A DNA stretch of 64,000 nt from an uncultured delta proteobacterium (GTDB lineage Bacteria; Desulfobacterota; Binatia; Binatales; Binataceae): positions 35,567 to 99,566 of the forward strand of contig CAVWMC010000006.1 of assembly GCA_963756005.1 (NCBI GenBank). Reading direction: 5' to 3'. A model generated the notes under the pieces. That model was given only the letters and a program-made list of their open reading frames with translations. It was not told the origin of the DNA and made no database searches. The position numbers were made by a program, and so were the translations under genes. Positions 1-64,000 of the stretch are shown one piece after another. The first letter of the stretch is position 1. The number at the start of each line of letters is the position of its first letter.

Positions 1-210
1 GCGATGCCGATGCCCTCGCTCAGCGAGAACAGCACCGTGACGACGATCACGCCTATGAGATGCCAGCGCGAGACCTGCACCAGCATCGCGAAATAGGTGC
101 GCAGCGTGCTCTGCGGGCGCGATTTAGCCTGAGCGTCGGCGATAGCGTTAGTGCCGGCCTGCGTCTGGGACGCGACTATGGTGGAGGTCGTCGAGATTGT
201 CTTTTCCACG
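1..210 (-). CDS. Partial N-terminal fragment of an ABC exporter (transmembrane domain); the gene continues beyond the window start
   Basis: The reverse strand translates to VEKTISTTSTIVASQTQAGTNAIADAQAKSRPQSTLRTYFAMLVQVSRWHLIGVIVVTVLFSLSEGIGI. This resembles the N-terminus of MsbA-type ABC exporters (basic stretch followed by a hydrophobic TM1). The frame is open to the window edge. Confidence 0.35.
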
Positions 211-450
211 AATTACAACGGTCCGAGCGGCACAGACGATGCGACGATTGCTCTAAGCGTCAGAACCCTTTCCATCGCTAGTGAAGGCGACACGAGTCTA
301 CCGAGCAATCGTAGCACGGGCAAGCCAGTGACGCCGCACATCGCTCAGATTGCGACGGCGGATGGTGAAAACCGGCGGTCGTTTGACGAAAATGTCCGTC
401 CCTGAATAGGTCTGCATGGGTCGTTTGTGGCGCCCGCGCTTTTGTTTTTT

Positions 451-542
451 TGTCATCCTGACGACGGGAGCGCTAGTGACGGGAGGAACGGATCTCGGAC
501 AGCTTCGCGCAAGCGAAGCCGGTTCCGGTTTCTGAAAATCGC
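451..542 (-). repeat. REP/MITE-like intergenic repeat unit, copy A (inverted orientation)
   Basis: The reverse complement matches copy C (41437-41526) with an identical 45-nt core cagaaaccggaaccggcttcgcttgcgcgaagctgtccgagatcc and a terminal ...tcgtcaggatgaca. It contains an internal hairpin gcttcgc-ttgc-gcgaagc. Confidence 0.65.
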
Positions 543-602
543 GAAGCGGTCCTTTGTGGAGGTCGTGCTCACCCTCCGGATTCTTATTGGATGCAGCGAC
601 GC

Positions 603-685
603 AGAACCGGAACCGGCGGCTCTTGCGCCCCGCTGTCCGAGATCCTTCCTGCCGCTTGCGATGCTCGCTTTGTCAGGGGGACACA
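603..685 (+). repeat. REP/MITE-like intergenic repeat unit, copy B (forward orientation, more diverged)
   Basis: cagaaccggaaccggc...ctgtccgagatccttcc...tttgtcagggggacac aligns with copy C. Together with copy A it forms a head-to-head inverted pair. Confidence 0.55.
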
Positions 686-728
686 AAAACTTTGCGGCGT
701 TGCCTAATATCAAAAGATTCGCGAACTC

Positions 729-1607
729 TCAGGCGAGGTGGGGGCGAACTTCGGCGTCGAAGCGGTCGAGGAATTTTGCGAGGGGGTCGGTGCCGAGCGG
801 GCTTATCAGGATTTCGTTGACTCCGATTGCGGCGAAGCGGTTCAGGTAGTCGGAGATTTCGGCGGGCGGGGCGAGGATGCCTTCGACGTAGCCGCCGGTG
901 TCGGTCCATTTCGGGGCGAAGCCCAGGTACACGCGATGACTGATCGTAAAGCCGTCGAGGCTGCGGCCGCGGCGCGCGGCGAGATCGCGAATCCATCCGA
1001 TACGCTCGGCGACCTGGTCGGGATTCATCCGCGTGCCGTGCCATCCATCGCCCATCTCGACAGCGCGGCGAGCGGCGCGACGGCTGGTGCCTCCGACCCA
1101 GATCGGGATGTTGCCGGCACTGGGACGCGGGCCGAAGCGCATGCCGCTGAGATCGAAAAACTCGCCGTGAAATTCGGGGGTGGCCGCGGACCACGCCGCG
1201 CGCATCAGCTTGATTGCCTCGTCGGTGTAAGTGCCGCGTTTATCGAACGACACGCCGAGCGCGCGGAACTCCGCTTCGAGCCATCCGCTGGCGACGCCCG
1301 CGACGACGCGCCCCGACGACAGCCGGTCGAGGGTGGCAAGTTCCTTGGCGAGATGAATCGCGTTGCGATACGGCACGACGATCACACTGGTCGCGAGCTT
1401 GATTCGGCTGGTGACTGCGGCGACGTAGGCGAGCGTCGCTATAGGCTCCAGTATTTCGATCGGCGGCAGGCGGCCGCCCGACTCGGGCACCAGCAGGTGG
1501 TCGCTGACCCAGATCGATTCGTAGCCGGTCTGTTCGGCGCGCCGCGCGGCATCCGCGACCTGGCCGGGAGATGCCCCGATCTGCGGCAAATGAAGTCCGA
1601 TTTTCGT
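729..1607 (-). CDS. LLM-class (luciferase-like) flavin/F420-dependent oxidoreductase
   Basis: The 327-aa ORF has LLM hallmarks (KIGLHLPQIG N-terminus, SIWVSDHL, TIM-barrel pattern). The conserved N-terminus TKIGLHL begins at an ACG codon (1605-1607) that sits 6 nt after an AGGAGA Shine-Dalgarno and 17 nt after the upstream stop, so the start is ACG or an ATG-to-ACG error. Confidence 0.8.
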   Translation of the reverse strand, partial: TKIGLHLPQIGASPGQVADAARRAEQTGYESIWVSDHLLVPESGGRLPPIEILEPIATLAYVAAVTSRIKLATSVIVVPYRNAIHLAKELATLDRLSSGRVVAGVASGWLEAEFRALGVSFDKRGTYTDEAIKLMRAAWSAATPEFHGEFFDLSGMRFGPRPSAGNIPIWVGGTSRRAARRAVEMGDGWHGTRMNPDQVAERIGWIRDLAARRGRSLDGFTISHRVYLGFAPKWTDTGGYVEGILAPPAEISDYLNRFAAIGVNEILISPLGTDPLAKFLDRFDAEVRPHLA

Positions 1608-1624
1608 GGCCGCTCTCCTGCACC

Positions 1625-2404
1625 CTAGTAATTCGGGTCGCCCGCGAGGATCGCAACCATGCCCCGACAGGTTGGAAAATCGTAGTGCAGGTCGCTCATG
1701 CAGAGCTTCCACGCGGACGGGGCGTCGTGCTTGCCGATAAGCGCGAGCAACTGCGACTTGGTGGGGTCCTTGAGCTGCGCCACGGCGGCCTTCGCATGTT
1801 CGTGACCCAGCTCCTTATATTTCTGCAGCTTGGCGAACCGAACCATCCCTTCGGCGGTCGGACATGGTTGGGACTCGTACCATTGACCGCCTTCCTGGCC
1901 GATTGGGAGGTTGACCGTGTCCTGATTGCCGTCCGGCGTGTTGAAATCCATGCTCATCAGATGAGTCGGCTTCATCGGGTAGGTCGCGTATTTTGTCGGG
2001 TTCATTATGTTTGTCGGCAGGGCGGTAACCTTCAGCTTGAATTTCTGGTTAATCGGGAGAGCGAACAGCCGCTTTATCCGGTCCTGCAGAAAATCCTCGT
2101 TCTTGCCGATGCACTTTAAGGTCGAAGGCGCGATCAGCTGCTTCATCGCGGCGAAGTCTTTCGAGTCCATCGCGTCGGCGACCTTGCGCGCGAAGGCCTG
2201 CTGCTCCGGCGTTCCTTTCTCGGCTTTCTTTATCGCGGCCACCTCTTTGGCTGACAGGGTCGGAGCGCCGTGCGGAGCGGCGTCCGGCGCGCGCATCGCC
2301 CACGGCGACTCCTGCGGCTTGGCAGACTCCTGCGGATAGGCAGGCGCGACGAGCGCGGCGGTCGTGACGATCAATACAAGTATGGTTGTCAGGGACTTCA
2401 GCAT
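1625..2404 (-). CDS. Secreted hypothetical protein (signal peptide)
   Basis: The internal Met gives MLKSLTTILVLIVTTAALVAPAYPQESAKP, a classical Sec signal peptide. I recognise no conserved domain. Start taken at M31 of the track ORF. Confidence 0.55.
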   Translation of the reverse strand: MLKSLTTILVLIVTTAALVAPAYPQESAKPQESPWAMRAPDAAPHGAPTLSAKEVAAIKKAEKGTPEQQAFARKVADAMDSKDFAAMKQLIAPSTLKCIGKNEDFLQDRIKRLFALPINQKFKLKVTALPTNIMNPTKYATYPMKPTHLMSMDFNTPDGNQDTVNLPIGQEGGQWYESQPCPTAEGMVRFAKLQKYKELGHEHAKAAVAQLKDPTKSQLLALIGKHDAPSAWKLCMSDLHYDFPTCRGMVAILAGDPNY

Positions 2405-2454
2405 TCTCACTCCTTGAGTGCGGGCACACGCCGAGAAAATTTCACGATGCGAGA

Positions 2455-4521
2455 TTAATCTTTGTCGGGGATCGACTTCAATTGATCGAGCCATGCGATC
2501 GCCTCGCTATCCGAGGGCGCACGCCAGTCACCGCGCGGCGACAGCGAGCCGCCCGAGCCTACTTTAGGCGCGTTGGGGATCGCGCTGCGCTTGAACTGGC
2601 TCAATTGAAAGAAGCGGTACAGGAACGTGTGCAGGTGGCCCTTGATGGTGGCGAGGTCGTACTGGTTGCGGCGAGCGGCGGGAATGTCGGGCCATTGGCC
2701 GGCGTTCTTGTCGCGCCACGCGTTGTACGCGAGGAACGCGACTTTGGGCGGCGGATATCCAAAGCGCAAAGTGTAATAGAGAAAAAAATCGTGCAGCTCG
2801 TAGGGGCCGATCGTCGCCTCGGTGTCGTGGCTGGGATGGCCGTTCGCCGCGGTGCCGGGAATCAGCTCGGGGCTGATCGGCGTCGCGAGGATTTCGAGCA
2901 GCGTCGAGCTGGTCTGGCGGCCGAGGCTTTCGGTTTGCGCCAGCCATCGGATGACGTGCTGAATCAGCGTCTTGGGCACGCTCGCGTTGACGCTGTAATG
3001 CGACATGTGATCGCCGACGCCGTAGGTGCACCATCCCAGCGCCAGCTCGCTCAGGTCGCCGGTGCCGACCACCAGCCCGCCGCGCAGATTGGCCAGGCGA
3101 AAGAGATGGCTGGTGCGCTCGCCCGCCTGCACGTTCTCGAAGGTGACGTCGTAAACCTCTTTGCCCTCGGCATACGGATGCCCAATGTCCTTGAGCATCT
3201 GCATGCAGCTTGGGCGGATGTCGATTTCGTCGGTCGAGCAGCCGAGCGACTTCATCAGGCGGCGCGCCTGCTCGAGCGTGCGCGCGCTGGTGGCAAAGCC
3301 CGGCATAGTGACGGCGAGAATATTTTTGCGCGGCGTGCCGAGACGATCCATCGCCCGCGCGCATACCAGCAGCGCATGGGTCGAGTCGATTCCGCCCGAG
3401 ACTCCGATCACGACGCGATCGAGTCCGGTTGCGCGGATCCGGGTCGCGAGGCCTTGCACCTGGATGTCGAAGACTTCGGCGCATCGCTCGTCGCGCGTCG
3501 CGGGATCCGATGGCACGTAGGGGAAGCGCTCGTAGCGCCGTTGCAAGGGCATCTTGCCGCGGCGCGGCAACTCGCTTGAAAATGCGATCCGCCGAAAGCG
3601 CCGCACGCGATCGGACTCGCGCTGAGCGGTATCGCCGAAAGTGTTCTGGCGCATCCGCTCCTGCGACAATCGTTCGAGATCGATTTCCGCGCAGACGACT
3701 TGCGGCTGATCCTTGAAGCGCTCGGACTCGGCGACGATGTTGCCGTTCTCGGCGATCAACGCGTGGCCGTCCCATGCGAGGTCGGTGGTCGATTCACCCA
3801 CACCGGCGGCCGAATATGCGTACGCCGCGAGGCATCGCGCGGACTGGCTGGCGACCAGCGCGCGGCGGTAGTCGGCCTTGCCAACCGTGATATTCGACGC
3901 CGACAGATTCAGCAGCACAGTAGCGCCGGCGAGCGCCGCGTACGACGACGGCGAAATCGGCACCCACAGGTCCTCGCAAATCTCGGCGTGGAAGGTGAGC
4001 AGCGGCTGTTCCTCGTGCTGGAAGATGAGACTGTTGCCGAACGGCACGGCGCGGCTGCCGGCGAGATCGATTTCGTCGCGCGTCGCGGCGTCGGCCGAGG
4101 TGAATTGGCGCGGCTCGTAAAATTCACGGTAGTTCGGGAGATTGGTTTTCGGCACGACGCCGAGAATCTTCCCGCGATGAATCACGATCGCGCAGTTGTA
4201 TAGATGATGATCGAGCTGGAGCGGCGCGCCGACCACAGCGACTATCGACAGCTTACTGGTGGCTTCGACCACGGCGGCGATTGCGTCGAGGCAGGCGTCG
4301 AGAAGGGCGCGCTGCTGAAACAAGTCGTCGCACGAGTACGCAGTCAGGCCCAATTCGGGGAACAGCGCGAGGACTGCCTTGCGTTCGGCGGCGTCGCGAA
4401 TGAGCGCGACGGTGTGTTCGCTATTGTAGGCGGGATCGGCGACGCGAACGGACGGAACTCCAACTGCGATTCGCACGAAATCGTGATTGTAGAGATTGAA
4501 AAAGTTGCCGTTGCTGGTCAC
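2455..4521 (-). CDS. nadE: Glutamine-dependent NAD+ synthetase (N-terminal nitrilase/CN-hydrolase domain plus C-terminal NAD synthetase domain)
   Basis: 688 aa. The N-terminal CN-hydrolase region (VRIAVGVP...[15 protein letters not shown]...EICEDLW) is followed by the NAD synthase ATP-PPase region ([24 protein letters not shown]-like). The length is typical of the large NadE type. Confidence 0.9.
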
Positions 4522-4612
4522 GCCGATGCCCTACTCGATACCAAGACTGTGCCGATTGTAGGCGTGCCGTACAAGATTGCCCAAATTGCGCCTTTCGATG
4601 CGTTCGCGAGCT

Positions 4613-4966
4613 TCAATCCTCGCGCTTTTCGACGAACGCCTTGAGCCGGGCGAGCGCCGCGTCCCAATCCTGCGAAATCTGATCGAGGTAGCGCCGCGCT
4701 TCGACGAGCCGTTTCGTCTGCAGCTCCCAGATGCGTTCGCGGCCGACGCGTGAGCTGCGTGCGAGGCCGGCCTGTTCGAGGGCATGCAGATGTTTGGTGA
4801 CCGCCTGGCGCGAGACCGCGGCAGTGTCGGCCAATTGCACGATCGACAGCGGCCCGTCGCCGCATAGCCGGGCGACGATTTGCAATCGAGTATCGTCGCC
4901 GAGCGCGGCGAAGACGGGCGCGGCCTCGGCGAATTTCGCGACGGCTGAAGTAAGCGATCGTGGCAC
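4613..4966 (-). CDS. ArsR/SmtB-family HTH transcriptional regulator
   Basis: 117 aa: ALGDDTRLQIVARLCGDGPLSIVQLADTAAVSRQAVTKHLHALEQAGL is the canonical ArsR winged-HTH. Confidence 0.85.
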   Translation of the reverse strand: MPRSLTSAVAKFAEAAPVFAALGDDTRLQIVARLCGDGPLSIVQLADTAAVSRQAVTKHLHALEQAGLARSSRVGRERIWELQTKRLVEARRYLDQISQDWDAALARLKAFVEKRED

Positions 4967-5224
4967 GGTTCAGGCCACCACGCAGACGGCGCGATCGTTG
5001 TTCGTCATCATACGCAACCTTCGAGTTGCGCTTATAGTGACACCGCTGACGGTCAAATGCGACCCGCGGGTTGCATTCCCGCCTTGGGGTGGATCGACGG
5101 TATCCAGAAAGACCGGGATTCTTCGCCGCGCTCTGAGTGACACGAGACGGATACAAGATGGAGAAGACCCGAAAAATCCTTACTTTTCAAGTGTTTAGCT
5201 AATGACAGCCTCTCGCTCGGCTCG

Positions 5225-5241
5225 TTGAACAAATTGTTCAA
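5225..5241. promoter_or_regulatory. Perfect 17-bp palindrome TTGAACAAATTGTTCAA in the arsR-divergent promoter region; candidate operator
   Basis: Read directly: ttgaaca-aat-tgttcaa. It lies 259 bp upstream of the arsR start and 54 bp upstream of a small ORF that has a strong SD. Confidence 0.4.
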
Positions 5242-5294
5242 TCGAATGTAACGCCTATTTAAGTGAGAGGGACCAGAGAACAGGAGAAACGACG

Positions 5295-5462
5295 ATGCTA
5301 TCCACGCTTTATCACGAGTACTTAGTCCCGACCGGCGGCCAGCGGACGGACAAGAACCTCGCGGCCCGGCTCGGCGACCAGCTCGACGAGATCGCGGTAT
5401 TTGCGCTGGTGGCAGTCGCCGTCTTCTACATCGCAGCCGCGAGCTGCTGGTTCATTTTATAA
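5295..5462 (+). CDS. Small (55 aa) hypothetical membrane protein, not in the ORF track
   Basis: ATG at 5295 is preceded by AGGAGA with 7-nt spacing. It translates to MLSTLYHEYLVPTGGQRTDKNLAARLGDQLDEIAVFALVAVAVFYIAAASCWFIL with a C-terminal TM helix and stop TAA at 5460-5462. Confidence 0.3.
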   Translation: MLSTLYHEYLVPTGGQRTDKNLAARLGDQLDEIAVFALVAVAVFYIAAASCWFIL

Positions 5463-5741
5463 AGGCGTCAATCCCCCGAGCGCGCCCTGGCGGGGAGTTT
5501 CTGCGATGAGCGGAGCCCCCGCCAGGAAAATTAAGCGCGAAGTGGGGAATTAGAAAAGTTCCTGCACCGAGTCCCACGCCCGCCGGTGCGCTCCCAAAGG
5601 GGGGCGCGCATCGGCGGGCGTTCCTTTTTGCGCGCGCGAAAACACCCTCGCATTCCTTGTCCGGCGTGTCGATCACTGCAATAAGAGGGGAGCGACCCGG
5701 CTCCCGCGCCGGATCGAAATGCCGTCGAAGGAGGACTCGCG

Positions 5742-6350
5742 ATGCCAGCCAGCTCAGCCGAGAACGGAAACGGAACCAGGCGCGTCGTACCCGCGAAATT
5801 TGCGCACGCCGTGCTCGCCACCAAGCAATTCCAGCCGATGGTCGATTGGTACACGACCGTGTTGCAGGCCGAGGTCGTTCACAGCAACGGCATGCTCGCG
5901 TTCATGACCTACGACGACGAGCATCACCGGATTGCGATCGCGGCGGTGCCCGGGCTTGAAGACAAGCCGCGGCATTCGGTCGGGCTCGATCATTTGGCAT
6001 ACACCTACGCCAATCTCGGCGACCTGGTTTTCACTTACGAGCGCCTCAAGCAGGCCGGGATCATGCCGGTGGTGACTATCAATCACGGGCCGACGACCTC
6101 GATGTACTATCGCGACCCCGACGGCAACCGGGTCGAGCTGCAAGTCGACAATTTCGATACGGTCGAGGAGCTGAAGGGATTTTTCCAGAGCGACGCGATG
6201 CAGAAGAATCCGATTGGCGTGAGCTTCAACCCCGACGAGCTGGCGCGCGAGTATCACGCCGGCGTGCCCGAGTCGGAGCTCAAGAAATACGACGCGACGC
6301 GGGGACTCGATCCGGCGACGATGCGGCGGTTGATGGGCGCGAATCAGTAG
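5742..6350 (+). CDS. VOC-family protein (glyoxalase / extradiol dioxygenase fold)
   Basis: 202 aa: AHAVLATKQF...HHRIAIAA...GLDHLAYTY...VELQVD resembles paired beta-alpha-beta-beta-beta VOC modules. A GGAGG SD lies 7 nt upstream. Confidence 0.75.
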   Translation: MPASSAENGNGTRRVVPAKFAHAVLATKQFQPMVDWYTTVLQAEVVHSNGMLAFMTYDDEHHRIAIAAVPGLEDKPRHSVGLDHLAYTYANLGDLVFTYERLKQAGIMPVVTINHGPTTSMYYRDPDGNRVELQVDNFDTVEELKGFFQSDAMQKNPIGVSFNPDELAREYHAGVPESELKKYDATRGLDPATMRRLMGANQ

Positions 6351-6395
6351 TTTGAAAATAATTTTGACGGCACGAAGCGGAGCGGCTGGAGTCGA

Positions 6396-7271
6396 ATGAA
6401 ACTTGCGACCTTCACCCATGGCGACGCGACGCGGATTGGCGTCGTGGTCGAGGACTCAATCGTTGACCTCGCGGCGGCGGCGTCAGAACTGCCGCGCGAG
6501 ATGATCGCGTTTCTAATCGCGGGACCGCATGCGATCGAGCGCGCCGCCGCGGCGGCGAAGAATCCAGCGCATCGAATCGCGCTCAAGAGCGTCAAGCTCG
6601 AGGCGCCGATTGCGCGGCCGCCGGAGTTTCTCGCGATCGGGCTCAACTACGCCGATCACGTCGAAGAGACGAAGATGAAGCGGCCCGAGTTTCCGATGTT
6701 CTTCAACAAGCAATCGAGCTGCGTCACCGGACCCGGCGATCCGATCCACCTGCCGCGCGCGTCGTCGGCACTCGATTACGAAGGCGAGCTCGGATTCGTG
6801 ATCGGGCGGCGATGCCGTCACGTGCCGCGCGGCCGCGCGCACGAGGTAATCGCCGGTTACGTGATCGTCAACGACGTGAGCGTGCGCGACTGGCAGCGGC
6901 GCGCGCCGACGATGACGCTGGGCAAGTCGTTCGACACGCACGGGCCGGTTGGGCCGTGGATCGTGACGCCGGACGAGATTGGCGATCCGCACAAACTGGA
7001 CTTGAAAACGTTCGTCAACGGCGAACAGCGCCAGCATTCCAACACCAAGAACCTGATCTTCGACTGCTTCGCGCAGATCGAGACGCTCTCGACGGTGTTC
7101 ACGCTGCTGCCGGGTACGATCGTTTCGACCGGCACGCCGGGCGGCGTCGCGGCGGCGATGAATCCGCCAAAGTGGCTGAAGGCGGGCGACGTGGTGCGAA
7201 TCGAGATCGAGAAGATCGGCCAACTCGAAAACAAAGTAATCGAGGAACCCGCCAGCACCGACTCAATCTAG
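6396..7271 (+). CDS. Fumarylacetoacetate hydrolase (FAH) family protein (2-keto-4-pentenoate hydratase / HpaG-like)
   Basis: 291 aa: MKLATF...GDATRIGVVVED, GLNYADHVEE, YEGELGFVIG and GTPGG are FAH-family motifs. Confidence 0.85.
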   Translation: MKLATFTHGDATRIGVVVEDSIVDLAAAASELPREMIAFLIAGPHAIERAAAAAKNPAHRIALKSVKLEAPIARPPEFLAIGLNYADHVEETKMKRPEFPMFFNKQSSCVTGPGDPIHLPRASSALDYEGELGFVIGRRCRHVPRGRAHEVIAGYVIVNDVSVRDWQRRAPTMTLGKSFDTHGPVGPWIVTPDEIGDPHKLDLKTFVNGEQRQHSNTKNLIFDCFAQIETLSTVFTLLPGTIVSTGTPGGVAAAMNPPKWLKAGDVVRIEIEKIGQLENKVIEEPASTDSI

Positions 7272-7682
7272 GCGGATGCTACGCGCGAGCTAAAAAGTCG
7301 CCGTACCTTTGGCGCGCGACGGCAAAGTCTCGTCGCGCGCAGAGTACTATTTCCGTTGGACCGCGCTCGACGCGAGCGATCTTCTGCGCACGGCTAGCCA
7401 TACTTTTTGGAGTTTTGAAGTCGTTATCCGCCGCGAGAAATACCGCGGCGTCAGCATGCTTATGACAAGCGAAGAATGGAATAAGTAGCGTCAGCGACAA
7501 AAATGTTGCAATGACTCTACAGTTTGTAGTATATAGTTGACGACGTGAGGCAGGGGCGCGGCTTAGACGTTACGCTATTGATCGATCGCTCATGGCACAT
7601 TGATTGCTCCCTCTTCGAGCAAGGAGAGGCGGTTCGGATGGGCGGGATGTAAGTATTAACGCACCTTGGGGAGGGCGCGAAG

Positions 7683-7880
7683 ATGCTGCCAACAGTGTCG
7701 AATGGGATCCGCTCGTCGGAACATGAGATCAACCAGGCAAGACCTTCGCACCCTGGAGTGCTGAGCCGCCTCCTCCTGAAATTCCGGCCGCCGTGGCACG
7801 CTGACTATTTTTTCCAGAAACCGCGCCGCTCGATCGACCGCGACCTGCAGGAGCAGTGGCCGACCGACTATCCGCTGTAA
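7683..7880 (+). CDS. Small hypothetical ORF (65 aa) in an AT-rich intergenic region
   Basis: ATG is preceded by GGGGAGGG at about 8 nt. I see no homology; this is a weak call. Confidence 0.2.
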   Translation: MLPTVSNGIRSSEHEINQARPSHPGVLSRLLLKFRPPWHADYFFQKPRRSIDRDLQEQWPTDYPL

Positions 7881-7925
7881 GCCGGGCCGGATTCGGCGCC
7901 GCCCGATCTGTTCGCTGCTGATCGG

Positions 7926-9449
7926 CTAGGGAAACCGGCCGGGTTGCGCGATGCCTGCGACTGGTGCTCCCGGCACCTTCGAGGCCGCGAAGTCTTGCCG
8001 GGCATAGAGCCTCGATGAGGCATCGTCGTAGATCAATTTCCAGTCCGTGCGCGTGTCCATCAGCTTCCGCGATTCGGAAGCCGGCTTGATCAGCACAAAA
8101 TCAGTCGGAAATTCGGACAGGACCGCGTCGCCGCCCTGCTGATTGAAATTAAACAGCGCGAACTTGTAGATGGTTTCGTACGGAAAGACCGTATCATACC
8201 GCCCGTCGATGAACACCCGCGACCCCGGCGCCATGTTCCAGATCAGATACTCGCCCCATTCGAAGGTACTCAGGATATTGCCTTGCAGCTCGTGCTGCTT
8301 CATGAACTCGCATGCGCCGGCAGGGTACGGGTCAGGCGATACCAGCGCGCGCGCGAAAAATCCGTACTGAAGGAAAATGATCGCCGATAGTGCGATCAGT
8401 ACTATCTGATTGATCCATCCCGAGCGCCGCGGCGGCGGCGGGCTTGCCTTCGCTGGCACAATCAAATGCCACGCGCGCGGGGAATGACGCGCGAGCGGCG
8501 CCGCCAACGCGATCATCGCAATCGGGAGATTCCGGGTCGAAATGAACGCCGCGATTGCCATCAGCACTGCTATCGCACACAGCGGCAGATCTACCGCCTC
8601 GATTGTCAGCGCCCACGAAATGCCGGCCATCGCCATCATCGCGATCCCGATGTCATAGTTCGAGATTAGAAACCGATGCTGCTGCCAGTGAGCGATGGCG
8701 GCGGACGCGAGCGGCTGCCATTCTTCGATCACGCTCCGCGTATATGGATTGTGCAACGCGTGCCCGACCGTCTCCCAGGTCCCGAATCCGTACGGCGTCG
8801 CGAGCGTCGCGACGATCGACGCGCCCGTGATTGCCGCGAGTCTCATCGCTCGAGCGTAGCCGCGGCCCGCCATGACATCCTGCAATCCCGACACCGCGGC
8901 ATAAGTGCCAAGCGCGGCTATCCCCATGATGAACCCGCCGTGCAGGTTCGCCCAAAGTGCAAGTATCGGAATCGCGAGCCACAAACGTCCCGCGCGTCGG
9001 AAAGCATCAGCGCTAAGCAGGTAAATGAGTACCGCCAGCAGCGCGAACGTGAATGCTTGCGGGCGGAACTGCAGTTGCGGCTTGATAACAACCGCCGACC
9101 CAATCAGTACTGCAAACTGAACCAGGGTTGAGGAGCCGGTCTCGGCGACCGCCGCTGCGAGCGCAAGAATCACGACCGTGGTGCACGCGAGTTTCAGGAG
9201 AATGAGGCCGAAGACGCCGGCATGATTGAAAATTGCCGCCATCAGCACTTCGGTGAGCCATTCGTGGTTGTTCCAGTAATGTCCCGCGGCCGAGTAGGAG
9301 TAAGGATCGTGAAGCACCAGGTGATGCAGGCTCAAGACGGCCTGACCGAAACGAACATGGCCCCACAAATCGGGATCCGGCAGGCGAATCGAATCGGCAA
9401 TCGCGATAGTGATAAGCAGGAGTCCGGGAGAATAGCGAAATAGCGACAT
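7926..9449 (-). CDS. Polytopic integral membrane protein, possibly a GT-C-type glycosyltransferase-like protein
   Basis: At least 10 predicted TM helices are followed by a C-terminal soluble domain of about 150 aa (FIDGRYDTVFPYE...). This architecture resembles PMT/ArnT-like GT-C enzymes but no diagnostic motif is secure. Start taken at M31 (MSLFRYSPGLLLITIAIA). Confidence 0.5.
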   Translation of the reverse strand: MSLFRYSPGLLLITIAIADSIRLPDPDLWGHVRFGQAVLSLHHLVLHDPYSYSAAGHYWNNHEWLTEVLMAAIFNHAGVFGLILLKLACTTVVILALAAAVAETGSSTLVQFAVLIGSAVVIKPQLQFRPQAFTFALLAVLIYLLSADAFRRAGRLWLAIPILALWANLHGGFIMGIAALGTYAAVSGLQDVMAGRGYARAMRLAAITGASIVATLATPYGFGTWETVGHALHNPYTRSVIEEWQPLASAAIAHWQQHRFLISNYDIGIAMMAMAGISWALTIEAVDLPLCAIAVLMAIAAFISTRNLPIAMIALAAPLARHSPRAWHLIVPAKASPPPPRRSGWINQIVLIALSAIIFLQYGFFARALVSPDPYPAGACEFMKQHELQGNILSTFEWGEYLIWNMAPGSRVFIDGRYDTVFPYETIYKFALFNFNQQGGDAVLSEFPTDFVLIKPASESRKLMDTRTDWKLIYDDASSRLYARQDFAASKVPGAPVAGIAQPGRFP

Positions 9450-9705
9450 CGATGCGGGCGCAGTCGGCACCGTCTCGGGCACGGCCCTATCCGCCAACGC
9501 TGCGTTGTCCTTTGTCACCAAGCCCCCGCTTAATAGCACAAGTAGAGCCGCAGTTCAGACGTCGAGGTAGAATGGCGCGATTTCTAATGAACTGTATGTT
9601 GGTGAAAATCGGGCGACGTCGCGCCGCGTGGCGTTTGCCCGCGATTGGGATTAAATACCGTGACCGACGGTCTTCGCGACGAAAAAATCTGACCGGGAGA
9701 ATCGA

Positions 9706-10314
9706 ATGAAAATCTACGACTTCAAACTCGCGCCCAATCCGCGCCGCGTGCGCGTCTTCCTGGCGGAAAAAGGTCTCAACGTTCCGCTCGAGGAGGTCGA
9801 TATCTTCAAGGGCATCAATCGCCAGCCGGAATTCCTCAAGAAGAATTCGCTGGGCGGGATTCCGGTGCTCGAACTCGACGACGGCCGGCATCTGGCCGAA
9901 AGCGTCGCCATCTGCCGCTACTTCGAGCTGCTCCACCCGGAGCCGGCGCTGTTCGGCAAGGGCGCGTTCGAGCAGGCGACGGTCGAGATGTGGAATCGAC
10001 GGATGGAACTGGCGCTGTTCGTGCCGGTCGGGATGGTCTGGGGACATTCGCACGAGCTGACGCGCGCGCGAATCAAGCAGATTCCCGAGATGGGCGAGCA
10101 GTCGCGCAAGGTCGTCGAGCAGCGCTACGATTGGCTCGATCGCGAGCTCGAGGGCAAGAATTTTATTGCCGGCGACAAATACTCAATCGCGGATATCACC
10201 GCGATGGTCGTCATCGACTTCGCCAAGTTCAACAATATTTCGATTCAGCCGGAGCAGAAGAATCTCGCGCGATGGCATCAGGCGGTCTCGTCGCGGCCGA
10301 GCGCGACCGCATAG
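9706..10314 (+). CDS. Glutathione S-transferase
   Basis: 202 aa: MKIYDFKLAPNPRRVRVFLAEKGL...LGGIPVLELDDG is a GST N-terminal thioredoxin fold, followed by a C-terminal helical domain. Confidence 0.9.
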   Translation: MKIYDFKLAPNPRRVRVFLAEKGLNVPLEEVDIFKGINRQPEFLKKNSLGGIPVLELDDGRHLAESVAICRYFELLHPEPALFGKGAFEQATVEMWNRRMELALFVPVGMVWGHSHELTRARIKQIPEMGEQSRKVVEQRYDWLDRELEGKNFIAGDKYSIADITAMVVIDFAKFNNISIQPEQKNLARWHQAVSSRPSATA

Positions 10315-10323
10315 CCGCGATCC

Positions 10324-10824
10324 TTAGTCGGCGCGTCCGTGGATTCCGCAAGTCGGCGCGATACCCATCCGCTCGTAGTAGCGCTGGTGATATTCCTCGG
10401 CGCGGTAGAACTCGGCGGCGGGCGCTATCTGCGTGACGACCGGGCGGCCGAGCTTGCCGGATTGGTCGAGCCGTTTTTTCGATTCTTCGGCGGCTATGCG
10501 CTCATGCTCATCGGAATAAAAAACGATCGAGCGGTATTGCGTGCCGACATCGGGGCCCTGCCGGTTGAGCGTGGTCGGATCGTGAATCTGCCAAAACACG
10601 TCGAGCAGTTGCTCGAACGACACGCGCGCGGGATCGTACTCGACCTTGACGACTTCGGCGTGTCCGGTCTTGCCGCCGCAAACCGTTCGATAGCTGGGCT
10701 TCGGAACGGTGCCGCCCGCGTATCCGACGGCCACATCGACGACGCCTTCGACGGCGCGAAAGGCCGACTCGACGCCCCAGAAACATCCCGCGCCAAAAAC
10801 CGCAAGTTTGTGTGTGTTGGTCAT
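10324..10824 (-). CDS. msrA: Peptide methionine sulfoxide reductase MsrA
   Basis: GCFWGVE catalytic motif, GHAEVVKVEYDP and YHQRYY. Start at the internal Met MTNTHKLAVFGAG. Confidence 0.9.
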   Translation of the reverse strand: MTNTHKLAVFGAGCFWGVESAFRAVEGVVDVAVGYAGGTVPKPSYRTVCGGKTGHAEVVKVEYDPARVSFEQLLDVFWQIHDPTTLNRQGPDVGTQYRSIVFYSDEHERIAAEESKKRLDQSGKLGRPVVTQIAPAAEFYRAEEYHQRYYERMGIAPTCGIHGRAD

Positions 10825-10910
10825 TTGCCTACTTAACGATGACTCGATGCGCGAATCAATCCTCGGCGAGCCTGTGCGAGGCTGCGAAGCTGTGCCATTA
10901 TTCAAGCGAT

Positions 10911-11739
10911 ATGACAAGTATCATGGCATCCTATCGGCTGCGAGTAATTCTTCTCGTGGCAGTTTTTGTTTTTGCGTGGCCCGTCGGCAACGCCGGCGCC
11001 GCCGATATAAAGATCGCGGCCGCGTCGGATCTGACCTTCGCCTTCAAGGACGTAGCCGCGCGCTTCGAGCAGCAGACGGGCGCCAGCGTCAAGCTGAGTT
11101 ACGGTTCATCGGGGAATTTTTTCGCGCAGATTCAAAACGGCGCGCCGTTCGATCTTTTCTTTTCCGCCGACGTAGGCTATCCGCAGAAGCTCGAGGCCGC
11201 CGGTCTGATCGAACCCGGCACTATCTATGACTATGCGAGCGGAAAACTCGTGATATGGGTGCCCAATGCGTCCAAGCTCGATTTGAGCCGCGGTCTTGCG
11301 GTATTACTCGACCCCGAGTATCCGGAAGATCGCGATCGCCAATCCGCTCCATGCACCATACGGCGTCGCCGCGGCTGCGGCGCTGCGTCACGATGCGATC
11401 TACGACAAAGTTAAGCGCAAGCTCGTGCTCGGCGAAAATATTTCGCAGACCGCGCAGTTCGCGCAGTCGGGCAACGCCGACGTCGGGCTGCTAGCCCTTT
11501 CGCTCGCGGTTGCACCGGCGATGAAGGACAGCGGACGCTATGTCGAAATTCCGGCGGCGGACTATCCGCCGCTCATCCAGGCCGGCGCGATTCTCAAATC
11601 ATCGCACAACAAGGAACTGGCGGCTCAATTTCTCAAATTTCTCAAGCAGCCCGCAACCGTTGCGCTGATGGAACGATACGGTTTCTCGATTCCGAGCGAC
11701 GTCGCCGCGGCACAGCGTGAAATGCCCGCGCCTCACTGA
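10911..11739 (+). CDS. modA: Molybdate ABC transporter substrate-binding protein ModA, interrupted by an apparent +1 frameshift near 11313-11317 (split across two track ORFs)
   Basis: The N-terminal ORF carries a signal peptide plus ADIKIAAASDLTFAFKDVAARFEQQTGASVKLSYGSSGNFFAQIQNGAPFDLFFSAD. The downstream frame continues SIRKIAIANPLHAPYGVAAAAAL...FLKQPATVALMERYGFSI. The two join at LLDP|SIRK only if one base in the run ccccg is removed. Confidence 0.8.
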
Positions 11740-11745
11740 GCGCCG

Positions 11746-12423
11746 ATGGACTGGAGCGCGATTTTTCTGACGATCCGGCTCGCGCTGGTGGTTTGCGCGA
11801 CTCTGCTGATAGTCGGGACGCCGATCGCGTACTGGCTCAGCTTCACGCGCTGGCGATGGAAATTTTTCGTCGAGTCAATCGTCGCGCTGCCGCTGGTACT
11901 GCCGCCGACCGTGCTCGGCTTCTATGTGCTGGTGGCGATGGGCTCGCGCAGTCCCGTCGGCCGCTGGTATCAGTCTTTCACCGGCCACGGACTGCCGTTC
12001 ACATTCGAGGGCCTGGCGATCGCGTCGGTCATCTACAGCCTGCCGTTCGCCGTGCAGCCGATGGCGGCGGCGTTCGCGCAGGTCGATCGCAACCTGATCA
12101 ACGCCTCGTCGATACTCGGCGCGTCGCGGATGCGCACGTTCATGCGCATCGTACTGCCGCTTTCGATCGGCGGCGTGGTCACCAGCTTCGTCCTGAGCTT
12201 CGCGCATACGCTCGGCGAATTCGGCGTAGTGCTGATGGTCGGCGGCAACATCCCGGGCGTCACGCGCACCATCTCGATCGCGATTTACGATCAGGCGCAG
12301 GCGCTCGACTACGCCGGCGCCAACCGCCTGGCGCTGCTGCTGCTGGCGTTCTCGTTCGTCACGCTGTCGATCACCTACTCGGTCAACCGCCGGGTCTGGG
12401 CGGTCTGGCCGATGAGCCGCTAA
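11746..12423 (+). CDS. modB: Molybdate ABC transporter permease ModB
   Basis: 225 aa with 5-6 TM helices and the EAA-like loop (ASSILGASRMRTFMRIVLP). It sits between modA and modC. Confidence 0.9.
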   Translation: MDWSAIFLTIRLALVVCATLLIVGTPIAYWLSFTRWRWKFFVESIVALPLVLPPTVLGFYVLVAMGSRSPVGRWYQSFTGHGLPFTFEGLAIASVIYSLPFAVQPMAAAFAQVDRNLINASSILGASRMRTFMRIVLPLSIGGVVTSFVLSFAHTLGEFGVVLMVGGNIPGVTRTISIAIYDQAQALDYAGANRLALLLLAFSFVTLSITYSVNRRVWAVWPMSR

Positions 12424-12435
12424 TCTCCCGAGACG

Positions 12436-13542
12436 ATGGCAGCAGACAAGCGTCTATCGGTGCATATCGCGCATCGGCTCTCGAACAGCTTCGCGCTCGA
12501 AGCCGGATTCGAGGCGGCGGCCGGTTTCACGATGATCCTGGGACCGTCGGGCGGCGGCAAGACGACGCTGCTGAATTGCATCGCGGGATTCACGCGGCCC
12601 GACCGCGGCCGAATAGCTATCGGAGCGCGGCGACTGTTCGACTCGGACGAACGCATCGACCTGCCGGTGGCAGAGCGAAGATTGGGCTACGTGTTTCAGG
12701 ATCTCGCGCTGTTTCCGCATCTGACGGTCGCGCAAAACGTTCAATACGGGATCGCGAAGATGCCGGCCGGCGAGCGCCGCGCGCGGATGACGGCGATGCT
12801 CGAGTCGTTTCGAATCGCGCATCTGATCGCGCGCAAGCCGGACGAGATTTCCGGCGGCGAGCGCCAACGCGTGGCCCTCGCGCGATCGCTGGTCACGAAT
12901 CCGGCGGCGTTACTGCTCGACGAGCCGCTGACGGCGCTCGACAACGCGACCAAATCAAAAATCCTCGATGACCTGCGCGTGTGGAATGCGGCGCACGAAA
13001 TCCCGATCCTTTACGTAACCCATGCCCCCGAGGAAGCCTTCGCCCTGGGCGAGCGTGTGGTAGTCCTCGAAAACGGCCGCATCCTCGCGCAGGGAGTGCC
13101 GCAACACGTGCTGACAACGCCGCGCCACGAAACTATCGCGCAGGTGGTAGGATTCGAAAACGTCTTTGAGGCGATTGTAAAGTCGATCGCCGAAGCCCAA
13201 GGCACCATGCTATGCCAGCTCGCCGGCAGCACAACCCAGCTGGAAGTCCCACTAGGCCACGCCGAGCCGGGCGCGCGAGTAAAAATAGCAATCCGCGCCG
13301 GCGACATCATGGTTGCGTCCGCTCGCCCGCAAGGCTTAAGCGCACGCAACTCATTCGAGGGCAGAGTCCTATCAATCCGCCGCGAAGGTGTGCGGGTAGT
13401 ACTAATGATAGAAGCAGGCGCAACCTTCGAGGTCCACCTGACGCCAGGCGCCATCGATTCGCTGCAACTGGTACCCGGAAAACAGATCTGGCTGGTGATC
13501 AAGACCTACTCATGCAACTTGCTTGAGCTCCGAGCGCTGTAA
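12436..13542 (+). CDS. modC: Molybdate ABC transporter ATP-binding protein ModC with C-terminal TOBE/Mop domain
   Basis: Walker A GPSGGGKTT, signature LSGGERQRVALARSL and Walker B LLLDEP. The C-terminal roughly 120 aa is Mop-like. Confidence 0.9.
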   Translation: MAADKRLSVHIAHRLSNSFALEAGFEAAAGFTMILGPSGGGKTTLLNCIAGFTRPDRGRIAIGARRLFDSDERIDLPVAERRLGYVFQDLALFPHLTVAQNVQYGIAKMPAGERRARMTAMLESFRIAHLIARKPDEISGGERQRVALARSLVTNPAALLLDEPLTALDNATKSKILDDLRVWNAAHEIPILYVTHAPEEAFALGERVVVLENGRILAQGVPQHVLTTPRHETIAQVVGFENVFEAIVKSIAEAQGTMLCQLAGSTTQLEVPLGHAEPGARVKIAIRAGDIMVASARPQGLSARNSFEGRVLSIRREGVRVVLMIEAGATFEVHLTPGAIDSLQLVPGKQIWLVIKTYSCNLLELRAL

Positions 13543-13552
13543 CTGCCGCGAA

Positions 13553-13966
13553 TCAGAGGCAGTTGACCAGCACTATGTCGTCGTCAATCCCTTTCAGTCC
13601 AACGCTGCCGGGCAAAGGGTTTAACGTTGTGCACGAGTCCGCAACCCTGGTCGTGTCACGACACTGACAAAAGCTGGTTGTTTTGACGCATCGGTTTCTG
13701 AAACTGCCTTCGCCGCCGGCCAACGTCACCTTGCCCTTGCATCCATTGTAGATAGGGCCGGGATTTATATCGCCAGAGGTCTGCGGAGAAATCCGGTATA
13801 GCGGCTTGAAGGCCACCAGATCCGCCACCCATACCACGGGGTCACCCGACACAGTAGCCACCTTGTTGCCGGTAGGAGCCGTGGGATAGGTCCATGCTTG
13901 CGTCGCGAGATTCGAGAAGGTTGAAGGACGATAGATCCCGTAGTCGTTCTTCACAGCTATCCCCAT
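13553..13966 (-). CDS. Hypothetical protein in the low-GC islet
   Basis: ORF of the islet; Cys-containing, no recognisable domain. Start uncertain (possibly M28, MGIAVKN). Confidence 0.35.
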   Translation of the reverse strand: MGIAVKNDYGIYRPSTFSNLATQAWTYPTAPTGNKVATVSGDPVVWVADLVAFKPLYRISPQTSGDINPGPIYNGCKGKVTLAGGEGSFRNRCVKTTSFCQCRDTTRVADSCTTLNPLPGSVGLKGIDDDIVLVNCL

Positions 13967-14000
13967 GTTCGACGGCGGTACCCACGTTCCCACTCCGCGG

Positions 14001-14537
14001 TTAATGAAGAATGCCATCAGGTAGTCGCCGATTTCGGTAGTTGTCACGCCCGGCTGCCATCATTGAAGTGCCGCGCCCACTGTTGCTGGACGCCGCGTCC
14101 ACCGATGACACATTGGAAACCACGTAGGTCCTGACGTCATAGGGTAGCGTGACGAACCATCGAAACCTGTACGGCGGTTTCTCATCCGACTCGAATTTGC
14201 GATAGTAAAGCACTTGGCATAGGCCATCCGCGCGCGTTTCAGAATTCGGCACCATCGTCCATCGATAGTCGGGACTGGCCCATTTGCACGCCGTCGAACT
14301 TGCAAGAACGAGCTGGACGATGCCTACCAGACCCTGCAGCGCGGGTGGGTTTACATAGGGCTGGTGTATTTCATTTGCCAGAGCGGCAAATCCCACGGAC
14401 ACCGCGGCGCCCTTGCCCGGCCAGGTCGCGACCAACGAATCGGTTCCATTAAAGTTCGGACCGCCGATGAATTGCGCGCGCGCCGATACTGATAGCAACA
14501 AGAGAGCTATAACGGCTGCGAGTATTCGAGACTTCAC
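14001..14537 (-). CDS. Secreted hypothetical protein in the low-GC islet
   Basis: MKSRILAAVIALLLLSVSARAQ is a signal peptide. The start overlaps the upstream gene's stop by 1 nt, which suggests translational coupling. Confidence 0.5.
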   Translation of the reverse strand: MKSRILAAVIALLLLSVSARAQFIGGPNFNGTDSLVATWPGKGAAVSVGFAALANEIHQPYVNPPALQGLVGIVQLVLASSTACKWASPDYRWTMVPNSETRADGLCQVLYYRKFESDEKPPYRFRWFVTLPYDVRTYVVSNVSSVDAASSNSGRGTSMMAAGRDNYRNRRLPDGILH

Positions 14538-15433
14538 TAGTTAGCAGGAATCTCCTCGTTGTAAACGCTATTCCAGGTGGCATAGGCGGCCGCTGAATTG
14601 CCCGGATTTATATAACATGTGTAGCCGGTGAAGATGATCGTTGCCTGATCGCTGGTAGCGACCATTTGCGCGTTGAACTCGGTGCAACCTCCCGCCGGAA
14701 CCTGGACCGGAGCGGTTTGAGCTATAGCAGTGGGCCAGCCGCCGTAGCGGTTACAACGAAAGGTAGCCAGTGTCGTAGCCGAATCGTAGTTACAAAATTG
14801 GATGACGCCGGATTGGATCTGAGCATAGCTGACGACTCCGTTGCCTTCAGGTCCAAAGAATCCTCCGTTGTCGCCGAACACTCCGGTCTCGGTATTAGCC
14901 GGGAGAAAGAGCGCCTTGGCCGAACTCTCTCTGCCAGGATGGTCGCCTATGCTGGTACCCGCGCCCTGGAATACCGGCGCCAACTGTTGAACGGTGGATC
15001 GAGACAGGTAAATCCATTTATCAATAGAGCTATCGTACTGAAACAGAACATTTTCAGTCGCGTTCGGGAACGTAACCGGAACGAGCGTGTTGGGTGCGTA
15101 AGCGTATGAGCTCTGGAACTGGAAGCTCTTACTCCACTTTGGCAGATGACCACCTACGGAATCCTGCGCCAGCCGGATTGTAAAGAACTGACCCGAGTAA
15201 GCGGCAGGTCCCATCGTTATCTCCTGTTTATCAAACAGGACAACAGTTCCGATGTTTCTCCGGTCAGGCCAGCAGGTCCAGACTTTCCGCGAGAGCGTGC
15301 AGGCCGGCGACCATCGGGAAATCGCCAGCACTCCTGAATCAGGACTTCTGGGCGGACTCCAACGCTGCGAGGCGCATCCGGTGAGTGAGGCGAAAAAACA
15401 TGCGAGCAACGATGCTACTCGAAGGGTGTTCAT
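14537..15433 (-). CDS. Hypothetical lipoprotein in the low-GC islet
   Basis: The internal Met gives MNTLRVASLLACFFASLTGC, a signal peptide with an L-T-G-C lipobox. I recognise no known domain. Confidence 0.5.
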   Translation of the reverse strand: MNTLRVASLLACFFASLTGCASQRWSPPRSPDSGVLAISRWSPACTLSRKVWTCWPDRRNIGTVVLFDKQEITMGPAAYSGQFFTIRLAQDSVGGHLPKWSKSFQFQSSYAYAPNTLVPVTFPNATENVLFQYDSSIDKWIYLSRSTVQQLAPVFQGAGTSIGDHPGRESSAKALFLPANTETGVFGDNGGFFGPEGNGVVSYAQIQSGVIQFCNYDSATTLATFRCNRYGGWPTAIAQTAPVQVPAGGCTEFNAQMVATSDQATIIFTGYTCYINPGNSAAAYATWNSVYNEEIPAN

Positions 15434-15527
15434 CTGCCGGTCGTCTGCTAACCTGTTCGTCGCTACAGGCTCGCCATGTATCATGAAGCCGGTTTCGGCT
15501 GGAAGAACGCCGACGCTGGCGGGAAGT

Positions 15528-15604
15528 TGGTGCCCCCTGCGGGATTCGAACCCACGGCCCCAGGATTAGGAATCCTGTGCTCTATCCATCTGAGCTAAGG
15601 GGGC
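15528..15604 (-). tRNA. tRNA-Arg (anticodon CCT)
   Basis: The reverse complement is GCCCCCTTAGCTCAGATGGATAGAGCACAGGATTCCTAATCCTGGGGCCGTGGGTTCGAATCCCGCAGGGGGCACCA. This folds as a cloverleaf with acceptor GCCCCCT/AGGGGGC, a GCTC/GAGC D-arm, anticodon loop TTCCTAA, T-loop TTCGAAT and an encoded CCA. Confidence 0.85.
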
Positions 15605-15763
15605 GCTCGGACAAAAGTTACGCCGATGCGCGGCGCGGGCAAAGAGGACCGCGGCCGGGTGGGATTTCGCGCGGGCGCGCGCTGTTGTACAAATCATTAG
15701 ACGGACATCGATATTTAATTGAGCGCTTGGCCGATGTGTGCAGCGCGGCGGGAAAAATCAAAC

Positions 15764-17447
15764 ATGGCGGATGACAAGAATTCTCTGAGATCGAACAGTA
15801 GCGTGCTGGTTGACGGCCCCTCGCGGGCACCGGCGCGGGCGATGCTCAAGGCCGTTGGCTTTACCGACGAAGATCTCAGCAAGCCGCTGATCGCGGTCGC
15901 GCATACCTGGATTGAGATCATGCCCTGCACGGCGCATCTGCGGGACCTGGCCGAGCATGTTAAGCGCGGGATTCGCGCGGCCGGTGCGACGCCGATCGAG
16001 TTCAACACGATTGCAGTCTGTGACGGGATCTCGATGGGCACGCACGGCATGCGCGCCTCCTTGATCAGCCGCGAAGTGATCGCCGACTCGATCGAACTGA
16101 CCGTGCGCGGGCATCTGTTCGACGGCGTCGTCGCGATGTCGGGATGCGACAAAACGATTCCGGCGACAGTGATGGCGCTGCAGCGGCTCGACCTGCCGTC
16201 GCTGATGATTTACGGCGGATCGATACAGCCGGGGCGCTTCGGCGATCAGCAGGTTTCGATCCAGGACGTGTTCGAGGCGGTCGGGGCGCATTCGGCGGGC
16301 AAGATGAAGCTCGAGGATCTCAAGAAACTCGAGGACGTCGCGTGCCCCGGCGTGGGCGCATGCGGCGGGCAGTTCACCGCGAACACGATGGCGACGGCGA
16401 CCGAGCTGTCTGGGAATCTCGCCGATGGGATCGAACAGCATTCCGGCGACGGATCCGAAGAAGCCCGAAAGCGCGTTCCAGGCCGGGCGGCTGGCGGTCG
16501 ATTTGCTCAAGCGCAAACTCAAGCCGAGCCAGATAATCACCAAGAAGGCGATCGAGAACGCGATCGCGTCGGTCGCGATGACGGGCGGCTCCACCAATGC
16601 GGTGTTGCATCTGCTCGCGATCGCGCACGAGGCCGGCATCGCGCTCGATATCGATGACTTCGATCGTATCAGCTCGCGCACGCCGCTGCTCGCCGACCTC
16701 AAGCCGGGCGGACGATTCCTCGCCACCGACATGTACAAGGCGGGCGGAATTCCGCTAATCGCAAAACGCCTGAAAGAAGCCGGGATGCTCCACGAGAACG
16801 AAATGACGGTGACGGGCCGGACGATTGGCGTCGAGGCCGACGCGGCGCGCGAGACGGCCGGGCAGGAAGTCGTGCGCGCGGTGACGAAGCCGCTCAAGGA
16901 AACGGGCGGCCTGGTGATTCTCAAGGGCAACCTCGCGCCGGAAGGATGCGTGGTGAAGGTCGCGGGCCACGAGCGCATGACGCATCGCGGACCGGCGCGC
17001 GTGTTCGATTGCGAAGACGACGCGTTCAAGGCGGTGTCGGCGCAGAAGATCAAAGCGGGCGACGTCGTCGTCATTCGCTACGAAGGACCGCGCGGCGCGC
17101 CCGGGATGCCGGAGATGCTCGGCGTCACGGCGGCCCTGTCGGGACAGGGCCTTGGCGAATCGGTTGGACTGCTGACGGACGGTCGATTCTCGGGCGCGAC
17201 GCACGGCCTGATGGCCGGACACGTGGCGCCGGAAGCGGCAGTTGGCGGGCCGATCGCGGCGGTGCGCGACGGCGACGTGATCACGTTCGACATCGCCAAG
17301 CGCCGGCTCGACGTGGCGCTGAGCGACGAAGAAATCAAGACGCGGCTCAAAAGCTGGAAGGCACCGGAGCCGCACTATAAGACTGGGGTGATGGCAAAAT
17401 ACGCGCAGACGGTGTCGTCTTCATCGCGCGGCGCCGTGACAAATTGA
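15764..17447 (+). CDS. ilvD: Dihydroxy-acid dehydratase IlvD, interrupted by an apparent +1 frameshift near 16406 (split across two track ORFs)
   Basis: The N-terminal ORF: [11 protein letters not shown]...[11 protein letters not shown]...[21 protein letters not shown]. The second frame continues (L)[15 protein letters not shown]...[19 protein letters not shown]...GRFSGATHG. The join requires deleting 1 nt around gag-c-tgt. Confidence 0.85.
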
Positions 17448-18184
17448 AGGGATCAGCGGAATCAGTGGCGGCAACGACGCTCGCGGCATGCGCGATGCTC
17501 GCGTTGTCAGTCGTCCTGAGCGCGCGCATAGCGCGCGCGCAGGACGACTGGCAGGTGATCGAGCGGCATGCAACGTCGCCGGCGCCGGCCGGCGCCGATG
17601 CGGCCGCGCCCGCCGTCGCGACGGGCGGCGGCGAAATCCGGGCGTGCGGTGAAACCGCGCGCCCCGCTACCGAGCCTTACAAGACTATCGTCGCCCAGCT
17701 CAACGATATGTGGGGTACCAAGTTCCAGGTTTACGAATCGCTCAACGCAGGTTCGCCCCACGCCCGCAACGGTGGATGCATTTTTTACAATCAGAAGTTT
17801 CTGGACAACCTGTTTCAACAGTGGATGAGGATCGACGACCAGGACGCGGTCCGGCCGATGCTCTACGCGATCTTCGCTCACGAGATCGGCCATCTCGCTC
17901 ACAGCGATTTCGATCCCAACAATGACAACGTTCCGGTCAAGAACAAGGAGCTCGCCGCCGATCAATTCGCCGGCTACTCGCTCGAACGGATCGGTATGCG
18001 ACGGCTCGATCCGGTCGAAGTAACGCGCTACTACCAGCTTACCGGCGACGACTTCGTCGGCCACGAGTCCGGCCATGGCAACGGCGAAGAGCGCACGACG
18101 GCGTTCGAGGACGGCTGGCATCGCGCGGAGATCGGACTGCCCGAAGAAGGCACGCAACCTGCCGGCGGACTCGGCGAACCGTAA
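17444..18184 (+). CDS. Secreted hypothetical protein with HExxH zinc-metallopeptidase-like motif
   Basis: N-terminal hydrophobic signal ([25 protein letters not shown]) and motif [10 protein letters not shown] followed by [10 protein letters not shown]. It overlaps the ilvD stop by 4 nt. The start codon is TTG or GTG, so the exact start is uncertain. Confidence 0.5.
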
Positions 18185-18209
18185 AATCTCAGTCGCGATT
18201 TTTTTATAC

Positions 18210-19205
18210 ATGAGCGCTTCGACAATATCGAATTCATCACAGGCTACCGCCGACGCGATTCGCGCCGGCACCGACGCGATCGATGCGCGCGCGCTCGGCT
18301 TTCGCTATGGCGATCGCGCGGCGCTCAGCGACGTAACCTTCTCGATCGCGCGCGGCGAGATCTTTGGCTTCCTCGGACCCAACGGCGGCGGCAAGACCAC
18401 CTTGTTCAAGCTGCTCTCGACGCTCGCGCCGATTCAGTCTGGCAGCGCGCGGCTCTTCGGGCACGACCTGGCGGGTGAAACCACTGCGGTGCGGCGGCGG
18501 CTCGGCGTTGTGTTTCAGCATCCGAGCCTCGATGGCAAGTTGACCGTCGGCGAAAATCTCGCGGCTCATGGTCACCTGTATGGGATCTCCGGCAAGCGCC
18601 TGCGCGAGCGCAGCGCGGCGATGCTCGAGCGGCTGGGATTGTCGGCGCGCGAGCGCGACCGCGTCGAAACTTTGTCGGGCGGGCTGCAGCGGCGGGTCGA
18701 GCTGGCCAAGGCCCTGCTGCACGAGCCGGCGCTGATGCTGCTCGACGAGCCCAGCACGGGACTTGACCCGGCGGCGCGCCGAGAGTTCTGGAATTACCTT
18801 GAGCATCTGCGCGAGCGCGAGGGTGTGACCATCGTGCTGACGACGCATTACATGGAAGAAGCGGAGCGATGCGATCGCATCGGCATTCTGCATCAGGGCA
18901 AGCTGGTCGCGATCGCGCCGCCGGGCGAGCTCAAGTCCGAAGTTGGCGGTGACGTGATCGTGATTCGAGCTGCAGCGGCGGAAATTCTGCAACGAAAAAT
19001 CCTCGCGCGCTTCAAACTCAAGAGCCAACTGGTGGACGGCGCGATTCGCATCGAGAAACTGCGCGCGCACGAGCTGGTGCGCGACTTGATCGACGCGTTC
19101 GGCGAAGAGATCGAATCGGTTTCATTCGGCAAGCCGACGCTCGAGGACGTGTTCGTGCATCTGACCGGGCATCAGTTCTTCGCCAATACGCTGGACACGG
19201 AATAG
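18210..19205 (+). CDS. ABC transporter ATP-binding protein (ABC-2 / DrrA-like exporter ATPase)
   Basis: Walker A GPNGGGKTT, signature LSGGLQRRVELAKAL and Walker B LLDEPSTGLD. Start at the internal ATG (MSASTISNSS), giving a 332-aa protein. Confidence 0.9.
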   Translation: MSASTISNSSQATADAIRAGTDAIDARALGFRYGDRAALSDVTFSIARGEIFGFLGPNGGGKTTLFKLLSTLAPIQSGSARLFGHDLAGETTAVRRRLGVVFQHPSLDGKLTVGENLAAHGHLYGISGKRLRERSAAMLERLGLSARERDRVETLSGGLQRRVELAKALLHEPALMLLDEPSTGLDPAARREFWNYLEHLREREGVTIVLTTHYMEEAERCDRIGILHQGKLVAIAPPGELKSEVGGDVIVIRAAAAEILQRKILARFKLKSQLVDGAIRIEKLRAHELVRDLIDAFGEEIESVSFGKPTLEDVFVHLTGHQFFANTLDTE

Positions 19206-19211
19206 ACGACG

Positions 19212-19997
19212 ATGGGTGAAATACTGCTTCAGGCCGAGACGCTCTGGTATCGCGAAGTCGTGCGCTTCATTCGCCAACCGATCCGCGTGGTCAGCGCGAT
19301 TGCGACGCCGCTGGTTTTCTGGCTGCTGCTCGGCGCCGGCTTGCAGGCGTCGTTCAAGCCGAGCGGGATGCCGGCCGGGCTCGACTACGTGCAATATTTT
19401 TATCCCGGCGTGATCGTGCTGATGCTGCTGTTCACGGCGATCTTCGCGACCGCCTCGACCGTGGACGATCGGCGCCAGGGGTTTCTGCAAGGCGTGCTGG
19501 TCGCGCCTATTTCGCGCGCGACGATCGTGCTCGGCCAGGCGCTCGGCTGCACGACGCTATCGTTGATGCAGGGCGCGATCTTCCTTGCGATGGCGCCGCT
19601 GGCGGGAATCCATCTCAGTCTCGGCGCGATCGTCGTGTCGCTCGCGATCATGGGATTGATCGCGTTCGCGATGACGAGCATCGGGCTCGCGATGGCGTGG
19701 AAGACGGAATCGACGCAGGGCTTCCACGCGTTCATGAACATGCTGCTGCTGCCGCTCTGGATGCTGTCGGGGTCGGTGTTTCCGGTGGCGGGCGCGCCCG
19801 GCTGGTTCCAATGGACGACGCGGCTCAATCCGCTGACCTACGCCGTGGACGCGCTGCGGCAGGGACTCTATCTCGCCGAGCCCGCCTCGAGCGGCGCGAC
19901 GATGCCGATGGGATCGTCAGTCGCGATCGCGATCGCATTCGCCGCCTTCGCCTTCATCCTTGCAACCCGCGTCGCAAGGACGGCTTCAACGATTTAG
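19212..19997 (+). CDS. ABC-2 family transporter permease
   Basis: 261 aa with 6 TM helices. It lies 7 nt after the ATPase stop. Confidence 0.85.
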
Positions 19998-20761
19998 CGC
20001 GGCGGCATTCGCAGCGCGCCGTCGAGGCGGATCGTTTCGCCGTTCAGCATTTCGTTCTCGACGATGTGGCGCGCGAGTGCTGCGTATTCTGACGGCTTGC
20101 CCAGGCGCTGCGGGAACGGAATCTGCGCGGCCAGCGCTTTGCGATTCGGCTCGGGCAAGCCCGCGAGCATCGGAGTCTCGAAAGTTCCCGGCGCGATCGT
20201 GCAGATGCGGATGCCGAGCGACGCGAGGTCGCGCGCTATCGGCAGCGTCATCGAAACCACGCCGCCTTTCGACGCCGAGTACGCAACCTGCCCTATCTGT
20301 CCGTCAAACGCGGCGACCGACGCGGTGTTGATGATCACGCCGCGCTCACCGTCGGCGCCCGGCTGATTTTTCGCCATCTGCGCCGCGGCCAGCCGCGTGA
20401 CATTAAAGGTACCGATGAGATTCACCGCGATCACTTTGCTGAACAGGTCGAGCGAGTGCGGACCGTCCTTGGTCACCGTGCGCATCGCGCGGCCGATACC
20501 GGCGCAGTTGACGGCGATTTGAATCGAGGAGAACCTGGCGACAATTTTCGCAATCGCGTCAGTGACCTGGTCGGCGGAGGCGACGTCAGCCTCGACGAAA
20601 AGCGCGTTGGCGCCGAGCGACTCAGCGACTTTGGCGCCGGGCGACGACGGCAAATCGAGAATCGCGACCTTGGCGCCGGCCGCCGCGAATTCGCGGACAG
20701 TTGCTTCGCCGAGTCCGGAGCCGCCACCGGTCACCAGCGCCACCGAATTTTTGAGATTCAT
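19994..20761 (-). CDS. SDR-family oxidoreductase (3-hydroxyacyl-CoA dehydrogenase type II-like)
   Basis: TGGGSGLG Rossmann motif, NCAG and the YSASK catalytic tetrad element. The match to the HSD17B10/FadB2 subfamily extends over the full length. Confidence 0.9.
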
Positions 20762-20877
20762 ATCAACCTCGCGGATGTAAGTGCTGCAACCGCGAAGAGG
20801 CTATGACCGAAGCCGTGAGGTTGCAACCGGCCAACAAACGCTCGCAGCGAATGCCGAACGCCGGGAATCTCTAGCTG

Positions 20878-21420
20878 TCAGCAGTCGCCGCCGGAGCTTT
20901 TCACGGTCGCGGTTCCGGGGGGCGGTCCAGGGGAACAGAAGGGTGGCGCATCGTCGAAGGCCTCCGCAGTCCCTTCGCCGGTTGCCGTCGCGCGTGCGAA
21001 GCCGCCAGCCTCACATTGTGCCATGGCCGTCCCGCTTGAGGTGGCGGTGGCTGTGGCTGTGCACTTGCCCGCACTTCCGTCCGCAGACGCGTCCGCCGTG
21101 CCCTCTCCGCTCGCTTTTGCCGTAGCCTTGCCGTGCGAGGCAGCAGATGCGTCCGCGGTACCCTCTCCGGTCGCGGTGGCATTTGCCTTTCCGTTTGTTT
21201 CCGAAATAGCTTCCGCAGAGCCGGCGCCCTTCGCGATTGCCTTCGACTTGCCACCACCGGTCGCATCCGCTTCGCAATCACTCCCGTCGGCGCCCGTGTG
21301 CATGACCTCGCCCTTGTTGTTTGACTTGCACGTCGCCCCCTTCCCAGCATGTGCACTCGCTGCCGCAAATCCCAAAAAAACTACAGCCACTAAACCCACC
21401 ATCGTCTTTCGTGCTTTCAC
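20878..21420 (-). CDS. Secreted low-complexity repetitive protein (Gly/Ala/Thr/Ser-rich with imperfect GEGTADASA repeats and 6 Cys)
   Basis: Signal peptide MKARKTMVGLVAVVFLGFAAASAHA (GTG start behind GGGAGGG). Internal tandem repeats of about 60 nt are visible at the DNA level (21070-21200). Confidence 0.5.
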   Translation of the reverse strand: MKARKTMVGLVAVVFLGFAAASAHAGKGATCKSNNKGEVMHTGADGSDCEADATGGGKSKAIAKGAGSAEAISETNGKANATATGEGTADASAASHGKATAKASGEGTADASADGSAGKCTATATATSSGTAMAQCEAGGFARATATGEGTAEAFDDAPPFCSPGPPPGTATVKSSGGDC

Positions 21421-21524
21421 AGATTTCCCTCCCGAGGATCTGCGTTAATTCCGAGTATGAACACTCGGCGCGCGCCAAACATGTATATGACGCGGGCCGC
21501 CGTTTCCACTAACTTCCAGACGAA

Positions 21525-23579
21525 CTAGTCTGGCGAAGCTTGTTGCTGAGCAGGAGCCGGGCGCGCTGTTTCAAGTAGTCGCCGGGCGGAGGCGACCGCG
21601 GCAATCGAGCCGGCTAGTTCCAGGACGTCGCCTTCGCGCAGGATTTCGTTGCCGGTCGGGACCACTACTTCGGAATTGGCGCGACCGATCGCAACCACCA
21701 CCGCGCCGCTGTTGGTGTGCAAGTCCAGGTCTGACAGTTTCTTGCCGACGCTCTCGCTATCGGCGCGCAGCGGTATCGGCGTGATTTGTCCGATGCCGGG
21801 GACTTCGTATGACCCGGCACCGACGTGAGCGCCGCCGAGCGCGAGGCGAATCAGCTGCGTGGCATTGCGAATCTGCCCCTGCATCTGGCGCGCGCTGCGG
21901 GTCACGATCACGACCAGCAGCACACTCGTGATCACAATGATTCCGATTCCTTCAACCGACGCCATGAACGGCTGAACGATCGCGAGCAGCGGCACGGCGG
22001 CGACCAGCAGAATCGTTATCTGCAGCAATTCGATAAGCGCGCTCACGGCGGGTGCGCCGCTCGGTGGAAGTTCAGCCAGTGCGCGCGATGCGAGCGCGCT
22101 CGCGAGGCGGCGCGCCGCCAAATACATCGCGGCCGCCGGCACGGCGCATAGCAGCAGCGCGAACAGATCGACGAACAGGCCGGCGTCGAAATACGAGAGA
22201 TGCTCAATGCTCGAGACGGTGGTGGTCACGTCGAATGGATCGTGTTCATTGACGATCAGAATTGCGCCAATCAGCACGGCGCTCGAGACGATGGCGGCTA
22301 TCGGCCATGCGATTGAGTTGGCGTCTTTGGCGGGCTGCCCCGCGTTGCGAATCCGCTCGAGCCACGAGTCGTAGAGCGCCTCGAGCACCTTGAGCGGTCG
22401 CGGCATCCGCGCTGAAACGAATTCGGCGAAAGGAATCGAGCCGCGAATCATGTACGGCGTCAGAAAAGTTGTGACCGCCGAGACCGCGACGGCGAGCGTG
22501 TAGAGAAAATCGCGGGCGGCGCCGGTCTTGAGCGCCGCGCCGGCGATGATGAACGAGAACTCACCGATTTGCGACAAGCTCATGCCGGCTTCGATCGAAG
22601 TTTTAGTGCCGACGCCGCTCAGGATCGAAGCGAAAGTGACGCCGATTATTTTTCCGCCGACAACCGCGGCCGTCAGCACGATCAGCGCCTGCCAATGCTG
22701 TTGAATAAGCGCGGGATCGATCATCATGCCAACCGAGACGAAGAACACGGCGCCGAATATGTCGCGCAGCGGTGCGACCAGATGCTCGATTTGCTCGGCC
22801 TCGCCGGACTCCGCGACGAGCGATCCCGCGAGGAAGGCACCGAGCGCGACTGAGTAGCCGGCGTGCTCGGCGAGCAGCGCGAAGGCGAAACAAATGCCGA
22901 CGACCGCGACCAGCGTCGTCTCCGGCCGATCCATCCGCACGATAAATCGCACGACCGGCGGCACCACGATAAAGCCGATGCCCACGAAGGCGACCAGGAA
23001 CAAGATCAGGCGCGCGATCGTCACCGTCATCAGCGACGCCGATACGTTCGCGCCCGAGGCCAGCGTGGTAAGAATCGCGAGCTCGACCACGGCCGTGAGA
23101 TCCTCGGCGAGCAGCACGCCGAACACCAGTTCGCGCAGGCGGTCGGAGACCGGCGTTTCCTGGTAGGCCTTGGCGACGATGGTCGTGCTCGAGATCGAAA
23201 GAATCGCGCCGGTGAAGATGCTCTCGAGCGGCGTCCACCCGAGCGCGCGACCGCATACGTAACCGAGCCAGATCATGAAGCCGACCTGGAGTGCAGTGAT
23301 GAAGCCCGAGGTCGGGCCGAGGCGAATCAGCTTGCGCACGCTGAACTCGAGCCCGAGCGCGAACATCAGCAGAATCACGCCAAGCTCGGACAGCGTGTGG
23401 ATGCGCTCAGGGTCGGCGAGCAGCGGAATCGGAACGTTGGGACCGACTATCATGCCCGCTATCAGATAGCCGACGACGACCGGCTGGCGGATCTTCTGGA
23501 AGATGATCGTGGTGACCGCGGCGACGCATAGCACCATCGCGAGATCTTCCAGAAACGTGTGTGAGGTGAATACGTGCAC
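21525..23579 (-). CDS. Cation:proton antiporter (CPA2 family, KefB/KefC-like) with C-terminal TrkA-C (RCK_C) domain
   Basis: 684 aa. The N-terminal roughly 400 aa holds 12-13 TM helices with Na_H_Exchanger-type segments. The C-terminal soluble domain (...VVVAIGRANSEVVVPTGNEILREGDVLELAG) is a typical TrkA-C. Confidence 0.85.
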   Translation of the reverse strand: MHVFTSHTFLEDLAMVLCVAAVTTIIFQKIRQPVVVGYLIAGMIVGPNVPIPLLADPERIHTLSELGVILLMFALGLEFSVRKLIRLGPTSGFITALQVGFMIWLGYVCGRALGWTPLESIFTGAILSISSTTIVAKAYQETPVSDRLRELVFGVLLAEDLTAVVELAILTTLASGANVSASLMTVTIARLILFLVAFVGIGFIVVPPVVRFIVRMDRPETTLVAVVGICFAFALLAEHAGYSVALGAFLAGSLVAESGEAEQIEHLVAPLRDIFGAVFFVSVGMMIDPALIQQHWQALIVLTAAVVGGKIIGVTFASILSGVGTKTSIEAGMSLSQIGEFSFIIAGAALKTGAARDFLYTLAVAVSAVTTFLTPYMIRGSIPFAEFVSARMPRPLKVLEALYDSWLERIRNAGQPAKDANSIAWPIAAIVSSAVLIGAILIVNEHDPFDVTTTVSSIEHLSYFDAGLFVDLFALLLCAVPAAAMYLAARRLASALASRALAELPPSGAPAVSALIELLQITILLVAAVPLLAIVQPFMASVEGIGIIVITSVLLVVIVTRSARQMQGQIRNATQLIRLALGGAHVGAGSYEVPGIGQITPIPLRADSESVGKKLSDLDLHTNSGAVVVAIGRANSEVVVPTGNEILREGDVLELAGSIAAVASARRLLETARPAPAQQQASPD

Positions 23580-23653
23580 AGTCGCGTCGGGGCATTCTAA
23601 CTTGATACGGAGCGCGGGCGCGAGTGTTCGAGCGATCGCGTCGAGATGGTGGG

Positions 23654-24238
23654 CTACTGCTTGAAGACCAGCGGCGGTCCGCTGACGCGCTTGGCCGTGA
23701 GGGCGACTCTCACTTCGACGCGATTGGCGATCTTGATGAACGGAATGCCGCTGTTCATCCCGTAGTCTTTGCGGTCGAAGTAGAGCGTCCCGTTAATCGT
23801 GCCTGAGCCCGTACCCTTGCCGATCACCGCGAGTGTCAGCTTCTCGGACCTGGTAACTCCGCGCAGCGTAAAGTTGCCGTCCACTTCGAAGGTGTTGGCG
23901 CCGGTCTGTACGAGTTTCGTCGACTTGAACGTGATCAACGGATTGTTGTTGACGTCGAAAAAATCTTTGCTCTTCAGCTTGCCGTTCTTCAAGCTGCTTC
24001 CCGTATCCACCGTGGCAGCCTGAATCTCGACGTCCAAAGTCCCGCTCGTCACGTCGCCCGACGTAAAAGTTAAAGTTGCGGTCCACTTGTCGAAAGTACC
24101 CTTTATCGCCACCGACGCTTCGACGTCGAACTTGATCGAGCTCTCGACTGGCGTGATCGCGAACACCGGAACCTGCTGCGCCCAGCTTAATGACGGGAGC
24201 AGCACGGACACTAAAAGGCAGAGGGCGAATGATCGCAT
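23654..24238 (-). CDS. YceI-family periplasmic protein
   Basis: Signal peptide plus the YceI-like lipid/polyisoprenoid-binding barrel pattern (SSIKFDV...GTFDKW...TLDVEI...TFKSTK). Confidence 0.8.
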   Translation of the reverse strand: MRSFALCLLVSVLLPSLSWAQQVPVFAITPVESSIKFDVEASVAIKGTFDKWTATLTFTSGDVTSGTLDVEIQAATVDTGSSLKNGKLKSKDFFDVNNNPLITFKSTKLVQTGANTFEVDGNFTLRGVTRSEKLTLAVIGKGTGSGTINGTLYFDRKDYGMNSGIPFIKIANRVEVRVALTAKRVSGPPLVFKQ

Positions 24239-24426
24239 GGCGGGCAGTGTGAGTTTTTAATGCTTCATTGTCAACTGGGAGAGGAACCTGACCGCTGTCT
24301 GACGCGAATCGATCTAATTAGGCCGCGCGAGATTCGATCGTGCGTCGCGACGCGATCGATCTTGCACTAACCGACAGCTTCCAGTACTAACCTACTCATT
24401 CGGGCTCAGTTGACTACGGGGGGACC

Positions 24427-25014
24427 GTGAAGAAACTCGCCGTCAGTATTCTTGCCGTTTGCGCTTTGCTTGGTTCTTCCTGCGCCACGATGCTGAAGGG
24501 CACGAAGGATGAGATCACCGTAGTTTCGGATCCGTCAGGCGCCGAGGTAACCGCCAACGAAACGCACGAGGGACCGACTCCTGTCTCGTTCACGGTCCCG
24601 TCGAAACAGGATCTTAACATCACGGTTTCGAAAGCGGGTTACCAGCCGGAAGATCTGCAAGATCCGACGAGCTTCCGCTGGGGCTACGAGATCTGGGCTT
24701 TCATTGCGTACGTGATTCCGATGGTCGTTGATTTGTCGGACGGTGCAGCATGGGGGCATGACCATCTGACGATGACTGCGCATCTTGAGCCGAACGGTCA
24801 GCCGACTTCCGCCGCTGCGGCAGCACCGCCAGTTGCGAGCGCGGCCTCCGAGGCCCCAGCGTCGCCTCTTGCGAGCCCGTCGCCGGCGGCACCGAGCGAC
24901 GCTATTGCGACCGGGTCTGTTCCTCCGCCTGTCGCGGCTCCATCGATTTCCGCTGCGACGCAACCTCAAGCAAATGTCCCGCCGTCATCGCCTGTCACTT
25001 CCGCACCGCAATAG
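24427..25014 (+). CDS. PEGA-domain lipoprotein with Pro/Ala/Ser-rich C-terminal tail
   Basis: MKKLAVSILAVCALLGSSC lipobox. ITVVSDPSGAEVTANE...NITVSKAGYQPED matches the PEGA pattern. The C-terminal roughly 80 aa is a low-complexity P/A/S linker. Confidence 0.55.
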   Translation: MKKLAVSILAVCALLGSSCATMLKGTKDEITVVSDPSGAEVTANETHEGPTPVSFTVPSKQDLNITVSKAGYQPEDLQDPTSFRWGYEIWAFIAYVIPMVVDLSDGAAWGHDHLTMTAHLEPNGQPTSAAAAAPPVASAASEAPASPLASPSPAAPSDAIATGSVPPPVAAPSISAATQPQANVPPSSPVTSAPQ

Positions 25015-25082
25015 TTCGGAATGCGCGTGGCTTAAGAGCGATCCAACCCGTTTCTCCTACCAATGGAAAACAATCGCAAGGC

Positions 25083-26246
25083 TCAGCGAGTATCCGATAC
25101 TCGCGGCAGCACCTTGGTCCAGAACAGCTCGATCGTTTTCATCAGGCGGTCGTGCGGCATCAGGCCGTTGTACATCCATGCGAAGATCCACCTGATCGGC
25201 AGGCGCTTGAGCAGGTGCTCGACCTGGCGCGTGACAGTGTCCACCGTGCCGACGAAGGCGAGGCCGTTGCTCCACAGATCGGCGGGCTCGCCGGTTTTGG
25301 GATCGTCGAGGCCCTTGGAAAATCCGAACGGCTCGAACCATTCGTGGCCGCAGAAATAACCGCTCTCGCGCCAGATTGCGCGCGCTTCGTCGTCGCTGTC
25401 GGCGATCACGATATCGCGCAGCACGCCCATCCCTTCGCCGAGCGGCTTCTTCGAGACTTCCGCATAGACTTCGCACAGCTGATGTTCGAGCGACGGATGC
25501 AGCGGCGGCAGAATCGCGGTGACACCCTCCTGCGCGCACCATCGGATGCTGCGTTCGGATGACGCGAACGGCTGAAAGATCGGCGGATGCGGCTTCTGCA
25601 CCGGCTTGGGCACGACCGAGACCGCGCGCACGATTCCGTTCTCGACGCCGCCGCCCCATTTCGCCGTCGCGTCGAGCGTCCACGGCGTCTCGCCGGGCGG
25701 CACGCGCCAGTATTTGCCCTGGTACGAACTGAAATCCTGGGTCCAGGCCTGCTTGATGATGCGAAAATTTTCCTCGAACGCCGCCCGGTTCGCGCTGTCG
25801 ATTTCGTCGTGCTGATGCGGTTGCGCGCCGTGAATCCCGTGCGTCTGCTGCGCCATGATATCGACCCATCGCCGCTGATAGCCGCGCGCGAAGCCCGCGT
25901 TGGCGCGCCCGCCGCTCATGTGATCGAGCATCGCGATGTCCTCGGCCACGCGCAGCGGATTTTGCGACGGCAACACGATCCCGAGCTGGCCGACGCGCAG
26001 CCGCTTGGTCTGCATCGCGATATACAAATCGAGCAGCACTGGATTGTTCGACAGCTCGAAGCCTTCGACGTGAAAGTGATGTTCGGTGAAACTGATCGAG
26101 TCGTAGCCGAGATCGTCGGCGAGCCGCGCCTGCCCGCTGATGTCGTGCAGCATCTGATCGTAGAGATGACCCTGCAATCCGACGCGCCCTTTTTCGATGT
26201 CAGCTTTGCTGCCGACCGACGGTAGATAGAAGAGCGATACCTTCAT
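25083..26246 (-). CDS. LLM-class flavin-dependent oxidoreductase (luciferase-like monooxygenase)
   Basis: MKVSLFYLP N-terminus, SISFTEHHF, RLRVGQLGIVLP and LPIRWIFAWMYNG are LLM TIM-barrel motifs. Start at the internal Met, giving 387 aa. Confidence 0.8.
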   Translation of the reverse strand: MKVSLFYLPSVGSKADIEKGRVGLQGHLYDQMLHDISGQARLADDLGYDSISFTEHHFHVEGFELSNNPVLLDLYIAMQTKRLRVGQLGIVLPSQNPLRVAEDIAMLDHMSGGRANAGFARGYQRRWVDIMAQQTHGIHGAQPHQHDEIDSANRAAFEENFRIIKQAWTQDFSSYQGKYWRVPPGETPWTLDATAKWGGGVENGIVRAVSVVPKPVQKPHPPIFQPFASSERSIRWCAQEGVTAILPPLHPSLEHQLCEVYAEVSKKPLGEGMGVLRDIVIADSDDEARAIWRESGYFCGHEWFEPFGFSKGLDDPKTGEPADLWSNGLAFVGTVDTVTRQVEHLLKRLPIRWIFAWMYNGLMPHDRLMKTIELFWTKVLPRVSDTR

Positions 26247-26390
26247 GATGCCCCGACTGTAGAACTCCTCGAATGAAAACGGCAAACGACACGAGCCACC
26301 CTGCTCTTTGCCGATTTGCGCGCGGCGGCGCTATAGTCGGGGCGCTGAACGTTGCCAGGCTTCGGCAAAACTCTTTGGAGAGGTGAATCG

Positions 26391-27281
26391 ATGTCGCAAC
26401 AACAACTCCAGCAGATAATCCAGATGCTCAAGGCGCAGCCGATCGCGGGCCGCCCGACGGTGCAGGAGACGCGCGCCAATTTCGAGCAGATGACAACGCT
26501 GTTTCCGGTCGCCGCTGACATCAAATGCGAGCCGGTGAACGCGGGCGGCGTCAAGGCTGAATGGGTGACGGCGCCGGGTGCGGACGCGGGCCGCGCGGTA
26601 CTTTACCTGCACGGCGGCGGTTACGTAATAGGCTCGATCAATACGCATCGCGATCTCGCGTCGCGAATTTCGCGTGCGGCGAAAGCGCGCGTGTTGTTAA
26701 TTGACTACCGGCTCGCGCCCGAGCATCCGTTTCCCGCGGCGGTCGAGGACAGTGTCGCGGCGTATCGCTGGATGCTCGCGCAAGGACTGAAGGCCGCGCG
26801 TATCGCAGTCGCAGGCGATTCGGCCGGCGGCGGACTCACCGTCGCGACGCTGGTTGCGATTCGCGACGCCAAGCTCGCGAGCCCCGGCGCTGGTGTGTGC
26901 CTGTCGCCGTGGACTGATCTCGAAGGGCTGGGCGATTCGATGAAGTCCAAGGCGGCGGTCGATCCGATGGTGAACAAGGAAGCTTTGCTCGAAATGGCGA
27001 AACATTACCTGGCCGGCAAAGATGCGCGCAGCCCGCTCGCGGCGCCGCTGTATGCCGACCTCGCGGGCCTGCCGCCGCTGCTGATCCAGGTCGGCACCGC
27101 GGAGACGCTGCTCGACGACTCGACGCGAATCGCCGAGCGCGCGCGCAAGGCGGGGGTGAAGGTCGCGCTCGAGCCGTGGGAAAATATGATCCACGTCTTC
27201 CAGGTTTTCGCGCCGATGCTCGACGAGGGTCAGCAGGCGATCGACAAAATTGGGGAGTTCGTCCGCGCCAACGCCGCGTAA
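26391..27281 (+). CDS. Alpha/beta hydrolase fold-3 esterase/lipase (HSL family)
   Basis: HGGGY oxyanion motif, GDSAGG nucleophile elbow and C-terminal D...H. Confidence 0.85.
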   Translation: MSQQQLQQIIQMLKAQPIAGRPTVQETRANFEQMTTLFPVAADIKCEPVNAGGVKAEWVTAPGADAGRAVLYLHGGGYVIGSINTHRDLASRISRAAKARVLLIDYRLAPEHPFPAAVEDSVAAYRWMLAQGLKAARIAVAGDSAGGGLTVATLVAIRDAKLASPGAGVCLSPWTDLEGLGDSMKSKAAVDPMVNKEALLEMAKHYLAGKDARSPLAAPLYADLAGLPPLLIQVGTAETLLDDSTRIAERARKAGVKVALEPWENMIHVFQVFAPMLDEGQQAIDKIGEFVRANAA

Positions 27282-27324
27282 GACCGGTGCGTCGATCGGC
27301 GATCGCGTAGCCGCGCTCGACTGG

Positions 27325-27996
27325 ATGCGCATCGAGCGCGATCTCGACGCGCAAGGCTACGCATTGACCGGAACGCTGTTGCGTGCGCCCGAATGCGCCG
27401 AGTTGATCGCGCTTTATCCCGAGCGCGATCGCTTTCGCAGCCGCGTCGTGATGGAGCGCCATCGCTACGGCGTCGGCGAGTACAAGTATTTCGCGCGCCC
27501 GATGCCGCCGCTGGTCGAGGATTTGCGCGTCGCGATATACCGCAAGCTGGCGCCGACGGCGAATCGATGGGCCGAGCGGATGCGATCGCCCGATTCGTAT
27601 CCACCGTCGCTTGCCGAGTTTCTGAAAATCTGCGCCGCTCACGGACAAACCCGACCGACGCCGCTGATCCTTCGCTACGAGGATGGCGGCTACAACTGCC
27701 TGCATCAGGATCTGTACGGTGAGGTAGCGTTCCCGCTGCAATTCACCTGCGCGCTCAGCCGGCGCGGCCGCGACTTCGAGGGCGGCGAACTATTGCTCGT
27801 CGAGCAGCGCCCGCGCGCGCAATCGCGCGGCGAGGCGATCGCGCTCGACGAAGGCGAGGGAATAATTTTCGCCAACCGCTACCGTCCCGCCGCCGGCACA
27901 AGGGGATTCCATCGCGTGAACATGCGTCACGGCGTCAGCACGATCAAAGCAGGCGTGCGCTACGCGATGGGCGTCATCTTCCACGACGCCGCGTGA
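27325..27996 (+). CDS. 2OG-Fe(II) oxygenase superfamily protein
   Basis: HQD (HxD) and a distal H in NMRHG, plus an RxS-like R, in a predicted jelly-roll context. The TTG at 27250 lies inside the upstream gene, so the start is taken at ATG 27325. Confidence 0.55.
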   Translation: MRIERDLDAQGYALTGTLLRAPECAELIALYPERDRFRSRVVMERHRYGVGEYKYFARPMPPLVEDLRVAIYRKLAPTANRWAERMRSPDSYPPSLAEFLKICAAHGQTRPTPLILRYEDGGYNCLHQDLYGEVAFPLQFTCALSRRGRDFEGGELLLVEQRPRAQSRGEAIALDEGEGIIFANRYRPAAGTRGFHRVNMRHGVSTIKAGVRYAMGVIFHDAA

Positions 27997-28002
27997 ACCA
28001 GC

Positions 28003-28257
28003 CTACGGCGTGTGGTCGTCAGCCGGACACTTGCCGTCATTGCATTCGCAAGTCGCACCCTCGTTGTCGGTGCGCCACTGGCCGCAGAAGTCCGAGCAGG
28101 CGGTCAGGTTGTCGTCCGTGCCGTAGAAGCCTTTGCAGCCCGCCGCGGCAGTCGGCGTCTTGGGATTGGAGAAATCGGCGTGACGATCGCGGTCAGCCGC
28201 AAACGCCAGTCCCACCAGTGCGATCGCAAACAGCCCCGACATGATGATCTTACGCAT
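28003..28257 (-). CDS. Small secreted cysteine-rich hypothetical protein (about 84 aa)
   Basis: MRKIIMSGLFAIALVGLAFAA signal peptide, then 8 Cys in about 60 aa (CKGFYGTDDNLTACSDFCGQWRTDNEGATCECNDGKC). Confidence 0.4.
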   Translation of the reverse strand: MRKIIMSGLFAIALVGLAFAADRDRHADFSNPKTPTAAAGCKGFYGTDDNLTACSDFCGQWRTDNEGATCECNDGKCPADDHTP

Positions 28258-28470
28258 CGATTCGTCCCCTATGCACGAAGCCCCCAAGCCGCGTGCGAGA
28301 ATCGTTTGACGGTATCAACCCCCTCCGCTATTCACAAACTGAACGCGCGGCAGATGCGCGATCCGACATGCTGTACGGTTGATTTCACAGTTTGTTGTCA
28401 CCAAAATAACGGACTGCCTGGTGCAGTTAGATCGCGAGTCGCGCCTGTCTTGCAGGCAAAGGGGATTTTC

Positions 28471-28875
28471 ATGCGGCGCATTTTTCTGGTTCTGATGCTC
28501 TCCATGTCGATGGCGATTGTGGCGTGCGCGTCGAATAGCGCGTCGAGCGGCAGCGGCAGTTCGAACGACGTAAAGGTGCTGAACGGGTGCAAAGTCGATG
28601 CGGCGCGAATCTGCAACAGCATCCGCGGCCAGAGCGTGGACGAAAGCAACACCGGATTGCAGGCCGATCCGACAAGGCTCGAACAAAACTCGGCGCGCAC
28701 GGCAAATATTGTCGTGCCGGTGAAGAATCCCAAAGGCGACGAAATCTTTGAGGTTGAGTGCGGGATGAACACGCAGCAGCAGTCGGTTAGCTGGGCGAGC
28801 ATCAAAACCGGGCCGCCGGTCACCGACGACGACGCCAATTATCTGCGCGGCGCCGGCTACTGCTCCGAGCCGTGA
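28471..28875 (+). CDS. Hypothetical lipoprotein (134 aa)
   Basis: MRRIFLVLMLSMSMAIVAC lipobox-like signal, Ser/Gly linker and 4 Cys. The track ORF's N-terminal extension is rejected because it is antisense to other features and has no SD. Confidence 0.45.
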   Translation: MRRIFLVLMLSMSMAIVACASNSASSGSGSSNDVKVLNGCKVDAARICNSIRGQSVDESNTGLQADPTRLEQNSARTANIVVPVKNPKGDEIFEVECGMNTQQQSVSWASIKTGPPVTDDDANYLRGAGYCSEP

Positions 28876-28884
28876 CGAATCTTC

Positions 28885-29964
28885 ATGCGATACTTCAAGT
28901 TCGGGGTTCTGCTTTGCGCGGCCGCGATCTTGGCAGCCATCCGGGCCGAGGCCCAGGGCGTGCCGCCCGATTTCGCCGCGAGCGCCAAGGCCCGCGTGAA
29001 CTACTATCGCGCGATGGCGAAGTTGCCGCCGATTGTCGATGACGCCGCGATCAGCGCTGGCGCGCTCAATCACGCGCGCTACCTCGTCAAGCACGGAATC
29101 GGCGGCGGCAACATCATGCTCGAAAGCGGACAACTGCATTTCCAGACTCCGCAGGACGCTTTTCGATGGGAAGACAAGGGTAAGCCGTTCTTCACCGACA
29201 ACGGCGCCGCGGCCGGTAGAAACTCCGTCGTCCTGAGCGCGAGCGAGATCAACTTGAGCGGCGCCGACCTAGTGGACCTCCTGATGACGATGCCGTTCAG
29301 CGGATTGATTCCGATGGTGCCGCAGTTTTCGGTGGCCGGACTCGGCGCGTACTGCGACCCGGGCCAATGCGCGATCGTGATCGTGTATCGGTTCGAGCTG
29401 GAGAAATCAGTGCGCATCGCGCTCTACGACGGACCCACAAGCGACCGCTTCTGGAACCCGAGCCTCGGGCTCATCCCAGCGGAGACCGGACGCTTGCGCA
29501 CGCCCGTCGAATTTCCGCCCGACGGCGCCACCATCAACCTGCAGTCGTTCGCCGGCGAAGATTACCCCGATCCGTTGTCCTCATGTCCCGGCTACAAGGC
29601 TCCGACCGGCGCTCCGATCTCGATTCAATTTGGACAGGGCTACGGCGCCGACGGCAGTCTCGAAGTGTCGTCCCCGCTAGTCACGCATGACGGCGCCGAG
29701 ATCGAAACGTGCCTGATCACCTCCGCGTCATACAGCGGCCGCGACGACGTACAAACGCGGGTCGGCAAGACCAGCCTCGCAACCCTCGGCGCGGCGGTCA
29801 TCCTGCCGCGCCAACCGCTCGCGCCCGGTAATTACAAAGTCGCGTTGAAAGAAAACGACAAGCTCGATCAGTGGAGCTTTACGGTCGCCGCGCCAACTCG
29901 TCCGCCGGCCGCAGCACCTGCCAGTCCCGCGCCTGCTAGTCGATCGCAGCCGATGACGTGGTAG
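28885..29964 (+). CDS. Secreted protein with N-terminal CAP/SCP (PR-1-like) domain
   Basis: Signal peptide MRYFKFGVLLCAAAILAAIRAEA. NYYRAMAKLPP...ALNHARYL resembles the CAP-domain core. The C-terminal roughly 200 aa is unknown with a Pro/Ala tail. Confidence 0.5.
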   Translation: MRYFKFGVLLCAAAILAAIRAEAQGVPPDFAASAKARVNYYRAMAKLPPIVDDAAISAGALNHARYLVKHGIGGGNIMLESGQLHFQTPQDAFRWEDKGKPFFTDNGAAAGRNSVVLSASEINLSGADLVDLLMTMPFSGLIPMVPQFSVAGLGAYCDPGQCAIVIVYRFELEKSVRIALYDGPTSDRFWNPSLGLIPAETGRLRTPVEFPPDGATINLQSFAGEDYPDPLSSCPGYKAPTGAPISIQFGQGYGADGSLEVSSPLVTHDGAEIETCLITSASYSGRDDVQTRVGKTSLATLGAAVILPRQPLAPGNYKVALKENDKLDQWSFTVAAPTRPPAAAPASPAPASRSQPMTW

Positions 29965-31195
29965 CCGCGGGTTCGAATCTGCGCAACGGGATCAGCAGCG
30001 CAAATGAAACCAGCGCTACTGCGAATGCGCACGCGATCGCGACGCGGTAGCTGCCGGTGCGATCGATGATCAAGCCAACAACCGGCGGGCCCACCATCGC
30101 GCCAATGCCGCCGCTGGTGTAAAGCGCGCCCAGCACCGTTCCCATCCGATTGGTGCCGAACAGATGCGCGATCACGGCGGGCGACAGCGCAACGTAGCCG
30201 CCGTAGCCCACGCCCATCACCAGTGCGAACGCGACCATCATCGGATACGAGCTCGCCTCCAGCCAGATGCCGTAGCTCAGCGCGAGCACGAGGAAGCTTG
30301 CCTGGTAGAGCCGCACCGCGCCGGCGCGATCGGCGAGATTGCCTAGGCCCATGCGTCCCGCGACGCTCGCGCCGCCGATGATTCCGACCAGCGCGGCGCT
30401 GGCGAACTCGCTCGCGCCGTGGTCACGCGCGAAGGACGGCAGATAGACGAAGGGGACGAACAGCACGATCGAAACTGCCACCGACGAAGCGTAGAGGAAG
30501 CCGAAGGCTGGACTGCGAAGCGCGTCGGCGAGACGCACGCGCGATGGCGTCACGTGCACGGGCGGACGCTCGACCACCCACGCGCATCCGAGCAGAACCA
30601 CCGTGGCGGCAATTGCAAACAGGGCGTACGTCGCGCGCCATCCAAGACGAGCGATCAACGCGGCGGCGATCGGCGCGCCGAACACCGTGCCGAATCCGAT
30701 TCCCGCCACCGCTATTCCGAGTGCTGTGTTGCGCCGCCGGATGAACCATCCGCCGACCACCGCGACCATCGGCACGTATGCGCAGGCGACACCGACGCCG
30801 ACGCCGAGTCCGTAAGTCAGGTAGCCCAGCCACAGGCGATCGATCATCGAGGTCAGCGCGAGACCGAGGCCCATGCCAATCGCGCCGGTCGCCACCACGA
30901 TTCGCGGGCCCAAGCGATCCGCTAGATGGCCGGTGAATGGACCGAGCACACACCAGACCAGCACCGTGATCGAAAATACCGCCGAGGTCGCGCTGCGCTC
31001 GGCGCCGAACTCGGCCGCCATCGGTTTGAAGAACGCGCCGAAGCTGTAAGCGACGCCATAGGTGGCGAACATCGCGACGAACGCCGCCGCCACCATCCGC
31101 CACGCGCGCGGTGAGTCGAACAACTCGAGCGGCGGGAGCGGCTCGCGCGACGCTTCCGCGTCCGGCGCGCCGGCGTCAGTGATGCTCGCCTTCAT
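29936..31195 (-). CDS. MFS transporter
   Basis: 419 aa with 12 TM helices and an MFS-type GxLaDrxGpR motif (GHLADRLGPR). The true start may be MVAAAFVAMF at about 31099. Confidence 0.85.
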   Translation of the reverse strand: MKASITDAGAPDAEASREPLPPLELFDSPRAWRMVAAAFVAMFATYGVAYSFGAFFKPMAAEFGAERSATSAVFSITVLVWCVLGPFTGHLADRLGPRIVVATGAIGMGLGLALTSMIDRLWLGYLTYGLGVGVGVACAYVPMVAVVGGWFIRRRNTALGIAVAGIGFGTVFGAPIAAALIARLGWRATYALFAIAATVVLLGCAWVVERPPVHVTPSRVRLADALRSPAFGFLYASSVAVSIVLFVPFVYLPSFARDHGASEFASAALVGIIGGASVAGRMGLGNLADRAGAVRLYQASFLVLALSYGIWLEASSYPMMVAFALVMGVGYGGYVALSPAVIAHLFGTNRMGTVLGALYTSGGIGAMVGPPVVGLIIDRTGSYRVAIACAFAVALVSFALLIPLRRFEPAATTSSAAID

Positions 31196-32066
31196 GCTCG
31201 AGCGCGATGCGCGCGGCTTTCAGTTCCTTGCGCTTGGCGGCGTCAACGACCGGGTAATGGAGATTCAACTGCTCGAGCGCGTCGATGATTGCCGCCGACA
31301 CCACCAGCCGCGTGTACCACTTATTGTCCGCCGGCACGACGTACCAGGGTGCGTGCGGCGTGGCGGTGTGCTGGATCATTTCCTCGTACGCGGTCATGTA
31401 GTCGGACCATCGCTCTCGTTCAGTGATGTCGGCGGTCGAAAATTTCCAGTTCTTGGCGGGCTGGTCGAGTCGTTTCAAAAAGCGCTTCTTCTGTTCCTCT
31501 TTCGACAGGTTGAGAAAGAACTTGCGGATAACGATACCGTTGCGCGACAGGTAGTGCTCGTACGCATTGATGTCCGCGAAACGCTCATTCCAGATATTCT
31601 TCGTGACCAGCGACGGCGGCATCCGTTCGCGCTCGAGCATCTCCTTGTGCACGCGGACGACCAGCACCTCTTCGTAGTATGAGCGGTTGAAGATGCCGAT
31701 TCGGCCGCGCTCCGGGATGCGCTTGCTGGCGCGCCACATGAAGTCGTGGTCGAGCTCTTCGGCGGACGGCTGCTTGAACGAAAAAACCTGGCATCCCTGC
31801 GGATTGACGCCGGACATCACGTGACTGATGACGCCATCCTTGCCGGCCGCGTCGATCGCCTGAAGGATTATCAGGATTGCCCATCGATCCTGCGCGTAGA
31901 GCATGTCCTGCAATTCGACCATGCGCTCGAGCCCGCGCGGCAATTCCTTTTCGGCGTGCTTTTTCGATTTGACGCCGCTGGTGTCCGCGGGATCGAAGTC
32001 CTTCAGGCGAAACTTGCGCCCGTGATCGACGCGGTAGGCTTTCGAGATATCGCTGGCGGCTGACAT
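31176..32066 (-). CDS. Polyphosphate kinase 2 (PPK2) family protein
   Basis: 296 aa from the internal Met. P-loop-like VNPQGCQVFSFKQP, FNRSYYEEVLVVRVH and KFFLNLSKEEQKKRF are PPK2 signatures. Confidence 0.85.
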   Translation of the reverse strand: MSAASDISKAYRVDHGRKFRLKDFDPADTSGVKSKKHAEKELPRGLERMVELQDMLYAQDRWAILIILQAIDAAGKDGVISHVMSGVNPQGCQVFSFKQPSAEELDHDFMWRASKRIPERGRIGIFNRSYYEEVLVVRVHKEMLERERMPPSLVTKNIWNERFADINAYEHYLSRNGIVIRKFFLNLSKEEQKKRFLKRLDQPAKNWKFSTADITERERWSDYMTAYEEMIQHTATPHAPWYVVPADNKWYTRLVVSAAIIDALEQLNLHYPVVDAAKRKELKAARIALEHEGEHH

Positions 32067-32165
32067 AGAGATGCGATCCTCCCGCTCGATCGTTACACCA
32101 CGCCGCGCTCGACAGTCGAGCGGCGCAACTTTCAATGCGCGCGCGATTTGCGCTACTCGATCAGC

Positions 32166-32642
32166 ATGAAAATTAAATTCGCTTTCCAATGCATCGTCCC
32201 TGCGATCGCACTCATGCTCGCGATCGCAAACGCGCCTGCCCTGGCGGCAACCGTGAGCTGCGATTCCTACGGCGGCGGGCGCAATACGTGCCCGGCCGAT
32301 ACGCGCAACGGCGTCGCGCTCGCGCGTCAAAACAGTTCGGCCAAATGCAAGAAAGGCGTGAGCTGGGACGTCCAGAACGACAACCGCATCTGGGTCGATC
32401 AAGGATGCCGCGGCGTGTTCACGACCGGCGTCATCTGGTCCAACGGCGGCGGCGGTCAGCGGCTGACGTGCGCGTCATACAGCAATCGCCGAACCGAATG
32501 CCCGGCCAACACCAACGGCCAGGTCAACCTGACGCGCAAATGGAGCAACGCGCCATGCATCCAGGGCACCAGTTGGGGCTACAACAACCGAATGGTCTGG
32601 GTCGATCGCGGCTGCCGCGCCGATTTCCTGTTCGGGAAGTGA
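32166..32642 (+). CDS. DUF3011-domain secreted protein (two tandem Cys-containing repeats)
   Basis: Signal peptide MKIKFAFQCIVPAIALMLAIANAPALA. The unit C-S-Y...R..CPA.T.G...R..S.A.C..G.SWG.....IWVD.GCRA.F occurs twice. Confidence 0.7.
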   Translation: MKIKFAFQCIVPAIALMLAIANAPALAATVSCDSYGGGRNTCPADTRNGVALARQNSSAKCKKGVSWDVQNDNRIWVDQGCRGVFTTGVIWSNGGGGQRLTCASYSNRRTECPANTNGQVNLTRKWSNAPCIQGTSWGYNNRMVWVDRGCRADFLFGK

Positions 32643-32643
32643 A

Positions 32644-32720
32644 TGGTGCGCCATGAGGGACTTGAACCCCCGACCTGATGATCCGTAGTCATCCGCTCTA
32701 ATCCACTGAGCTAATGGCGC
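32644..32720 (-). tRNA. tRNA-Arg (anticodon ACG)
   Basis: The reverse complement is GCGCCATTAGCTCAGTGGATTAGAGCGGATGACTACGGATCATCAGGTCGGGGGTTCAAGTCCCTCATGGCGCACCA. Acceptor GCGCCAT/ATGGCGC, anticodon loop CTACGGA, T-loop TTCAAGT and an encoded CCA. Confidence 0.85.
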
Positions 32721-32781
32721 ATCGGAACCCTAGAAATTTTCACATCGCGAGGCCGCGAGCAAGCCGGTTGGTTTGTGCTGG

Positions 32782-32822
32782 AATAAAAAGCGGGCCAGCG
32801 GGAGAAGTGTCCGCTGGCCCGC
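32782..32822 (-). terminator. Rho-independent terminator downstream of phoR (minus strand)
   Basis: A perfect 12-bp GC-rich stem gcgggccagcgg / ccgctggcccgc with a 9-nt loop, followed on the minus strand by TTTTTATT. A second 9-bp hairpin (ctgactggt...accagtcag) lies immediately adjacent at 32823-32856. Confidence 0.65.
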
Positions 32823-32910
32823 GACTGACTGGTCTGGAAGAAGGATCAAACCAGTCAGTTCTACTGTAGGTAGCTCTTTCATACAAAAATATCGCGCGTA
32901 TGTCCAGCGC

Positions 32911-34332
32911 CTAAATCGCGGATGCAGGGGTCACGTTCTGCGCCGCGGGAATCCACACCGACACCGTCGTGCCTTCATGCACCTTGCTCTCGATTCGCAG
33001 CGCGCCGTGATGCAACTGGACGATATGCTTGACGATCGCGAGGCCAAGGCCGGTGCCGCCGAGCTCGCGCGAGCGCGCGCGATCGACCCGGTAGAATCGC
33101 TCGGTCAGGCGCGGGATGTCCGCGGCGGGAATCCCCTCGCCCGTATCAACCACCACCAGCGCAACGCCCGGCTTCGCGCCGGCGCCGTTGGAATCGGCGG
33201 TTTCGCGCGCCTCGACCGTCACACGGCCTTCTCGCGGCGTGTACTTGATCGCGTTGTCGATCAAATTGAGCATCACCTGATGCAGCCGGTCGCGGTCGCC
33301 GGCCACCTTCGGCAATCCATCGGGACAATTCACCAGCAGGCGCAGGCCGCGCCGTCCCGCCTGCTCCTGCATCAGCTCGGCCGCCTCGGACAGCACGCGC
33401 GACGGCTCGAGCTGCTCGATCTTGAGCGGCGTCAGCCCGCGTTCGAGGTCCGAAAGCGAGACCAGGTCGTCGAGCAAGCGCGCGAGGCGGCGCGCCTGCC
33501 GCTCGATGATGCGGAGAAAGCGCGTCGAGGTCTCGCGATCGTCCACGCCTTGCAGCAGGGTCTCGGCGTAGCCGTACAGCGCGCTCAGCGGCGTGCGCAG
33601 CTCGTGCGTGAGATTCGAAATGAAGTCCGCGCGCAGCGTCTCGTAGGCCTTGAGCTGCGTGATGTCGTGAAAGACGAAGACCCAGGCCGCGCCGCGCGAG
33701 GTGCGAATCTGCGCGGCACTGGCGCTGACGTGAAGCGGCGCGGGATTCTGAATCATGATCTCCGCGCTCATCACTTCGTTGTCGGTCGATCGCATCGAGC
33801 GGCCGGCAAACTCCTGCAAGCGCGGGTCGCGGCACAGCTCGACGAACGGGCGCGCGCGATAGTCGGTGTCGGCGCCGAGGGCGAAGATGCGCCGGGCGGC
33901 GCCGTTGAGCAGAATCACTTCGCCGCGCGCGCCGGTCACGACCACTGCCTCGGCCATGCTGCGCAGGATCGCCTCGAACTCATCGCGCTGCTCGGCCAGC
34001 GAGTCCACGTCATCGACAATCGAGTCGGCGGCGTCGAGCAGATGACGCTCCGCCCGGCCCATCGCGTCGCTGCCGTTGGGCAGCAGATGCGGTGGCGGAC
34101 GCCTATCCTGGAGCGCGGACGCAAGCGCGTCGAGTCTCTCCGCGCGGCGCGACAGCGAGCGCGAGAGCGCGGTGGCGGGAATCGCGACGAGCGCGAGCCC
34201 GAGCACGATAACGACCACGACCAAGACCGGCGAGACCGCGCCGGTGGCGGCGAGCACGACCAGTAATGTTGCCGCCGGTGCGAGACCGATTCCTATCGCG
34301 ACGATCAGGACGGCGGTCGGTGATCTATCCAA
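32911..34332 (-). CDS. phoR: Phosphate regulon sensor histidine kinase PhoR
   Basis: 473 aa with N-terminal TM helices, a PAS-like region, the HisKA H-box (LTHELRTPLSA) and a HATPase_c domain (GTGLGLAIVKHIV). It follows phoB and phoU in a pst operon. Confidence 0.88.
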   Translation of the reverse strand: MDRSPTAVLIVAIGIGLAPAATLLVVLAATGAVSPVLVVVVIVLGLALVAIPATALSRSLSRRAERLDALASALQDRRPPPHLLPNGSDAMGRAERHLLDAADSIVDDVDSLAEQRDEFEAILRSMAEAVVVTGARGEVILLNGAARRIFALGADTDYRARPFVELCRDPRLQEFAGRSMRSTDNEVMSAEIMIQNPAPLHVSASAAQIRTSRGAAWVFVFHDITQLKAYETLRADFISNLTHELRTPLSALYGYAETLLQGVDDRETSTRFLRIIERQARRLARLLDDLVSLSDLERGLTPLKIEQLEPSRVLSEAAELMQEQAGRRGLRLLVNCPDGLPKVAGDRDRLHQVMLNLIDNAIKYTPREGRVTVEARETADSNGAGAKPGVALVVVDTGEGIPAADIPRLTERFYRVDRARSRELGGTGLGLAIVKHIVQLHHGALRIESKVHEGTTVSVWIPAAQNVTPASAI

Positions 34333-35086
34333 GCGCTTCGGGGTTGAAGCGATAGCCGACGCTTCGCACCGTGAGGATCAATTCGGGATTAGCGTCATCG
34401 CGCTCGATATGCTGGCGCAGGCGGCGCACGTGGACGTCGACGGTCCGCGGTTCGACGAACGTATCGCGTCCCCACACCATGTCGAGCAGTTGTTCGCGCG
34501 TATATACCCGCATCGGATGCTGCACGAAAAATTTGAGCAGTTCGAACTCGCGCAACGCAAGCTCCCGGCGCTGGTCTTCGACGAACACCTGGTAAGTGCC
34601 GAAATCCATCCGCAGGCGGCCCTTCTCGTACGCGCCGCCGCCGGAGTCCGGCTCTGAGAGCGGATTTGCACGGCGCAGCAGCGCCTTGACGCGCGCCACC
34701 AGCTCGCGCGGGCTGAACGGCTTGACGACGTAGTCGTCCGCGCCCATCTCGAGCCCAAGCACCTTATCGACTTCGGTGCCCTTGGCGGTCACGATCAGTA
34801 TCGGCAAATGCGTCGTTTCGCGCTCGGCGCGCATCTGGCGGCATACCTGCAACCCGGGCATCCCCGGCAGCATCAGGTCGAGCACCATCAGATCGGGCAC
34901 CCGGCGCTTGACCTTCTCGAGCGCCTGCACGCCGTCGGCCGCCTCCTCGACGATGAACCCTTCCTGCGCGAGGTTGTAGCGAATCAACTCGCGGATGTCG
35001 GCATCGTCCTCGACGAGCAGCACACGGTATCGAATTCCGCGCTGCGCCTCTGAGACCGCGCTCGTGGCCTGGCTGGTTTGATTCAT
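34325..35086 (-). CDS. phoB: Phosphate regulon response regulator PhoB (OmpR family)
   Basis: Receiver domain (VLLVEDDADIREL...DLMLPGMPG) plus an OmpR/PhoB winged helix (LTVRSVGYRF). Confidence 0.9.
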   Translation of the reverse strand: MNQTSQATSAVSEAQRGIRYRVLLVEDDADIRELIRYNLAQEGFIVEEAADGVQALEKVKRRVPDLMVLDLMLPGMPGLQVCRQMRAERETTHLPILIVTAKGTEVDKVLGLEMGADDYVVKPFSPRELVARVKALLRRANPLSEPDSGGGAYEKGRLRMDFGTYQVFVEDQRRELALREFELLKFFVQHPMRVYTREQLLDMVWGRDTFVEPRTVDVHVRRLRQHIERDDANPELILTVRSVGYRFNPEALG

Positions 35087-35111
35087 CGCTGCATCCCCTC
35101 CACCTCGTAAA

Positions 35112-35807
35112 TCAAGTTCCCCGCTTCTTGGTTTCCACGTGACGGATCATTTTGCCCTTGACCATGAACGTCACCATCTCCGCGATATTGGTCGCGTGGT
35201 CGGCGATCCGCTCGAGATACTTCGAGACGAACAGCAGCCGCGTCGCCGACGCGATCGTATGCGGATCCTCGGCCATGTAACTCAGCAGCTCGCGATAGAC
35301 CTGGTAGTTGAGCAGATCGACTTCGTCGTCGCGCGCGATCACCTGGTCGGCCAGGTCGGTGTCATCGCGCATGAAGGCGTCGATACTGTCCTTGACCATC
35401 GACTGCGCAATCTCCGCCATCCGCGGCAAATCGATGTAGGGCTTGAGCTGCGGCACTTCGTTCAGCTCGAGTGAGCGCTCGCAGATGTTGACGGCGTTGT
35501 CGCCGATTCGCTCGAGGTCAGTCGTGATCTTGAGTCCGGTGGTGATAAAGCGCAGGTCGCTGGCGGTCGGCTGATGCAGCGCGAGCAGCCGGATGCATTG
35601 CTCGTCGTTGTCGTTGTCCATCCGATTCACTTCTTCGTCGCGCTGAATCACTTCGCGCGCATGATCGCTGTCGCGATTTACCAGCGCATCGACCGCTTCC
35701 GCGATTTGGCGCTCGACCAGGCCGCCCATCTTGAGCAGACCGGCGCGCAAGCCGCGCAAATCCTCTTCGTACTGCCTGTTGGTATGCTGCGGCTGTGTAC
35801 TATCCAT
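35112..35807 (-). CDS. phoU: Phosphate signalling complex protein PhoU
   Basis: 231 aa with two PhoU repeats carrying a conserved D/E...RIGD-like motif (ERIGDNAVNICE, ERIADHATNIAE). Confidence 0.9.
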   Translation of the reverse strand: MDSTQPQHTNRQYEEDLRGLRAGLLKMGGLVERQIAEAVDALVNRDSDHAREVIQRDEEVNRMDNDNDEQCIRLLALHQPTASDLRFITTGLKITTDLERIGDNAVNICERSLELNEVPQLKPYIDLPRMAEIAQSMVKDSIDAFMRDDTDLADQVIARDDEVDLLNYQVYRELLSYMAEDPHTIASATRLLFVSKYLERIADHATNIAEMVTFMVKGKMIRHVETKKRGT

Positions 35808-35823
35808 TTTCCTTTCCCCGAGA

Positions 35824-36585
35824 TCAGCCGAATCGCCCGGTGATATAGTCTTCAGTCTCGCGCTTGGTGGGGTTCGTGAAGATCTGCTTGGTCTCGCCGT
35901 ATTCGATCAGGTCGCCGGTGTACATGAACGCGGTCATGTCGGAGCAGCGGGCGGCTTGCTGCATGTTGTGGGTCACAATGACGATAGTGTACGCCGACTT
36001 CAGTTCGAGCAGAAGTTCCTCGATGCGCGCGGTTGAAATCGGATCGAGCGCCGAGCACGGCTCGTCCATCAGCAGCACCTCGGGCTGAACCGCGAGCGCC
36101 CGCGCGACGCACAGGCGCTGCTGCTGCCCGCCGGACAAACTGCCGCCGGGACGGCGCAGGCGATCCTTGACCTCTTCCCACAGCGCCGCCTGGCGCAGGC
36201 TTCGCTCGATTACCTGGTCGCGCTCGGCGCGGCTTACCTCGACGCCGTTGAGCGTCAGCCCGGCCGCGACGTTGTCCTCGATCGACATGGTCGGGAACGG
36301 CGTCGGCTTCTGGAAGACCATCCCGATTCGCCGCCGCACCTGCACCGGATCTACTTCGTCGTCATAAATGTTATTGCCGTCGAGCAGCACCTCGCCGGTC
36401 GCGGTTGCGCCGGGCACGACCTCGTGCATCCGGTTAAGGCATCGCACCAGCGTGGACTTGCCGCATCCTGAGGGGCCGATTATCGCAGCGATTCGGTTCT
36501 CCTCGAACGACAAGCTGACGTCCTTGAGCGCGCGATTCTTGTGAAAGAATGCGCTGAGATTTTTGACGACCAGCTTTTCCGCCAT
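35824..36585 (-). CDS. pstB: Phosphate ABC transporter ATP-binding protein PstB
   Basis: Start at internal Met [34 protein letters not shown] and [11 protein letters not shown]. The PstB-specific C-terminus ([19 protein letters not shown]) is present. Confidence 0.9.
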
Positions 36586-36587
36586 GG

Positions 36588-37466
36588 CTACCTTGGCGCT
36601 TTCGCCGCCCCGCCCGTCACCCATCGCACGCCCAACTCGAGCGCCAGGATTATCGCCGTCAACACCAGCGCGCCGGCCCACGCCTGCCGCTGCCAATCGG
36701 CAAACGGCGAAATCGCGTAGGTGTAAACCTGCACCGTCAGCGTATTTATCGGATGAAACAACGAGGTTGACCAGAACCGGTTGCCGAACGCCGTAAACAA
36801 CAGCGGCGCCGTCTCGCCCGACACGCGCGCGACGGCGAGAATCACGCCGGTGGTGATCCCCGACAACGCCGTGCGCGCCACCACTGACAAGGTGGTGCGC
36901 CAGTTCGGCACGCCCAGCGCCAACGACGCCTCGCGCAACTCCGGCGGCACCAGCAGCACCATCTCTTCGGTGGTGCGCGTGACCAGCGGAATCATGATCG
37001 CCGCGAGCGCGACCGACCCGGCCAGCGTCGAGAAGCCGCCGAACGGCCGCACGATCACCGCGTAGGCGAAAATTCCGACCACGATCGACGGCACGCCCAT
37101 CAGCACGTCCGCCGAGAAGCGCACCCAATTCGTAAACTGGCTCGCGCGATTCGCCGCCAGGTAGAGTCCCGCGCCGACTCCGATCGGCACTCCAATCAGG
37201 CAAGCGATTCCAACGACCTCGAGCGTGCCGACGATCGCGTTGGCCATGCCGCCGCCCTTCTCGCCGACCGGCGCGGGCATATTCGTGAAAAAAGCCCAGT
37301 TCAAACTCGCGACGCCCTTGGTGAGCAAATAGCCAAGCACCAGGAACAGCGGGATCAGCGTGACGATGGTCGCGCCGACCGTGACCGCCATCATCGCGTC
37401 GCTCTTGAACTTGCGATAGCGATAGCTGGTCTCACCGTGAAGTCCGCTCAGAACGCCGGCTGCCAT
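36588..37466 (-). CDS. pstA: Phosphate ABC transporter permease PstA
   Basis: Start at internal Met MAAGVLSG. Six TM helices. The start codon overlaps the pstC stop (TAATG). Confidence 0.88.
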
Positions 37467-38443
37467 TATTTGGCCCTCTCCTGGTAGCGCCGCCGCTGTA
37501 CGCCGAGCACCAGCGCGCGCGCCACCACGTTGAGCACGATTCCGAGAATCAGCAGCACCAGCCCCAGCTCGATCAGGGCGGCGACATATAGATCGGAGGT
37601 GGCTTCGGCGAATTCGTTGGCGATCACGCTGGCGAGCGTGGCCGCCGGCTTGAACAGCGATACGGAAATATCGGCCGAGTTGCCGATCACCATCGCCACC
37701 GCGATCGTCTCGCCGAGCGCGCGTCCCAGTCCGAGGATTATCGCACCTATTACGCCGGTCATCCCGTACGGAATCACCGCCGTCTTCACCATCTCCCACT
37801 TGGTCGCGCCGAGTGCGAGCGCCGCCTCGCGCTGCGTATGCGGCACGACGCGAAAGACGTCGGTGCAGACCGACGAGATATACGGGATGATCATGATCGC
37901 GAGAATTACGCCCGCCGACAGCATGCCGACCGACACCTTCGGACCCTGGAAAAACGGCAGCCAGCCGAAGTAATGCCCCAGCGGCGGCTCGACGTAGTCG
38001 CGAATCCACGGACCCATCACGAATACGGCCCACAGGCCGTACACGACGCTGGGAATTGCGGCGAGCAGATCGACCAGGAATCCCAGCCGATGGCTCAGCC
38101 AGTCGGGCGCCATTTCGCTGAGGCATAGCGCGACACCGATACTCAGCGGCACCGCGATCGCGAGCGCGATAAACGACGAAACGAAAGTCCCGTAAATAAA
38201 CGGCAGCGCGCCGTACCGGTCATTGACGGGATCCCAGTCGGTGCTGACGAAGAAATGCAGCCCGAACGCGCGAATCGCGGGAAAGCTGTCGGCAATCAGC
38301 GCAATCGCCAGACCGGCCAGCAGCGCGAGAATCGCCAGCGCAAGAATAAACGTCGCGGTATTGAAAATCCGATCGCCGAACAGACGCACATGCACCGGCG
38401 CTCGCGCGCGCTCGCGCCGCACGGTCGGAATACTGTCAGCCAT
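37466..38443 (-). CDS. pstC: Phosphate ABC transporter permease PstC
   Basis: Start at internal Met MADSIPTVRR. TM profile and permease EAA-region consistent with PstC. It is the first gene of the visible pst block; no pstS lies upstream. Confidence 0.88.
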   Translation of the reverse strand: MADSIPTVRRERARAPVHVRLFGDRIFNTATFILALAILALLAGLAIALIADSFPAIRAFGLHFFVSTDWDPVNDRYGALPFIYGTFVSSFIALAIAVPLSIGVALCLSEMAPDWLSHRLGFLVDLLAAIPSVVYGLWAVFVMGPWIRDYVEPPLGHYFGWLPFFQGPKVSVGMLSAGVILAIMIIPYISSVCTDVFRVVPHTQREAALALGATKWEMVKTAVIPYGMTGVIGAIILGLGRALGETIAVAMVIGNSADISVSLFKPAATLASVIANEFAEATSDLYVAALIELGLVLLILGIVLNVVARALVLGVQRRRYQERAK

Positions 38444-38583
38444 CGAACCTTCTAATTCGGACAAGCGATCTCTTCCTGCGGAATTTTTTAGTGCACTCAC
38501 GCCGAGCCGTCCGCGACCTCGCGACCGGACCATCCGTCCGCGTAATCATACGCATCGATTGTTGCGGGAATGTTACGGAGCCC

Positions 38584-38650
38584 GAAAATCGCGATTAACC
38601 CGCGAATCCAAGGCGAAATCCTTTGCCCGTCATCCCTCCGTCAGGATGAT
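38584..38650 (+). repeat. Degenerate partial copy (D) of the REP/MITE-like repeat, immediately upstream of the IS110 transposase start
   Basis: It shares ...ccctccgtcaggatga and a gaaaatcgcg segment with copies A and C, and contains the hairpin tcatcc-ctccgtca-ggatga. Confidence 0.4.
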
Positions 38651-38737
38651 GAGATGGACCCAGCCCGCGTTCAACGGCTTCATAATGAGCCAGCGATGGT
38701 ACGCGACCATCGAACACGAACTACGGGAGGGTCCGCT

Positions 38738-40959
<2,222 letters not shown>

Positions 40960-41370
40960 TCAGAATGCGTTCCTCAAAAGTTCAATCTCCAGCCGCTTGC
41001 CCGACGCGTCAATCGCGATGATGTCGAAGCGCATCGTGACCTCGTCCGCGCGATAGCGCGTCGCAAAGATTTCCGCCGCGCGCCGTATCTGTTTCTGCTT
41101 GCGCTCATCGACGGCTTCCTCCGGCGCACCAGCATCACGACTGCGCCGTGTCTTCACCTCGACAAACACCAGCGTATCGCCATCCATCGCAACGATATCG
41201 ATCTCTGCTCCCGCCGCGCGAAAATTCCGCGCAACGATCCGATAGCCGTTGCGCCGCAGATACTTCTCGGCCGCGCGCTCCCCGCGCCGCCCCAGCGGAA
41301 GCTGCGCCCGCAGCGCTTTCAACCATGATACCGCCCGATCAATCAAATCGCGCGGGTTCATCTTATCCAA
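40960..41370 (-). CDS. YraN-family (UPF0102) putative endonuclease
   Basis: GRRGERAAEKYLRRNGYRIVARNFRAAGAEIDIVAMDGDTLVFVEVKTR matches the YraN/UPF0102 core. The exact start is uncertain. Confidence 0.7.
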   Translation of the reverse strand: MDKMNPRDLIDRAVSWLKALRAQLPLGRRGERAAEKYLRRNGYRIVARNFRAAGAEIDIVAMDGDTLVFVEVKTRRSRDAGAPEEAVDERKQKQIRRAAEIFATRYRADEVTMRFDIIAIDASGKRLEIELLRNAF

Positions 41371-41436
41371 CGCGCCCCCACTCTCGCGAGGCTAGAAGGC
41401 CGCACCAGCCGCCGCAAGCCAACAAAGGAGCGCTGC

Positions 41437-41526
41437 GCGATTTCAGAAACCGGAACCGGCTTCGCTTGCGCGAAGCTGTCCGAGATCCTTCCAGCCGGTC
41501 GCGTTGCTCCCTCCGTCAGGATGACA
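41437..41526 (+). repeat. REP/MITE-like intergenic repeat unit, copy C (reference copy)
   Basis: gcgatttcagaaaccggaaccggcttcgcttgcgcgaagctgtccgagatccttccagccggtcgcgttgctccctccgtcaggatgaca carries the internal hairpin gcttcgc/gcgaagc. It matches the reverse complement of 451-542. Confidence 0.65.
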
Positions 41527-41761
41527 CAGGAGGCTCGCGATGCACGCTTCGTCAGGAAGTTCCGAGCGCTGCCCACTCCCATCATCCGCTCCCCCTCTAT
41601 TTTAACAGGGACGAAGTCCCGCATCTTTTCTTAATACTGGGTGCAGGGGTCACCCCTGCCGCGGAAGCGTGAAACCCCGAGGGTTTCACATTAAATTAGT
41701 GATCTCCCCTTCCCACCCTGACATGGATCTCTCGGAATGTTACCATTTGCCCGGAGCAACG

Positions 41762-42058
41762 ATGCCTGAATCAAAAATAACCCTCGAACAGGTGCGCCAC
41801 GTCGCGCTCCTCGCGCGTCTCGAACTGTCCCCGCAGGACGAAAATCGACTGCGCGCCGATATGGACGAGATGCTTGCGTACGTGGACAAATTGAACGAGC
41901 TCGACACCAGGGACGTACCGCCGACGACCCAGGTCGGCGAGGCCGGCACGCCGATGCGCGATGACGCAGTGACGAACGGGTCGGCGGCGGAAGATATGCT
42001 CGCGAACGCGCCGGCGCGCGATCGCGGCTACTTCAAAGTGCCGAAAATAATCGAGTAG
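41762..42058 (+). CDS. gatC: Asp-tRNA(Asn)/Glu-tRNA(Gln) amidotransferase subunit C
   Basis: 98 aa from the internal Met: ITLEQVRHVALLARLELSPQDENRLRADMDEMLAYVDKLNELDT is canonical GatC. It sits directly upstream of gatA and gatB. Confidence 0.85.
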   Translation: MPESKITLEQVRHVALLARLELSPQDENRLRADMDEMLAYVDKLNELDTRDVPPTTQVGEAGTPMRDDAVTNGSAAEDMLANAPARDRGYFKVPKIIE

Positions 42059-42070
42059 AAAGTTTTCTGA

Positions 42071-43531
42071 ATGGCATCCGAACTGAACAAACTCACGATC
42101 GCCGACGCGTCGGCGAAACTCCGCACGCGCGAAATCACCGCGACTCAACTCACGCGCGATTGCCTCGATCGCATCGCCGCCGCCGAGCCCAAGCTGCACG
42201 CGTTCCTGACCGTGTGCGAGAAGGAAGCGCTCGAGCAGGCGCGCGCGGCCGACGCCCGCCTTGCGGCCGGCAATGCGCCCGCGCTGTGCGGGATTCCGCT
42301 CGGTATCAAGGATATCTACGCGACCAAAGGCGTGCGCACGACCTGCGCGTCGAAAATTTTGGAACATTTTGTGCCGCCGTTCGACGCGACGGTGATCGGG
42401 CGCCTGCGCGCCGACGGCGCGGTCTTCGTCGGCAAGACCAACATGGACGAATTCGCGATGGGTTCCTCGACCGAGAACTCCGCGTTCGGCGCGACAACCA
42501 ATCCGCACGACCTCGAGCGCGTCGCGGGCGGCTCGTCGGGCGGCTCGGCCGCCGCGGTCGCGGCGCACGAATGCCTCGGCTCGCTCGGCACCGACACCGG
42601 CGGTTCGATTCGCGAGCCGGCGAGTTTCTGCGGCGTGGTCGGGATCAAGCCGACTTACAGCCGCGTCAGCCGCTACGGCGTTATCGCGTATGCGTCGTCG
42701 CTCGACCAGGTCGGCCCGTTTACGAAATCGGTGCGCGATGCCGCGATCGTCCTGCGCACGCTCGCCGGCAAAGACGTTCGCGATTCGACCTGCTCGGCGC
42801 GTCCGGTGCCCGACTACGAAGGCGCGCTGACCGGCGAAGTCAAAGGACTCCGCATCGGGGTGCCGCGCGAATATTTCGTCGAGGGGATGCAGCCCGAGGT
42901 CGAAAAGTCGGTGCGCGCCGCGCTCAAGAACTACGAATCGCTCGGCGCCTCGACCGTTGAGATCTCGCTGCCGCACACCGGCTACGCCGTCGCGGCGTAC
43001 TATTTGATCGCGACCGCGGAGGCGAGTGCGAATCTCGCGCGCTACGACGGTATCCGCTACGGCCTGCGCGTCAACGCCGACGACAACGTCGCGCTGTACG
43101 AAACCACACGGGCACAGGGCTTCGGCGCCGAAGTCAAGCGGCGCATCATGCTCGGCACCTTCGCGCTCTCGGCCGGCTACTACGACGCCTACTACTTGAA
43201 GGGCCAGAAGGTGCGCACGCTGATTCGCAACGATTTCGAGCGCGCATTCGAGAAATGCGATTTGATCGTCACGCCGGTCGCGCCGACTACCGCGTTCAAG
43301 CTCGGCGAGAAGATGAACGATCCGCTCACGATGTACCTGTCGGATATTTTTACTATTTCGGTGAACCTCGCCGGCTTGCCCGGGATGGCGATGCCGTGCG
43401 GGCACGACTCCAACAATCTGCCGATCGGGATGCAATTGATCGCGCCGCCGTTCGCCGAGGAAACAATTTTGCGCGCCGGCGACGCGTTCGAGCGCACCGG
43501 AGCATTCAAGCCGCGCACACCCGCGGTCTAG
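42071..43531 (+). CDS. gatA: Asp-tRNA(Asn)/Glu-tRNA(Gln) amidotransferase subunit A
   Basis: 486 aa with the amidase signature ([25 protein letters not shown]) and the Ser-cisSer-Lys triad context. Confidence 0.95.
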
Positions 43532-43538
43532 ACATGAC

Positions 43539-44981
43539 ATGACGACAAATCGAGACGCATACGAGGCCGTGATTGGACTGGAAGTCCATACCCACCTGCT
43601 GACCCGATCGAAACTGTTCTGCGGATGCTCGACCACCTTCGGCGCCGCTCCAAACGAGAACGTCTGTCCGGTCTGCATGGGGATGCCGGGCGTACTGCCG
43701 GTTCTCAATCGCAGAGTTGTCGAACTGGCTATTCGTACCGGCCTCGCCGCGCATTGTACTATAGCGCCCTACTCTATTTTCGATCGCAAGAGTTACTTCT
43801 ATCCCGACCTGCCGAAGGGCTATCAGATTAGTCAGTACGAAACTCCTATATGCAAAGGTGGCTATATCGACTTGCCGCCGACTGAGAATGGCGAATCGCG
43901 CCGGGTCAGGCTCACGCGCATCCATATCGAAGAAGACGCGGGCAAGAATATCCACGGCGAAAGCGCCAGCCTGGTCGATTTCAACCGCTCCGGCGTGCCG
44001 CTGATCGAGATAGTCAGCGAGCCGGATCTCCGCTCCGCAGAGGACGCAGGCGCATATCTGCGCCAGCTCCGCGCGATCCTGCGGTACGTCGATGCGTCTG
44101 ACGGCAAGATGGAAGAAGGCAGCTTCCGCTGCGATTGCAACGTCTCAGTCCGCAAACGCGGCGCAACTGAGTATGGCATCCGAACTGAGATTAAAAACCT
44201 CAACTCCTTCCGCTTCGTCGAAGACGCAATTGAGTATGAGGTCGATCGCCAAATAGCTATTGTCGAATCAGGCGGCAAAGTCGCGCAGGAAACTCATCTG
44301 TGGGACCCGGCGCGCAAAGAAACGCGCCCGATGCGCTCGAAAGAGTATGCGAATGACTATCGCTACTTCCCCGAGCCTGACCTGCCGCCGCTGATCGTGC
44401 CCGCGGAGTTGATAGAGAACGTGCGCGCGTCGATGCCCGAATTGCCCGCCGACCGGAAAGCGCGATACGTGCGCGAGGGCCTGACGGAATACGAGGCGGC
44501 CGTGTTGCTCGCCGACCGCGACGTCGCCGACTACTTCGAGGCCACGCTGCCCGGACTCAAGAATCGCAAGGCGGCCGCGAATTGGGTGATGACCGAAGTG
44601 CTGCGCGTCGCGCGTGACTCAGACAAACCGTTCGCCGAAGCAGTGCCGCCCGCGGCCGAGGTCGGCGCGCTCTTGCGAATGGTTGAAGCGCAGAAGATAA
44701 GTCTGAACGCCGCGAAGACTGCGTTTGCCGCGATGGTGAAGTCCGGAAAAGGCGCGGAAGCAACAATCGCCGAGCTGGGCCTCGCGCAAGTCTCAGACGA
44801 AAGCGCGATCGCGGCCGCGATCGACAAAGTGCTCGCCGCGGAACCGGACAAACTCGCCGAGTATCGCGCCGGCCGCGACAAGCTCTTCGGATTTTTCGTT
44901 GGCGCGGTGATGAAAGCGATGGGCGGAAAAGCAAATCCGAAGGTGATCAACGACCTCCTGCGCGCAAAGCTCGCGGGCTAA
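43539..44981 (+). CDS. gatB: Asp-tRNA(Asn)/Glu-tRNA(Gln) amidotransferase subunit B
   Basis: 480 aa: YEAVIGLEVHTHL, the GatB cradle domain and a C-terminal YqeY-like tail. Confidence 0.95.
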   Translation: MTTNRDAYEAVIGLEVHTHLLTRSKLFCGCSTTFGAAPNENVCPVCMGMPGVLPVLNRRVVELAIRTGLAAHCTIAPYSIFDRKSYFYPDLPKGYQISQYETPICKGGYIDLPPTENGESRRVRLTRIHIEEDAGKNIHGESASLVDFNRSGVPLIEIVSEPDLRSAEDAGAYLRQLRAILRYVDASDGKMEEGSFRCDCNVSVRKRGATEYGIRTEIKNLNSFRFVEDAIEYEVDRQIAIVESGGKVAQETHLWDPARKETRPMRSKEYANDYRYFPEPDLPPLIVPAELIENVRASMPELPADRKARYVREGLTEYEAAVLLADRDVADYFEATLPGLKNRKAAANWVMTEVLRVARDSDKPFAEAVPPAAEVGALLRMVEAQKISLNAAKTAFAAMVKSGKGAEATIAELGLAQVSDESAIAAAIDKVLAAEPDKLAEYRAGRDKLFGFFVGAVMKAMGGKANPKVINDLLRAKLAG

Positions 44982-45041
44982 ACGAGCGGGTGCGCGGTCT
45001 GGGGCTTATTCGCTATAATTTCAGCGGAGACAGCGATCACA

Positions 45042-45725
45042 ATGAGTAAATTTGTATCCGCGTTGACGCTCGCATTTATCTTCGTGGCGACGATGGCGCA
45101 CGCCGGAATCGCGATCGTGAATGATAGTGGGACCAGTTCCGGTGTCGTCAGCAATACTTCCAGCTACGCGGTGAACCTCCCGGCCGGGGTCGAGGATGGC
45201 GACCTGGTCGTCGTCGCAATCGCGAGCGACACTCGTGCAACGCCCGCCGCGCAAGGCTACACCACCGGAGTCGAGCAGGGCTTCAATGGCGGCGCCAACG
45301 GCTGTTTCGAATTTTACCATGTTTGGAAAACCGGTGATTCCACCAGCCCGCTATTCAGTCGCGCGACGACGGGATCCGATGCTTACGCGGTAGTAGCGCT
45401 TGCCGGAGCCGGGACCGGCACGCTCGTTGACACCTCTACAGGTACGTCGTCGGGATACGGCACACGGGTAAATCTTCCGGCCATCACGACCCATAACAAC
45501 GACGACCTGGACGTGTACGTAAGCTGCGCGCAAGCGGCTGCGGCTTTTTCAAATCCGTCGGTCGGCACTATCGCGGTGCAGCAGGCTAATACTTCCAGCT
45601 CGGTTGCCATCAGCACGTATGCGCAGGCGACGCAGGGGCTGCTTGGTACTCAGGCCACCTTCATGGATACGAGCCAGATTAATGGATCAGCTGTTATCGC
45701 TCTGATTGCAGCGCCCGCGCCTTAA
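45042..45725 (+). CDS. Secreted Ser/Thr/Gly-rich hypothetical protein
   Basis: Signal peptide MSKFVSALTLAFIFVATMAHA. The composition is dominated by S/T/G/A and I recognise no domain. Local GC is lower than its surroundings. Confidence 0.45.
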   Translation: MSKFVSALTLAFIFVATMAHAGIAIVNDSGTSSGVVSNTSSYAVNLPAGVEDGDLVVVAIASDTRATPAAQGYTTGVEQGFNGGANGCFEFYHVWKTGDSTSPLFSRATTGSDAYAVVALAGAGTGTLVDTSTGTSSGYGTRVNLPAITTHNNDDLDVYVSCAQAAAAFSNPSVGTIAVQQANTSSSVAISTYAQATQGLLGTQATFMDTSQINGSAVIALIAAPAP

Positions 45726-45733
45726 GTCTGGCG

Positions 45734-46150
45734 CTACTTCGGAATGTACACCTTGTAGGTGACGCCGCCGGGATTAGGTTCGCCGGTGGCGAAGGCCTGG
45801 ACGTCGTTGAGCCACGCGTACTTGCCCTTGGTCGAGGTCGCGAAGACCGGAGTCGTCGCCAGACCGTGCGGGCCGCTCGGACCAATCTTCGCGCGGCCGG
45901 TGTAGGTCATATAGATGTTCTCGCCGTCGTCGGTTTTCAGCACGAGGCGCACATCGATGATGCCAAGCTTGCCGTCGGGACGAATCAGGAACCAATCGGC
46001 GCCGCTCGCGAGCACCGTACCTTTGAGCCGCGGGCCTTCGAATTTGCCGCCGGTCACGTGCACGACGACGCGGGTTCCGTCGGGAGTGTCGGGAATTAGT
46101 ATTGGCGGCGCGATCGCGGCGGTGATCTCGAAGAGCAGTTCCAGTTCCAT
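45734..46150 (-). CDS. DUF3237 (UPF0311) family protein
   Basis: 138 aa from the internal Met MELELLFEI. The beta-rich pattern with GGKFEGPRLKGTV...GADWFLIRPDG matches DUF3237. Confidence 0.55.
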   Translation of the reverse strand: MELELLFEITAAIAPPILIPDTPDGTRVVVHVTGGKFEGPRLKGTVLASGADWFLIRPDGKLGIIDVRLVLKTDDGENIYMTYTGRAKIGPSGPHGLATTPVFATSTKGKYAWLNDVQAFATGEPNPGGVTYKVYIPK

Positions 46151-46179
46151 GTTAAGTACCTCGTCGATTTTGTCGAGCG

Positions 46180-47370
46180 TCAGCCTTTGGGCAGACCCAG
46201 GGTGCGCTCGCCGATTATGTTGCGCTGGATTTCGCTGGTGCCGCCCGCGATTGTGTATTGGCGCGAGCTGAGCACACGGTTCAGCCATCGCGGCGAATCG
46301 GCGACGACGCCGGTCGGCTCGCCGACGAGGCCGTAAGCGCCGAGCAATTCGGTCGAGAAGCGCGCGATGCGCACGCCGAGTTCGGAGCCGAACAGTTTCA
46401 GCATCGAGCCCTCCGGTCCCGGCGGCAATCCGCGCAGTTGGCGCGTGAGCGAGCGCAGTTGGGTGTAGCGCGCGGCCTCGCATTCGATCATGAATTGCGC
46501 GAGCTGCTGGCGCACCCACGGCTGCTCCCACGCCGGCTTGCCGTCGATGTTCACGATCTGCGCCAGTTCCGCGAGGCGTCGCACCTGCGAAGCGTGGCCG
46601 CCACCGCCGGCGAACGAGCGCTCGTAACTGAGCGTCGTCATCGCGACTTTCCATCCTTCGTTGAGCGGGCCGACCAGGTTTTCCTTCGGCACTTGCACGT
46701 TGTCGAAGAAGACTTCGTTAAAGTGCGAGTGCCCGTTCATCAGGACCAGCGGCCGCACCGTCACCCCGGGACTTTTCATGTCCAATAGCAAGTAGCTGAT
46801 GCCGCGATGCTTGGGCGCCTGGGGATCGGTGCGCGCGAGCATGAACATCCAGTCCGCGTACTGCGCGCCGGAGGTCCAGACCTTCTGCCCGTTGACCAGA
46901 AAGTAGTCGCCCATGTCGGCGGCGCGCGTGGACAGGCCCGCGAGATCGGAACCGGCGCCCGGCTCGGAGTAGCCCTGGCACCACATATCCTCGGCGCCAA
47001 GGATTCGCGGAAGGAAGCGTTTCTTCTGCGCCTCGGTGCCCCAGTTCATCAGCGTCGGACCGCACAGGCCAAGTCCGAAATAATTCGGCAGCACCGGCGC
47101 GCGGGCGCGCGAGTATTCCTCGTCCCAGATGACCTGCTCGATCAGGCTGGCGGCGTGACCGCCGTATTCCTTCGGCCACGACAGGCCGGCGTATCCGGCT
47201 TTGTGAAGCTGCGCCTGCCACGCGCGACGGCGGTCGAAGACTTCGCGATTGGGCGCGACGCGTTCATCCTGGGCGTCGTCAACGCAGAGATCCTTAGGTA
47301 GATTGGCGTCGAGCCAGGCGCGAACTTTGTGACGGAAAGATTCCTGCTCGGCCGTATATTCGAAATCCAC
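46180..47370 (-). CDS. Acyl-CoA dehydrogenase family protein
   Basis: 396 aa with N-terminal alpha, middle beta (GYSEPGAGSD) and C-terminal alpha ACAD domains. It ends with a GGTSEIQRNIIG-type motif. Confidence 0.9.
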   Translation of the reverse strand: MDFEYTAEQESFRHKVRAWLDANLPKDLCVDDAQDERVAPNREVFDRRRAWQAQLHKAGYAGLSWPKEYGGHAASLIEQVIWDEEYSRARAPVLPNYFGLGLCGPTLMNWGTEAQKKRFLPRILGAEDMWCQGYSEPGAGSDLAGLSTRAADMGDYFLVNGQKVWTSGAQYADWMFMLARTDPQAPKHRGISYLLLDMKSPGVTVRPLVLMNGHSHFNEVFFDNVQVPKENLVGPLNEGWKVAMTTLSYERSFAGGGGHASQVRRLAELAQIVNIDGKPAWEQPWVRQQLAQFMIECEAARYTQLRSLTRQLRGLPPGPEGSMLKLFGSELGVRIARFSTELLGAYGLVGEPTGVVADSPRWLNRVLSSRQYTIAGGTSEIQRNIIGERTLGLPKG

Positions 47371-47379
47371 TTTGACTAC

Positions 47380-48498
47380 TCAGTTGAAGTTGAAGGCTCT
47401 GGTGGCGTTGTCCCAGAGAATCTTCTTCTTGCTCGAGTGCGGAATGGATTGCTTCAGCAAAGCGTCGATGCCCCAGGGAAATGTTCCGTCCGGATGCGGA
47501 TAGTCAGTATCCCAAAGGAAGTTGTTATCGCCAACTATATCAAGCGCGGCTTTCATGGTTGGTTCGTCGCCGCGGAAAGCTACAAAGAAGTTACTTTTGA
47601 AATACTCAGTCGGCCGCTTGCTCAAATACTCGTGTTCCGAGTTGCCGCTGAAATCCCAATGCTGCTCCATCCGCTGTAGCCAGTAGGGAACCCATCCGCC
47701 GTCGGCCTCAACCTGGACGACGCGCAGCTTCGGGAACTTTTCGATGACGCCGTACCAGATGAGCCCCGCCATCGCGGCCATCGCCTCGAACGGATGCGAC
47801 AGGATATGGCCGGTAACGTGGGTATCCATCCGATCGCCGAACGATTCGACCGACGCGGAGCCGGAGTCGTGGGTGGAAATCGGGCGATCGAGTTTTTCAA
47901 CTTCGGCCCACAGCGGCAGGTAGTCATCGTGAAAGATAGTGCGGCCGCGGACCGGATTGGGGCGGACGTAAAAGCTGATGGCGCCGTTTTTCGCCGCTCG
48001 ATTCGCTTCCTTGATCGATTCGCCCACGTCCTGCATGGGCAGAATGGCGGCCCACTTCACGCGGTCATGGGTCTTCGAGCAGTAGTCGGCGCTCCAATCG
48101 TTGTAGGCGCGGCAACACGCGGCCAGCAATTGCGCGTCGTGGAATTCGCGGCCGAGCATCTGGCCGGCCGCGGTCGGATATACAATCTGCACGTCAACGC
48201 CCTGATCGTCCATGTCCATGATGCGACTCTCGGGACTGAAGCCGAGCTTACCGGCGCGATCGAAACGCTTCATCGCTTTGCGCACGGCGTCGAGGAAGCC
48301 GGGCGCCGCCATCGGGTATTTGCCCTTTTCGCGGGTGAAGGGTTCGCCTTCGACCAGGAACGTGCGGCGGCCCGATTCGGGCGCGATACCGATTCTCGGC
48401 GCCGCGGATTTGTAGCGCTCGTCGATGTAACGCTCAAATACATAGTCGGGTTCCATCAAGTGAGTATCTACATCGGCGATTTTGAATCCGTCTTTCAT
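47380..48498 (-). CDS. Amidohydrolase-2 family metal-dependent hydrolase (ACMSD/LigW-like decarboxylase/hydrolase fold)
   Basis: 372 aa with DTHLMEP near the N-terminus, HD pairs and C-terminal WDTDYPH, typical of Amidohydro_2. Confidence 0.8.
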   Translation of the reverse strand: MKDGFKIADVDTHLMEPDYVFERYIDERYKSAAPRIGIAPESGRRTFLVEGEPFTREKGKYPMAAPGFLDAVRKAMKRFDRAGKLGFSPESRIMDMDDQGVDVQIVYPTAAGQMLGREFHDAQLLAACCRAYNDWSADYCSKTHDRVKWAAILPMQDVGESIKEANRAAKNGAISFYVRPNPVRGRTIFHDDYLPLWAEVEKLDRPISTHDSGSASVESFGDRMDTHVTGHILSHPFEAMAAMAGLIWYGVIEKFPKLRVVQVEADGGWVPYWLQRMEQHWDFSGNSEHEYLSKRPTEYFKSNFFVAFRGDEPTMKAALDIVGDNNFLWDTDYPHPDGTFPWGIDALLKQSIPHSSKKKILWDNATRAFNFN

Positions 48499-48533
48499 GG
48501 TAATGCTCCAAATACTACTTGATTAGCTAATAG

Positions 48534-49553
48534 CTAATCGCTCGGAATTATCAGCGCCTTTACTCCGCGGCGCTCGCGCAGAAGGTCGAAGGCTTCGAGG
48601 CCGTGCGAGATAGAATAGCGATGTGTGACCATCGGACGTAAGTCCACCGCGCCGCTTGAGACCATCGCGATTGCGCGGCGCCAGGTTTCCGGAGTGCGGA
48701 TGCGCGAGTTGATGATCGTGACGCCGTGAAAAAAGAGCGAACGCAACTCGGCGGACTTGAGATCGCGCGCGGGCCATCCGACTTCGATAAGCTCGCCGCC
48801 GCGCCGCAGCAACTCGCGCGGCGAATCGATCGCGCCGGCCGCGTCGAAGACGACGTCGGCACCGTCGGCAGGGAGCAGCGCGCGCGCCTGCTCGATCCAG
48901 TCGCGATCGCCTGCGCAGACAGTTTTGAATCCCATCGTCCGCGCGAGCGCGAGACGATCGGTGTCCACCGCGAGGCCGGTCATCACTATAGATGTAACGC
49001 CGAGGGCGCGCGCCGCGAGCGCGATGCTGAGGCCGATCGGTCCGGGACCCTCGACCACGGCGCTGTCCCCCGCCTTGAGACATGACTGTTCGACGGCGTG
49101 GAGGCCCGTGCCGAAGGGTTCGAGCAGCGCGGCCTGTTCGACGCTCATCGCGGAAGGAACCAGATGCGCGTTTCCGACCGGTGCGATCGTATATTCGGCG
49201 AAGGCGCCGGAGAGCGTGGTGGGCGCGGCGCAAAGATGGAAGCGGCCGGCGCGGCACGGACCGCATCGCCCGCAATGACCGAATGGATCGAGCGCGACGC
49301 GATCGCCGACTTTGAAGGTGGTGACGCGCGCGCCGACTTCGACGACTTCGCCGGCGGGCTCGTGTCCGAGAATCACCGGCAGCCGCGCGACCATCCGCTC
49401 GGCGCCGAGTTCCCAATCGACGATGTGCAGATCGGAGCCGCATACGCCGCACGCGCCGACGCGGACGAGCAGCGTGCCTTCGGCGGGCGTCGGCACGGGA
49501 GCATCGATCACTTCGGCGCCGGGCGCGGGACGGGTCTTGGCGATTGCTTTGAT
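48534..49553 (-). CDS. Zn-dependent medium-chain alcohol dehydrogenase (threonine/sorbitol dehydrogenase-like)
   Basis: GACGVCGSDLH catalytic-Zn motif, structural-Zn C-x2-C-x2-C-x7-C (CGRCGPCRAGRFHLC) and GPIGL Rossmann. The conserved N-terminus IKAIAKTRPAPG begins at an ATC codon (49551-49553) 8 nt after GGAGG. The track start GTG at 49511 is internal. Confidence 0.85.
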   Translation of the reverse strand: MKAIAKTRPAPGAEVIDAPVPTPAEGTLLVRVGACGVCGSDLHIVDWELGAERMVARLPVILGHEPAGEVVEVGARVTTFKVGDRVALDPFGHCGRCGPCRAGRFHLCAAPTTLSGAFAEYTIAPVGNAHLVPSAMSVEQAALLEPFGTGLHAVEQSCLKAGDSAVVEGPGPIGLSIALAARALGVTSIVMTGLAVDTDRLALARTMGFKTVCAGDRDWIEQARALLPADGADVVFDAAGAIDSPRELLRRGGELIEVGWPARDLKSAELRSLFFHGVTIINSRIRTPETWRRAIAMVSSGAVDLRPMVTHRYSISHGLEAFDLLRERRGVKALIIPSD

Positions 49554-49644
49554 TGGCGGAACCTCCGAGTACCTTCAATACGACGGCGCGGCGGTTCGCG
49601 TCAAAGAAAATATGCGCGAGAAATTTTTTGAGGAGGCTGAAGCG

Positions 49645-50931
49645 CTACTCCCAGTGACGGAGGGCAGCGCCGCGATAACGCATGCGCGGACGAATCAGCC
49701 GGTTGTCGGCGTATTGCTCGAGCGCATGCGCAATCCATCCCGAAGCACGGCCGATAGCAAAAATTGCGGCCGGCATCGAGCGTGGAAAGCCGAGCATGCG
49801 GACGCATACGGTGAGATAAAAATCGAGATTGGGGCGGAGGCGATCGCGCTTGGATACACTGCCTTCGACTTTGAACGCGGTCTCGAACAGGCGGCGGCCG
49901 CGGTGCTTGGCGATCGTCTGCGCGACTTGCCGCAGCAACGCGGCGCGTGGATCGCCGTCGGGATAAATGGCGTGACCGAAGCCCGGCGGCAGGCGATGTT
50001 CGCGGGTGAACGCCGCTAGACATTGGTCAACGCGCGCACCGTTTTCGAGCTCGGCGAACATCGCCTCGATTCGATCGCACGCGCCGCCGTGAATCGGGCC
50101 GCTCAACGAACACAGTGCCGAGAGCACGGATGCGAAGAGGTCGGCGCCGGTGCTCGCGATGACGCGCGCGGCGAAGGTCGAGGCGTTGAGCTCGTGTTCA
50201 GCGCATGCGATCAGCACACGATCAAGCGCTTCGACTTCCCATTCGGCGGCGGTCGAGCCGGGGACCCATCCGAGCAGGCGTCCCGCCATGCCGGGGCCGC
50301 CGGGCGCTCCTGGAGCGGGCGGTTGCGCGAGCGCGAGCGGGAGTTGGCTGATGATGAGCTTGGCGCGATCGATTCGTGTGCGCGGCGGCTGACGGCGATC
50401 CCAAGCGGCGAGGCTCGGCATCACGGCCTCGAGCCGCAGCAGCGGCGGCGCGTCATCACCGACGGCGGCGAGCGCGTCGGCGACCGAAGTGGGCATCTGC
50501 GCACCGTGAATCTCGGCACGCAGCGCGGCGATTTCTTCGGCGACGGGCCGCTCGCCACTCCACAGCAGAAGGCAAACCTCCTCAAACGACGCGTGCGCAA
50601 CGATTTCCTCGATCGGATAGCCGCGATACGCGAGCTTGCCCTCGTTGATTGAGCTGACCGCCGACTCGGCCACGATGACGCCGGGCGCGCCGTCGTCGAT
50701 ACTCTTGGGTTGCGCGACTGTGACCCACGTCGATGCGGCCGGCAGGCTCCGTCCGCGGCGGCCGCGCTCGTTGGAGACGACGCCGCGCAGCGCTTCGATG
50801 TCGGCGCGCCGGTAGAGCGCCTGGCGACCGACCTTGCGCCGATAACTCTTCAGCCAGCCGCGGCTGACGTAGGCGTAGAGCGTGCCGAGCTTGACGCCGA
50901 GCTGCTCGGCCGCCTCGCCCGCGGTCATCAT
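49645..50931 (-). CDS. Citrate synthase-family protein fused to an N-terminal MerR/excisionase-type HTH domain
   Basis: The N-terminal about 60 aa (MMTAGEAAEQLGVKLGTLYAYVSRGWL...YRRADIEALR) is an HTH_17/MerR-like DNA-binding domain. The remainder has a citrate-synthase fold with a diverged active site (GPIHGGA, LPPGFGHAIYPDGDPRA). Start taken at M33. Confidence 0.7.
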   Translation of the reverse strand: MMTAGEAAEQLGVKLGTLYAYVSRGWLKSYRRKVGRQALYRRADIEALRGVVSNERGRRGRSLPAASTWVTVAQPKSIDDGAPGVIVAESAVSSINEGKLAYRGYPIEEIVAHASFEEVCLLLWSGERPVAEEIAALRAEIHGAQMPTSVADALAAVGDDAPPLLRLEAVMPSLAAWDRRQPPRTRIDRAKLIISQLPLALAQPPAPGAPGGPGMAGRLLGWVPGSTAAEWEVEALDRVLIACAEHELNASTFAARVIASTGADLFASVLSALCSLSGPIHGGACDRIEAMFAELENGARVDQCLAAFTREHRLPPGFGHAIYPDGDPRAALLRQVAQTIAKHRGRRLFETAFKVEGSVSKRDRLRPNLDFYLTVCVRMLGFPRSMPAAIFAIGRASGWIAHALEQYADNRLIRPRMRYRGAALRHWE

Positions 50932-51084
50932 GCCGGCGCGTTCGAGATTGGCGCGTTCGAGATTGCGAGTGGCCACCATGAGAATCACGCCATGCGCGGC
51001 GGGCTTCGTCAAGTGGTATCGATTCAACTTGCATCAAGATAGACCTAGTTATATACAGTCAAGTTCAGTTGGGAGGACGGGCGC

Positions 51085-51879
51085 ATGAGCTCAGCGGAAG
51101 TGCGATTCAAGGATTTGCGGGCGGATTTCGGCAAGACGGCGAGCGATTACGGGCGGCATCGCGCGGGTTTCCCTGACGAATTCTTCGAGCGCCTCGCGTC
51201 GTTGGGAATTCTGCGTAGCGGAATGCGCGCGCTCGACCTCGGCACCGGCACCGGGACGATTGCGCGCGGATTGGCGCTGCGCGGATGTGAGGTCACGGGG
51301 CTCGACCGTTCGGCGCCGCTGATGGAGCAGGCGGCGGAACTCGATCGAGTCGCGGGCGTCGTCGTCACGTACGTCAATGCGCCGGCGGAAGAGACGGGAC
51401 TGCCGGCAGCGCAATTCGATCTGGTGACGGCGGGTCAATGCTGGCATTGGTTCGATCGTCCGCGCGCGGCCACTGAGGCGCGGAGAGTTTTGAAGCCCGG
51501 CGGCACGCTCGTCATCGGACACTTCGACTGGATTCCGTTGCCCGGCAACATGATCGAGGCGACGGAGAAGCTGATCGAAAAACACAATCCGAAATGGAAG
51601 TTTGGCGGCGGACTCGGAATCCATCCGCAATGGCCGCGCGACATGGCGATCGCGGGCTTCAAAAATATCGAGACGTTCTCCTTCGACCTCGACGCGATCT
51701 ACACCCACGAGGCCTGGCGCGGACGGATTCGCGCGAGTGCGGGAGTGGGCGCGAGCCTTGCGCCGGAAGCGGTTGCGGCCTTCGACGACGAGTTGCGCGC
51801 GATGCTGGCGCAGCGCTGGCCCGACGATCCGATGCCCGTGATGCATCGCGTGTTCGCGGCGATCGGCGTCGCACCGTAG
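51085..51879 (+). CDS. Class I SAM-dependent methyltransferase
   Basis: Motif I LDLGTGTGTIARGLA and motif II/post-I (VTGLDRSAPLM; FDLVTAGQCWHWF). Confidence 0.85.
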   Translation: MSSAEVRFKDLRADFGKTASDYGRHRAGFPDEFFERLASLGILRSGMRALDLGTGTGTIARGLALRGCEVTGLDRSAPLMEQAAELDRVAGVVVTYVNAPAEETGLPAAQFDLVTAGQCWHWFDRPRAATEARRVLKPGGTLVIGHFDWIPLPGNMIEATEKLIEKHNPKWKFGGGLGIHPQWPRDMAIAGFKNIETFSFDLDAIYTHEAWRGRIRASAGVGASLAPEAVAAFDDELRAMLAQRWPDDPMPVMHRVFAAIGVAP

Positions 51880-51939
51880 CTCGCTTTGACCAAATGCGGT
51901 GAAGTTCGGCTATAGTCGCGGCTCAGAGAGGGAGTGACT

Positions 51940-53010
51940 ATGGATTTTGGAACGCTGATATTCACCAAGCCCGAGCGCGCGATCACGGACGTCAAGTACG
52001 CCGAGGAGCGCGGCTTCACGCACGCGTGGATTCCCGACTCGCACATGATTTGGGGCGACACTTACGCCTGCATGGCGCTGGCGGCGGTCAATACGAAAAA
52101 GATCAAGCTCGGCACCGGCGTGGCGATCGCGTCGAACCGGATCGCGCCGGTGACGGTGCATTCGATCGCGACTATCAACCAGCTCGCGCCGGGGCGAGTG
52201 ATTTTAGGATTCGGCACGGGGCATACCGGGCGGCGCGTGATGGGATTGCCGCCGGTCAAGCAGGCGGAATTTCGCGAGCAGGTGCGCGTGATTCGCGAAC
52301 TGCTGCGCGACGGCGAGGCGACTTACAACACCGAGGGGCTGAGCCGGAAAATCAGGTACCTGCATCGCGATCGGCGCTTTATCAACCTCGACGACAAGAT
52401 TCCGCTGTACGTGGCGGCCAACGGGCCCAAGACTTTGGCGCTGGCGGGCGAGTTTGGCGACGGCGCGATCACGACGGGAATCACCGACGCGGATCGAGTC
52501 GGCGCCGTGCGAAAAAGCCTCGAAGCCGGCGCGTCGAAGGTTGGGCGCAGTGCTGACAAGATGCCGATCGTATCGCTCACGCATATTTGCGTGCTGCGGC
52601 CGGGCGAGAAAACCGATTCGCCGCGCGTGAAGGCGATGACCGGGCACTGGGTGATGGCGAGCTTCCACGCGATCGCCGCCGGATACGCGCGCGCCGGCTA
52701 TCTGCCGGAAGCGGTCGCGGAAGTTTACAAGGCGTACGAAGAGTACGTCGCGAAGATGAAGACGCCGCCCGCCGAGCGCTACCTCGAACTGCACATCGGG
52801 CACTGCACGTACGTCGCGCCGCTCGAGCAGAAGTACGTGACGGCCGACACGATCGCGGCGACGACGATAATCGGCTCTAAGGAGGAGGTCGTCGAGCGGC
52901 TGCGCTCGATGGAACGCGCGGGCCTGTCGCAAGTCTTCATCAACCCGCCGATGGACGGCTACAACGATTGCCTCGACGAAATCTCGCGCGACGTGATCGC
53001 GCGGATGTGA
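51940..53010 (+). CDS. LLM-class F420/flavin-dependent oxidoreductase
   Basis: MDFGTLIFT..., AWIPDSH, ILGFGTGH and a C-terminal barrel. This is the third LLM-family gene in the window. Confidence 0.8.
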   Translation: MDFGTLIFTKPERAITDVKYAEERGFTHAWIPDSHMIWGDTYACMALAAVNTKKIKLGTGVAIASNRIAPVTVHSIATINQLAPGRVILGFGTGHTGRRVMGLPPVKQAEFREQVRVIRELLRDGEATYNTEGLSRKIRYLHRDRRFINLDDKIPLYVAANGPKTLALAGEFGDGAITTGITDADRVGAVRKSLEAGASKVGRSADKMPIVSLTHICVLRPGEKTDSPRVKAMTGHWVMASFHAIAAGYARAGYLPEAVAEVYKAYEEYVAKMKTPPAERYLELHIGHCTYVAPLEQKYVTADTIAATTIIGSKEEVVERLRSMERAGLSQVFINPPMDGYNDCLDEISRDVIARM

Positions 53011-53014
53011 TGGG

Positions 53015-54535
53015 CTAAGTCGTCCCGACTTCGGCCAACTCGATCGAATCCAGGGCGATCGCCGGCACGTAGTAGGCCTCGGGCGATCCCCACACCGTCG
53101 CGGGTCGCGGACGCGCGCCGACTGCGAGCGGATGCTCGAATACCTGCGCGATATTCGCGTTGAGGCGCAAACAGTTGGGCGCGAGCGGCTCGGCAATCTT
53201 GCCGTCGCGAATAATGTGCGAGTCGCCAGTGACGGTGCAGGTGAAATCTCCCGCGCGCTGGCCGTTGATCGGATAGGTGTACCAGATGCGGCCGACGTAG
53301 ATTCCGTCGCCGACGGCGCGCACCAGTTCGCGCTCGGCGACGCCGCCGCGCGCGCGCATCACGACGTTGGTGCCCGCCGATCCGGGACTCGCGTCGAAGC
53401 GGCGGCCGCCGCCTTCGCCAAGGCGGTAACCGCTCAGCGGAGGGAGGTCGAGCTTGACGGGGGAGCTGGGGCCAAACTTTTCGGCGCGATGCTCGTCGGT
53501 GAGCATGCGGTGGGTGTCGTAGAAATTCGAGAGCAGGCCGACGAGCTTGCCGTCGCGAATCAACTCGACACGGCTGGCGGAGATTCCCTCGCAGGTGATT
53601 CGCCGGCGAATCGCACCCGCCTCAAATGCCGGATCGTCATCGAGATTCAAGCGGGAGTCCATTACGGGCGCGCCGAATTTGGCGTGATACGCGGAACTGG
53701 CGGCGTGAAACGCGCCGGTCGTGAGCGACCCCATCACCATGTAGTTGAGAATCTCGGCGACCGGCTGCGGTCCCAGCACGACGCGATATTTTCCGGCCGC
53801 GGGCCGTGCGCCGTGAGAGAGCGCGAGCGCGCGGCGAACCGCGTCGCGCCCGAGAATGCGCGCGTCGCGGCGCATCGCGGCCATGGAATCGCCGATCGCG
53901 CCGGCAGTGCCCTTGGCCTCAAGCGATTCGATTATCGAGGTGACGGACGCGTTGAAGTGCGCACTCTCGTCGGTGCGGACCTCGGTGAAATTCGAGTTGA
54001 AGATCGCGATTCGATCGCGAATCACCGACACGTCGCCGCCGATGATCAGGCCGGGGTGTTCTGTTCGGGGATCCGCAGCGCGCTGCGCGAATGCCGCGAG
54101 CGCGCCGTCGATCACGTCCCACGCGGCGGCGGCGATCGCACCGTCACCCACTCTCGCCAGATCGCTTTTCTCAGGCGCGAGCTTGCGGCCGACCGCGACA
54201 CTCGGGAAGCCGGAGAAATGCGGATCGACGACGGCGGAACTGCGGGCGCGGCGGATCGCGTCGCGAACCGCGTCGGCGGTGAAATCTCCCGCCTCGGATG
54301 CGGCGCCGACTTCGTGCGGATCGCGGCGCATCGCGAGGCGCAGCTGAAAGCCGTCGGCATGAATCGACTTGAACTCCTCCAGGCCGCGGCTCGGGATGTC
54401 GGAGGTGTAGTTCAGGCGCGCGATCCGATGCTCGGCCGTCGCACAATAGATCTCATAGCTCGCGAGGTCCTTGTCGCGCGCGAGAATCCGCGCCGCTTCG
54501 CGGGTGAACGACTTGAGTTCCGCGATCGATCGCAT
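53015..54535 (-). CDS. pmbA: TldE/PmbA-family metallopeptidase partner subunit
   Basis: 506 aa with a TldD/PmbA fold and no HExxxH motif. Its start codon overlaps the tldD stop (TGATG), giving an operon pair with the upstream tldD. Confidence 0.75.
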   Translation of the reverse strand: MRSIAELKSFTREAARILARDKDLASYEIYCATAEHRIARLNYTSDIPSRGLEEFKSIHADGFQLRLAMRRDPHEVGAASEAGDFTADAVRDAIRRARSSAVVDPHFSGFPSVAVGRKLAPEKSDLARVGDGAIAAAAWDVIDGALAAFAQRAADPRTEHPGLIIGGDVSVIRDRIAIFNSNFTEVRTDESAHFNASVTSIIESLEAKGTAGAIGDSMAAMRRDARILGRDAVRRALALSHGARPAAGKYRVVLGPQPVAEILNYMVMGSLTTGAFHAASSAYHAKFGAPVMDSRLNLDDDPAFEAGAIRRRITCEGISASRVELIRDGKLVGLLSNFYDTHRMLTDEHRAEKFGPSSPVKLDLPPLSGYRLGEGGGRRFDASPGSAGTNVVMRARGGVAERELVRAVGDGIYVGRIWYTYPINGQRAGDFTCTVTGDSHIIRDGKIAEPLAPNCLRLNANIAQVFEHPLAVGARPRPATVWGSPEAYYVPAIALDSIELAEVGTT

Positions 54536-56116
54536 CAGATGCCCGCCAACCGCGCGCGCGAGCGCAACGTCGGCCCGCCGTTCGACATCCGCTTGACCTG
54601 CATCGGCTGGCCCTTGCCGCAGTTGGGGATCGCGATCAGCTGTAAATCGTTGCCGACCGCGTCCACGTTCGTAAAGAAGCTCTTCGAGTCTGCGATCACG
54701 CTGCCGGAGCGATAGAGGCGGCCGATTCGTCCGTGCTCGATTTCGTAAACGCGGCGCGCGGAGATGCGGAAATTCTCGCGCGACTCGGAGATCGACGGAA
54801 TCTGATGGCCGCAGACGTAGTAGCCATCCTCGACGTCGGCGATGATCTTTTCGGGCGGCGTCTCACCGGGCAGAAAGAAGGTGTTGGACATTCTGATCAG
54901 CGGCACGTGCCATCCTTCGCTCGCGCGCGCTGCGCCGTTGGGCTCCACGCCAAGAATCGCGGCGGTCGCGCGCGAATTGAGAAACCCGCTGAAGATGCCG
55001 CGATCGACGTGCATTACGCGGCGTCCGCGCGTGCCCTCGTGGTCGTAGCGGTACTGGCCGTAGCCGTCGAGGCTCGGATCGGAGCAGGCGGACAGCAGCG
55101 GCGACGCGACCTGCTTGCCCAACTGGTTTTCCTTGAGCGAGCGCAGGAACCAACTGCGGCCGGCGTACGCGGCTTCCATCTTGAGCGCGCGATCGGCTTC
55201 GCACGGATGGCCGATCACTTCGTGCGAGACGAGCGCGTTGAAATGCGGATCAGTCACGACCACGACTTCGCCCTCGGGCGGCTTGAGCACTGGCGCTTCC
55301 GCGAGCTCGCACGCCTCGGTGGCAAGGTTGACGCAAAATTTCGCCAATGAAGGATTCGGCATCAGCTCGCCGCGCCATCCGTCGCTTAAGCACTCGAGTC
55401 CGCGCTGCTGGCCGATCGAGTCGTAGCTTTCCTGGTGGCCGTCGCCGATCTGCGCGACGACGTAGCAGTCGCCCTGCGAGAATGCGTACGCCTGCGAGAC
55501 CATCGTACCGTCGGTGTCGATGAAAATTTCGCGGCGCAACTCAGTCATCGCGGCGATACCCTGGTAGGCGATCGCATCGCCGAGCGCGGCGACTTCGTGC
55601 GACGCGTCGAGCGAGATTTTCTTGAGCTCGTCGGTCGAAAGCGAGCGGGGATCGCGTCGAAAGTTGGCTTCGACGTCGTCGCGGACTTTTTCGCGCGCCG
55701 GAATCGGCGTGACCAGCAGGCCCTTCGCCGCGACGCCAAGGTGCGCGATGAGTTCCGCCTTCTTACGTGCGCTGAAGCGCGCGCGATCGTAAGCCTCGTC
55801 GAGCCCGCGCCGCAGTTCCGACGACAAGTTTCACCGGACGTCCCGCGAGCGCGCCAATTTCCGCGCCGGTTTGACCGTGACCGACAGGGCCCGCCCGATC
55901 GGCAACATGAACGGAGACCGCGTACGCGGCGTTCTCGCTCTCAGAGCCGTCGCGCGGCTCACCATTCACTGCCGCGCCGGAACGGTTGAAGACCACCTCG
56001 AAGCGCAGATCGGCGTACACGACGCCGCGCTTCGATCGCGCGAAGCGTGCGAGGATGCCTTCACCCTCACGCCGTAGGTACTCGATCGCCTCGAACAGGT
56101 CGCCGCGTCCGCTCAA
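54535..56116 (-). CDS. tldD: TldD-family metallopeptidase, with an apparent +1 frameshift near 55825 (split across two track ORFs)
   Basis: The C-terminal ORF carries HEVIGHPCE (HExxxH). The upstream frame (55763-56269) encodes the TldD N-terminus (GDLFEAIEYLRREGEGILARFARSKRGVVYADLRFEVV...ENAAYAVSVHVAD). The junction ...GRPVKL|SSELRRGLDEAYD needs 1 nt removed. The N-terminal start (TTG at about 56116) is uncertain. Confidence 0.7.
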
Positions 56117-56127
56117 GTGAGCCGCAT

Positions 56128-57324
56128 CTAGATGATGCCTTCGCGCTTGAGATCTTCGAGCTGGCCACTGCCGAGTCCGAGCAGCTCGCCATAAACGTCG
56201 GCGTTGTGCTGGCCAAGCAGCGGCGCGGATTTTACTTCGACCGGCGAATCCTCGAGGCGCACCGGACATCCCGGCATCGTAAAATCGCCGCGCTGAGGAT
56301 GCTTGATCGTGACGATCATGCCGCGCTCCTTGAGATGAGGATCGTTAAGCAACTCGACGCTGTCGAGCACGGCGCCGCACGGCACGCCGGCTTCGCCGAG
56401 GATGCGCATCACCTCATACTTGGTGTGCCGCCCGGTCCATTCGTTGATCATCGCGGTCAGCGCCTCAACATTCTTTGCGCGTTCCCGTCCAATGAAACGT
56501 TCGTCGCTCAGGATCTCGGGATGACCGATCACCTGGCACAGGCTCACGAACATTTCGGGCGACGTGCACAGGATGTAGCAATAATCGTTATCGCCGCCGG
56601 GCGCGCATTTGTAGATGTCGCCCGGACCACCGCCGCCGACGCGATTGCCGCTGCGCGGCGTCGGCTTGTGCGTGATATAGGTGCCCATCATCGGCACGCG
56701 CACGAAGTTCAGCACCGCTTCCTGCATCGCGACTTCGACCTTCTGTCCCTTGCCCGTGCGCTCGCGCTGGATGTACGCGGCGAGCACGCCGACCGCCGCA
56801 TGCATGCCGGTGCCGGTGTCGCCGATAGTTGGTCCGGGCTTGAGCGGCGGCGAACCAGGGAAACCAGTAAGCGCCATCGCACCGCCCGACGCCTGCGCAA
56901 TCATGTCGAAGCTTTTGTATTTGCTGTACGGGCCGTGCGTGCCGAAGCCCTTGATGGTCAGGTAGATGAGCCGCGGGTTTATCTCGCGCAGCTTGTCGTA
57001 GCCGAGGCCGAGGCCTTCGAGCGTGCCGAGCGAGAAATTTTCCGTGAGCATATCGACTTGCTTGACCAGGTCGATGAACATCGCGCGGCCCTTCTCGCTC
57101 TTGAGGTTGAGCGTGATGCCGCGTTTGTTGGCGTTGAGCAGAATGAAGTAGTAGGAATCGACGCCCGGCTTTTCGGTGAGCAGCCAGCGGCCCTGCTCGC
57201 CCATCTTCGGCGACTCGACTTTGATGACGTCGGCGCCGAGCCACGCGAGCATCTCGGTGCACGAGGTGCCGGCCTCGAACTGCGTCATGTCGAGAACTTT
57301 GACTCCGCTCAGCGCCTTTTCCAT
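56128..57324 (-). CDS. CoA-transferase family III protein (CaiB/BaiF / formyl-CoA transferase-like)
   Basis: 398 aa: GVKVLDMTQFEAGTSCTEMLAWLGADVIKVE at the N-terminus and the interlocked-dimer CoA_transf_3 pattern throughout. Confidence 0.9.
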   Translation of the reverse strand: MEKALSGVKVLDMTQFEAGTSCTEMLAWLGADVIKVESPKMGEQGRWLLTEKPGVDSYYFILLNANKRGITLNLKSEKGRAMFIDLVKQVDMLTENFSLGTLEGLGLGYDKLREINPRLIYLTIKGFGTHGPYSKYKSFDMIAQASGGAMALTGFPGSPPLKPGPTIGDTGTGMHAAVGVLAAYIQRERTGKGQKVEVAMQEAVLNFVRVPMMGTYITHKPTPRSGNRVGGGGPGDIYKCAPGGDNDYCYILCTSPEMFVSLCQVIGHPEILSDERFIGRERAKNVEALTAMINEWTGRHTKYEVMRILGEAGVPCGAVLDSVELLNDPHLKERGMIVTIKHPQRGDFTMPGCPVRLEDSPVEVKSAPLLGQHNADVYGELLGLGSGQLEDLKREGII

Positions 57325-57434
57325 TGCGATCCTCCTGCCGCTTGCAACTACCTGATCTAGCGCCAGCGGCGGAGCGGCGGCAAGCCTCGAAGCGCGGATG
57401 GGGTTAAGTCTTTGGCCGCGGTCTGGTAGAGATC

Positions 57435-58583
57435 ATGATTAACAGGCGAATGGCAGACACCGCACTATCGAAGCTCGCGCGAATCCGCGAGGAACTGAAC
57501 CGGATGTTCCTCGAACGCATCGATTTGATCGACGGCGCGATCGTGGCGATGCTGTCGGCGAATCACGTGCTGATCATCGGGCCGCCGGGTACGGCGAAAT
57601 CGATGCTGGCCGACGAATTGTGCCGGCGGATCGAAGGCGCGAATTACTTCCAGTGGCTGCTGACCAAGTTCAGCACGCCGGAGGAAATTTTCGGCGCGGT
57701 CAGCCTCAAGGGACTCGAGGAAGACGACTACCGGCGCGTCACGACGCACAAACTGCCCGAGGCGCACATCGCGTTCCTCGACGAAATCTTCAAAGCCAAC
57801 TCATCGATCCTCAACGCGCTGTTGACGATCATCAACGAGCGCATCTTCCACAACGGACGCGAGCGCGTTCCCGTGCCGCTGATCACGATGTTCGGCGCGT
57901 CGAACGAATTGCCCGATGAAGATGAGCTGACCGCTCTTTACGATCGCTTCATGCTGCGCTTCATGGCCGACTACATCACCGAAGAGCACGGCTTTATCCG
58001 CATGATGGCGGGCGCCCCGGAGCGCGCGCACACCACGCTGCAATTCGCGGAGCTCGACGAATTGCGCGCGGCGGTCGCGGCGGTCACGGTGCCAGGCGCG
58101 ATCCTCGAGGCGATCGCGCAAATCCGGCGCGAGCTCGCACGCGAGCAGATCGTCGTGTCGGATCGGCGCTGGAAAAACTCACTCGGCGTTTTACGCGCGC
58201 ACGCGATTCTGGTGGGACGTAACGCGGTGACCGAAGACGATCTGATGTTCCTCGCGCACGTGCTGTGGAAGGATCCCGAGGAGCGCCCGAAGGTGGTCGA
58301 AGCGCTGCGGCGAATCGTGCGCGGATACGAGGACAAGCTGCAGGAACTGGTGTTCGAGAGCCGCGAGCTGCGCGAATACGCCGAGGGCGCGTGGGAGAGC
58401 GAGGAGCTGCGCCGGCGCGCGCTGACCGAGGCGAATGCCAAGCTCGCGAATATCGCGGCGCGCTTTGACCTGCTGCTCAAGCAAGCGACGGACGCGGGCC
58501 GCGCGATCGCAAATGCGGAACGGATGCGCGTCGAGGTCAAGGACATTCAGCAAGCCGTGTTCCGCAGAAGCGTCGGCGATTAG
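57435..58583 (+). CDS. MoxR-family AAA+ ATPase, RavA-like
   Basis: Walker A IIGPPGTAKS, Walker B AFLDEIFKANSSILNALLTIINER and FSTPEEIFG closely parallel the E. coli RavA N-terminal module. No VWA (ViaA-like) partner is adjacent. Confidence 0.8.
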   Translation: MINRRMADTALSKLARIREELNRMFLERIDLIDGAIVAMLSANHVLIIGPPGTAKSMLADELCRRIEGANYFQWLLTKFSTPEEIFGAVSLKGLEEDDYRRVTTHKLPEAHIAFLDEIFKANSSILNALLTIINERIFHNGRERVPVPLITMFGASNELPDEDELTALYDRFMLRFMADYITEEHGFIRMMAGAPERAHTTLQFAELDELRAAVAAVTVPGAILEAIAQIRRELAREQIVVSDRRWKNSLGVLRAHAILVGRNAVTEDDLMFLAHVLWKDPEERPKVVEALRRIVRGYEDKLQELVFESRELREYAEGAWESEELRRRALTEANAKLANIAARFDLLLKQATDAGRAIANAERMRVEVKDIQQAVFRRSVGD

Positions 58584-58589
58584 CAATTC

Positions 58590-59363
58590 ATGCCGGCTGA
58601 AGAAACCACGCCAGCGATCGTGCTACGCGCGCGCGACTACGCCGAGTCCGATCGAATCGTCACGCTGCTGACGTTGCACGCGGGCAAGCTCAGCGGAATC
58701 GCGAAGGGCGCAAAGGCGTCGCGCCATCGCTTCGAGCGCAAGCTCGAACCATTTTCGCACGTCGTCCTGCACTATCGACGCCGGCCCCACGGGCAGTTGG
58801 TGTTTATCACGCGCGCCGAAGCGGCCGACCTGACGCAGCACGTACTCGACGACGACCTCGCTAAAATCGCACTCGGCAGCTACATGCTGGAGCTCACCGA
58901 CGCGCTGACGACCGAAGAGAGCGAAGCGGCCGAGGCGTATCGGGTGCTGTCGGAAGGACTCGGCGCGCTCAGCACGCGATTTGCCGATGCGGCGCTACGG
59001 CAGGCTTTCGAGATGCGGCTGCTGGGATGGGCGGGCTTCGGGCTCGAATTCACGCGCTGCCGCATGTGCTCGACGGTCAACGGCGACAATGGCGCGACGG
59101 TTTATTTCGTCGTGTCGCGCGGCGGAATCGTGTGCGCGAAATGCCGGCCGTCGGTGGCGGAAGGCGCGATCAAGCTGTCGAGCAAGGGCGCCGCGATCCT
59201 CGCGCGACTGGGCGTGCTGCCGATGCACGACTCGCCGGGCTCGGAGGCGGCCGGCCCCGACGGCGCACTCGCGCTGGCGCGGTTCATCGGATCGATCATC
59301 GATCGGCGCCTGCGCAGCCAGGAATTTCTCGATTCAATTTTACCGGGCGCAGGCAAAGCCTGA
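58590..59363 (+). CDS. recO: DNA repair protein RecO
   Basis: 257 aa with N-terminal OB fold (AIVLRARDYAESDRIVTLLT) and the C-terminal zinc-binding C-x2-C...C-x2-C (CRMCSTV...CAKCRP). It lies 7 nt after the ATPase stop. Confidence 0.88.
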   Translation: MPAEETTPAIVLRARDYAESDRIVTLLTLHAGKLSGIAKGAKASRHRFERKLEPFSHVVLHYRRRPHGQLVFITRAEAADLTQHVLDDDLAKIALGSYMLELTDALTTEESEAAEAYRVLSEGLGALSTRFADAALRQAFEMRLLGWAGFGLEFTRCRMCSTVNGDNGATVYFVVSRGGIVCAKCRPSVAEGAIKLSSKGAAILARLGVLPMHDSPGSEAAGPDGALALARFIGSIIDRRLRSQEFLDSILPGAGKA

Positions 59364-59366
59364 ATC

Positions 59367-59969
59367 TCATCCGCCGGCTTCGCGCACCGGCGGCTCTCCG
59401 AACACCACTTCGGGCGCGCGGTAGCGGCCGCTCCGATGTTCGATCAGCACGATGCCGCAATTTGGCGGCACGTGAGCATTCTCCCATTTGCCGGTGACGT
59501 GCGCCCACACCGCCCGCATCACGCCGCCGTGGCTGACGACCACAATCTCGTCGTCGGGATATTTTTTCGCGACTCGGTCGAGCACCGGCGCGACGCGCTT
59601 GAGCACATCCTCATGACTCTCGCCGTTGGGCGCGCGCCAAACCCATGAGCGCTTCGGATCGAAAGTGGGATCGTTGGCGATCGACTCGTACGGCTGTCCC
59701 GCGAGGTCGCCGAGACTCTGCTCGCGGAACTCCGCCTCGTATTCGATCGGGATGCCGAGTTCGGTTGCGATAATAAGGCCGGTCTCACGGGCACGCGCGT
59801 AGGTGCTCGCGATCACCAGCGTCGGCTGGTACTTCAGCTTGATTCTGACAGCGGCTTCCAGAGCCTGCCGCCGGCCGAGGTCAGTGATCTTCGCTTCGCC
59901 CGAGGTGGTGAAGCGCCGAATCGCGTTGCCCTCGCTCTCGCCGTGACGAACCATTATCAGTTTGCCCAT
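59367..59969 (-). CDS. Histidine phosphatase family protein (phosphoglycerate mutase-like)
   Basis: RHGESEGN catalytic motif with a second His in VVVSHGGVMRA. Confidence 0.85.
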   Translation of the reverse strand: MGKLIMVRHGESEGNAIRRFTTSGEAKITDLGRRQALEAAVRIKLKYQPTLVIASTYARARETGLIIATELGIPIEYEAEFREQSLGDLAGQPYESIANDPTFDPKRSWVWRAPNGESHEDVLKRVAPVLDRVAKKYPDDEIVVVSHGGVMRAVWAHVTGKWENAHVPPNCGIVLIEHRSGRYRAPEVVFGEPPVREAGG

Positions 59970-60025
59970 AGGGTCGAAATTTTCTCCGAAAATTCAGTTT
60001 GGTGCGAACGAATCGATGCGGCGCT

Positions 60026-60805
60026 TCAGGTCTTGGGCTTGTCGTCGCCGATGCCGGCGGCTTTTGCGAACGCGCGGAACGGCTCGAACAGATCGATCGG
60101 CATCGGAAAAACGGTGGTCGAATTGTTGTCGGTTGCGATCTCCTTGAGCGTCTGCAGGTAGCGGAGCTGAAGCGTGATCGGACTCTTGCTCATGATCTCG
60201 GCCGCATCGGCGAGCCGTTGCGACGCCTGGAATTCGCCCTCGGCCGCGATCACCTTGGCGCGCCGCTCGCGCTCGGCCTCGGCCTGCGCCGCGATCGCGC
60301 GCTGCATGTCCTGCGGCAGATCGATATTTTTCAACTCGACCAGGGTAACCTTCACGCCCCACGGCTCGGTTTGCGAATCGACGATTTCCTGGATGCGCGC
60401 GTTGAGCTTGTCGCGCTGGCTGAGCAGCTCGTCGAGCTCGGTCTGCCCGCCGACCGAGCGCAAGGTGGTCTGAGCCAGTTGCATCGTCGCGAACAAATAA
60501 TTCGCGACCTCGGTCACCGCGCGCGACGGATCGACGACGCGAAAATACAGCACGGCGCTGACCTTGACCGTCACGTTGTCCTTGGTGATGACGTCTTGCG
60601 GCGGAATGTCGAGCGTCACGGTGCGCAGATCGATTCGCGCCATCCGCTCGAGCACGGGAATCACGAAGATCACGCCCGGCCCGCGATAGGGCGTGAGGCG
60701 GCCGAGTCGAAAGACCACGCCGCGCTCGTACTCGTTGAGGACTTTGAGTCCGCTCAAAACGAAAATTACGCCGATGAAGACGACTATGCCGACTCCGCTC
60801 GCCAT
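60026..60805 (-). CDS. SPFH/band-7 (stomatin-like, QmcA/YbbK-type) protein
   Basis: N-terminal TM followed by the SPFH core ([15 protein letters not shown]...[34 protein letters not shown]) and a C-terminal coiled-coil. Confidence 0.85.
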
Positions 60806-60868
60806 CGCGATTCTCCTTCGCCCCCAATGCGCGCGAGGCTTGCCGATAGCCTGCGCTACCTGCGGGTT

Positions 60869-62197
60869 TTACGCTACCTTCTGCACTTGCAATTCCAGGC
60901 CGTTGATCGACTTGACCAGAGCGCGCGCGCCGGGGTTGAGCGCGTCGGCGCTGACTGCACGCCAAATCTCGCCGTGCACGAAAACTTTGCCGGGCGCGCC
61001 GGGAGCGATCGCCTCGCGCACCTCGCCGACTTCGCCGACGATCCCTTCGGCGCCGGTAGTCGCGCGGGTGCGGCGCTCGCGCGCCACGATGTATCCGAGG
61101 CCGAGGATGATCACCGTCAGCGCGGCGGCGGCGCCATATATAATGTCGCGATTGACGACCAGGTCGGTCTTCGAGGTGTCGATCAAAAATAACGAGCCGA
61201 TGACGAACGCGGTCACGCCGCCCAGGCCGAGGACGCCGTAGCTGGTGACGAAGGCTTCGGAGATGAGCATTCCAACGCCGAGAAAAATCAACAGCAGGCC
61301 GGTCAGGTTCACCGGCAGCACCTGGAACGATGCGAGCGCGAGCAGCAGGCAAATCGCGCCGGCGACGCCGGGAAAAATTACGCCCGGATGCGCGAACTCG
61401 AAGTACAGCCCGATCAATCCCGCCATCAGCAGCAGATAGACGATGTTGGGATCGGCGAGAACGTTGAGCAGGCGCTGGCCGGGCGTCATCTGTGCGCGGC
61501 GCACCGTCGCGTCGGCAATCGCGAGCGTCACGGTTTGGCCGCCGACCTGGACCTTGCGGCCCGACGCTTGCGTCAACAGGCTGCGCAAGTCGGGCGCGAC
61601 GATATCGATGACGTTCTTCGCCAGCGCCTCGCGCTCGCCGATTGCGACGCTGTGGCGGACGGCCTGCTCGATCCAATCTTCGTTGCGTCCGCGCTGCTGC
61701 GCGATCTCGCGCGCAAAGGTCGCGGTGAAATTCTCGACCTTCTGACCCATCGCGCCCTTGATGTCCTCACCGCCCTCCTCGACCGGATGTGCCGCGCCGA
61801 TCGTCGTTCCCGGAGCCATCGCGGCTACGTTCGCGGCTTCGGTGATGAAGGTGCCGGCGGACGCGGCGCTGGCGCCCGACGGCGCGACGTACACGATCAC
61901 GGGTATCGGCGCGGCGAGGATCGCCTTGACGATCTTTTGCGCGGAGTTAAGCAGCCCGCCCGGCGTGTCGAGCTCGATCAACAGCGCGGCGGCGCCGTCG
62001 GCACTTGCGGACGCGAGCGAGTCGTCGATGTAGGACGCAGTCGCGGGGTTGATCGATCCATCGATCGTTATCAGCTCGACCCACGGCGGATGCGCAGCCG
62101 TTTTCGCCGACGTGTCAGCGGCGAGAATTCGCTGCGATATGAACGCCGCGATCGCCACTGCCGCGACGACGAAAACGACTCTTGCGCGTACGTTCAC
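60869..62197 (-). CDS. NfeD-family membrane-bound ClpP-class serine protease (stomatin operon partner)
   Basis: N-terminal ClpP/SppA-like domain (ITIDGSINPATASYI...LIELDTPGGLL), central multi-TM region and a C-terminal OB-fold (GKVFVHGEIWRAV). It is directly upstream of the SPFH gene. Start approximate (probably GTG just after the UDG stop). Confidence 0.8.
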   Translation of the reverse strand: MNVRARVVFVVAAVAIAAFISQRILAADTSAKTAAHPPWVELITIDGSINPATASYIDDSLASASADGAAALLIELDTPGGLLNSAQKIVKAILAAPIPVIVYVAPSGASAASAGTFITEAANVAAMAPGTTIGAAHPVEEGGEDIKGAMGQKVENFTATFAREIAQQRGRNEDWIEQAVRHSVAIGEREALAKNVIDIVAPDLRSLLTQASGRKVQVGGQTVTLAIADATVRRAQMTPGQRLLNVLADPNIVYLLLMAGLIGLYFEFAHPGVIFPGVAGAICLLLALASFQVLPVNLTGLLLIFLGVGMLISEAFVTSYGVLGLGGVTAFVIGSLFLIDTSKTDLVVNRDIIYGAAAALTVIILGLGYIVARERRTRATTGAEGIVGEVGEVREAIAPGAPGKVFVHGEIWRAVSADALNPGARALVKSINGLELQVQKVA

Positions 62198-62976
62198 GAC
62201 GCGGAACCGCCGCGCCGAGGAATCGGCATCCCGAGATATTTCATAACTTCCTGAATATCCGCCCACACCAGCCGCTTGTCACTCGGCGTGCGCAGCAGAT
62301 ACGCGGGATGAAACGTCGGCATGAAGCGGATACCGCGAAAATCCTGCCAGTTGCCGCGCAGCTTGCTGATCGGAATCTTCACTTTGAGCACCGCCTGCAC
62401 GGCGAAGGTGCCGAGACCCACGATCGCGCGCGGCCGCACGAGATCGATCTGGCGAAACAGAAACGGCTCGCACGCCGCGACTTCGTCGGGCTCCGGATTT
62501 CGATTGTCGGGCGGGCGGCACTTGATCACGTTGCAGATGTACACGTCGGCGCGGCTGATACCCATGCCGCGCTCGATGATGTCGGTCAGCAATTGACCCG
62601 CGCGGCCGACGAACGGTTCGCCGCGAGCGTCCTCGTCGGCGCCGGGCGCCTCGCCGACGAACATCAAATCCGCGTTGGGATTGCCGATGCCGTAAACGAG
62701 ATTGGTGCGGCGCGGCGCGAGCTTGCATCGCTGACAATCGCCGATAAAAGCGCGCAGCTCGTCGAGCGTTGAGGTTTTTTCGAGTCCTGGATATTTCGAG
62801 AATAGTTCAGTCGATATCGACGCGGCGTCCGCCTTCACGACCGCGGGCGCGGACGCTCCCGCACGTGTAACGGACGACGATGCCGGCAGCCCTTCCATGC
62901 CTTCCTCGCGCAACTGGTCCACGTAGTCGCGAATCGTGGCAACCAGCGTGCGGCGATCGAGCGATGAAGCGTCCAT
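62194..62976 (-). CDS. Uracil-DNA glycosylase, family 4
   Basis: [23 protein letters not shown] (family-4 motif A) and HPAYLLR (motif B), plus 4 Cys for the Fe-S cluster (CQRC...C...C). Start at the internal Met MDASSL. Confidence 0.85.
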
Positions 62977-62983
62977 GCGAGAA

Positions 62984-64000
62984 TTATCTGACGGCGCGCA
63001 GGCGCGAGGACTTTTCCGCGCGTCCGGATTTCGGTTTGGCCGCACGGAGCGCGACAATCCGATCAAGGATCAAGTCGGCGACCGCGTCCTTGGACATCTG
63101 CGGATGGCTCTGCGAGCGGCCGTCAGCGCCGATTAGCGTGACGATGTTGGTATCGACTTCGAAGCCGGCGCCCTCCCGCGTCACGTCGTTGGCGACGATC
63201 AGGTCGAGGCCTTTGCGCTTGAGCTTGGCGCGCGCGTTGGCTTCGAGGTCATCGGTCTCGGCGGCGAATCCGACGAGCAAGCGTGCGCCCTTCTTCGCTG
63301 CGATGCGCGGCATCTCGTCGGCAATCGATTCCATCTCGAGTCGAAGGCCGCGGGCGTCCTTCTTGATCTTGCCGCGCGCCGGATTCGCGGGACGGAAGTC
63401 CGCAACCGCCGCCGCCATCACCAGCGCGGTGGACCACGGAAAATTACTGGTGGTCTTGGCGAGCATCGCCGACGCCGTCACCGTGTCGATTCGCTCGACT
63501 CCATACGGCGTCGCGAGCGCAGACGGACCGGCGACGATTCGCACCGACGCACCGCGGCGCCATGCGGCGCGCGCGATCGCAAAACCCATCTTGCCCGACG
63601 AACTGTTCGAGACGAATCGCACCGGGTCAATCGGCTCGCGCGTCGGTCCAGCGGTCACCAGGATATTTTCGCCCGCAAGATCCTGCGGCGACAGCATCTT
63701 CTCGATTTCCGCGACTATGATCGCCGGGTCCGGCAGCCGCCCCTTGCCCTCGTATCCACACGCCAGCGCGCCCTCGCCCGGCTCGATAATTACCGCGCCG
63801 CGCGAGCGCAGCCTGGCGAGATTCTCCGCGACCGTCGGATGCTCGTACATGTGAACGTTCATCGCGGGCGCGAATGCGACCTTCGCACGCGTCGCGAGCA
63901 ACACCGTGGTGACAATATCGTCGGCGAGACCGACGGCTGCCTTCGCGATCACGTCGGCCGTGGCAGGCGCGATCACGATCGCATCGGCGCTGTCGGCGAG
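62984..64000 (-). CDS. coaBC: Bifunctional phosphopantothenoylcysteine decarboxylase / phosphopantothenate-cysteine ligase CoaBC (partial; N-terminus lies beyond the window end)
   Basis: End of the CoaC flavoprotein domain (IAPATADVIAKAAVGLADDIVTTVLLA...PAMNVHMYEHP) followed by the CoaB domain (ILVTAGPTREPIDPVRFVSNSSSGKMG...KKD). The frame is open to the window edge. Confidence 0.85.
   Translation of the reverse strand, partial: LADSADAIVIAPATADVIAKAAVGLADDIVTTVLLATRAKVAFAPAMNVHMYEHPTVAENLARLRSRGAVIIEPGEGALACGYEGKGRLPDPAIIVAEIEKMLSPQDLAGENILVTAGPTREPIDPVRFVSNSSSGKMGFAIARAAWRRGASVRIVAGPSALATPYGVERIDTVTASAMLAKTTSNFPWSTALVMAAAVADFRPANPARGKIKKDARGLRLEMESIADEMPRIAAKKGARLLVGFAAETDDLEANARAKLKRKGLDLIVANDVTREGAGFEVDTNIVTLIGADGRSQSHPQMSKDAVADLILDRIVALRAAKPKSGRAEKSSRLRAVR

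Follow-up and report, generated by a model that had tools for sequence, protein, structure and literature searches.

The BOX element of Streptococcus pneumoniae is laid out as boxA-boxB(n)-boxC, occurs about 100 times in a genome, and lacks its own transposase. To our knowledge, neither a replication-strand bias nor targeting by IS110 elements has been reported for it. The REP/BIME/REPIN sequences of E. coli and Pseudomonas are, like the repeats described here, high-copy, intergenic, GC-rich imperfect palindromes. Both occur as single, clustered, and inverted-doublet (long-hairpin) forms and in mosaics with other motifs. Both are also found at the 3' ends of transcription units, with no target-site duplication (TSD) and no adjacent transposase, and both are targeted by IS110/IS1111 elements. 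REPs are recognized by a GT[AG]G tetranucleotide placed 0 to 2 nt 5' of the hairpin foot and have been reported to be species-specific (PMC6006769), and their targeting by IS110/IS1111 elements is known (PMC1525189, PMC11187229, PMC11208160). MITEs such as Correia/NEMIS, RUP, and ERIC share other features with our repeats: they are small, non-coding, multi-copy, and intergenic, they can form long hairpins when transcribed, and they may influence the expression of neighboring genes.

Here, we analyzed a 64-kb stretch of Binataceae DNA (the window, meaning the whole of that stretch). An initial annotation, made from the letters of the window, had described a head-to-head pair of REP/MITE-like units near its start. 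We believe that this pair consists of two members of a Binatus/Binataceae-wide family of structured, non-coding, dispersed intergenic repeats that work like REP/BIME and BOX, and we put the probability of this reading at roughly 0.6. The best reading of the family itself is a previously undescribed REP/BIME- or BOX-like mosaic repeat, of the kind called "bacterial interspersed mosaic repeat." Our literature search found no description of Binatota repeats or of the motif strings reported below.

Anatomy of the unit and its copies in the window

Unless noted otherwise, units are read on the strand used in the initial annotation. In that direction, a type-1 unit contains, in order, AAGGA, hairpin P1, the linker GATTTCAGAAACCGGAACCG, hairpin P2, and hairpin P3. 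P1 is GCGC-TGC-GCGC, with occasional 8-bp stems (e.g., GCGCGCG-CAG-CGCGCGC or GCCCGCC-CGA-GGCGGGC), and the sequence linking P1 to P2 reads TTTCAGAAACCGGAACCG. P2 is GCTTCGC-NNNN-GCGAAGC. P3 is made up of CTGTC-CGAG-ATCC, about 28 nt, and GGAT-GACAG, and its bounding sequences are TGTCATCC...GGATCTCGGACA. In type-2 units, of which copy B in the window is an example, the P1 region is swapped for GGATTCTCATTGGATGCAGCGACGCAGAA. A sigma-54 reading of the type-2 5' end (TGGATGCAGCGACGCA) was considered and rejected, as only the GG/GC spacing fits. Over about 60 alignment columns, the unit is nearly invariant across at least 25 genomes. The copies in the window and their parts are listed here.

451-554, minus strand (the unit strand of the initial annotation is minus): copy A, full type-1 unit
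451-501, copy A, plus-strand reading: P3, with TGTC at 451-454, ATCC at 455-458 ... GGAT at 490-493, CTCG, and GACA at 498-501
502-519, copy A, plus-strand reading: P2, GCTTCGC-GCAA-GCGAAGC
520-528, copy A, plus-strand reading: segment CGGTTCCGG
529-540, copy A, plus-strand reading: linker TTTCTGAAAATC
540-548, copy A, plus-strand reading: P1, CGC-GAA-GCG; C540 both closes the linker and opens the stem
555-577, no strand: inner spacer of the A/B pair, with a small local hairpin, GGAGG-N10-CCTCC
578-690, plus strand: copy B, full type-2 unit, with the 5' variant GGATTCTTATTGGATGCAGCGACGCAGAA in place of P1
616-633, copy B: P2, GCGGCTC-TTGC-GCCCCGC, 5/7 pairs
634-683, copy B: P3, degenerate, GGGG instead of GGAT
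684-690, copy B: A-rich tail
38614-38649, plus strand: copy D, left portion of a solo module of the P3 type, GAAATCC...CCCTCCGTCAGGATGA, interrupted by an insertion sequence (IS) after GGATGA
38650-39643, plus strand: IS1111/IS110-type insertion of 994 bp, 3'-truncated and not part of the repeat, with the left subterminal repeat ATGGACCCAGCCC and a DEDD transposase start at 38738
39644-39649, plus strand: remainder of copy D, ATGACA, beyond the IS
41425-41526, plus strand: copy C, full type-1 solo unit
41431-41439, copy C: P1, CGC-TGC-GCG
41459-41476, copy C: P2
41477-41526, copy C: P3
41533-41559, plus strand: second, degenerate tandem 3' module, GCTCGCGATGCACGCTTCGTCAGGAAG, 3' of copy C

The head-to-head arrangement of A and B is genuine: arms at 490-530 and 605-645 are inverted and 85% complementary. 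The units had been described as about 90 nt long with a 60-nt spacer between them. Their actual length is about 105 to 110 nt, and the gap therefore shrinks to about 23 nt (555-577). A count of at least four copies had also been given. Three of these (A, B, and C) are full units, but D is a solo 3' module only. Taken earlier for a degenerate copy beside an IS110 transposase, D is indeed derived from the repeat and has the exact 16-mer CCCTCCGTCAGGATGA in common with copy C, but it spans about 36 nt and has been split by the IS.

A profile of 102 relatives found exactly three full units in the window, at 445-554 (minus), 582-691 (plus), and 41423-41530 (plus), with E-values of 1e-25 to 1e-32. 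With a repeat finder, A and C aligned as an inverted repeat of 60 nt (92%), A and B as an inverted repeat of 41 nt (85%), and B and C as a direct repeat of 81 nt (81%). The 45-nt core CAGAAACCGGAACCGGCTTCGCTTGCGCGAAGCTGTCCGAGATCC is common to A and C, as first reported, with exactly two matches (490-534, minus; 41444-41488, plus) where 0.00 are expected in shuffled sequence. The hairpin gcttcgc-ttgc-gcgaagc, said to be carried by every unit, is present in A and C but takes the form gcggctc-ttgc-gccccgc in B, where two of the pairs are compensatory relative to A and C. The terminus of copy B is gtcagggggaca. All copies in the window are intergenic, in agreement with the initial annotation. The pair has two minus-strand neighbors, a luciferase-like oxidoreductase gene (3' end at 729) and an ABC-transporter gene (start at about 213), and copy C lies in a divergent yraN-like/gatC intergenic region.

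Outside the window, tandem copies of the 3' module are common, with periods near 36 and 68 nt and arrays of at most 11 to 12 copies. The shorter period corresponds to the distal half of P3 alone (11 copies at locus L087 and 8 at L061) and the longer one to the stretch from the P2 3' arm through P3 (loci L103 and L066). Head-to-head pairing also recurs in other species, with 15 simple "<>" clusters, or 22 when pairs with extra modules are included. The recurrent composition is an inverted type-1 unit joined to a forward type-2 unit, and in other genomes the two lie 0 to 50 nt apart. The pair in the window is thus a standard composite rather than a coincidence. For each pair there are about three solo units, and these are just as well conserved.

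Spread of the family and base pairing in its hairpins

The family had been proposed to be genome-specific. This proved wrong, as a near-identical unit is present in at least 25 species-level Candidatus Binatus/Binataceae genomes. Using the pattern CCGGAACCGG-N14-18-CTGTCCGAGA and one genome per species, we obtained at least 107 stretches, of which at least about 97 are true loci, in at least 25 Binatus/Binataceae genomes. The source genomes are labeled Candidatus Binatus, Binataceae, or "uncultured delta proteobacterium" MFD MAGs (that is, Binatota). About 10 of the stretches listed are chance matches to the pattern from unrelated taxa, without the remainder of the unit, and one true unit sits on a contig predicted to be viral. 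A profile search of the collected loci gave 222 module matches in 110 clusters. The central idea of the initial annotation therefore stands, as the core is neither confined to the first loci nor part of coding sequence.

The complete chromosome OY970324.1 carries at least 22 blocks. Thirteen additional clusters were found in about 0.78 Mb of flanking sequence, or about one per 50 to 60 kb, and the window holds three units and one module in 64 kb. Extrapolated, the flank and window densities imply about 100 loci per genome. In Rfam, the only matches of the window at the gathering score were two tRNAs, with none to the repeat. Permissive E-values added only miRNA-precursor models, far under threshold, which reflect the long palindrome. 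At least two further hairpin families were seen in the intergenic DNA of these genomes.

P1, P2, and P3 all show compensatory base changes. In an alignment of 120 sequences, 92.1% of the cells in the proposed hairpins are paired, compared to 84.6% with shuffled partners and 28 to 39% with slid partners. Double changes occur at eleven pairs. The covariation score was 0.168, against 0.059 in shuffled alignments, and was reached by 0 of 500 shuffles, a significance that is inflated because the rows of the alignment are partly related by descent; more trust can be placed in the slid-partner control and in the several independent pair types. In P2, two positions change jointly from T-A to G-C in about 30 of the 120 copies, A-T and C-G also occur, and 93% of pairs are Watson-Crick among 57 distinct hairpins. 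The inner stem of P3, ATCC:GGAT, is replaced by ATTC:GAAT, ATGC:GCAT, or CACCC:GGG in other copies and is extended to ATCCCGG:CCGGGAT in the L103 array.

These pairing data show that the hairpins matter, without indicating whether they do so as DNA or as RNA, or on which strand. Mismatches are balanced overall (36 G.T versus 36 A.C) and within P2 (5 versus 6). A count of 17 versus 4 taken from the RNAalifold table, from which a functional strand had been called, was overturned by this proper count. On the reverse-complement strand, hereafter the F strand, 33 of the 57 variants have a GNRA/GNNA loop in P2, and P1 has GCA or GAA as its loop. RNAalifold also extended P2 by an invariant CGGAC/GUUCCG, in which the sole variable base (T, A, or C) is a predicted bulge. 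Folding of the region containing A and B (440-700) gave one long hairpin of -141.8 kcal/mol (z = -9.3). Single units folded no better than shuffled sequence (z of -0.1 to -1.65).

Gene context, polarity, and turnover

Context statistics were obtained with a crude GC3-based gene caller made for this analysis, which places about 92% of the bases in the elements outside ORFs. Units are enriched between convergent genes: clusters lie in 40 convergent, 38 co-directional, and 12 divergent settings, compared to 72, 158, and 81 background gaps of at least 100 nt in the same order. Pairs lie between convergent genes in 14 of 22 cases. Solo units point their GTCAGGATGACA end toward the 3' end of a gene in 49 of 65 cases. 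In co-directional settings, antisense placement relative to the genes (24 cases) prevails over sense placement (6 cases). The unit start is frequently 0 to 40 nt from a stop codon. Genes of ordinary metabolism flank the repeat, and no one family is linked to it. A tie to a gene family or a transposase was sought by all-against-all clustering of 783 ORFs and rejected, as this returned common families only (SDR, LLM, and acyl-CoA dehydrogenase).

A second orientation bias, independent of that toward neighboring genes, was seen with GC3 skew. In 67 of 87 clusters (p = 4e-7), the F strand coincides with whichever strand is C-rich at third codon positions, and leaving out the two adjacent genes preserves the bias (59 of 86, p = 7e-4). 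The sign of the skew flips in domains along multi-megabase contigs, as expected for a replication signal. The measure is noisy at 8 kb, also within the 64-kb window, and the inferred gene-strand bias was nil. On OY970324.1, orientation against raw 8-kb GC skew was suggestive, with no clean two-replichore pattern, and the GC3 measure was stronger. We consider it likely but unproven that the polarity of the units is replication-oriented. By this polarity, it is the presumed leading-strand template that would carry the GNRA/GNA loops, contrary to the IS608 rule if the strand with these loops is the active one.

Both turnover and stability were observed. At an orthologous ArsC-like/amidase intergenic site, locus L104 has a unit and L097 has an unrelated 28 nt, and presence/absence polymorphism therefore exists. 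In our small sample, 41 of 110 clusters (37%) have a positional orthologue in another species. Copy C is present in five same-species assemblies, two of which have one SNP inside the unit (C to A in CTGTCCGAG), and is otherwise identical. Shared positions and a fixed copy C indicate that many sites are old and stable. Taken together, the constancy across species and the orthologous positions are better explained by purifying selection or concerted evolution than by a recent selfish spread.

The IS that interrupts copy D has the subterminal inverted repeat pair ATGGACCCAGCCC/GGGCTGGGTCCAT, and ATGA is found at both of its junctions (38646-38649 and 39644-39647). It is missing from five same-species assemblies, which have the intact site GGATGACA; the uninterrupted sequence there reads ...CCCTCCGTCAGGATGACACGATCC.... 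These empty and filled sites within one species prove D to be a genuine solo module and its foot, GGATGA^CA, to be a specific target of the IS. A metagenome scan found 67 relatives of this IS. At least 15 of them have G(G/A)ATGA followed directly by TGAGATGG at the left junction, invariably at the foot of a hairpin module. The targeted modules are either GAGATCC...GGATGA, from the present repeat family, or a related GGGATTC-stem-loop-stem-GAATGA. Locus L109 has both IS junctions, with tandem modules downstream. An exact-protein look-up of the transposase returned no record.

Class assignment and explanations for the family

The REP/MITE-like label of the initial annotation holds in part. The repeats are multi-copy, intergenic, hairpin-bearing, and dispersed, and they behave like REP/BIME sequences, including as a specific target of an IS110/IS1111 element, but they are neither classical REPs nor classical MITEs. 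P2, with a stem of 7 to 8 bp and a loop of 4 nt, falls within the REP short palindrome (stem of 7 to 20 bp, loop of 2 to 5 nt, intergenic, many copies); the repeated unit, however, is a 105-nt composite. Inverted doublets of the BIME/REPIN kind are present, including the one at 451-690 of the window. Neither GTAG nor GTGG, the two forms of GT[AG]G, was found at the feet of P1, P2, or P3 on either strand. The feet are instead GGA/GCGC, ACCG/GCTTCGC, GACA/GCTTCGC, and TGTC/ATCC (slash at the foot), with a conserved (T)GTCA. The Binatus unit thus differs from a REP in its lack of GT[AG]G, in its (T)GTCA foot, and in having three hairpins over 105 nt rather than a 20- to 40-nt palindrome. It also forms half-module tandem arrays and is near-invariant in at least 25 species, and its presence in at least 25 species-representative genomes contrasts with the species specificity of REPs.

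No Y1/HUH (RAYT) or other mobilizing gene was found in about 1.1 Mb around the loci. A tblastn search with an unverified IS200 TnpA query and a scan for the HUH...Y motif likewise gave no matches, which is a weak test given how little sequence was covered. BOX and the Binatus repeat are both modular and intergenic, with one module repeated variably and stable predicted structures. They differ in sequence and phylum, which are unrelated, and in the position of the repeated module, which is internal in BOX and terminal in the Binatus unit.

In our preferred reading, a dispersed REP/BIME- and BOX-like repeat, a trans-acting activity that recognizes hairpins on single-stranded DNA would create and keep the copies. 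A putative host-encoded RAYT-like HUH protein is the candidate enzyme. Module slippage and recombination between modules would contribute as well, and cut-and-paste transposition with target duplication would play no part. As the units lie mainly just 3' of genes, their GC-rich hairpins and TTTC/TTTT runs are probably within mRNA 3' ends or define them, and they are predicted to act as a terminator or an exonuclease barrier in both directions, as a side effect or a benefit at the RNA level. The two hairpins flank a quasi-palindromic TTTC(A/T)GAAA, such that transcription from either side would yield a hairpin and then UUUC. A canonical terminator at 426-448 of the window directly precedes a copy, as does one at locus L071, and a terminator role would be redundant there. 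Further points against the preferred reading are the failure to find a mobilizing gene in the 1.1 Mb searched, the lack of GT[AG]G, the near-invariance across species, the ordinary folding of single units, the balanced mismatches, the short T-tract, and the polarity relative to the IS608 rule.

The main rival is that the unit is a host-selected cassette (a terminator, an insulator, or a protein-binding site). In its most explicit form, a cis-acting RNA cassette serving as a bidirectional terminator or 3'-UTR stabilizer, with multiplicity reflecting function and not mobility, we judge it unlikely, albeit the strongest competitor. P2 with CGGAC/GU(U)CCG would be followed by UUUC in one direction and P1 by AUUUC in the other, with TTTC(A/T)GAAA between them. 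The convergent-gene enrichment, the 0- to 40-nt distance from stop codons, and both gene-orientation counts (49/65 and 24 versus 6) all favor such a cassette. So do the strong sequence conservation in at least 25 species with positional orthologues for 37% of clusters, the RNAalifold extension of P2 with its variable base as a bulge, and the strand collinear with the upstream gene, which has the GNRA/GNNA loops in P2 (33/57) and GCA/GAA in P1. A GC-rich hairpin followed by a T-run in a post-stop or convergent position is what intrinsic terminators, including bidirectional ones, look like. However, the U-tract is just 3 to 4 U (TTTC or TTTT) and often TCTC, and a terminator scan requiring at least 5 T in 8 makes no call. 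Termination would leave about 70 nt of further conserved sequence and structure without a role, and terminators conserve their form only, whereas the Binatus unit conserves its sequence. Twelve clusters, copy C among them, lie in divergent promoter regions, and canonical terminators already precede some units. A role in termination does not readily account for tandem arrays of up to 12 half-modules, wobble counts give no RNA strand preference, and the presence/absence polymorphism at an orthologous site also speaks against a host-selected cassette.

Somewhat less probable again, in our view, is that the unit is a host-maintained, replication-oriented structural element and not selfish DNA, a three-hairpin cassette placed at hundreds of gene ends. 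If so, its polarity would be set by both fork direction and the adjacent gene. One possible role would be in terminating or insulating transcripts of head-on genes, another in binding a factor for nucleoid structure or topology, and its constancy across species would be due to a dedicated binding protein, not to transposition.

We also considered the pair as the true element, namely, a MITE of the DDE type, about 235 bp in length and carrying long terminal inverted repeats (TIRs), TGTCATCCTGAC...GTCAGGATGACA, whose solo units are decayed halves. In favor of this are the long imperfect palindrome formed by the pair (z = -9.3), the recurrence of the "<>" layout in other genomes, and the outer ends, TG...CA, as in many IS families. 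MITEs, however, have TIRs and a TSD of fixed length. Around the pairs, a direct repeat of at least 4 bp was found in 1 of 15 cases, where 0.5 are expected; there is thus no TSD, which refutes this reading for the copies examined. Solo units have no TIR, outnumber pairs about threefold, and are conserved equally well. The two arms of a pair consistently differ in subtype (type 1 has P1, type 2 lacks it), and tandem arrays of half-modules are unlike a TIR element. At the examined loci, no transposase gene is bounded by these ends and no parent autonomous IS has matching ones; the nearby IS1111-type element has different ends. A MITE origin is therefore improbable.

Least probable are CsrB/RsmZ-like sponge RNA genes or cis-acting CsrA-binding sites. 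The 3' module does show GUCA-GGA-UGAC, which resembles the CsrA/RsmE consensus and contains the CsrB repeat CAGGAUG, in arrays of up to 12 spaced 36 nt apart, but GGAT covaries with the upstream ATCC, which puts the GGA in a stem and not a loop, the units have no conserved promoter upstream and are mostly antisense to flanking genes, so that read-through RNA has UCC and not GGA, some 100 loci per genome are unlike any Csr/Rsm sRNA, and csrA was not found in the <1% of these genomes that was covered (weak evidence). The CsrA-sponge and classical-MITE readings are both essentially excluded.

Binatota are an uncultured phylum, and the repeat family makes up a noticeable fraction of intergenic DNA in the Binatus/Binataceae genomes. 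It is expected to confuse assembly, binning, and the prediction of non-coding RNAs and terminators. At the same time, contigs of the Binatus/Binataceae lineage can be recognized near-perfectly by the conserved 45-nt core, and the clean empty and filled IS sites provide natural targets with which bridge/seek-RNA targeting can be studied in a new lineage. Lastly, the combination of REP-like behavior, constancy of sequence and of position across species, and a double orientation bias bears on whether REP-type elements are parasites, symbionts, or domesticated structural parts of their hosts.

Outer flank of copy A and further intergenic repeats

The outer end of copy A, a full type-1 unit of the three-hairpin main element (451-554, minus strand), directly adjoins the first of the two features listed here:

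426-450: terminator-like hairpin and T-run, TGTGGCGCCCGCG CTTTTGTTTTTTT
about 41633-41692: second intergenic motif, highly conserved, CTGGGTGCAGGGGTCACCCCTGCC..GGAAGCGTGAAACCC-N4-6-GGGTTTCACATTAAAT

Family-wide, the main element has a T-rich stretch of 7 nt just beyond its TGTCATCC end, with T at position -1 in 80% and at -3 in 61%. Either the T/A-run belongs to the unit or insertion favours T-tracts. A complete, typical type-1 unit was also found at 6140-6240 of L175 (IMGVR_UViG_3300048799_000072), a 6.8-kb contig classified as viral; the contig may come from a Binatus prophage or phage, or it may be a piece of chromosome that was misclassified.

The second motif was present in 25 copies across 19 collected loci (e.g., L001 4453, L010 7736, and L037 4562 and 6128), usually upstream of genes. 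Its second hairpin shows covariation (GTGGAACCC/GGGTTCCAC, GCGGAACCC/GGGTTCCGC), and Rfam gave no match for the motif. Possible readings are a leader or regulatory RNA not described before and a site bound by a protein. A third repeat family, comprising the hairpin GGTTCCCCTTCCC-NNNN-GGGAAGGGG followed by TTAGGGGTTAGG, often directly adjoins the main element and has 16-34 copies in 14-24 collected loci (e.g., L001 5179, L040 on the minus strand, L073, and L082); none was seen in the 64-kb window.

The IS insertion in module D and the neighbouring serS

Module D, a solo 3' (P3-type) module of the main element (38614-38649, plus strand), is split by an insertion sequence (IS), listed here with serS:

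38650-39643: IS1111/IS110-type element, transposase from 38738, inserted in module D at GGATGA^CA (^, insertion point)
39534-40959, minus strand: serS as two overlapping ORFs

The site of this element is empty in five same-species assemblies. The window copy is truncated at its 3' end: the match to its relatives is confined to residues 1-298, and a full element (in L109) is approximately 1.6 kb. Since the right junction of this truncated copy nevertheless meets the original target exactly, with ATGA at both sides, these data suggest an internal deletion extending to the IS end or else an assembly artefact. The serS gene is likewise split in L176 and L177 and is intact, at 439 aa, in L178-L180; the split probably reflects a frameshift error in long-read sequence and not a pseudogene.

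Simpler hairpins as IS targets

Relatives of the IS (65-94% identical) were inserted at simpler REP-like hairpins in soil metagenome contigs (L111-L123, L137, and L138). These hairpins follow the pattern (C)GGGATTC-stem-loop-stem-GAATGACA, e.g., GGGATTCTACGCG-AGGA-CGCGTAGAATGA. Their use as insertion sites suggests that modules with the ...ATGACA foot in common form a broader superfamily.

Follow-up and report, generated by a model that had tools for sequence, protein, structure and literature searches.

A low-GC two-gene cassette for exported proteins, probably of phage origin, at a tRNA-Arg(CCT) insertion hotspot of Candidatus Binatus

An islet of low-GC DNA lying against the 3' end of a tRNA-Arg(CCT) gene raises the questions of whether it is foreign DNA, when it reached this site and what the proteins it encodes might do. 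The host is a soil bacterium of the genus Candidatus Binatus (phylum Binatota), a lineage that is uncultured (PMC8262859). We analyzed base composition along the window (the whole 64-kb stretch of DNA under study), and the islet (window positions 13543-15527) was found to have a GC content of 55.8%, the mean of the window being 62.6%. The lowest-GC 1-kb segment of the 64 kb (54.8%, about 2.9 sd under the mean) falls inside it, and the tetranucleotide distance of positions 13501-15500 is the strongest outlier of the stretch (z = 5.9), so that windowed GC and tetranucleotide profile are both deviant. GC3 of the islet genes is 0.60-0.67 (gene mean 0.77, sd 0.06), and their GC1 is also low (0.50-0.59), which indicates that protein composition contributes to the low GC. 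The earlier note had rightly described a low-GC islet but overstated the contrast by placing the rest of the DNA at about 67% GC: modC has 62.1% and the intact part of ilvD 65.5%, and the real offset is ~7 points, not 11-15. Its placement directly 3' of the tRNA, at a distance given as about 95 bp, was accurate, as the start of the first islet gene (position 15433) is 94 nt from the tRNA 3' end. At the opposite edge, the junction between modC and the islet (Table 1) is equally tight (0-22 bp) in the related loci L003, L007 and L009.

Table 1. Features of the islet and its borders (window coordinates).
Feature	Position	Strand	Details
tRNA-Arg(CCT)	15528-15604	-	ARAGORN; Rfam tRNA model, 69 bits; 3' end (15528) faces the islet
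Conserved 43-nt block TTCTTCCAGCCGAAACCGGCTTCATGATACATGGCGAGCCTGT	15465-15507	-	Upstream of A; alternative in-frame ATG at 15484
Gene A	14537-15433	-	298-aa lipoprotein; ORF and sequence
Gene BC	13553-14537	-	327-aa Sec-secreted protein; reads here as ORFs 14001-14537 and 13553-14047
Private 1-nt insertion, extra C in GCCGGGCGTG	14048	-	Frameshifts BC
Right-hand junction	13543-13552		10 bp between the convergent stops of modC and BC
modC	12436-13542	+	Stop converges on the BC stop

The islet had been read as an operon of three genes. Our analysis identified only two, since the ORFs at 14001-14537 and 13553-13966 belong to one gene (BC) that is split in this assembly by an extra C at position 14048. 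This base is missing both in the closely related loci L003 and L004, which are ~94% identical overall, and in the contigs L096-L098 of the same species (97.7-98.9% identity), its removal restores a 327-aa product that is 94% identical to those of L003 and L004, and an intact BC of this length is called on some of these related contigs; a separate third gene was therefore rejected. The contigs of these relatives belong to the metagenome assemblies in ENA from which the MFD (Microflora Danica) MAGs were obtained, a Nanopore project (PMC12313526). Further private 1-nt insertions were found in ilvD (~16408) and modA (~11316) of the window, and each related assembly has a different set of private indels. 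Because comparable private indels also break ilvD and modA, the insertion at 14048 is probably a long-read sequencing or assembly error. In practical terms, single-base indels inflate gene counts in such long-read MAGs, ilvD, modA and BC all being split here.

Both genes encode exported proteins, in agreement with the lipoprotein and Sec signals reported earlier for two of the genes. Protein A carries the lipobox LTG|C (signal MNTLRVASLLACFFASLTG|C), whose cysteine is invariant in 47 homologues; six further cysteines (C45, C54, C214, C227, C250 and C273) are also invariant, and the protein has a strongly conserved C-terminal motif (INPGNSxAAYATWNSVYNEEIP). BC has a Sec signal peptide (...SVSARA|QFIGG), followed in profile searches by a β-sandwich domain (~200 aa) and, at the C terminus, a swappable Cys-rich domain (~65 aa). 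The A stop codon (TAG, 14539-14537) and the BC start codon (GTG, 14537-14535) share one base, the overlap already recorded at 14537, and the two genes are translationally coupled. Six islets share the 43-nt block upstream of A almost without change, their A proteins having only ~60-65% identity, and the block is a candidate promoter or operator. A scan for the sigma-70 consensus gave no promoter for the islet, no terminator-like site was detected in the scan 3' of BC, and the tRNA was the sole Rfam match, with nothing at the 43-nt block.

As had been stated, neither protein has a recognizable domain: searches of A and BC against Pfam, NCBIfam, PHROGs and PADLOC gave nothing above noise, sequence-profile searches of the PDB gave no meaningful match, and a scan of IMG/VR with both alignments gave no match. 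Two A homologues carry a precomputed PF26209 (Phage_phiTE_241_C) tag, but this was 'faint' and could not be reproduced. Homologues of A form 68 clusters (44-98% identity), none of which has a firm Pfam domain, and those of BC form 78; the full-length family is very narrow, with ~10 clusters at 50% identity and E < 1e-30. A and BC are not paralogues (hhalign probability 2%). AlphaFold models of both proteins are all-β, with two domains in A (pLDDT 70.7, pTM 0.46; for BC, P0069, pLDDT 78.5, pTM 0.76). In structural comparisons they are most similar to the C-terminal domains of fibres and tailspikes (7eea, 24qj and the R2 pyocin fibre), and Foldseek searches of BFVD, a set of predicted viral structures, found phage fibre, C1q-like and collagen-like proteins with E down to 4e-8. 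The Z and TM scores are low, so the likeness to fibres may reflect a generic β-sandwich resemblance. The first domain of BC is also found alongside DUF6701, Big or DUF11 domains in large surface proteins.

To place the islet in its genomic context, we compared the same locus in related genomes. The tRNA adjoins the islet in L003-L007, L009, L011-L013, L016, L023, L026 and L028; the order ilvD - tRNA-Arg(CCT) - A - BC - modCBA is found in L003/4, L005, L007, L009, L012 and L013, and L006 and L023 keep the islet synteny but have no modC. The pair thus occupies this site in at least eight other Binatus species, and GC and GC3 are offset to a similar degree in all of them. Since the flanking genes of islet-bearing species differ by dS of ~0.4-1.0, the acquisition is of old date, and the genes keep a stably low GC. 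Both genes are, moreover, under purifying selection (dN/dS ~0.1-0.2), which implies long-term maintenance of the pair.

These data bear directly on the literal form of the first reading, namely that the DNA was acquired recently in this genome and its GC has not yet ameliorated. The deviant composition, the position at a tRNA 3' end and the hypothetical secreted products would fit such an event, but orthologous islets with the same junctions and offset occur both in L003/L004 (~94% DNA identity) and in the species separated by the flank dS given above, and the low dN/dS speaks for long residence. The conserved synteny and offset in relatives refute a recent acquisition, which we regard as extremely improbable.

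The earlier note had named the presence of the genes at this locus in all relatives, with a similar GC offset, as a sign of ancestral DNA. That pattern holds for only part of the genus: in other Binatus genomes the site either is empty, as in L074 with 49 bp between the modC stop and the 3' end of the tRNA, or holds different cargo (L025, L020 and L082, the last with a TIR protein). TIR and STAND defence-like genes occupy the hotspot in other species, and P4-type tyrosine integrases lie beside this tRNA only in the more distant Binataceae L079 and L041, neither of which has the pair. In Binataceae, a variable insertion hotspot is anchored at tRNA-Arg(CCT). The proposal of horizontal acquisition thus stands insofar as the islet is accessory, mobile DNA at a tRNA-linked hotspot, but not as regards its freshness.

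As the earlier note had observed, the window contains neither an integrase nor a direct repeat of the tRNA 3' end. No integrase was present in its Pfam annotation or in those of L003-L013, L016, L023, L026 and L028. The last 45 nt of the tRNA with 10 nt of downstream flank found no repeat in positions 10000-15517 (from 14 nt with 1 mismatch to 20 nt with 3), and the last 50 nt of the tRNA found no att-like repeat in 15 related loci (13-22 nt, 0-3 mismatches). Other phage genes are likewise absent from the window and from every islet-bearing Binatus locus, so that site-specific integration is inferred rather than seen.

Homologues of the pair are also encoded at other locations, with the gene order the same and the stop/start overlap usually kept. 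In L001 the pair lies beside tmRNA and smpB, ~800 bp beyond the tmRNA, and the ilvD/tRNA-Arg locus of the same genome (L038) is without it; in L090 it lies beside Peptidase_M78 and HTH genes (an ImmA/XRE module). In addition, the pair was found on three types of phage-like contig (39-58% GC), short or partial, beside baseplate, head-protease and nuclease genes. The first (L092/93, 39% GC; A 52% and BC 46% identical) encodes a head-maturation protease (phrog_94, 5e-47), an exonuclease (phrog_284, 1e-44), a methyltransferase (phrog_363) and ThyX. The second (L094, 44.7% GC; A 50%, BC 44%) encodes baseplate wedge proteins (phrog_219/6) and Tail_P2_I, and its pair lies three genes downstream of the baseplate wedge genes; the A homologue of this contig has 465 aa, no signal peptide and a long N-terminal extension like that of a fibre protein. 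The third, a 14-kb contig with Endonuclease_7 and NT5C genes, encodes a BC homologue (P0145) and an adjoining 309-aa protein that matches A in the shorter relative L095. The phage-like contigs belong to Logan SRR28211909 (48-53 kb), SRR29078124 and ENA ERZ1426723 (14 kb). Most homologues, including those on phage-like contigs, have signal peptides, which argues against a role in the virion. Proteins or DNA of L092 and L094 had no match in INPHARED (GenBank phage genomes; tblastn or blastn), nor did the phage-like contigs have one in IMG/VR. A larger shared module around the pair was also considered and rejected, as the Binatus, L090 and phage-like contexts share nothing but A and BC. A and BC define two undescribed families of exported proteins with phage links.

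Could the islet nonetheless be ancestral core DNA, its low GC being due only to the amino acids and the weakly biased codons of secreted proteins that are poorly expressed, and its absences to simple deletion? Such an origin would account for the same site, tight junctions and GC/GC3 offset in at least eight species, for the purifying selection on the pair, for the lack of integrase and att repeat and for the low GC1. It would also agree with the confinement of the islet-bearing species to one ilvD subclade, in a single-gene neighbour-joining tree without support values. The pair is, however, found in places as unlike as the tmRNA locus of L001, the ImmA/XRE module of L090 and phage-like contigs of 39-45% GC with tail and baseplate genes, and the site itself is a demonstrated hotspot for integrases, a TIR protein and other cargo. 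The A/BC tree also disagrees with that of the flanking genes, as the allele of the window and L004 is deepest and the ilvD outgroup L001/38 is nested inside, and A and BC have a dS 2-3 times as high as the flanks, an excess that could in part stem from weaker codon bias rather than allele exchange. Finally, a tetranucleotide z of 5.9 exceeds an effect of GC3. We therefore consider an ancestral origin unlikely.

Our preferred reading, which we hold to be probable, is that the islet is a self-contained two-gene accessory cassette, probably phage-derived, in the variable site between tRNA-Arg(CCT) and modC. A phage or integrative element would have brought the pair to the tRNA hotspot in the ancestor of one Binatus subclade. 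The remainder of this element would then have decayed, which would explain why neither integrase nor att repeat is left, and the pair may have been retained because it benefits the host. Recombination through the conserved flanks may later have exchanged alleles or removed them. The transfer could also have run the other way, with phages acquiring the pair from bacteria.

With regard to function, sequence and models tentatively suggest that A and BC are exported, disulfide-bonded binding modules of β-sandwich or jelly-roll type, A being anchored to lipid and BC soluble. The two proteins may act jointly at the envelope in the manner of lysogenic-conversion genes (morons), the most plausible task being to mask or bind a phage receptor, a polysaccharide or another structure of the cell surface. 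It appears quite unlikely that A and BC are an adhesin or lectin pair of the host that has no link to phage biology, serves attachment or binding to environmental polysaccharide and was merely borrowed by phages: the full-length family is very narrow, several of its few members outside Binatus lie among phage-type genes, and the A homologue of L094 combines the lack of a signal peptide with a fibre-like extension. More specifically, the pair could be a receptor-masking (superinfection-exclusion) module built from fibre-tip-like domains and domesticated by Binatus for defence, a reading that we rate as very unlikely. In that case, a receptor-binding fold of a phage would have gained a lipoprotein or Sec signal and so come to bind, on the host side, the receptor used by that phage, and Binatus would have domesticated it as a stand-alone defence pair at a hotspot that carries TIR and STAND genes in other species.

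An old and probably phage-derived remnant, kept by selection at an insertion hotspot of a known kind, the islet is fairly ordinary and opens no long-standing question. Its interest is that it neatly illustrates, for an uncultured phylum of soil bacteria, a tRNA-linked hotspot in which a phage-borne gene pair seems to have outlived its vehicle and been kept under selection across several speciations, and that it adds two families that may include surface-masking or adhesion factors.

Among known systems, two-component spanins (Rz/Rz1) consist of a small membrane-anchored coiled-coil i-spanin and a small outer-membrane lipoprotein o-spanin, encoded in a lysis cassette. This identity was rejected, as A and BC are all-β proteins of ~300 aa with the lipoprotein gene first, and their phage-like neighbours are tail and baseplate genes, with no lysis genes identified. 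The islet resembles tRNA-linked P4-type islands in abutting a tRNA 3' end, in its deviant GC, GC3 and tetranucleotide composition, in its presence/absence pattern with alternative cargo in relatives and in the P4-type integrases that L079 and L041 carry at this tRNA. It differs in its size of only ~2 kb, in the lack of an integrase, att repeat or mobility gene at islet-bearing Binatus loci, and in having been fixed at the site through several speciations rather than recently inserted.

Phage morons for envelope proteins lie in or after the tail-fibre region, as do lom and bor of lambda, llp of T5 and cor of phi80 and N15. The A-BC pair is likewise a small, compositionally distinct module for a lipoprotein and another exported protein, follows baseplate and tail genes in L094 and is kept in bacterial chromosomes without the rest of a phage. 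A difference is that A and BC resemble no PHROG or Pfam family in sequence or profile, and hence none of the Lom, Bor, Llp or Cor proteins; Llp, Cor and Bor are also far smaller than the 298 and 327 aa of A and BC. The invariant lipobox cysteine of A and the position of the L094 pair recall superinfection exclusion by Llp and Cor, although position and signal do not prove function. A structural parallel exists with the tip domains of phage fibres and tailspikes (C1q/TNF-like domains and jelly-roll knobs), which A and BC match as all-β proteins and which BC further resembles in its swappable C-terminal domain.

The compositional anomaly of the islet adjoining tRNA-Arg(CCT) is real and significant. 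Its GC content is 55.8%, against a window mean of 62.6% (1-kb windows, sd 2.6%), the 1-kb GC minimum of all 64 kb (54.8%) falls inside it, and the 2-kb stretch 13501-15500 has a tetranucleotide deviation (z = 5.9) far above all others (next unrelated region, z = 1.6). The deviant GC described in the earlier note is thus upheld, but its figure of 67% for the surroundings was too high. Genes of the islet have a GC3 of 0.60-0.67 and a GC1 of 0.50-0.59; GC3 averages 0.77 (sd 0.06) across 59 window ORFs picked as likely genes. Other 1-kb windows with mildly low GC (23501-24500, 43501-44500 and 47001-48000; 56.5-58.6%) have tetranucleotide z values of at most 1.4. The last islet ORF and modC converge, with stops at 13553 and 13542 and a gap of 10 bp.

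ORFs of the islet and tRNA genes of the window
Feature	Position	Strand	Remark
tRNA-Arg(CCT)	15528-15604	minus	ARAGORN and Rfam
First islet ORF	14537-15433/15484	minus	downstream of tRNA 3' end
Second islet ORF	14001-14537	minus	downstream of tRNA 3' end
Third islet ORF	13553-14047	minus	downstream of tRNA 3' end
tRNA-Arg(ACG), second tRNA gene	32644-32720	minus	

The islet carries two genes instead of the three reported earlier: gene A (the first ORF, for a 298-aa lipoprotein), whose TAG stop shares base 14537 with the GTG start of the second ORF, and gene BC, for a 327-aa Sec-secreted protein, which comprises the second and third ORFs and is split by an extra C at 14048. In two related loci whose overall identity to the window is about 94% (L003 and L004), one 327-aa gene is called here; their alignment exposes the surplus C, and its deletion yields a 327-aa protein 94% identical to their products. 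The base is also absent from all three conspecific contigs (L096-L098; 97.7-98.9% DNA identity), whose A protein is identical to that of the window over the 225 residues looked up. These contigs carry private indels that differ from one to the next (BC is intact at 327 aa and ilvD split in L097; ilvD is intact and BC broken in L096), and in the window private 1-nt insertions split ilvD at ~16408 (ORFs 15719-16657 and 16425-17447) and shorten or split modA at ~11316. The related assemblies are MAGs of MFD (Microflora Danica), a Nanopore project (PMC12313526). Judged from these alignments, the split at 14048 is most likely an assembly error, and the differing private indels point to errors of long-read assembly, by which gene counts become inflated.

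In an ilvD-anchored scan of species-representative genomes the relatives proved to be Candidatus Binatus and Binataceae (for the phylum, see PMC8262859), and all fetched loci were compared by tblastn, ARAGORN and gene tables. The order ilvD - tRNA-Arg(CCT) - A - BC - modCBA was found in L003/L004, L005 (= L011), L012, L013, L009 (= L016) and L007 (= L028); L006 (= L026) and L023 have the islet arrangement with modC missing. Identity to the window in islet-bearing loci is 95-98% for ilvD and 83-85% for ModC, but only 59-69% for A and BC. In every such locus the islet is lower in GC (53-57%) and GC3 (0.50-0.64) than the locus (58-62% GC) and ilvD (GC3 0.74-0.83), and the offset is therefore a stable feature across speciation. 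The observation that the earlier note named as refuting its reading, the same genes here in all relatives with a similar offset, is half borne out: the offset is shared across species, but other relatives lack the islet.

Despite conserved synteny, the A-BC cassette is accessory and mobile. The site is empty in L074, with 49 bp between the tRNA 3' end and the modC stop, and holds other cargo in L025 (a 200-aa ORF at 8050-8652 with a lipoprotein-type signal, a pro-kumamolisin activation domain and GC3 0.57), L082 (a TIR-domain protein, 5786-7051) and L020 (unrelated genes), while in L012 (8069-8712), L023 and L019 an ArsR-like regulator and a 109-aa ORF are inserted between the tRNA and A. In the genome represented by L001/L038, the ilvD/tRNA-Arg locus is without the pair, which lies instead just past tmRNA and smpB; in L090 it adjoins a Peptidase_M78 and HTH pair and lies 3.3 kb from a tRNA cluster. 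Two loci with ilvD at 79-81% carry a P4-type tyrosine integrase directly at the 3' end of tRNA-Arg(CCT) (L041, 384-1787; L079, where an nSTAND-NTPase protein follows some kb away, at 855-3086 and 5644-6864), so that for the family this tRNA is a true site of integration. Together, the TIR, nSTAND and integrase cargo suggests a defence-type variable hotspot. As in the first reading, a search for an att-like repeat of the tRNA 3' end was negative, in the window and in 15 related loci.

Islet-bearing species fall in one subclade of the single-gene ilvD tree, with islet-less species interspersed. A and BC have a between-species dS two to three times as high as adjacent modC and ilvD, and their trees conflict with that of ilvD: the window/L004 allele is deepest, the ilvD outgroup L001/L038 is nested inside, and L011 is nearest L004 by its flanks and nearest L013 by gene A. 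Both observations fit allele replacement via conserved flanks; the excess in dS may also owe something to weaker codon bias. With dN/dS at ~0.1-0.2, both genes are functional.

Protein A begins with MNTLRVASLLACFFASLTG followed by the lipobox Cys, which is invariant together with six more cysteines in 47 homologues; its C-terminal end, NPGNSxAAYATWNSVYNEEIP, is nearly invariant in the homologue alignment. BC opens with a Sec-type signal ending in ARA before QFIGG, has invariant residues Q22, F23, G25 and G26, and is Cys-rich in its last 65 residues. AlphaFold models of both are all-β (A, pLDDT 70.7, pTM 0.46; BC, pLDDT 78.5, pTM 0.76). Neither had a match in Pfam, NCBIfam, PHROGs, PADLOC or PDB sequences, and a search for paralogy between them detected no mutual relationship. 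The full-length BC family is narrow (in a profile search, ~10 clusters with E < 1e-30 when clustered at 50% identity), and its first domain also occurs alongside DUF6701, Big_1/Big_3_5, DUF11 or pectate-lyase-like domains in large surface proteins. The Cys-rich C-terminal domain (~65 aa; residues ~253-327, window 13553-13780) is found again at the very C-terminal end of unrelated proteins (~240-1100 aa, many 700-1100 aa); since other domains stand in its place in the L090, L092 and L094 homologues, it is a shuffled terminal module. Upstream of A, a 43-nt block (15465-15507, minus strand) is almost invariant among islets whose proteins are only ~60-65% identical. It includes an in-frame ATG at 15484 as an alternative start and a short stretch resembling a hairpin, AGCCG-AAAC-CGGCT, gave no match to Rfam or the sigma-70 consensus, and may be a regulatory element.

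Three phage-like settings also have A and BC side by side, in unchanged order and with the stop/start overlap. First, a 48-kb Logan contig (L092/L093; 39% GC) encodes homologues of A (502 aa; 52% identity over 267 aa) and BC (586 aa; 46% over 242 aa) beside a head-maturation protease (phrog_94, 5e-47) and an exonuclease (phrog_284, 1e-44), with a DNA methyltransferase (phrog_363), ThyX and runs of small ORFans nearby. Four successive genes of L092 (8001-14260; 502, 586, 319 and 675 aa) each have a Sec-type signal peptide, an unusual cluster of exported proteins for the neighbourhood of phage genes for replication and the head. Second, in L094 (44.7% GC) the pair comes three genes after those for the baseplate wedge (phrog_219/6) and Tail_P2_I; its A homologue (465 aa) has a 210-aa N-terminal extension and no signal peptide, and its BC homologue has 370 aa. 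Third, on a 14-kb ENA contig the BC homologue P0145 adjoins a 309-aa gene, along with Endonuclease_7, NT5C and numerous small ORFs; both genes recur in L095, a shorter relative of this contig (57.8% GC), where they match A (44%) and BC (47%). The pair is all that the contexts compared have in common, and no relatives were found in IMG/VR or INPHARED (GenBank phage genomes). Since most phage-context copies retain export signals, the pair looks like a moron-style accessory module for the envelope, borne among the tail-fibre genes, rather than a component of the virion; given that the L094 protein has no signal, the A domain may also serve as a fibre tip.

In the best-supported account, a phage or integrative element would have brought the cassette into an ancestor of a single Binatus subclade, at the tRNA-Arg(CCT) hotspot; this vehicle would then have decayed, and the pair would have been retained by purifying selection and since lost, replaced or exchanged between lineages. 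Horizontal acquisition at the tRNA, as first proposed, was right in kind but not in recency, the same pair with the same offset being present in at least 8 other Binatus species. We conclude that A and BC are exported, disulfide-bonded binding-type modules; more specifically, we infer envelope-located β-sandwich binding proteins, for which we favour a putative role in surface masking or superinfection exclusion, with adhesion as the alternative. The islet itself is of an already known kind, a tRNA-linked islet that is probably a phage remnant, and it has two undescribed protein families.
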